15,679 nucleotides of DNA, taken from Promethearchaeota archaeon (GTDB lineage: Archaea > Asgardarchaeota > Hermodarchaeia > Hermodarchaeales > Hermodarchaeaceae). This document shows, one piece after another, positions 1 through 15,679 of this stretch. The notes beneath the pieces are model-generated. The model was given only the letters and a program-made list of their open reading frames with translations, was not told the DNA's origin and did not search any database. The translations under genes and the position numbers were made by a program. Position 1 is the first letter of the stretch, and each line of letters opens with the position of its first letter. Location of the stretch: contig JBHLPR010000051.1 in NCBI GenBank assembly GCA_048939245.1, forward strand, positions 1 to 15,679, written 5' to 3'.

Positions 1-555
1 TATTCCCAATATTGGCAGAATCGTTTCAATGAGTTTGTTTCCAAAGTTACCGAGTTTGAGGCGTTTATCTCTGAACAGCGCGATCTCCATCAATTGTCTA
101 ATAAGAACGTAATAATCACTTTTCCAGCTGAAGCTTACATTGCTGAAGCCTTGGATCTCCAAGTAAAAGGGCTACTCATGAAAGGCGAGAACATCTTCAT
201 CTCTGGACCAGAATTAATTGCAGTAGAACAAGCGTTACAAAATGGATCCATTGATCTCATTATCGCCTCTGATGTCGCTCAGCTTCAAGCGGCGGGGGAA
301 TTTGCTCAACAACTTTCCATTGATTCGGGTGTTCCTTTAGTTTGGGTTCGTGCGGTTTTTTCTGTGCTTGAAGATTATCTTGGAATAATGGCTTACAATA
401 TTGGAGCAATTACAACAGGTGTAAGTGCTGGACTTCCTCCCGCCTTTGATTTCCTTACTATTAGTATGCCCGTTATTATCATTGCAGCAGTCCTTGGAAT
501 TCTTGCAGTAATTGAGCTTGTACTCCTGATCCGTTGTACACGTGCTCAAGCTTAG
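1..555 (+). CDS. Metal ABC transporter substrate-binding protein (ZnuA/TroA-like), 5'-truncated, with C-terminal membrane anchor
   Basis: Frame is open from base 1 (YSQYWQNRFNEFVSKVTEFEAF...), so the TTG at 94 is probably not the start. The pattern 'YWQNRFNEF...VIITFPAEAYIAEALDL...E.IS..EL......I..II......FAQQLSIDSGVPLV......DYLGIMAYNI' follows the C-terminal lobe of cluster A-I binding proteins. A hydrophobic tail (ISMPVIIIAAVLGILAVIELVLLIR) ends the protein. Confidence 0.7.
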   Translation, partial: YSQYWQNRFNEFVSKVTEFEAFISEQRDLHQLSNKNVIITFPAEAYIAEALDLQVKGLLMKGENIFISGPELIAVEQALQNGSIDLIIASDVAQLQAAGEFAQQLSIDSGVPLVWVRAVFSVLEDYLGIMAYNIGAITTGVSAGLPPAFDFLTISMPVIIIAAVLGILAVIELVLLIRCTRAQA

Positions 556-611
556 TCGTCCGAAACCCTTTTTACAAAGCATAGGAAGTGGGCTCCGGGT
601 AAATCTGTAAA

Positions 612-803
612 ATGACCGTTGTTTCCTGTCCCCAATGTGGTTTCCAGTTTGATACGAGCTATGGACGAATAATGGCTTGTGGAGATTGCCCATCAGCAAC
701 AATGGGCAATTGTGGATATGCAAAATGTCCTCGATGTCAACACGAATTTCCGCTAGTTGGAAGTTCTAAACAAGTACACCAGTATGGGCGGCGTGTGACT
801 TAG
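612..803 (+). CDS. Small Cys-rich metal-binding protein (CxxC...CxxC...C...CxxC)
   Basis: 63 aa with 7 Cys: CPQCGFQF, CGDCP, NCG, CPRCQHEF. ATG start, co-oriented downstream of the metal-binding protein; its stop abuts the leuS stop. Confidence 0.7.
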   Translation: MTVVSCPQCGFQFDTSYGRIMACGDCPSATMGNCGYAKCPRCQHEFPLVGSSKQVHQYGRRVT

Positions 804-3698
804 CTATTCTAGGAAAAGTGCTGGGCGACCAGGTAATGCCTTGGGGGCCCGATTTTCAGGATCTTTAATAGGTTTATCTCCATCTTGGATTTCGACCGAG
901 AAACCAGTTTCTGACTGAATGAACTCGCTATTTTCTCTAAGGGCTTTTCCTTCGGTAGTTTTATCAACGAAAGTCCAAAAACCACCTGATTTTGCTATAG
1001 CCTGGACTAGCTCGTTCACTTCCTTACCACGCTTTTTGAGTTTGGTATCTTTCATTAGAATTGGCATCATATCTTTGATTGTTGGTGCTACATTGGCTTT
1101 GGTTACTTTCTTCATCGCCTTATATTTCCAGCTTGGACTGATGAAGATGTGGACAGTAGTAACCGGTTTACCTTTGAGGAGTTTTTTGATTTCTTTGATA
1201 TCAGTAATTGTGTTCATTACTACATCCATGGCTTTCTCAATCTTTTCATCCACAAAGCGTTCTTCAGGCGTTGGCCATGCTTCTAGAGATATAAAGGAAA
1301 TACTTCCTAGACGCTCCCAAATCTCTTCACATAAATGGGGTAGGAGGGGGGTAAGTAGTTTGACCCACCGCGTAATGATGTACCGTAAAACCGCATCTCG
1401 TTCGGGGCTGGCTTTTTTCATTCGTCGCAGATAGAATTCTACATTGTGTAACAGTTGGAAGAAAGTTTGTAGAGCATAATTTCGAAAACGTAGTTGCTCT
1501 AAAGATTCGGTTGCATCACGAATTGTGGTGTTAATCTTTGAAAGAATCCACAGGCTCATCATACTGAGTTTGGGTTCATCTATTTCCACTTCAGGAATTT
1601 TTGAAGCGTTTTCGAGGATGCGCACTAAACGTTTAATTCGACGCTGTATGTTGGTGACATCTTTTTCCTTCCAATCCACTAACGATTGTAAATCTCCTAT
1701 CTGCGTAATATACAGACGGAATAAATCAGCCCCATATCGCTTAGGCACTGCTGCTAAGGGTATGACATTGCCTTTGCTTTTACTCATTTTCTCGCCTTCG
1801 CGAATCACAAATTCGTTGAGCGTAATTGCTTTTGGCCAGTATTTTTCGGGAAATAGTGCTGCATGATGAAAAATGAAGAAGGAGAGGTGATTAGGGATAT
1901 GAGCCACCGCAGTGTGTCGTTGATCATTTGGGTACCAGTATTCGACCTCTTGTCGCATCGTGGTAAGTGCCGCTTGTGCGATTCCGGTCTTTTCCACAAC
2001 CTTGTCAATTTGCCCCTTTCCTAATAGGACATAATCAAAGAATGAGGTGTCTAATTGTTGTTCGGTAATTTGTCCTGCTCGGATATGATGAATGATAAGA
2101 TAGAAGATCATGTAGATTGTTGAGTCAGATAGTGATTCAATCACCCATTTTCGGTCGAAGGGGAGTCGGGTTCCCAAACCCCGCTTTCGAGCTGCTGGCC
2201 GTTCTTTCAACCAATCAAAGGTGGATTCAAACAGTTTGCGGTACATCTCTGGATAAATGAACATCTGGTCTAATGCTTTTGTGGCCCTGGTCTTCCACTC
2301 TCTGTTGCCATAATTAATGAACCATTGATCTGGTAATATGGCAACAACGATTTCATTCCCACAACGGCATACTACTGGTTTTTGGTCGGGTTGGTAAAAT
2401 CGGAAGGCACGGTTTTGCTCTTCGAGAAAGGCAATGACATCTTCTTTGATTTCATTAACTTTTCGTGCTGCAAAAGATCCTGTGTTCTCTTTCATTATGC
2501 CTTGGTAGAATTCAGCTTTATACAGGGTCTCAGTTGCTTCATCGAGCTTTGCAGTTGCTTTCTGATCTTTTATCTTCAATTTTTCAACGAGTTCGATAGC
2601 GGGGTGTTCACCGTATCCTTGGACGCTAATGATTGAGATAGGTTTGATTGCCTTTACCGCATCAAAATCAATTTTGAAACCTTGAATGGCTTTCTTTGTT
2701 TTCTGAATATCATGGAGTGCTGCCCAGTCAAAGGGGGCATGGGAAGGTACGCTATAGACGACCCCTGTTCCGTTTTCTGGATTGACAAATTCTGCTGGTA
2801 AGATAAGGAGCTCTCGCTCTTCGACAGGTGATTTACATATTTTACCAATAAATTCAGAACCAGGGATTTCTTCTAACCGTTTGGATCGATGTCCCTGATT
2901 TACCAACTTTCGAACCGCAGGGGCAGCTACATACCAAATCTCGTCTCCCACTTGGATTTTTGAATAACTAGCATTGGGATTTATCCAGATGTTAGTCACT
3001 CCATAAACCGTTTCGGGACGAAGAGTTGCCGCGACGAGAAATCCGTCTTCGTATGGGAACTTGATGGCTACGAATTCGGCAACTTTTGCATGTTCACCTT
3101 GTAGTAAATCATCTTCGCCTACGGCATTTCCGCAGGAAACACAATAGAGCACTGGATATTTTCCTTTTGTGATGTAGCCTAGTCTTTGAAGATTGATGAA
3201 TTGCCATGTAACAAAGGCATGATACTCAGGATCATTGGTGGTGAATTTACGTCTCCAGTCAATTGAATAGCCTAATTTCCTAAAATCACTTTCAAAGACA
3301 TTGACAAAAAATTGAGCAATCGCTAGCGGGTCGGTAAATGTTGACAATACTGCATTGATATCTTTCTTTGATCGGTAATAACCAATACTCGAACGATATT
3401 CGTTCAGAATAGTTGGATCTTTATCTCGTATTCGTTTTGCCACGCCTGCAACCGGAGTTCCTGTGACATGGGCTGCCATAGGCCATAATACATTGAATCC
3501 TCTCATTCGTTTGTACCGAGCAATAATGTCGCCTATTGTATATGTTCGACCATGACCCACATGCATAGGTGCATTTGCATAGGGATAAGGGACAGTGAGA
3601 TAGAATTTGGGTCGGTTGGGGTTCGGGTCTGCATCAAATGCTTGAGCTTCACGCCATCGCATCTGCCATTTAGGTTCGATTTCTTTTAGGTCAATCAT
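804..3698 (-). CDS. leuS: Leucine--tRNA ligase, archaeal/eukaryotic type
   Basis: 964 aa. Class I motifs PYPYAN..MHVGH (HIGH) and KMSKSKGN, CP1 editing motifs ATLRPETVYG and GTGVVYSVPSHAPFD, WVIESLSDSTIY, and a C-terminal A.PGRPA. Purine-rich RBS (GAGGGGAG) upstream. Confidence 0.97.
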   Translation of the reverse strand: MIDLKEIEPKWQMRWREAQAFDADPNPNRPKFYLTVPYPYANAPMHVGHGRTYTIGDIIARYKRMRGFNVLWPMAAHVTGTPVAGVAKRIRDKDPTILNEYRSSIGYYRSKKDINAVLSTFTDPLAIAQFFVNVFESDFRKLGYSIDWRRKFTTNDPEYHAFVTWQFINLQRLGYITKGKYPVLYCVSCGNAVGEDDLLQGEHAKVAEFVAIKFPYEDGFLVAATLRPETVYGVTNIWINPNASYSKIQVGDEIWYVAAPAVRKLVNQGHRSKRLEEIPGSEFIGKICKSPVEERELLILPAEFVNPENGTGVVYSVPSHAPFDWAALHDIQKTKKAIQGFKIDFDAVKAIKPISIISVQGYGEHPAIELVEKLKIKDQKATAKLDEATETLYKAEFYQGIMKENTGSFAARKVNEIKEDVIAFLEEQNRAFRFYQPDQKPVVCRCGNEIVVAILPDQWFINYGNREWKTRATKALDQMFIYPEMYRKLFESTFDWLKERPAARKRGLGTRLPFDRKWVIESLSDSTIYMIFYLIIHHIRAGQITEQQLDTSFFDYVLLGKGQIDKVVEKTGIAQAALTTMRQEVEYWYPNDQRHTAVAHIPNHLSFFIFHHAALFPEKYWPKAITLNEFVIREGEKMSKSKGNVIPLAAVPKRYGADLFRLYITQIGDLQSLVDWKEKDVTNIQRRIKRLVRILENASKIPEVEIDEPKLSMMSLWILSKINTTIRDATESLEQLRFRNYALQTFFQLLHNVEFYLRRMKKASPERDAVLRYIITRWVKLLTPLLPHLCEEIWERLGSISFISLEAWPTPEERFVDEKIEKAMDVVMNTITDIKEIKKLLKGKPVTTVHIFISPSWKYKAMKKVTKANVAPTIKDMMPILMKDTKLKKRGKEVNELVQAIAKSGGFWTFVDKTTEGKALRENSEFIQSETGFSVEIQDGDKPIKDPENRAPKALPGRPALFLE

Positions 3699-3865
3699 GA
3701 GAATGTGTCTCCCCTCTGTTGCGAGTTTTTATTGTGAAAAGAATTATTTTTCGTTACGATCCCCTCCAATATTTGGGGTAGCTAGTTAGTTGAAAAGAGT
3801 CAATGATTTGGGAGAAAGTCATACCACACGGGGATCACTTCGAAAAGAAAATTGAGGGCTCCTAA

Positions 3866-3878
3866 CTTAAAGCTTTCG
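3866..3878 (-). promoter_or_regulatory. Putative archaeal BRE-TATA promoter (CGAAAG-CTTTAAG) facing leuS
   Basis: Purine-rich BRE followed by TTTAA, divergent from the yip1 promoter. Confidence 0.45.
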
Positions 3879-3892
3879 TCAGAGCTTGAAAA

Positions 3893-3907
3893 CCGAAAGC
3901 AAATAAG
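3893..3907 (+). promoter_or_regulatory. Putative BRE-TATA promoter of the Yip1 gene (CCGAAAG-CAAATAAG)
   Basis: BRE-like CGAAAG plus an AT-rich box about 40 nt before the ATG at 3947, with a GAGGTTG RBS-like sequence in between. Confidence 0.4.
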
Positions 3908-3946
3908 TTTCTAATGTGAGGTTGTGATGTCGAGTGTGACCAAAGC

Positions 3947-4705
3947 ATGTCGAAATTACGGTGCCCTGAATGCCTAATTCTTGTGGGTCCTCAAGATGCC
4001 GTTTGTCCTCAGTGTGGCTATCGGTTTCGAACTGAACAGTTTGAACGCATTCTACCTTTCATGAAACGCCCTGAACGCCAATGGGAAAGTCGGTTATCGC
4101 TGCGACAACGCCTTTGGGGGATTTTACGCTTTCCTGCTATCACCTTTTGGGATATTGCTCATGAACCGGATAACCGGGGGCCAGCCCTAATTTTCTTGGG
4201 TAACCTATTTGCAATCTCGTTGTGGTATGTGGCTATGGCGTGGCATGTCCTCGATATCAGAGAACTGTTGCTATATGGGTTCTTTGGAGTGTTTACAATT
4301 CTTTCCTTGTTATACATGCTGTTGAACATATTTTATTTTGGAATCATTCATGCTATCGTCAATTATTCAGGCCGCGAAGGAGAATTTAGTGAAACATTTC
4401 TTTTGGGGCAGTATGCACTTCTCCCGTTTCTTTTCACAAATCTTGTATCGACTGGATTACTTTTTGTATTTCTCCCGAATACAACAACAGGGAACCTGAC
4501 TTTATTGTACATCAATCCTACTTGGTTAGCTGTTTATGCTCTAGCGAGTATCGCAATCGTATGGGGGGCAATACTTCTTTCGTTAGGAATTCGTGAACGC
4601 TATCGAATGCCTTCAGAAACGGCTCTTCTTATCACTATGAGTGTAACTGTGTTTGTGGTTATCGTTGCATTCGCTGTGCGGACGACCGTGATTCCACTTA
4701 TTTAA
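3947..4705 (+). CDS. Zinc-ribbon + Yip1-domain membrane protein
   Basis: N-terminal CPEC-x10-CPQCG ribbon. 'LWGILRFPAITFWDI' resembles the Yip1 N-terminal motif. About five hydrophobic helices, 'GREGEFSETFLLGQYALLP' matching the Yip1 G.g.f......Ya..P pattern, and 'W...LL..GI......' in the last helices. Confidence 0.75.
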   Translation: MSKLRCPECLILVGPQDAVCPQCGYRFRTEQFERILPFMKRPERQWESRLSLRQRLWGILRFPAITFWDIAHEPDNRGPALIFLGNLFAISLWYVAMAWHVLDIRELLLYGFFGVFTILSLLYMLLNIFYFGIIHAIVNYSGREGEFSETFLLGQYALLPFLFTNLVSTGLLFVFLPNTTTGNLTLLYINPTWLAVYALASIAIVWGAILLSLGIRERYRMPSETALLITMSVTVFVVIVAFAVRTTVIPLI

Positions 4706-5741
4706 AAACTGCTAAAATTTTCAAAGGTTGGGCTAACGCCGAATCAATGATAAATAATGGTTCTTCTTTCTTCAATCGGAGTTTTCCAAGCACCTGCTCA
4801 TCTTCAAGAACCTTTCCACGACGGATAATCTTGGGTTCCTGTAAACCAAAAGTCATTATCAACCGGTTCTTAACCTCTGCAACGGTTTCTTTTCGACCGA
4901 TGGCATAAATTTCACCCTCAAGTCGGAATCGATCACTACAAAGGAAGCAGTTGGGATTTCGAGCTAATTTGAGAATAGTAAATTGTTGATGAAGCCCATC
5001 ATAGAACAGGTAATTATCAAGGGGGGTTCCAATTTTCAAGAGATGCTTTAGCGCTTCTTGGAACTGAATTCCAGCGATTATTGTTGCTACGCTTAAGAGG
5101 GCGGGGAATTTGGGAGGGGGCTCTTCCACTTTTCGACGTTCTCCAGGTGGAGTACAGGCTTTTTGTAGTCGTTCAGCGGGGACAAGAGGTTGGCATTCCA
5201 GGCAAGCAGTGACGAAAGGTACTACTCGTTGCACATTTCCCCACCAGCCATACATTCCACCATGAATGAGAACCTTGTTCTTGTGTACACATAATGAGTT
5301 AAGCCATCGCCTAGCTTCGAAGGTGTCGAGACCATCGATTATGAGATCAGCTTCCTCGTAAATAGAATGCCTGACATCTTGAATCGCACAATTCAATGCA
5401 AGAACCTGAACATCAGGATTCATCTCACGAAGACGTTGGCCAGCGACAACGGCTTTTGCTTTTCCAACGTCCTCGTCGCTGTATAAGTATTGGCGGCTTA
5501 AGTTGGATAATTCAATAGTGTCAAAATCGATTATGACAACTTTCCCTATCCCAGTAAGAACTAAGTCGACAGCTACAATGGTCCCTAATGCTCCCATCCC
5601 TGCTACGATAACCGTGGACTGGGAAAGTTCCTCCTGATCCCAATTTTCCAGGAGTAGTTGACGAGCATACCTTTCTGTTCCTTGATAAACAGGGACCTTC
5701 TTCTTCTCTTCGATAATTTGGTCTTCCATAGCCAATTTCAC
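4698..5741 (-). CDS. Ubiquitin-activating enzyme E1 (ThiF/UBA family, Uba3/Uba2-like) with C-terminal ubiquitin-fold domain
   Basis: GMGALG nucleotide loop, DFDTIELSNLSRQ, GKAKA, GLDTFEARRWLN, Zn pairs CLEC and CFLC, and a probable catalytic Cys in KACTPP. The C-terminal ETVAEVKNRL...IIRRGKVLEDEQVL is beta-grasp-like. The GTG at 5741 overlaps the E2 stop (GTGA); an alternative ATG is at 5729. Confidence 0.92.
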   Translation of the reverse strand: MKLAMEDQIIEEKKKVPVYQGTERYARQLLLENWDQEELSQSTVIVAGMGALGTIVAVDLVLTGIGKVVIIDFDTIELSNLSRQYLYSDEDVGKAKAVVAGQRLREMNPDVQVLALNCAIQDVRHSIYEEADLIIDGLDTFEARRWLNSLCVHKNKVLIHGGMYGWWGNVQRVVPFVTACLECQPLVPAERLQKACTPPGERRKVEEPPPKFPALLSVATIIAGIQFQEALKHLLKIGTPLDNYLFYDGLHQQFTILKLARNPNCFLCSDRFRLEGEIYAIGRKETVAEVKNRLIMTFGLQEPKIIRRGKVLEDEQVLGKLRLKKEEPLFIIDSALAQPLKILAVFK

Positions 5742-6199
5742 CTACGTTGAATCTGGTCCCATCCTGCAAATCGTTTAACCCAATCTCTTGCAGTGCGTTC
5801 GAATTTAACAGGATCTCGTTTTGCTTCTTTTGATGCTCTCTGATTTAAAGGATCATCCGGATTTGGAAAGTTCAATAGATTCCGTAACGTTTCAACAACT
5901 CCGGTTAATGACATGCTAGGAAGCCAATCCTTTCCCAAAATTCCGACGCAGACTCGTCCTCTGTAAATGTTTGGGTGCCAAACCTTTGTGATAAATCGGA
6001 CTTGTGGTGGTTCATAAGGGAAAGAGCGTGGAACATTAATTTGCAAGACAAAAACGCCGCTATCATAGATGCCTGTACCTAATATGAATCCCTGCCATCG
6101 TCTAAGGTCCCCTTGGACAGGTTGGAACGATGGTTCCTCAGTTTCCATATTTTTGGCTTCAAGAGCTAATCTTGCCCAATAGTCCTCTTCTGCTAACAT
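5738..6199 (-). CDS. Ubiquitin-conjugating enzyme E2 (UBC fold, active)
   Basis: FPYEPPQVRFITKVWHPNIYRGRVCVGILGKDWLP contains the HPN motif and catalytic Cys, followed by PNPDDPLN. The ATG at 6199 is preferred over the ORF-track start at 6235. Confidence 0.95.
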   Translation of the reverse strand: MLAEEDYWARLALEAKNMETEEPSFQPVQGDLRRWQGFILGTGIYDSGVFVLQINVPRSFPYEPPQVRFITKVWHPNIYRGRVCVGILGKDWLPSMSLTGVVETLRNLLNFPNPDDPLNQRASKEAKRDPVKFERTARDWVKRFAGWDQIQRR

Positions 6200-6260
6200 G
6201 TGGACAACGCCTCTACCTAGATAAGCCGGTCCCAATTACACTTACCAAATGCGCTAGCCG

Positions 6261-6275
6261 TAAATACCTTTTCGG
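6261..6275 (-). promoter_or_regulatory. Putative internal BRE-TATA promoter for E2-E1 (CCGAAAAGG-TATTTA)
   Basis: Good archaeal BRE plus TATA in the 200-nt gap between ubiquitin and E2. Confidence 0.5.
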
Positions 6276-6341
6276 TTGGTTACTCCTGAATTTAGTTTGC
6301 TTATGGCAAACGCAGCTAAATAGAGGTTTCTTACGATACGT

Positions 6342-6358
6342 AGAAAATACAAAAAATA
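6342..6358 (-). terminator. Putative oligo-T terminator after the ubiquitin gene
   Basis: TATTTTTTGTATTTTC on the minus strand about 40 nt after the ubiquitin stop. Confidence 0.4.
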
Positions 6359-6398
6359 GGTGGGCGACTGAGATCGAAACCGTTCGGTTTTACTGGTT

Positions 6399-6635
6399 CT
6401 AGCCGCCCTCGGTCCTCGTGATGAGGTATAATTTGTCATGTGGTGTGATGCCGACACTCTTGACGGTTTGTTCATCAGTCAGTTGGGCTCCACGATATGC
6501 TAGGATAACGATATTAGGCGGTATCCGTCGCATTTGAGCCACACGATTCCGAATTTCTCCAATAGTTGTATTGGATTCCACCTCAAGAGCGATGGGGTCA
6601 CTACCACCAATCGCTGGTACAACTTCTATTCGCAT
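6399..6635 (-). CDS. Ubiquitin (eukaryote-like beta-grasp modifier) ending in Gly-Gly
   Basis: 78 aa. IALEVESNTTIGEIRNRV, IPP, LAYRGAQLTDEQTV and LYLITRTEGG-stop align to ubiquitin ITLEVEPSDTIENVKAKI, IPP, LIFAGKQLEDGRTL and LHLVLRLRGG. Confidence 0.93.
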   Translation of the reverse strand: MRIEVVPAIGGSDPIALEVESNTTIGEIRNRVAQMRRIPPNIVILAYRGAQLTDEQTVKSVGITPHDKLYLITRTEGG

Positions 6636-6649
6636 TTTTCAACCACCGA

Positions 6650-6901
6650 CTATTTTCTAACCGGTTTCAACCTTCGTAGGTTAATGCGGTTCCGACATAT
6701 GGGACAGGTGCCCTTCATCTTCACCCATTCTGCAAGGTGTCGATAGTGCGCAGGATTGCCACAATGCGGGCAATAGACCATTTGTTCACCATCACGGATT
6801 TGGAGGCGACAAACACAGCACATCGCAGCAGTTTTGGTCCAATCCCATTGGCCAATTTCTTTCACCGATGAGATAACAAACCGTCCTGCTGATTGTGTCA
6901 T
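6650..6901 (-). CDS. Small RING-finger E3 ligase, Rbx1/Apc11-like N-terminus
   Basis: Ligands C28-x2-C31, C44-x2-C47, H52-x2-H55, W59 and C66-x2-C69-R70. Lies 14 nt upstream of ubiquitin; AAGGGG RBS. Confidence 0.88.
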   Translation of the reverse strand: MTQSAGRFVISSVKEIGQWDWTKTAAMCCVCRLQIRDGEQMVYCPHCGNPAHYRHLAEWVKMKGTCPICRNRINLRRLKPVRK

Positions 6902-6949
6902 GTTCTTGCCCCTTGGTCAGTTCCGCTCGGGCAATTCTTCTAGATGCGT

Positions 6950-6959
6950 TCTTAAAAAA
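6950..6959 (-). promoter_or_regulatory. Putative TATA box of the RING-ubiquitin unit (TTTTTTAAG)
   Basis: AT-rich box about 50 nt upstream of the RING ATG. Confidence 0.35.
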
Positions 6960-7025
6960 CTATGGAAATGCGTCCTCACTAAGACGTTTTACTATTTTTC
7001 TCCAAAATCCGTCTGAGGTACAATT

Positions 7026-7190
7026 TTTTTTAGTCAAATTAAAGCGTGAACTACCCCTATACGTGTACAGAGGTTTTCATCGAGTCCGCTACCCCTGGAA
7101 ACTGGTGTAGGGCTGTGTTTCGATGCAAGCCATCCAAGAAATCTCTTAGTGGCTCCCCGTTCACAGGGGATTGCTGCAATAGGAACCGCA
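7026..7190 (-). ncRNA. Putative omegaRNA/reRNA (scaffold overlapping the tnpB 3' end, plus flanking guide GCUUUAAUUUGACUAAAAAA)
   Basis: Minus-strand hairpins TCCCC-TGTGAAC-GGGGA and CCTCTGTAC/GTATAGGGG precede TAGTTCAC. By known TnpB biology the roughly 16-20 nt beyond the right end (7045 down to about 7026) form the guide. The 5' boundary is approximate. Confidence 0.6.
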
Positions 7191-8420
7191 CCATAATATT
7201 GACCGCGGCATTTTGATCCCGATCAAAGGGGGTTCCACAATCGCATTGGATAATGCGCTCTGATAAGGGTCGATTACGAATTTTGCCACAGACACAACAT
7301 GTCTTCGTAGTATAGCTTTCGTCAATTCTCACTACTCTTTTCCCTACACACTTTGCTTTGTAGGTTAAGAATTCGACGAACCTTCCTAAAAACCCAGTAT
7401 TGTGAATGGAATGATTCAAGGTTCTCATTGATTTCAATCTTCGTGAATTAATCACGGGTTTTTCCTTTCTTGCCATTTTCTTAATTTTTATTCTACCGAG
7501 AACTATAGTATTAGCCCGTGTATTTTCAACCACACACTTTGAGATTTTGTGTTGAAAATCACGTAGCTGATTATTCATTTTTCCTTGCATTTTCTTTATT
7601 TTTGCATCATATCTCGACCATTTATTGCTAGAACGTCTACAATGGTCACGTTTTGATTGTACTTCACTAATTCTCTTTTTCCAGTATAGATCTGCACGGC
7701 GATTTCGTATTTGGATAAATTTACCATGTATGTTGACCGCTGTAATCAGATTTTTAATACCCAAGTCTATGGCTTGATACAATCCATTATCTTCGAAGCT
7801 GGGAATATCCTTCATGAAAATGATAGCAACAAACCACCGGCGAAACCGATCCTGGAATAGCTCGACTTGTCTTATTCTCATGATCATTGGTGGGAACCAA
7901 GGCAGACGAAATTTTAATTTAACTTTTGATGGATGGCGATGAGAAAAACAAATCGTCTTCTCATCTGTATCAATAGTAAATCCAGATTGGTTGTAGCACA
8001 AAGTATTGAAGTATTGCTTGCCTTTGAAACGTGGAGGTCTTGCTCGCGTGTCACCTTTATTCCATTGAGCAAAGAAGGACTTGTAATCGGCATCCAAGCG
8101 ACGCAATACCATTTGTAGGACTTTAGAGTAGACCCATGTATATTCAGGGTATTTCTTTTTGAGACCAGGCAAGTCATTCTGTTGCTTGGTATATGTTATG
8201 TAATGTCGTTCAACTTTTGGCTTTATTCGATTTATTTCCCATTGTTGCCTTCGTTCAGCTAAAGCAAAGTTGTAGAGAAGTCGGCATTTCTCAGATAAAT
8301 CCCATAATACCTGCACTTGTTTGGCTGTGGGTTTTATGCGAATCTTTCGTGTCAGTATCACTGTATTCATTCTAACGATAAGGATGCCATCTCTATTCTT
8401 CAATTTATAGGGGAGAGGTG
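7046..8420 (-). mobile_element. IS200/IS605-family TnpB-only (IS1341-like) element; left end not defined
   Basis: tnpB is followed by a subterminal hairpin and ...GGGGTAGTTCAC, the typical right-end pattern, ending at 7046. No tnpA is adjacent. The 8420 boundary is approximate. Confidence 0.75.
7057..8370 (-). CDS. tnpB: RNA-guided endonuclease TnpB
   Basis: N-terminal KIRIKPTAKQ...CRLLYNFAL, RPPRFKGK, RuvC-I AIDLG, Zn finger CCVCG...CDCG and RuvC-III DRDQNAAVNI. The ATG at 8370 is preferred over the TTG at 8454. Confidence 0.93.
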   Translation of the reverse strand: MNTVILTRKIRIKPTAKQVQVLWDLSEKCRLLYNFALAERRQQWEINRIKPKVERHYITYTKQQNDLPGLKKKYPEYTWVYSKVLQMVLRRLDADYKSFFAQWNKGDTRARPPRFKGKQYFNTLCYNQSGFTIDTDEKTICFSHRHPSKVKLKFRLPWFPPMIMRIRQVELFQDRFRRWFVAIIFMKDIPSFEDNGLYQAIDLGIKNLITAVNIHGKFIQIRNRRADLYWKKRISEVQSKRDHCRRSSNKWSRYDAKIKKMQGKMNNQLRDFQHKISKCVVENTRANTIVLGRIKIKKMARKEKPVINSRRLKSMRTLNHSIHNTGFLGRFVEFLTYKAKCVGKRVVRIDESYTTKTCCVCGKIRNRPLSERIIQCDCGTPFDRDQNAAVNIMVRFLLQQSPVNGEPLRDFLDGLHRNTALHQFPGVADSMKTSVHV

Positions 8421-8519
8421 CTGATAAATTACTTAATTGAGAAGCTATATGCAATCGGCAAATAATTAAATGTCTGCGGTGAGTAAACTTGATTGAGAGC
8501 TTCGGGGGTTATTCTAACC

Positions 8520-9056
8520 GTGTCCTCTGAACCACCTAAATACGCTATCGAAATTGAAGCCATCAAAACGCCCAAAGGCTTAGTGCCTACAGTTGAGTCC
8601 CTGAAGCGCATTGTGAAAGGGCTGAACTTACTCGACTCAGACCTTGGACGGATGAATCTAAAGATGGAGGCTAATATTCGCGCCCTCCTCCGGGAGGTCA
8701 AGACACTTCAGAAGCTGGTAGCTGATGATACCATCGCTTCCGAGTCTTCGGTAGAACGGCTCGGAGTTCTTGTCGATCGATTCGAGAACTTTGAAAAAAC
8801 TATAGACAAAGTCACGAAAAAGCAACCTGAGTCGAGTTCGAAAGAACTTCGAGAACTTCAAAAAGAACTCGTTCCCACTTTAACCCACGCGGTTCAACGG
8901 CTTGAAGAAATGGTAGCATTATTTGAAACACGCTTTGCAGAATTCCTTCGTGAATTACAAAGCAACATTCTCGTTACTGTCCGACAAGCTGTCAAAGACT
9001 CCCCTCCTAAACAGAAGACATCCACAAAGCGAAAAACTAAGAGTAGTTCAACATGA
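8520..9056 (+). CDS. Uncharacterised coiled-coil protein heading the ESCRT-I/II operon
   Basis: Long heptad-rich helices and a Lys/Ser/Thr-rich tail. The GTG at 8520 with an upstream GGGGTT is preferred over the TTG at 8493. No family recognised. Confidence 0.7.
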   Translation: MSSEPPKYAIEIEAIKTPKGLVPTVESLKRIVKGLNLLDSDLGRMNLKMEANIRALLREVKTLQKLVADDTIASESSVERLGVLVDRFENFEKTIDKVTKKQPESSSKELRELQKELVPTLTHAVQRLEEMVALFETRFAEFLRELQSNILVTVRQAVKDSPPKQKTSTKRKTKSSST

Positions 9057-9141
9057 CTGCCCCTGACAGGTTCCAGTTGCCAAAGATTAAATGTCCGCTC
9101 TCACTAGCAGGATTCGAATAAAGATATCATGGTGTGTTTCA

Positions 9142-9897
9142 ATGGCACAGGCTGTTAGAAGTCAACAAGAATTAGCGATTGCTCGTGAAGCGCAACTTAT
9201 GTACCGACGTGCGCCCACATTCACCCCCGTAGAGTCTAATCTCCGTCGATGGCGAGGAAAGATCAAAGGCGGGACACGAACTAAGCAAGAATTTCTTGTA
9301 GAGATCATAGTGCCTCCCAACTTTCCAGCTCAACCGCCAGTTGCACGAATGCTTACGCCAACAAAACATCCTCGGGTTGACTCGGAGTCAGGTGCTATTC
9401 ATCTTCGAATAGTCACCCAATGGCAACCTCATTATCACGTCTACCAGGTGGTTAATAGCATCAAAGGTCTTTTCGCCCGTGAGCCTCCTGTGCCAGATGT
9501 AACCCGAGATGCCCCGAAAGTTGAAATGCCTCAGAAGGAGGAAGTTCTTCAGCAACGTTATCAACAACTTGAACGTGAGGTTTCACGATTAACCAAGAAG
9601 GTTCAAGAACGCGACGAACGTCTCGCTAGGATGGCTGCTCAAATAGATACGGGGTCCATTACGGCTGGTGAAGTCACCGACGAAGATGAGCTTGACGAGC
9701 TTATCCTTCCTGCCGATGCAAAGGAAAGAGAGAAGCTTGAACTTGAAAGCGAAAAGCTCGCTATATCAGATCTTTTGCAGAATCTCGAACAAAAATTTGA
9801 CTCCGCTGAGATTACTTCAACCGAATATACAAAACTCTACAAACGATACAAGAAACGACTCTACCAAATTGACAAAGCCCTCGAGAAATACGTCTAA
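9142..9897 (+). CDS. vps23: ESCRT-I Vps23/TSG101-like protein (UEV + coiled coil + steadiness box)
   Basis: UBC fold with HPN changed to HPR and the catalytic Cys replaced (GAIHL), a short Pro-rich linker, a coiled coil (LQQRYQQLEREVSRL), and a C-terminal helical hairpin LLQNLEQKFDSAEITSTEYTKLYKRY like the Vps23/37 core. ATG at 9142 with GGTG RBS; the ORF track starts at 9091. Confidence 0.85.
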   Translation: MAQAVRSQQELAIAREAQLMYRRAPTFTPVESNLRRWRGKIKGGTRTKQEFLVEIIVPPNFPAQPPVARMLTPTKHPRVDSESGAIHLRIVTQWQPHYHVYQVVNSIKGLFAREPPVPDVTRDAPKVEMPQKEEVLQQRYQQLEREVSRLTKKVQERDERLARMAAQIDTGSITAGEVTDEDELDELILPADAKEREKLELESEKLAISDLLQNLEQKFDSAEITSTEYTKLYKRYKKRLYQIDKALEKYV

Positions 9898-9923
9898 CCT
9901 AATCTAGTTCAGAGGCGAATGCT

Positions 9924-10571
9924 ATGGCCATGCGTGAGAAAAAACGACCCAAAAAAGTGAAGGTTGTCGAACTAGAAGCTGAATTGTATGGTACGATAGC
10001 AACCCTTGACAGTATTGCAGAAAAATTCGACGAGGGAGATTTACAACCCGCGCTCTATAAGCGACAATTTAAATCACTGGTTAGCGACACCATCAAAACC
10101 CGACAACTACTTGAGGCAGAAGGTGAAAGTTGGGACGAATTTGTGGAAGAGGAAAATATCACCGAACGGTTTCCTACTGCTGTGGAAAAACTTCAACTTG
10201 GTGAACGCGCCCCTGAAGGCGAGGAAACCGTTGAACTTGCACCCCAAACCTCAGCACGAATGGCTGCGAAAACTGCCGATATTGTCTCAGATCTAATCAC
10301 ACTTATTGATATTGCCAAACTCGGCGACGTAGCAAAAATGAGCTTAATCGTACCTCTCTTGGATGACGCCATCATCCTCTTGACTAAGTATCCTAACTTC
10401 CCACCTGAATATTGGATATTGGTTGCGCTCAAAGATTGGCGAAATCAGCTCCAAGGAAGAGATCCGCACGAGACACTTAATAGCGAAGAATCTAAACAAC
10501 TCGAATTTCAGGCTGTTCGCTGGCTAAATGACTTTAAGCGACGACTCCGAGAGATGGCAGCTGATGAATGA
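9924..10571 (+). CDS. vps28: ESCRT-I subunit Vps28
   Basis: N-terminal AELYGTIATLDSIAEKF...Y...F..L and C-terminal four-helix bundle ADIVSDLITLIDIAKL...LIVPLL...W...L...ETLNSEESKQLEFQ match Vps28 (AELysIi.tld.lEkay; A.....FIT.MDALKL...lhPLL; dtL.e.q.RqllFd). Confidence 0.9.
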   Translation: MAMREKKRPKKVKVVELEAELYGTIATLDSIAEKFDEGDLQPALYKRQFKSLVSDTIKTRQLLEAEGESWDEFVEEENITERFPTAVEKLQLGERAPEGEETVELAPQTSARMAAKTADIVSDLITLIDIAKLGDVAKMSLIVPLLDDAIILLTKYPNFPPEYWILVALKDWRNQLQGRDPHETLNSEESKQLEFQAVRWLNDFKRRLREMAADE

Positions 10572-10590
10572 ATGTTGAGGCAGAAAGCTG

Positions 10591-10884
10591 ATGGTACACC
10601 CAATGCGTTCCTTTGCCGAAATGCGCGAACGGTTGGTGAACGCTATCAACAAAGCTAATCTGCGTATCAACGCGGAGTACATCCTTGAAGATTTAGATGT
10701 GGTCGCAGCCTTTGCTGAAGCCATGCTTGGCTTTGATCACCCTGTAACACAGGAAGCCCAGGAATGGTATGAATACTTCTGGGCAAAATATGGAAATAAT
10801 CTAACCCAACATGTAGAGGAAGTAGAGGCGCGACGCTTTGCGATGCGCGCTGAAACCTGGCTCAATTATATTCGACAAATATGA
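10591..10884 (+). CDS. Small helical protein, probable stand-alone Vps28 C-terminal-domain paralog
   Basis: 97 aa with a GAGG RBS and an ATGA overlap with vps22. Aligns by eye over its whole length to the C-terminal domain of the adjacent Vps28 (see findings). Confidence 0.6.
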   Translation: MVHPMRSFAEMRERLVNAINKANLRINAEYILEDLDVVAAFAEAMLGFDHPVTQEAQEWYEYFWAKYGNNLTQHVEEVEARRFAMRAETWLNYIRQI

Positions 10885-11633
10885 GGAGGAAGAATCTCTT
10901 GGGACTTTGGGAAATCGAAAAGCAAATGGAAATGGATGCAGCGTACAAAAAGAAACGTGTCGAGTTAATGCTCAAGGAATTAGAACATATGCTTCAAAGC
11001 ATTTCTGAACTTCGAGATAAAGCAGATGTCTTTGAGGAGACTTATGGCGAGGTTATCGAGGTCTCGCCGGAATATAGTGAAAAAGCTGCCACAATTGCCC
11101 ATGAGTTAGGGATCACTATGCCGGGCATTCCATTTTCCGAAGATATGAAAGAAAAACCCGGATTAATGGAACGTCTCACTGGTCGAGGACGTTTCTACGA
11201 TGAATTAGGATTACAAATCCTTGACATCGCCAAACGACGTCGAGACGCTACCGGTGGCATCATGACCTTAGCAGAAATAGTACTGATTGTCAATAAACAA
11301 CGTCGGTCAAGTGTTTCCCAAGTCAATGTAGCCAAAGCTATCCAGAATTTGGCCAATGCTAAATTAATACCAGGAATTCGAAAACTTCCTTCAGGAATCC
11401 GAATCGTAGAACTCATTCCACGAGAATTAACAAATGATCAGGTTGCTGTTCTCTCCATTGCAAGTCGGTCCGGATATACCACCCTCGAAGAAGTTATGAA
11501 CAAAACCAAATGGAACCAAGAAAGAGCTGACGCCGCTCTCCAAAGCCTTGAAGCCGTCGGAGCTGCAAAGATCGATAAATCCTTTGTTCACGGTAAACGC
11601 TATTTCTTCCCCGGTCTAAACCCCACAGACTGA
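10881..11633 (+). CDS. vps22: ESCRT-II subunit Vps22/SNF8 (EAP30 family)
   Basis: FYDELGLQILDI....RDATGGIMTL, SVS..NV.KAI..L, IPRELTNDQVAVLSIA..SGYTT, W..ERA..AL..L...G...ID and YFFP all match Snf8/Vps22. The N-terminal MRRK..G basic helix also resembles SNF8. Confidence 0.92.
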   Translation: MRRKNLLGLWEIEKQMEMDAAYKKKRVELMLKELEHMLQSISELRDKADVFEETYGEVIEVSPEYSEKAATIAHELGITMPGIPFSEDMKEKPGLMERLTGRGRFYDELGLQILDIAKRRRDATGGIMTLAEIVLIVNKQRRSSVSQVNVAKAIQNLANAKLIPGIRKLPSGIRIVELIPRELTNDQVAVLSIASRSGYTTLEEVMNKTKWNQERADAALQSLEAVGAAKIDKSFVHGKRYFFPGLNPTD

Positions 11634-11650
11634 ACGCACCCAAGAACGAC

Positions 11651-12379
11651 TTAAATCAGCACCTCAACTACTTCTCGTTCTCGATCCAGCCATTTTGCCT
11701 GGTTTCTACTCACTAAACATTCAAGAATAATGCGCAGTTCAGATTTTGGTAAGGTCGCCAAGTCCTTACGATACTCTTTCAATTTGAACAGAGTGAATGT
11801 GGTTCGACCAGTCTTCAAAGCCCATTGACGAATTTCGTTCGCCCATTCATCATCAGTTTTCCATGTAATCCGAATAATTCCTTCGGCTTCATCAATCCAA
11901 CGACCCAGCTCTTCCTTAACAAGAACCCCAAGAATGATTTTCACCGCTTGTATGCGGTCTGGACGAAGATCATTGAACGGATCTAACATTACCAGTGTCC
12001 GTGTCGACACAATGTGCAATAGCATCTCTCGGCAATAATCAACGGTAAAACCTGCCCATTCGGCTCCCCATTGTTCGATATCAGCTTCCGAAGTTGGAAT
12101 GACAAACATAAAGCCATATCGGCCGCGTTTGGCAATCCAGACGAATCGTCGGCCAAGTTTCGCAATTGCTTTACGGGCTAATTCCTCGAGCTCTTTCTCT
12201 TCTTCTTCGGTCACAGGCATAACAAAAACAGCGGCGTCATCTTCTTGCTCAACGCTAGCCATCTGTTCGCGTGTCTTCTTCAGGAGGTCCAACCACTCTT
12301 CTTCAGTAAGCTCGATATCAGCTCGTAATTCATCTTTCTCCTTCGGTTTGGACCGTTCCCTAGGCTTTTCCTTCGACAC
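11651..12379 (-). CDS. vps25: ESCRT-II subunit Vps25 with acidic N-terminal extension
   Basis: EW..F..DYCR, PFN, IL..LV....GRWID....I.ITWKTDDEWANEIRQWA..TG...FTLFKL and IL..LV...QA match the tandem winged helices of Vps25. GTG start 10 nt after the vps4 stop. Confidence 0.85.
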   Translation of the reverse strand: MSKEKPRERSKPKEKDELRADIELTEEEWLDLLKKTREQMASVEQEDDAAVFVMPVTEEEEKELEELARKAIAKLGRRFVWIAKRGRYGFMFVIPTSEADIEQWGAEWAGFTVDYCREMLLHIVSTRTLVMLDPFNDLRPDRIQAVKIILGVLVKEELGRWIDEAEGIIRITWKTDDEWANEIRQWALKTGRTTFTLFKLKEYRKDLATLPKSELRIILECLVSRNQAKWLDREREVVEVLI

Positions 12380-12389
12380 GTTCTATCCC

Positions 12390-13547
12390 CTATGAACCAT
12401 GCGTGTTATCCCATTCAATATATCTCGCCTGCTCTTCAGGTGAAACCACCGACCGGATATTCTTAAGGGCATCAAGAAAATCTTGAAGATTCACTGGACG
12501 CGCCATAACCTCCTTATCACGAATAGCCCCTGATGCATCCATTTCCCGGATGGGTTGCAGCGATGCTTCACGGCAGATAAGCGCAATATCTGAGCCTGCA
12601 TATTCATCTGTTTTTTCACCGAGTATGTTAAAATCTACATCTGGAGCTAAATCAATCCCCTTCGTATGAATTTCAAAGATGCGAACGCGCGCTTCGAATT
12701 CTGGAATAGGCACCAAGATTCGTCGTTCAAATCGACGTCGGAATGCGGCATCAAGATCCCAAGGACGATTTGTTGCCCCTAATACGACAATATGGTCGCC
12801 CTTCTTGCTCTTCATTCCATCCATTTCGATCAAAAACTGGGTTTTAAGACGGCGTTCGCCACCCACCTGATCGGCACCTCTTTCAGCAGTGAGTGCGTCA
12901 ACCTCGTCCATAAACACAATAGCCGGTTGCTCCTTTCGGGCAGATGTAAAGAGGTTTTTGACTAACCGCTCGGATTCGCCTAACCATTTAGACACTAGCG
13001 ATGCTGCATCTGCGTTGAAGAAGGTGCATCCGACCTCATTCGCCACCGCCTTGGCAATCAGAGTCTTGCCACATCCCGGTGGGCCAAAGAGCAATACACC
13101 CTTCCAGGGACGCCGAGCTCCGGTAAACAAGTCAGGGCGGAGCAAGGGTAGAATCACTGATTCACGAAGCGCTTGTTTTGCCTCTTCAAGATCTGCTACA
13201 TCTTCCCATTTGACATCGGGTTTTTCTTTGATGATCATGCTATCGATGTCTTCCTGTAACTCCTTATCTTCTTGGTCTTCAATCTCTACTCCCTCAAAAT
13301 CGGGAGCCGGGCCCCGGGCAGGAATCTTAGCACTCCGCAGGGTCTTCGCTCGTGCTACATACTGATCCGCGCGCTCTAAGGCGATACGACGGAGTTGCGG
13401 GTTCTTGGACACTTTCATGACCCGCACAAGAATATCAGCGGCTTCGATGTACTTGGACATCGCTGCGGACCGCTTCCCTTGCTGATCTAAGACTAAGGCT
13501 TCATTGGCTTTTGTTTCTGCAAGCTGAAACATCGCTGAGCTGGTCAA
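12390..13547 (-). CDS. vps4: Vps4 AAA+ ATPase (MIT + AAA)
   Basis: MIT domain (A...A...D..G....A...Y..A...L...Y..RA..L), KPDVKWEDVA.LE.AK.ALRE.VILP, RPWKGVLLFGPPGCGKT, LVSKWLGESE, MDEVD, ATNRPWDLD.A.RRRFERRI, and a C-terminal W...HGS. TTG start, with an alternative ATG at 13532. Confidence 0.95.
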   Translation of the reverse strand: MTSSAMFQLAETKANEALVLDQQGKRSAAMSKYIEAADILVRVMKVSKNPQLRRIALERADQYVARAKTLRSAKIPARGPAPDFEGVEIEDQEDKELQEDIDSMIIKEKPDVKWEDVADLEEAKQALRESVILPLLRPDLFTGARRPWKGVLLFGPPGCGKTLIAKAVANEVGCTFFNADAASLVSKWLGESERLVKNLFTSARKEQPAIVFMDEVDALTAERGADQVGGERRLKTQFLIEMDGMKSKKGDHIVVLGATNRPWDLDAAFRRRFERRILVPIPEFEARVRIFEIHTKGIDLAPDVDFNILGEKTDEYAGSDIALICREASLQPIREMDASGAIRDKEVMARPVNLQDFLDALKNIRSVVSPEEQARYIEWDNTHGS

Positions 13548-13596
13548 TTCCTATCAACCTATTATGAACACTTATCTAATCTCTGGAAAACGCCTT

Positions 13597-13604
13597 CTTA
13601 AATA
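13597..13604 (-). promoter_or_regulatory. Putative TATA box of vps4-vps25 (TATTTAAG)
   Basis: TATA-like box about 50 nt upstream of the vps4 start. Confidence 0.4.
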
Positions 13605-13726
13605 TGGTCTACTCCACAAAACTCGATAGCCTCCCATCATCAAATCCCAATAGCTTAGAAAGAAAAGGGATATCAAACTAAAGTGTTGATTTAAACTTAA
13701 AGGGTGTATTGTGTGGAAAAGCCCGC

Positions 13727-13921
13727 TTAAGTGCCGTCCTCGCTGTCTATCTTGTTCTTCTTCCACCATCTGTTTCGATAATTTAAGTACACCCATCCAA
13801 CTGCCGTAGATATAATCGCAATGGGAACTACATGCCAGTAGAACCGAAAGCTCCATAACAAGACTGCTATACAAATGGCGGTGACATACAACGCAATGGC
13901 AACGAAATCTTGTTTTAACAT
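13727..13921 (-). CDS. Small two-helix membrane protein
   Basis: 64 aa with two hydrophobic segments and a basic-then-acidic tail. Strong RBS AAGGTGAG; starts 15 nt after the upstream stop. Confidence 0.65.
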   Translation of the reverse strand: MLKQDFVAIALYVTAICIAVLLWSFRFYWHVVPIAIISTAVGWVYLNYRNRWWKKNKIDSEDGT

Positions 13922-13936
13922 TTGCTCACCTTACTA

Positions 13937-15091
13937 CTATCGTGGGCGGCAGATATCCCACGCTAAAAGCGAATAAAAGAACGAGCCTGGGTCAATGAAA
14001 TTTAATATCAATGTGAAAATTGTGTGAACTCCAGGGTCATTCAGAAAACCTTGCACGAATGGGATATATGGGGAGATTAAACTCAGAAAGGTGTTGAATA
14101 GGCTTAGAACAAGGGCAACGAATAGACCGAGGAGGGAGCCAAGAGACGATCCGAAGGAGACAAAGTAAATCATAGCTGAGGCAAATGCTGGTACCGCAAG
14201 CATAAACCGCTGGTTTGAGCTGAGTATTATCGTCATATAGTACACATAAGGATCAGAATACCATTGGCCCGTTGCCCAGGCCAACCAACTAGCAATGGCA
14301 TATGGAAGTGCTGACTGATGAAGCGCGGGAACCCCATTCCCAGGTATGGTAAGAACATAGGGTCCAGACATCGCCATCACATAGCTTCCACTATACCAAT
14401 TGCCGCTGTAATAGGCGCCACCAAGCGTTGCCCTGCCATCAACGAATCCAGCAGTGAATCCAAATCCAGAAACCCACCAGGGTGCTTGGAAGTACGCTAG
14501 ATCAATTACTGCTAGGGGAAGGAATCGATATTGCTTAGGGATGAGGGCTTTTGCCACGACGAGTTCGAAGAATTGAAAGAAACTATTGATTGCTAGTTCT
14601 AAATTCCCTCTGGAACTATGCATTAGTGCTATTATGCAAAGTGATGCTAATTCTGCATCTACAACTCCATCGAACCCCAGAATAAGAGACCTCGATCTAA
14701 TACTTGAGACGAATTGTGCTGCTTCTTGTGAATAGCACGAAGCAAAATATTGGCGTCCTGAAGGTGTACATAGTGCCAGCCTAGCAAAATCGGTCCAATG
14801 GATTTCATGTGAGCCAATTGCAACTCCTTTCTCCGATCCGTGTGCAACATAGATGACATCAGAGATGGCTCTCCAAAAAATCAGTGAAAAATGGGGACTC
14901 CCATATTTGACGATAATTGAATTCGGGAATTCACTTAATATCATACTCGCAACTGCAATTTCTCCTTCGCTTTCTCCAAAAAGCACAACTAGTGGTGCAG
15001 TAACAGGCGTTGAATAAGCAGAGATAAGGGGTAAACCAAAGAGAATAACTGTGATACTTAAAACGAGTAATGCACTCTTCCATTTTTTCAG
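13937..15091 (-). CDS. Putative exported/membrane caspase-CHAT-like (clan CD) protein with C-terminal hydrophobic helices
   Basis: The frame stays open upstream of the ORF-track GTG (14986) to 15118 and encodes KKWKSALLVLSITVILFGLPLISAYS, a signal-peptide-like sequence, right after a CTG at 15091. Motifs VIYVAHG and YFASCYS resemble the His-Gly/Cys dyad of CHAT/caspase-fold peptidases. Confidence 0.55.
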   Translation of the reverse strand: MKKWKSALLVLSITVILFGLPLISAYSTPVTAPLVVLFGESEGEIAVASMILSEFPNSIIVKYGSPHFSLIFWRAISDVIYVAHGSEKGVAIGSHEIHWTDFARLALCTPSGRQYFASCYSQEAAQFVSSIRSRSLILGFDGVVDAELASLCIIALMHSSRGNLELAINSFFQFFELVVAKALIPKQYRFLPLAVIDLAYFQAPWWVSGFGFTAGFVDGRATLGGAYYSGNWYSGSYVMAMSGPYVLTIPGNGVPALHQSALPYAIASWLAWATGQWYSDPYVYYMTIILSSNQRFMLAVPAFASAMIYFVSFGSSLGSLLGLFVALVLSLFNTFLSLISPYIPFVQGFLNDPGVHTIFTLILNFIDPGSFFYSLLAWDICRPR

Positions 15092-15214
15092 CCCAATTCC
15101 CTCTGAACTGTTGATAAATCATTGTTGTTGCGATTTAAGTGTTCTGGGAACTCGGTGAGATAAACGACGCTGTCTAAGGGGTTCTTCTGTAACAGCCCCT
15201 TTAGCATCCTTGCA

Positions 15215-15231
15215 GAAGATAATTTATCTTC
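15215..15231. promoter_or_regulatory. Perfect 8-1-8 inverted repeat GAAGATAA-T-TTATCTTC, candidate operator
   Basis: Directly visible palindrome in the intergenic region about 125 nt upstream of the protease-like gene. Confidence 0.4.
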
Positions 15232-15529
15232 GGTGTTTGGGCATTGGCAGACCTTTCACGAGCGATGACAGGGTAAGGCTGCAGCTGACTTTTTCCCGTT
15301 ATCAGCCAAGAAAACTCCGGAAAAAATTATCTGGTTATCGCTCCCAAGAACGCCTTCTTTAGTCTTTGCGGGTACGCAGCAGTGCATACTAATTTTTGCA
15401 GGTTAACTTTCTAACCACATATTTCGCTTGTAAGATTAATACCGAAGGTGTATGTGGAAAGAGAGCTACCGCTTTTCAGGTATTACTAAGATAAATCCGG
15501 ATGTCATTGTCATCACTCAATGTGCATCA

Positions 15530-15679
15530 TCATCTCTCTGTTACAGCCTTTAGTCGTTCATATGCATCAGAGCTCTCTGAAAATGGACATACCTTCACAC
15601 AAACCGAGCACCCATAGTACTGTGCAAAGTATTCGAAACAATCCTGTTGAGAGATATTGGTTATTCGACCTGAATCATG
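15530..15679 (-). CDS. C-terminal fragment of a 4Fe-4S dicluster protein (QueG/reductive-dehalogenase-like tail)
   Basis: Not in the ORF track. The minus frame from the window edge reads HDSGRITNISQQDCFEYFAQYYGCSVCVKVCPFSESSDAYERLKAVTER-stop, with a C-x9-CxxCxxxCP motif. Confidence 0.7.
   Translation of the reverse strand, partial: HDSGRITNISQQDCFEYFAQYYGCSVCVKVCPFSESSDAYERLKAVTER

Follow-up and report, generated by a model that had tools for sequence, protein, structure and literature searches.

How much is new when a complete ubiquitin conjugation cassette and the genes for ESCRT-I, ESCRT-II and Vps4 stand side by side on one archaeal contig, and what might such a neighbourhood do? We examined a stretch of 15,679 nucleotides, called the window below. 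Our main conclusion is that it very probably holds an orthologous copy of the already described Hermodarchaeota (Asgard) ubiquitin-ESCRT cluster, with ubiquitin-ESCRT sorting as its working model. A preliminary description had located the conjugation enzymes, UEV-Vps23, Vps28, Vps22, Vps25 and Vps4 between 4698 and 13547, and Pfam searches find all of these there, together with mature ubiquitin. It had also assigned the cluster to a class already known from Asgard archaea, rightly so (Lu et al. 2023, bioRxiv 10.1101/2023.07.25.550441; Hatano et al. 2022, PMC9192718; Makarova et al. 2024, PMC10936438). The genes are intact, and the sequence motifs that the enzymes need were found. The features are:

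3947-4705, plus strand: zinc-ribbon and Yip1-domain membrane protein (Pfam Yip1, E 2.4e-14; Zn_ribbon_3)
4698-5741, minus strand: E1, ubiquitin-activating enzyme (Pfam ThiF, E 7e-62)
5738-6235, minus strand: E2, ubiquitin-conjugating enzyme (Pfam UQ_con, E 8.5e-34)
6399-6635, minus strand: ubiquitin (Pfam ubiquitin, E 7e-12)
6650-6901, minus strand: small RING E3 ligase (zf-RING_2, 29.8 bits for a cut-off of 27.3 bits; Prok-RING_1, 28 bits)
6902-7045, no strand: ancestral divergent intergenic region, RING side (alignment to four relatives)
7046-8465, minus strand: IS200/IS605-type TnpB-only element, 1,420 bp (Pfam HTH_OrfB_IS605, OrfB_IS605, Cas12f1-like_TNB)
8466-8519, no strand: ancestral intergenic region, ESCRT-I side (TTAAAT TATA-like box and GGGGG ribosome-binding-like stretch)
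8520-9056, plus strand: coiled-coil protein, 178 aa (matches the description of asCOG005522 by Lu et al. 2023)
9091-9897, plus strand: UEV-Vps23, ESCRT-I (Pfam UQ_con, E 6e-16; UEV and Vps23_core weak)
9924-10571, plus strand: Vps28, ESCRT-I, full length, C-terminal domain included (Pfam VPS28, E 5.8e-14)
10591-10884, plus strand: stand-alone protein like the Vps28 C-terminal domain, 97 aa (fold and profile match)
10881-11633, plus strand: Vps22-like ESCRT-II subunit, EAP30 (Pfam EAP30, E 1.7e-25, residues 8-232)
11651-12379, minus strand: Vps25-like ESCRT-II subunit (Pfam ESCRT-II, E 9.6e-11, residues 105-202)
12390-13547, minus strand: Vps4 AAA+ ATPase with MIT, AAA, lid and Vps4_C (Pfam)

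These genes form three blocks: RING-Ub-E2-E1 on the minus strand, led by RING; coiled-coil-UEV-Vps23-Vps28-Vps28CTD-Vps22 on the plus strand, led by the coiled-coil gene; and Vps4-Vps25 on the minus strand. The Yip1 gene, which lies outside 4698-13547, is a conserved neighbour; it converges on E1, and the two overlap by 8 bp. The Yip1-E1 pairing is also found in L034, L019, L023 and L031. The N-terminal CxxC...CxxC of the Yip1 protein is kept in 6 of 8 homologues, and the genome has two Yip1 genes. A zinc-ribbon Yip1 gene converging on E1 is also seen in several distant Asgard families.

The ubiquitin cassette has what conjugation requires in terms of motifs. The E1 is built from a single ThiF-type adenylation domain and a C-terminal ubiquitin-fold-like tail, in which a weak match to the ubiquitin family falls at 4764-4904; its closest solved structures are eukaryotic UBA7 and UBA1. 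It carries GMGALG (residues 48-53), CLEC (180-183) and CFLC (265-268), and Cys196, within ACTPP, is the candidate catalytic residue. In the E2, HPN occupies residues 87-89 and Cys96 aligns with the active-site Cys of Ubc4. Ubiquitin is encoded in mature form, the stop codon coming directly after its C-terminal ...RTEGG. Its alignment with residues 12-76 of eukaryotic ubiquitin has no gaps, and chains 2MQJ and 6FNN, whose PDB label is just 'Ubiquitin-like protein', match it along its whole length. K59 and K68 are the only lysines of the archaeal protein, and Ala stands at both the Ile44 and Lys48 positions of eukaryotic ubiquitin; the eukaryotic surface is therefore not to be presumed for UEV binding. 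The RING ligand pattern is C28/C31, C44/H46(C47), H52/H55 and C66/C69. Genome-wide profile searches place the sole E2, UEV and ubiquitin genes of the genome in this cluster: UQ_con returns only the E2 and the UEV, and the one other ubiquitin-family match is the E1 tail. No deubiquitinase is encoded in the cluster, and the single JAB/MPN gene of the genome is on contig C72.

The preliminary description had counted two extra, uncharacterised members in the ESCRT-I/II operon. Both ORFs (8493/8520-9056 and 10591-10884) are indeed real, conserved genes, but the adjective has to go, since the asCOG005522 and Vps28-CTD families are in the literature. The coiled-coil gene had been listed as a 187-aa ORF from 8493; as called, it encodes 178 aa. 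It has no Pfam family, and its 50 homologues are all annotated as 'hypothetical' or misnamed; their N-terminal half is close to invariant, and the TPxGxVPT motif is kept across eight families. The AF2 model (pLDDT 64) consists of two long helices (24-100 and 108-159). These features fit membership in the asCOG005522 family as described (Lu et al. 2023).

The 97-aa protein is a stand-alone Vps28 C-terminal domain. Its gene overlaps the start of vps22 by 4 bp, and neither Pfam nor BLASTP gives any similarity for it. The AF2 model is a four-helix bundle (pLDDT 91), for which Foldseek ranks 2J9W_B and 2J9W_A at the top (TM 0.84, rmsd 1.9 Å; next match 0.47) and VIA gives 2J9U_A, the yeast Vps28 C-terminus (Z 11.6). 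By hhalign it matches Vps28 C-terminal domains at 96.9% (E 2e-10), against 0.2% for the N-terminal-domain control. Six families have a homologous small ORF between vps28 and vps22, and the protein family is small, with six representatives at E up to 0.001 in a 50%-identity representative library. The neighbouring full-length Vps28 is covered by the VPS28 profile over residues 19-206, corresponding to profile positions 2-186 of 188.

UEV-Vps23 comprises an E2-variant domain, a PPVP linker, a stalk and a steadiness box. Its UEV has HPR instead of HPN and His104 at the position of the catalytic Cys, where none of 26 orthologues has a Cys, and the domain is predicted to be catalytically dead. The C-terminus of UEV-Vps23 and the N-terminus of Vps28 share a steadiness box (hhalign 94.9%).

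In the third block, Vps25 begins with an acidic extension of about 100 aa; extra N-terminal subdomains have been reported for Asgard Vps25 (Makarova et al. 2024). Vps4 carries a Walker A (GPPGCGKT, 155-162) and a Walker B motif (DEVD, 214-217). Neither of the two ESCRT-III genes is present in the window: in this genus a separate contig (C19) carries both of them, along with a Znr-PH-SB protein. The preliminary description mentions neither this location, nor the TnpB element within its span, nor the absence of a deubiquitinase from the cluster.

The TnpB element (tnpB ORF, 7057-8370/8454) accounts for most of the sequence that separates the first block from the second. On the RING side, a conserved TATA-like block at 6950-6968, TTCTTAAAAAACTATGGAAAT, is invariant in the four aligned relatives save L011, which has GATAATAAAAAACTTTGGAAAT, with three positions changed; it would serve as the promoter of the RING unit. 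Homology to relatives on this side stops after ...AAAGC at 7045, and on the ESCRT-I side it is conserved from TTAAA(A/T)G on, where the TATA-like box may be the promoter of the ESCRT-I/II unit. The element is inserted between two predicted, divergent promoters. Relatives have the uninterrupted site AAAGCTTAAAAG, compared with AAAGC, element, TTAAAT in the window; the element is absent from every related locus compared (13 MAGs), and its only other copy, on contig C88, is 63% identical. Judging from these alignments, the gap between the two blocks is a recent, lineage-specific TnpB insertion that left both TATA-like boxes in place.

Of 13 Hermodarchaeota-like MAGs assembled independently, 11 have the same gene order from ZnuA/LeuRS through Vps4, to the extent that their contigs cover it, with protein identities of 74-99%; a twelfth spans the ESCRT part only, and L015 differs in its left flank. 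The nearest of these collinear loci have a Vps28 that is 82-94% identical and come from MAGs whose record titles read Candidatus Hermodarchaeota or Promethearchaeota. The three-block layout recurs in the sister genus L034 and in the closed 1.42-Mb genome L031, is mirrored in L017, and has partial forms in 15 more families. The clustering is not due to chance: the order recurs in related MAGs and, varied, in 17 further Asgard families. Physical linkage is nevertheless dispensable, because ESCRT-III is unlinked to Vps4 here and the ubiquitin cassette of L015 is not beside the ESCRT operon.

The field's working model for such clusters is ubiquitin-directed membrane cargo sorting, which would extend to the window by way of its orthologues. 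Ubiquitin is produced mature, with its GG end, as its gene shows directly. From the intact motifs, E1 would adenylate and thioesterify ubiquitin and hand it to the single E2 at Cys96, and the RING E3 would direct it to lysines. The cascade of Helarchaeial orthologues has been followed in vitro, where its substrate was UEV-Vps23 itself, mono-ubiquitylated (Lu et al. 2023); this is the sole demonstrated substrate of the orthologous cascade, and it is not cargo. The Cys-less UEV of Vps23 would bind ubiquitin or ubiquitylated membrane proteins, by analogy with other Asgard orthologues, for which UEV-ubiquitin binding and ESCRT-I/II interactions have been reported in vitro (Hatano et al. 2022). The homologous steadiness boxes of Vps23 and Vps28 would assemble ESCRT-I, and the Vps28 C-terminal domain, probably along with its stand-alone copy, would contact ESCRT-II, made of Vps22 and Vps25. 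Finally, Vps25 may nucleate the two ESCRT-III proteins, to be taken apart by Vps4.

It is conceivable, although we think it rather unlikely, that the ubiquitin cassette mainly regulates ESCRT-I, the RING docking on the UEV and mono-ubiquitylating the Vps23 steadiness box as a switch between autoinhibited and active states. Indeed, the Helarchaeial cascade modifies a steadiness-box lysine, the E3 binds the UEV partly through its N-terminal loop, and the UEV, folded back onto the Vps23 domain, competes with Vps28 (Lu et al. 2023). In our data, the steadiness-box lysines K222, K235, K255 and K262 are kept in 21-24 of 26 orthologues, the PPVP linker motif is found, and RING and the UEV-Vps23 operon, headed by the coiled-coil gene, form a conserved divergent pair in eight families. 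However, three further RING-like ORFs occur in the genome alongside a single E2, which suggests further substrates, and the reported high-affinity UEV-ubiquitin binding is equally compatible with cargo capture (Lu et al. 2023). Moreover, regulation of ESCRT-I and tagging of cargo are compatible with each other.

A doubtful but possible alternative to endosome-like internal sorting is that the machinery acts at the plasma membrane, in division, repair or outward budding, with ubiquitin as a recruitment signal. TACK archaea divide by means of ESCRT-III and Vps4, and protein sorting and division have been viewed as alternative specialisations (Makarova et al. 2024); extracellular vesicle formation has been sketched as a hypothetical output (Hatano et al. 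2022), and the window encodes no endomembrane marker. Against this, the UEV, ESCRT-I and ESCRT-II are precisely the half of the eukaryotic pathway that recognises cargo, and division-type Cdv systems are devoid of all three.

It is improbable that the cassettes are adjacent by descent alone, with ubiquitin working independently of ESCRT in degradation by the proteasome, a role proposed for other ubiquitin-like systems in archaea. In L015 a gene for UDP-glucose dehydrogenase, not the ubiquitin cassette, adjoins the ESCRT operon, the two cassettes are several kb apart in L032 and L023, and LeuRS and ZnuA are kept in the same block of closely related genomes, so that within-genus synteny alone proves little. 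The divergent pair of RING and coiled-coil-UEV-Vps23 nevertheless outlasts rearrangements across the eight families, the single UEV domain of the genome is fused to Vps23, and orthologous UEVs bind ubiquitin while an orthologous E3 modifies Vps23 (Lu et al. 2023). As for the concern, voiced in the preliminary description, that the contig is an assembly chimera of unrelated genome pieces, the MAG is fragmented (122 contigs, 88% complete, 3.6% contamination) and a mobile element lies between two blocks, but the idea is effectively refuted by order and junctions that recur in the 11 independently assembled MAGs of related species as well as in closed genomes from other families, by an even GC content (0.39-0.48), by element flanks that join exactly to the uninterrupted site, and by a second TnpB copy that, at 63% identity, is too divergent to cause a misjoin.

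We therefore retain the reading of an orthologous ubiquitin-ESCRT cluster, and its likeness to known systems is close. Tight clustering has been described in Hermodarchaeia and Helarchaeia (Lu et al. 2023, Fig. 1b, Fig. S1), with ubiquitin, RING E3, asCOG005522 and UEV-Vps23 together and the E1/E2 and ESCRT genes tightly grouped. The window differs by its TnpB element in the RING/asCOG005522 intergenic region and by its mature ubiquitin, the Helarchaeial protein being made as a pro-form. Because the arrangement is already published for the Hermodarchaeia lineage, from which the literature cited reports no cultured member, there is little local novelty beyond the TnpB insertion and a few accessory genes; what is local to the window or genus is the element, the placement of ESCRT-III and Znr-PH-SB on another contig, and the zinc-ribbon Yip1 gene.

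The preliminary description had proposed unfused Vps23 and Vps28 and the three-block layout as distinctive and had called for comparison with published loci. [quoted passage not shown] 2022). The L031 locus (Yip1-E1-E2-Ub-RING, diverging coiled-coil-UEV-Vps23-Vps28-Vps22, converging Vps25-Vps4) fits that published cluster. Unlike the window, L031 has two ESCRT-III genes directly after Vps4, no stand-alone Vps28-CTD gene, and a Yip1 without zinc ribbon.

Eukaryotic ESCRT-I consists of Vps23/Tsg101, Vps28, Vps37 and Mvb12, and ESCRT-II of Vps22, Vps36 and two copies of Vps25. Shared with the window are a UEV without catalytic Cys, steadiness boxes in Vps23 and Vps28, the four-helix Vps28 C-terminal domain, winged-helix ESCRT-II subunits and a MIT-AAA Vps4. 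In contrast to eukaryotes, no Vps37, Mvb12 or Vps36 homologues were detected, the coiled-coil partner has no steadiness box detectable by profile comparison, a free Vps28-CTD is added, the genes are all in operons, and one E2 and one ubiquitin serve the whole genome. Separately encoded Asgard Vps28-C genes, and a co-direction rule for vps25-vps4 and vps22-vps23-vps28, have been described (Makarova et al. 2024). Those genes, of about 100 aa, beside a full vps28 and upstream of vps22, differ in nothing of substance from the window copy, which fold and profile comparison confirm here.

The ubiquitin-ESCRT cluster carried by the window is real, was correctly identified in the preliminary description, and is complete in its core: ubiquitin, E1, E2, a RING E3, UEV-Vps23, Vps28, ESCRT-II and Vps4, all features of Asgard clusters, are found together. 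The contig (C54) makes up the entire window and comes from a MAG of 2.52 Mb in 122 contigs, 88% complete. Genes were called from the ORF listing and Pfam; neither an Rfam scan nor a tRNA scan found an RNA gene in the window.

Features of the window, from the ORF listing and Pfam
left end of the window: ZnuA-like fragment, the leftmost feature
804-3698, minus: LeuRS
3947-4705, plus: zinc-ribbon and Yip1 membrane protein
4698-5741, minus: E1/ThiF
5738-6235, minus: E2
6399-6635, minus: ubiquitin
6650-6901, minus: RING protein
7057-8454, minus: TnpB
8493/8520-9056, plus: coiled-coil ORF (orf187), without Pfam family (ORF listing)
9091-9897, plus: UEV-Vps23
9924-10571, plus: Vps28
10591-10884, plus: 97-aa ORF (orf97), without Pfam family (ORF listing)
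10881-11633, plus: Vps22/EAP30
11651-12379, minus: Vps25
12390-13547, minus: Vps4
right of Vps4: 349-aa membrane protein, without family (Pfam)

Every gene named in the preliminary description is present at the position assigned to it, and the reported arrangement in three divergent and convergent units is borne out: the RING side and the coiled-coil side diverge, and Vps25-Vps4 converges. Scanning species-representative genomes for Vps28 gave 13 loci at 82-94% identity, all from Candidatus Hermodarchaeota or Promethearchaeota MAGs except two labelled Odin- and Thorarchaeota. When all window proteins were compared with these loci by tblastn, read as far as each contig reaches, a single gene order emerged at about 74-99% identity: ZnuA-LeuRS-Yip1-E1-E2-Ub-RING / orf187-UEV-Vps23-Vps28-orf97-Vps22 / Vps25-Vps4. 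Both halves of the cluster are spanned by 11 of the 13; the two exceptions are L012, which holds the ESCRT part only, and L015, which has a different left flank. Because related loci share this order, the contig is not a chimera, the possibility on which the preliminary description might have foundered; the even GC content along the contig and the empty-site alignments described below also exclude it.

Beyond the close relatives, a sample of 400 genomes of the phylum contained Vps28 in 278, and about 20 kb around this gene was compared in 18 genomes of 17 other families and the sister genus. ORFs were labelled with iterated HMMs seeded with window proteins; since the E2, UEV, Vps23, Vps28, steadiness-box protein and orf97 profiles merged through shared domains, the final labels rest on ORF length and gene order, a weakness of this comparison. 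The sister genus (L034) has an arrangement identical to that of the window, with a pair of ESCRT-III genes and the gene of a steadiness-box protein of 498 aa directly after it. The closed 1.42-Mb genome (L031) reads Yip1-E1-E2-Ub-RING / coil-UEV-Vps23-Vps28-Vps22 / Vps25-Vps4 / diverging ESCRT-III (two genes), in agreement with the single cluster with separate Vps23 and Vps28 of Odinarchaeum (Hatano et al. 2022, PMC9192718). One further family (L017) has the mirror image of the window layout, and the remaining sampled families have partial or shuffled versions. The window order therefore matches described Asgard clusters, and the features put forward as particular to this instance (separate Vps23 and Vps28 genes, three blocks, additional genes) are the common state.

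The conjugation enzymes have intact motifs throughout. Ubiquitin (Pfam E 7e-12) aligns without gaps to residues 12-76 of eukaryotic ubiquitin and ends in GG78 with the stop codon directly after, so that it is encoded ready-made; it has two lysines only, and Ala at both the Ile44 and the Lys48 positions. The E1 (ThiF, E 7e-62) is closest, among solved structures, to the active adenylation domains of UBA7 and UBA1; it carries GMGALG (GxGxxG type) and two CxxC pairs. Its putative catalytic cysteine is Cys196, in ACTPP at the crossover-loop position, an assignment by position only, and a weak ubiquitin-family match in its last ~80 residues is consistent with a ubiquitin-fold domain. The E2 has HPN at 87-89, and its Cys96 aligns to the active-site cysteine of Ubc4. 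The RING protein scores above the zf-RING_2 gathering cut-off with eight Cys/His zinc ligands, the spacing between ligands 4 and 5 being longer than in a textbook RING-H2.

Genome-wide family searches found no further E2, UEV or ubiquitin gene in the rest of this genome. Three ThiF-family genes exist besides the E1, together with three RING-like ORFs related to the cluster E3 (C66:2557-2913, C38:49614-49781 and C89:10003-10155 on other contigs), one of them carrying two RING-like domains; these may be further E3s working with the single E2. The sole JAB/MPN protein of the genome, a candidate deubiquitinase of 230 aa, is encoded on contig C72 (L035, 3403-4915), away from the ubiquitin cluster and adjoining a Roadblock/LC7-domain gene.

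Among the ESCRT proteins, Vps28, Vps22, Vps25 and Vps4 all have Pfam matches above cut-offs, and Vps4 presents MIT, Walker A, Walker B and Vps4_C. The Vps23_core match of UEV-Vps23 is weak (E 1.9e-4); its steadiness box matches the Vps28 N-terminus (hhalign 94.9%). Its UEV domain has an HPR motif and His104 at the position of the catalytic cysteine, and a cysteine is absent there from all 26 orthologues compared, which come from many families. The direction of vps22 is that of vps23 and vps28, and that of vps25 is shared with vps4, as described by Makarova et al. 2024 (PMC10936438).

Two additional operon genes had been called uncharacterised. Both are real, and both fit families noted in the literature. 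For orf97, Pfam gave no match, BLASTP found no similarity to the neighbouring Vps28, and phmmer of this ORF and of the coiled-coil ORF against PDB sequences returned noise only (Nop58, E 1.2; apolipoprotein A-I, E 0.3); its homology is visible only by fold and profile comparison. It is predicted to fold as a four-helix bundle (pLDDT 91), for which Foldseek ranks the 2J9W chains of the Vps28 C-terminal domain highest (2J9W_B, TM 0.84, rmsd 1.9 A), the next unrelated match lying far below at TM 0.47. VIA-align gave the yeast Vps28 C-terminus (2J9U_A) a Z of 11.6, a score that generic four-helix bundles, CheA P1 for example, also reach. Profiles of the small-ORF family matched Vps28 C-terminal halves (hhalign 96.9%, E 2e-10) and, as a negative control, gave 0.2% against the Vps28 N-terminal half. 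In predicted topology and by profile homology, orf97 is a Vps28 C-terminal-domain-like bundle. Equivalents lie between vps28 and vps22 in six families, and orf97 agrees with the separately encoded Vps28 C-terminal domains that some Asgard genomes have beside a full vps28 (Makarova et al. 2024, PMC10936438).

The other of the two, the first gene of the operon, encodes as called a coiled-coil protein of 178 aa from a start at 8520. Its 50 homologues, none informatively named, are 55-60% identical apart from a nearly invariant N-terminus: about 70 residues (8520-8640) are nearly unchanged, the N-terminal half as a whole is almost invariant, and a TPxGxVPT motif, which reads TPKGLVPT in the window, is kept across eight Asgard families; this suggests a tightly constrained binding surface. 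The AF2 model, of low confidence (pLDDT 64, pTM 0.26), has two long helices. That this ORF is a Vps37/Mvb12 or Vps23 paralogue is unsupported: hhalign detected no steadiness box in it (Vps23 C-terminus 5.7%, Vps28 N-terminus 0.9%), coiled coils being hard to compare in this way. In position and character the protein fits asCOG005522 of Lu et al. (bioRxiv 10.1101/2023.07.25.550441).

A third accessory gene, that of the zinc-ribbon Yip1 protein (3947-4705), overlaps E1 convergently by 8 bp. The same convergence occurs in the sister genus (L034), in L019 and L023 and in the closed genome (L031), making at least four other Asgard families, several of them distant. In a fifth, the largest family, two genomes have a Yip1 gene next to Vps28, and L033 has one close to ubiquitin. 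There are two Yip1 genes only in the genome of the window. Lu et al. (bioRxiv 10.1101/2023.07.25.550441) report Yip1 in a ubiquitin-ESCRT context for Hodarchaeia only, and our literature search found no other source on it.

In the sister genus, as in other families, the ESCRT-III pair adjoins Vps4; in the window it is not beside vps4/vps25, and both Snf7 genes are on contig C19. This is no bar to cluster membership, because published clusters vary too. Snf7 is likewise absent past Vps4 in same-genus loci extending more than 1 kb beyond it. The C19 locus (L016, 3317-6818) is a second ESCRT locus, in which the gene of a 497-aa protein with Zn-ribbon, GRAM/PH-like and Vps23_core/steadiness-box matches, similar to the Znr_PH_CC_SB family (Makarova et al. 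2024, PMC10936438), is convergent with two Snf7 genes and a 192-aa gene without known family. A block of this type directly follows Vps4 in the sister genus. In the window, the segment right of Vps4 (13548-15679) is without counterpart in the related loci, and it marks the synteny breakpoint where other lineages carry ESCRT-III. We treated the genes at 13572-14986 as outside the cluster, since they have no homologues in relatives. The segment holds a 64-aa two-helix ORF, the 349-aa membrane protein, rich in Gly and aromatic residues, and, where the contig ends, a ferredoxin-like fragment.

The spacer between RING and orf187 measures about 176 bp in relatives versus about 1.6 kb in the window, where alignments place an insertion of 1,420 bp at 7046-8465. 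It is flanked by ...AAAGC and TTAAAT...; relatives read AAAGCTTAAAAG unbroken, and the site is empty in all those fetched. The insert encodes a TnpB with three Pfam domains (HTH_OrfB_IS605, OrfB_IS605 and a Cas12f1-like TNB); no TnpA was found within the window by ORF listing or Pfam, and the genome holds a paralogue of 63% identity on contig C88 and four distant copies. By its domain set, its precise insertion and its further copies, 7046-8465 is an IS200/IS605-type TnpB-only element. Read on the minus strand, which is that of the element, its left end borders on ...ATTTAA, a candidate target motif. The element sits exactly between two divergent promoter-like blocks, and conserved TATA-like blocks survive on both sides, so both operons may have kept their core promoters. 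It is a natural perturbation of a shared control region, in a spacer that tolerates disruption. The same spacer is a rearrangement breakpoint in the relative L015, in which the ubiquitin cassette has given way to a UDP-glucose dehydrogenase gene (L015 8300-8600) and homology ends about 25-30 bp left of the TnpB insertion point of the window; it looks like a recurrent breakpoint. In one genome (L020) of the family with the UEV-Vps28 fusion, the ubiquitin-ESCRT cluster itself contains three TnpB fragments, between vps4 and vps25 (4209-5662), with a full TnpB a further 4.5 kb on.

Intact motifs and conserved context make the published mechanism the best-supported reading of the locus. The E1-E2-RING cascade would attach the ready-made ubiquitin, which the Cys-less UEV of Vps23 would read; the homologous steadiness boxes would join Vps23 to Vps28, Vps28-CTD-type bundles would provide the link to Vps22 and Vps25, and ESCRT-III with Vps4 would finish membrane remodelling. 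For orthologues, UEV-ubiquitin binding and Vps23-Vps28 assembly have been obtained in vitro (Hatano et al. 2022, PMC9192718; Lu et al., bioRxiv 10.1101/2023.07.25.550441), and the Hel cascade mono-ubiquitylates the Vps23 steadiness box in vitro (Lu et al.). By analogy with these orthologues of other lineages, thioester transfer and UEV-ubiquitin binding are predicted for the window proteins.

Comparative evidence indicates that three accessory genes accompany the core machinery, those of the Zn-ribbon Yip1 protein, of the asCOG005522 coiled-coil protein and of the free Vps28-CTD. It is conceivable, if rather unlikely, that these conserved genes have a role, so far unrecognised, in an ESCRT-0/I layer of archaea. 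The Yip1 protein would then serve as a receptor in the membrane or as the first substrate; the coiled-coil protein would supply the missing stalk or the missing partner of the UEV as its ligand, and so be functionally analogous to Vps37/Mvb12 or ESCRT-0; and the free Vps28-CTD, translationally coupled to vps22, would be the 'undetermined factor' bridging ESCRT-I and ESCRT-II.

Beyond the described cluster there is a modest remainder: the TnpB inserted into the common control region, ESCRT-III being encoded apart in this genus, and the trio of Yip1, coiled-coil protein and free Vps28-CTD. Its practical use is as a compact gene set for reconstitution. The window cluster adds nothing new to the published Hermod-, Hel- and Odinarchaeia clusters; it is an orthologue of the cluster already described for the Hermodarchaeial lineage, and a clean, minimal example, with the one ubiquitin, one E2 and one UEV of the genome held together, of the Asgard ubiquitin-ESCRT clusters, the antecedent among prokaryotes of the ubiquitin-dependent membrane sorting of eukaryotes.

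Follow-up and report, generated by a model that had tools for sequence, protein, structure and literature searches.

The window analysed here, a stretch of 15,679 nt, holds a Hermodarchaeia ubiquitin-ESCRT locus that includes two divergent gene runs. The run on the minus strand is headed by a gene for a small RING E3 of 83 aa (6650–6901), followed by genes for ubiquitin, which ends in GG (6399–6635), an E2 conjugating enzyme (5738–6196; UQ_con, E = 7e-34) and an E1 with ThiF and C-terminal ubiquitin-fold domains (4698–5741). The plus-strand run starts from a GTG with a 178-aa coiled-coil protein, CC (8520–9056), and continues with UEV-Vps23 (9091–9897), the reported substrate of the Asgard cascade (bioRxiv 10.1101/2023.07.25.550441), and then with Vps28, a conserved 97-aa gene and Vps22 (9924–11633). 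Vps25 (ESCRT-II, E = 1e-10) and Vps4, assigned by sequence features and conserved gene order, converge on this run from the minus strand (11651–13547); no ESCRT-III gene was seen within the window. The 97-aa gene (10591–10884) encodes a helical protein with no Pfam match, which may correspond to the Vps28 C-terminal domain that PMC10936438 mentions as separately encoded. A zinc-ribbon-Yip1 membrane protein gene that converges on E1 (3947–4705) is kept in many of these loci, and a small Cys-rich ORF (612–803) is conserved in Hermodarchaeia. Between the RING and CC genes lies a single-copy, TnpB-only element of the IS200/IS605 type (7001–8465, minus strand), absent from three relatives that were compared and have about 47 bp in its place; its insertion may affect the expression of either divergent gene run.

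The 83-aa ORF encodes the RING E3 of this ubiquitin operon, an ortholog of srfp and a member of the known archaeal operon RING family (zf-RING_2, 29.8 bits; cut-off 27.3). The translation of the minus strand agrees with the earlier note on this DNA, and so do the C-C-C-C-H-H-C-C ligand set (C28, C31, C44, C47, H52, H55, C66 and C69) and the lack of a third-zinc insertion. The linchpin Arg reported there does directly follow the last Cys ligand (R70), but it varies among orthologs and the match is incidental. The RING core, C28–C69 (6695–6820, minus strand), includes Trp59 of the E2-binding helix and is supported by invariant alignment columns and by matches to RING/U-box folds (Z of 7–9). The protein has the pattern of a stand-alone small RING (about 70–140 aa, CxxC...CxxC-x4-H...W...CxxC) and, as expected of the srfp type, it is encoded beside ubiquitin, E2 and E1. 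For orthologous RINGs, substrate ubiquitylation in vitro was reported with E1, E2 and ubiquitin as the sole other components (PMC5654768; bioRxiv 10.1101/2023.07.25.550441). Many Asgard genomes contain an expanded set of proteins that end in this type of RING (up to 35 matches), often membrane proteins. Loci L096, L101 and L071-L095 belong to this series, which includes a Hodarchaeales TM-helical-RING protein of about 440 aa near an AAA ATPase gene.

Ahead of the RING core lies a conserved N-terminal arm, R7–W21 (6839–6883, minus strand), predicted to be a partner-binding β-strand. Its motif, F-x8-G-x-W-x-W, is kept from Asgard to Aigarchaeota with F/Y8, I/V16, G17, W19 and W21 as the conserved positions, and its conservation within archaea is far above chance. 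Of the RF-x10-WxW pattern proposed earlier, F/Y8, W19 and W21 are kept in Asgard orthologs, but the Arg is not among the conserved positions. Thirteen Asgard families keep the arm in their single-copy operon RING, and a more divergent version occurs in proteins labelled Hodarchaeales or Heimdallarchaeota as well as in Aigarchaeota/Nitrososphaerota. Its conservation was already reported, as that of an 'N-loop', in bioRxiv 10.1101/2023.07.25.550441. In the AlphaFold2 monomer the arm has no secondary structure and lower confidence, as expected for a strand that needs a partner, and in one locus a Pro/Gly linker of about 45 residues separates it from the RING, indicating that it lies outside the RING fold. 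The arm is missing from the many Asgard proteins in which this type of RING is fused at the C-terminus, and for this reason we rejected the long RING fusions as Rosetta-stone scaffolds.

CC accompanies the arm in several gene arrangements, and we propose it as the scaffold on which the RING may dock. It belongs to the asCOG005522 family of bioRxiv 10.1101/2023.07.25.550441, identified through the Odinarchaeum ortholog WEU39992.1, and that preprint likens the family to a Vip3 segment. Its 91 matches include dozens of archaeal relatives; searches by profile, Foldseek and Atlas returned no informative match, and a match of the CC profile in PEP carboxykinase was discarded as chance. In the model, CC has an unpaired strand, then a hairpin and then a long helix. 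The N-terminal strand and the β-hairpin motif T-P-x-G-x-V-P (8538–8591, plus strand), whose T and P are invariant in 48–50 sequences, make up the proposed docking site, based on conservation and the model.

Across 151 Asgard genomes there is mostly one copy each of the arm-RING and CC, and the two are found together at the level of families. Neither was found with these queries in 69 genomes of four families (f4, 14 genomes; f6, 26; f9, 25; f13, 4), one f10 genome that is 80% complete has an arm-RING with no CC found, and both genes are present but unlinked in f7, f8 and G012. Related genomes are not independent samples, and we gave weight to rearrangements, duplications and a domain swap and not to genome counts. 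As simple co-regulation could explain divergent neighbours, we looked for cases in which the operon is broken. The two genes adjoin in four gene orders. The divergent arrangement seen at 6650–9056 is one of those that keep the pair together; CC is followed by a co-directional RING in 7/7 f21 genomes and also in f17, and the RING is followed by an abutting or overlapping CC in Aigarchaeota/Nitrososphaerota-type loci, with RING-CC order also in f27. At three loci the RING-CC pair has no ubiquitin, E1 or E2 within 4 kb, and CC accompanies the RING where both leave the ESCRT cluster. Six f18 genomes carry a second arm-RING head to head with a CC-AAA fusion, the two having been duplicated together. 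When 169,000 six-frame residues of 23 CC loci were searched with an arm profile made from RINGs only, seven CC neighbours ranked first, one of them a UFC1-like E2 (12.7 bits, E = 0.011).

Several arm-RING genes adjoining CC were overlooked by public gene calls (L241:3192-3539; L238:729-1058; L237 near 4395-4733), so that the RING-CC linkage was hidden in annotations. After CC, Aigarchaeota-type loci have a convergent coiled-coil gene of about 270–360 aa and a membrane-anchored RING of about 240–260 aa (L242:4394-6130, L245:4312-6036, L246:4326-6050, L263:4375-6092, L241:4095-6533). In family f20 a RING fused to a small GTPase-like domain lies between the arm-RING and CC (L018:1874-2518).

The arm is also found on a different conjugation enzyme. 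It is present in 21/22 homologs of a Helarchaeota UFC1-like E2, outside the Pfam match, and at the loci that were read the gene lies two genes from a CC-AAA fusion. One genome (G151) has both pairs, arm-RING with CC and UFC1-like E2 with CC-AAA. Three families (f16, f19 and f22) have CC and no arm-RING, as found across the genomes surveyed and in five genomes tested further, and it is precisely in these three that a UFC1-like protein carries an N-terminal strand together with W-[DN]-[FY] (12/151 genomes). In f16 the sequence G-[FY]-W-[DN]-F is found in 5/5 genomes; the f19 and f22 extensions are without the Gly, do not register with the arm profile and form the least secure part of this series.

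The CC-AAA fusion lies beside SMC genes in other lineages. UBA5-like ThiF and UFC1-like E2 genes (PF08694, 28.6 bits; cut-off 25) were seen at Asgard loci L240:917-9375, L285:3005-12534 and L287-L298, in Helarchaeota beside CC-AAA and SMC; UFC1 has been reported as exclusively eukaryotic (PMC10183829). An 89-aa gene with no Pfam match (L240:917-1186) may encode the modifier. Freyarchaeia/Jordarchaeia have a second ubiquitin operon (L197:210-11701; also L198, L199 and L277-L279) with genes for JAMM, FANCL-like RWD/UBC-RING, peptidase-like-RING, arm-RING, CC-AAA and SMC, and with two genes that resemble kleisin and ScpB by position and size; this operon possibly represents SMC-linked ubiquitylation. 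At L201-L203 and L244, in lineages without the RING, genes for SMC, two SMC-partner-like proteins, primase large subunit, UBA5-like ThiF and CC are arranged in a single run of one orientation.

We modelled the complex of the RING with two copies of CC(1-72). The model reached an ipSAE of 0.49, compared with 0.00 for the best control, a value to be read against a calibration in which the ipSAE mark was reached by 58/80 solved and 2/110 mismatched pairs, with only 7/80 solved pairs and both mismatches at 0.60 or under. The runs shared at least 90% of contacts with a partner pLDDT of at least 78, which fell to 60 in control models with CC replaced. The model lends weak support to binding of the two proteins; strand pairing by the arm is our inference.

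The arm, then, is conserved, linked to CC and portable between proteins, and we consider it fairly likely that the arm-RING docks on CC through its arm as a two-part archaeal ligase. In such a ligase, E1 would charge ubiquitin and hand it over to E2, and the RING core would bind the charged E2 and promote transfer, as orthologs do in vitro. The arm would serve as a portable docking strand, disordered alone, which binds the N-terminal strand and hairpin of CC, probably by β-strand addition. CC would probably oligomerise and position the ligase, here likely at ESCRT-I, because CC heads the UEV-Vps23/Vps28/Vps22 gene run. Since orthologous RINGs are active in vitro with E1, E2 and ubiquitin alone, CC is not needed for catalysis, and a role in localisation or substrate adaptation is more likely for it than one in activation. 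The module would work like Rbx1 on a cullin, though CC is not a cullin.

The published reading takes the arm as a substrate-recognition loop for UEV-Vps23, and would leave CC as only a co-regulated neighbour. It draws on KD values for the Helarchaeia UEV of 2.57e-4 M with the full RING and 8.14e-3 M with the delta1-19 RING, and on mono-ubiquitylation of Vps23 at K201 (bioRxiv 10.1101/2023.07.25.550441), and it agrees with the position of CC at the head of the Vps23 gene run at this locus. However, the affinity between UEV and RING is very weak, and the fold change quoted there is 3.17, which does not agree with the value of about 32 from the quoted KDs. Moreover, the arm persists at loci without UEV-Vps23 nearby and on the UFC1-like E2, and CC moves with the RING when both leave the ESCRT cluster. 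We regard this reading as unlikely.

Many RINGs dimerise through flanking segments. The arm might accordingly mediate homo-oligomerisation or contact with E2 or E1, with the linkage to CC reflecting a shared pathway without direct binding. In what was examined the arm was found only on conjugation enzymes, as this explanation would have it, but many fused Asgard RINGs of the same type do without an arm, and the loss of partner confidence in the model controls with CC replaced also speaks against it; we judge it quite improbable. Docking of the arm on CC remains our preferred reading.

The earlier note had likened residues 7–35 of the RING to human Rbx1. The Rbx1 fragment it gave is exact when compared with PDB 6r7i_R 4-32, the Rbx2 and Apc11 arm fragments were also verified against sequence, and the gapless alignment is real, with 8/29 identities (R7, F8, W19, W21, C28, C31, R32 and I35 of the RING). 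RF, WxW and CxxC are in register as had been claimed, but R32 of CxxCR is not conserved among orthologs and its identity is incidental. Compared with the Rbx strand W-N-x-V-A-x-W-x-W, the V/I, the small residue and W-x-W of the archaeal arm are in register; the W-N pair common to Rbx1, Rbx2 and Apc11 (Rbx W27-N28) has no counterpart in it. Anchored at the first Cys, the Rbx1 arm obtained 10.8–12.1 bits on the Asgard arm matrix, on which held-out archaeal arms mostly obtained about 5–19 bits, the Rbx2 arm 6.9 bits and the Apc11 arm 5.3 bits. A score of 12.1 bits was reached by 7e-5 of random anchors and by 0/747 CxxC-upstream segments (shuffle p = 0.004), and on a broader arm matrix the three eukaryotic arms obtained 7–8 bits (p = 2-3e-3). 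The anchored p-values thus span 7e-5 to 4e-3 overall and are suggestive only, because the choice of Rbx1 was made by eye from the hundreds of RINGs that eukaryotes have, a selection that p = 2-3e-3 does not survive.

Without anchoring at the first Cys, the match of the arm to Rbx1 does not exceed chance. Blind arm-only profile searches of the PDB retrieved no Rbx or Apc11 at E ≤ 10, and a single RBX2 match for residues 5–36 (E = 0.79) was discounted, as its 'SG' is unlike the native Rbx2 residues and is probably from an expression tag. In whole-protein searches ordinary RING-H2 proteins rank above Rbx1; the profile matches to Rbx1 (E of about 1e-3) extend across the arm. A fold search with the RING model, in which the arm is unfolded, returned RING/U-box matches of a generic kind, Rbx1 not being among the 50 best, and there was no Rbx cluster among the ESM Atlas matches listed. 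The comparison with zf-rbx1 and zf-ANAPC11 suggested earlier was negative: the RING has no match at E ≤ 1, zf-ANAPC11 matches nothing else in this genome at that limit, 0/61 genomes contain a protein over the zf-ANAPC11 cut-off, and genome searches with the two profiles failed to single out arm-RINGs. RING-box proteins have a RING-H2 ligand order with a third-zinc insertion, and what we found is C4H2C2 with a 12-residue first loop. Both this ligand set and the lack of the W-N pair speak against membership in the RING-box family, and judged from its sequence the 83-aa RING is not a member by Pfam or ligand set. Homology of the arm strand to that of Rbx1 is possible but doubtful; by analogy, the RING is probably, like Rbx1, a catalytic domain that works from a docking strand.

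The suggestion of the earlier note that the RING is a proto-Rbx1 docking by strand addition on a scaffold holds insofar as the arm is conserved, is unstructured in the monomer model and behaves like a docking module. A cullin as its partner was not supported: by sequence search, no Cullin (PF00888) was over the cut-off in the 151 Asgard genomes (G000 being 88% complete), and Cullin_Nedd8 (PF10557) was over the cut-off in 0/61 genomes. Five weak Cullin matches in the 151 genomes were below the cut-off and scattered over the model. CC itself was rejected as a cullin, being 178 aa long, modelled over residues 2–102 as a hairpin and one long helix, and without a Cullin Pfam match. We find it very improbable that the RING is a proto-Rbx1 with a cullin, or a protein like the cullin CTD, as its docking partner in Asgard archaea, for although the register is gapless, the Rbx1 arm scores within the range of held-out archaeal arms and above all 747 CxxC-upstream segments, and profile matches to Rbx1 span the arm, no Cullin or Cullin_Nedd8 is over the cut-off, arm profiles retrieve no Rbx1 or Apc11 at E ≤ 10, the p-value on the broader matrix is lost on choosing among hundreds of RINGs, and the ligand set differs.

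CC is a better scaffold candidate for the arm-RING than a cullin. By eye, its strand-T-P-x-G-x-V-P-T segment resembles the cullin strand-T-x-G-x-W-P-T (CUL3 502-515, sequence verified), which we take to be the segment that pairs with Rbx1. One could imagine arm and CC as an ancestral TACK-Asgard two-subunit ligase module, with the Rbx1/Apc11 strand descending from the arm and the CC segment as a possible seed of the Rbx-binding site of cullins; we hold this to be decidedly unlikely, and if it were true, cullin-RING assembly would have originated in archaea.

So far, reconstituted archaeal ubiquitin systems have consisted only of ubiquitin, E1, E2 and RING. If the arm binds CC, these systems would have a further conserved component, a scaffold that ranges from Aigarchaeota to Asgard; the assembly of multi-subunit E3s by strand addition would then be older than eukaryotes. 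The presence of the same plug on UFC1-like E2s beside SMC genes implies that one docking code may serve two modifier systems. A literature search covering few subscription journals found no paper linking the arm to CC, Rbx1 or UFC1-like E2s; the enzyme itself is already known, and the arm as a docking module is probably unrecognised.

Of the known systems, the closest are described for the same enzyme family. Like the 83-aa RING, srfp of Caldiarchaeum subterraneum (CSUB_C1477; PMC3082918, PMC5654768) is a small stand-alone RING with third and fourth cysteine ligands shifted in the same way, and it is encoded in a ubiquitin-E2-E1 operon; Aigarchaeota-type relatives have the arm and CC directly downstream. 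Compared by description, srfp differs in its sixth ligand, which is Cys in the published motif and His here, and the accessible text of these papers describes no arm function or scaffold. The Asgard UEV-Vps23 cluster of bioRxiv 10.1101/2023.07.25.550441 includes an orthologous RING with the same N-terminal region and the same neighbour, asCOG005522. In contrast to our reading, the accessible text of that preprint assigns the N-loop to UEV binding, with no link between RING and CC and no comparison with Rbx1, and does not mention the arm on UFC1-like E2s or in Aigarchaeota. Rbx1, Rbx2 and Apc11 differ from the archaeal RING, which is without the third zinc site, W27-N28 and, in the genomes searched, a cullin, and is C4H2C2 and not RING-H2; the scaffold proposed for it, a short hairpin and a coiled coil without a fold match, is also unlike a cullin. 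They are alike in combining a small RING with an N-terminal strand in which W-x-W lies about 5–7 residues before the first Cys. Docking on a scaffold by this strand has been shown for Rbx and would apply by analogy to the archaeal arm, suggesting a two-part archaeal ligase built on the same principle as the eukaryotic cullin-RING ligases.
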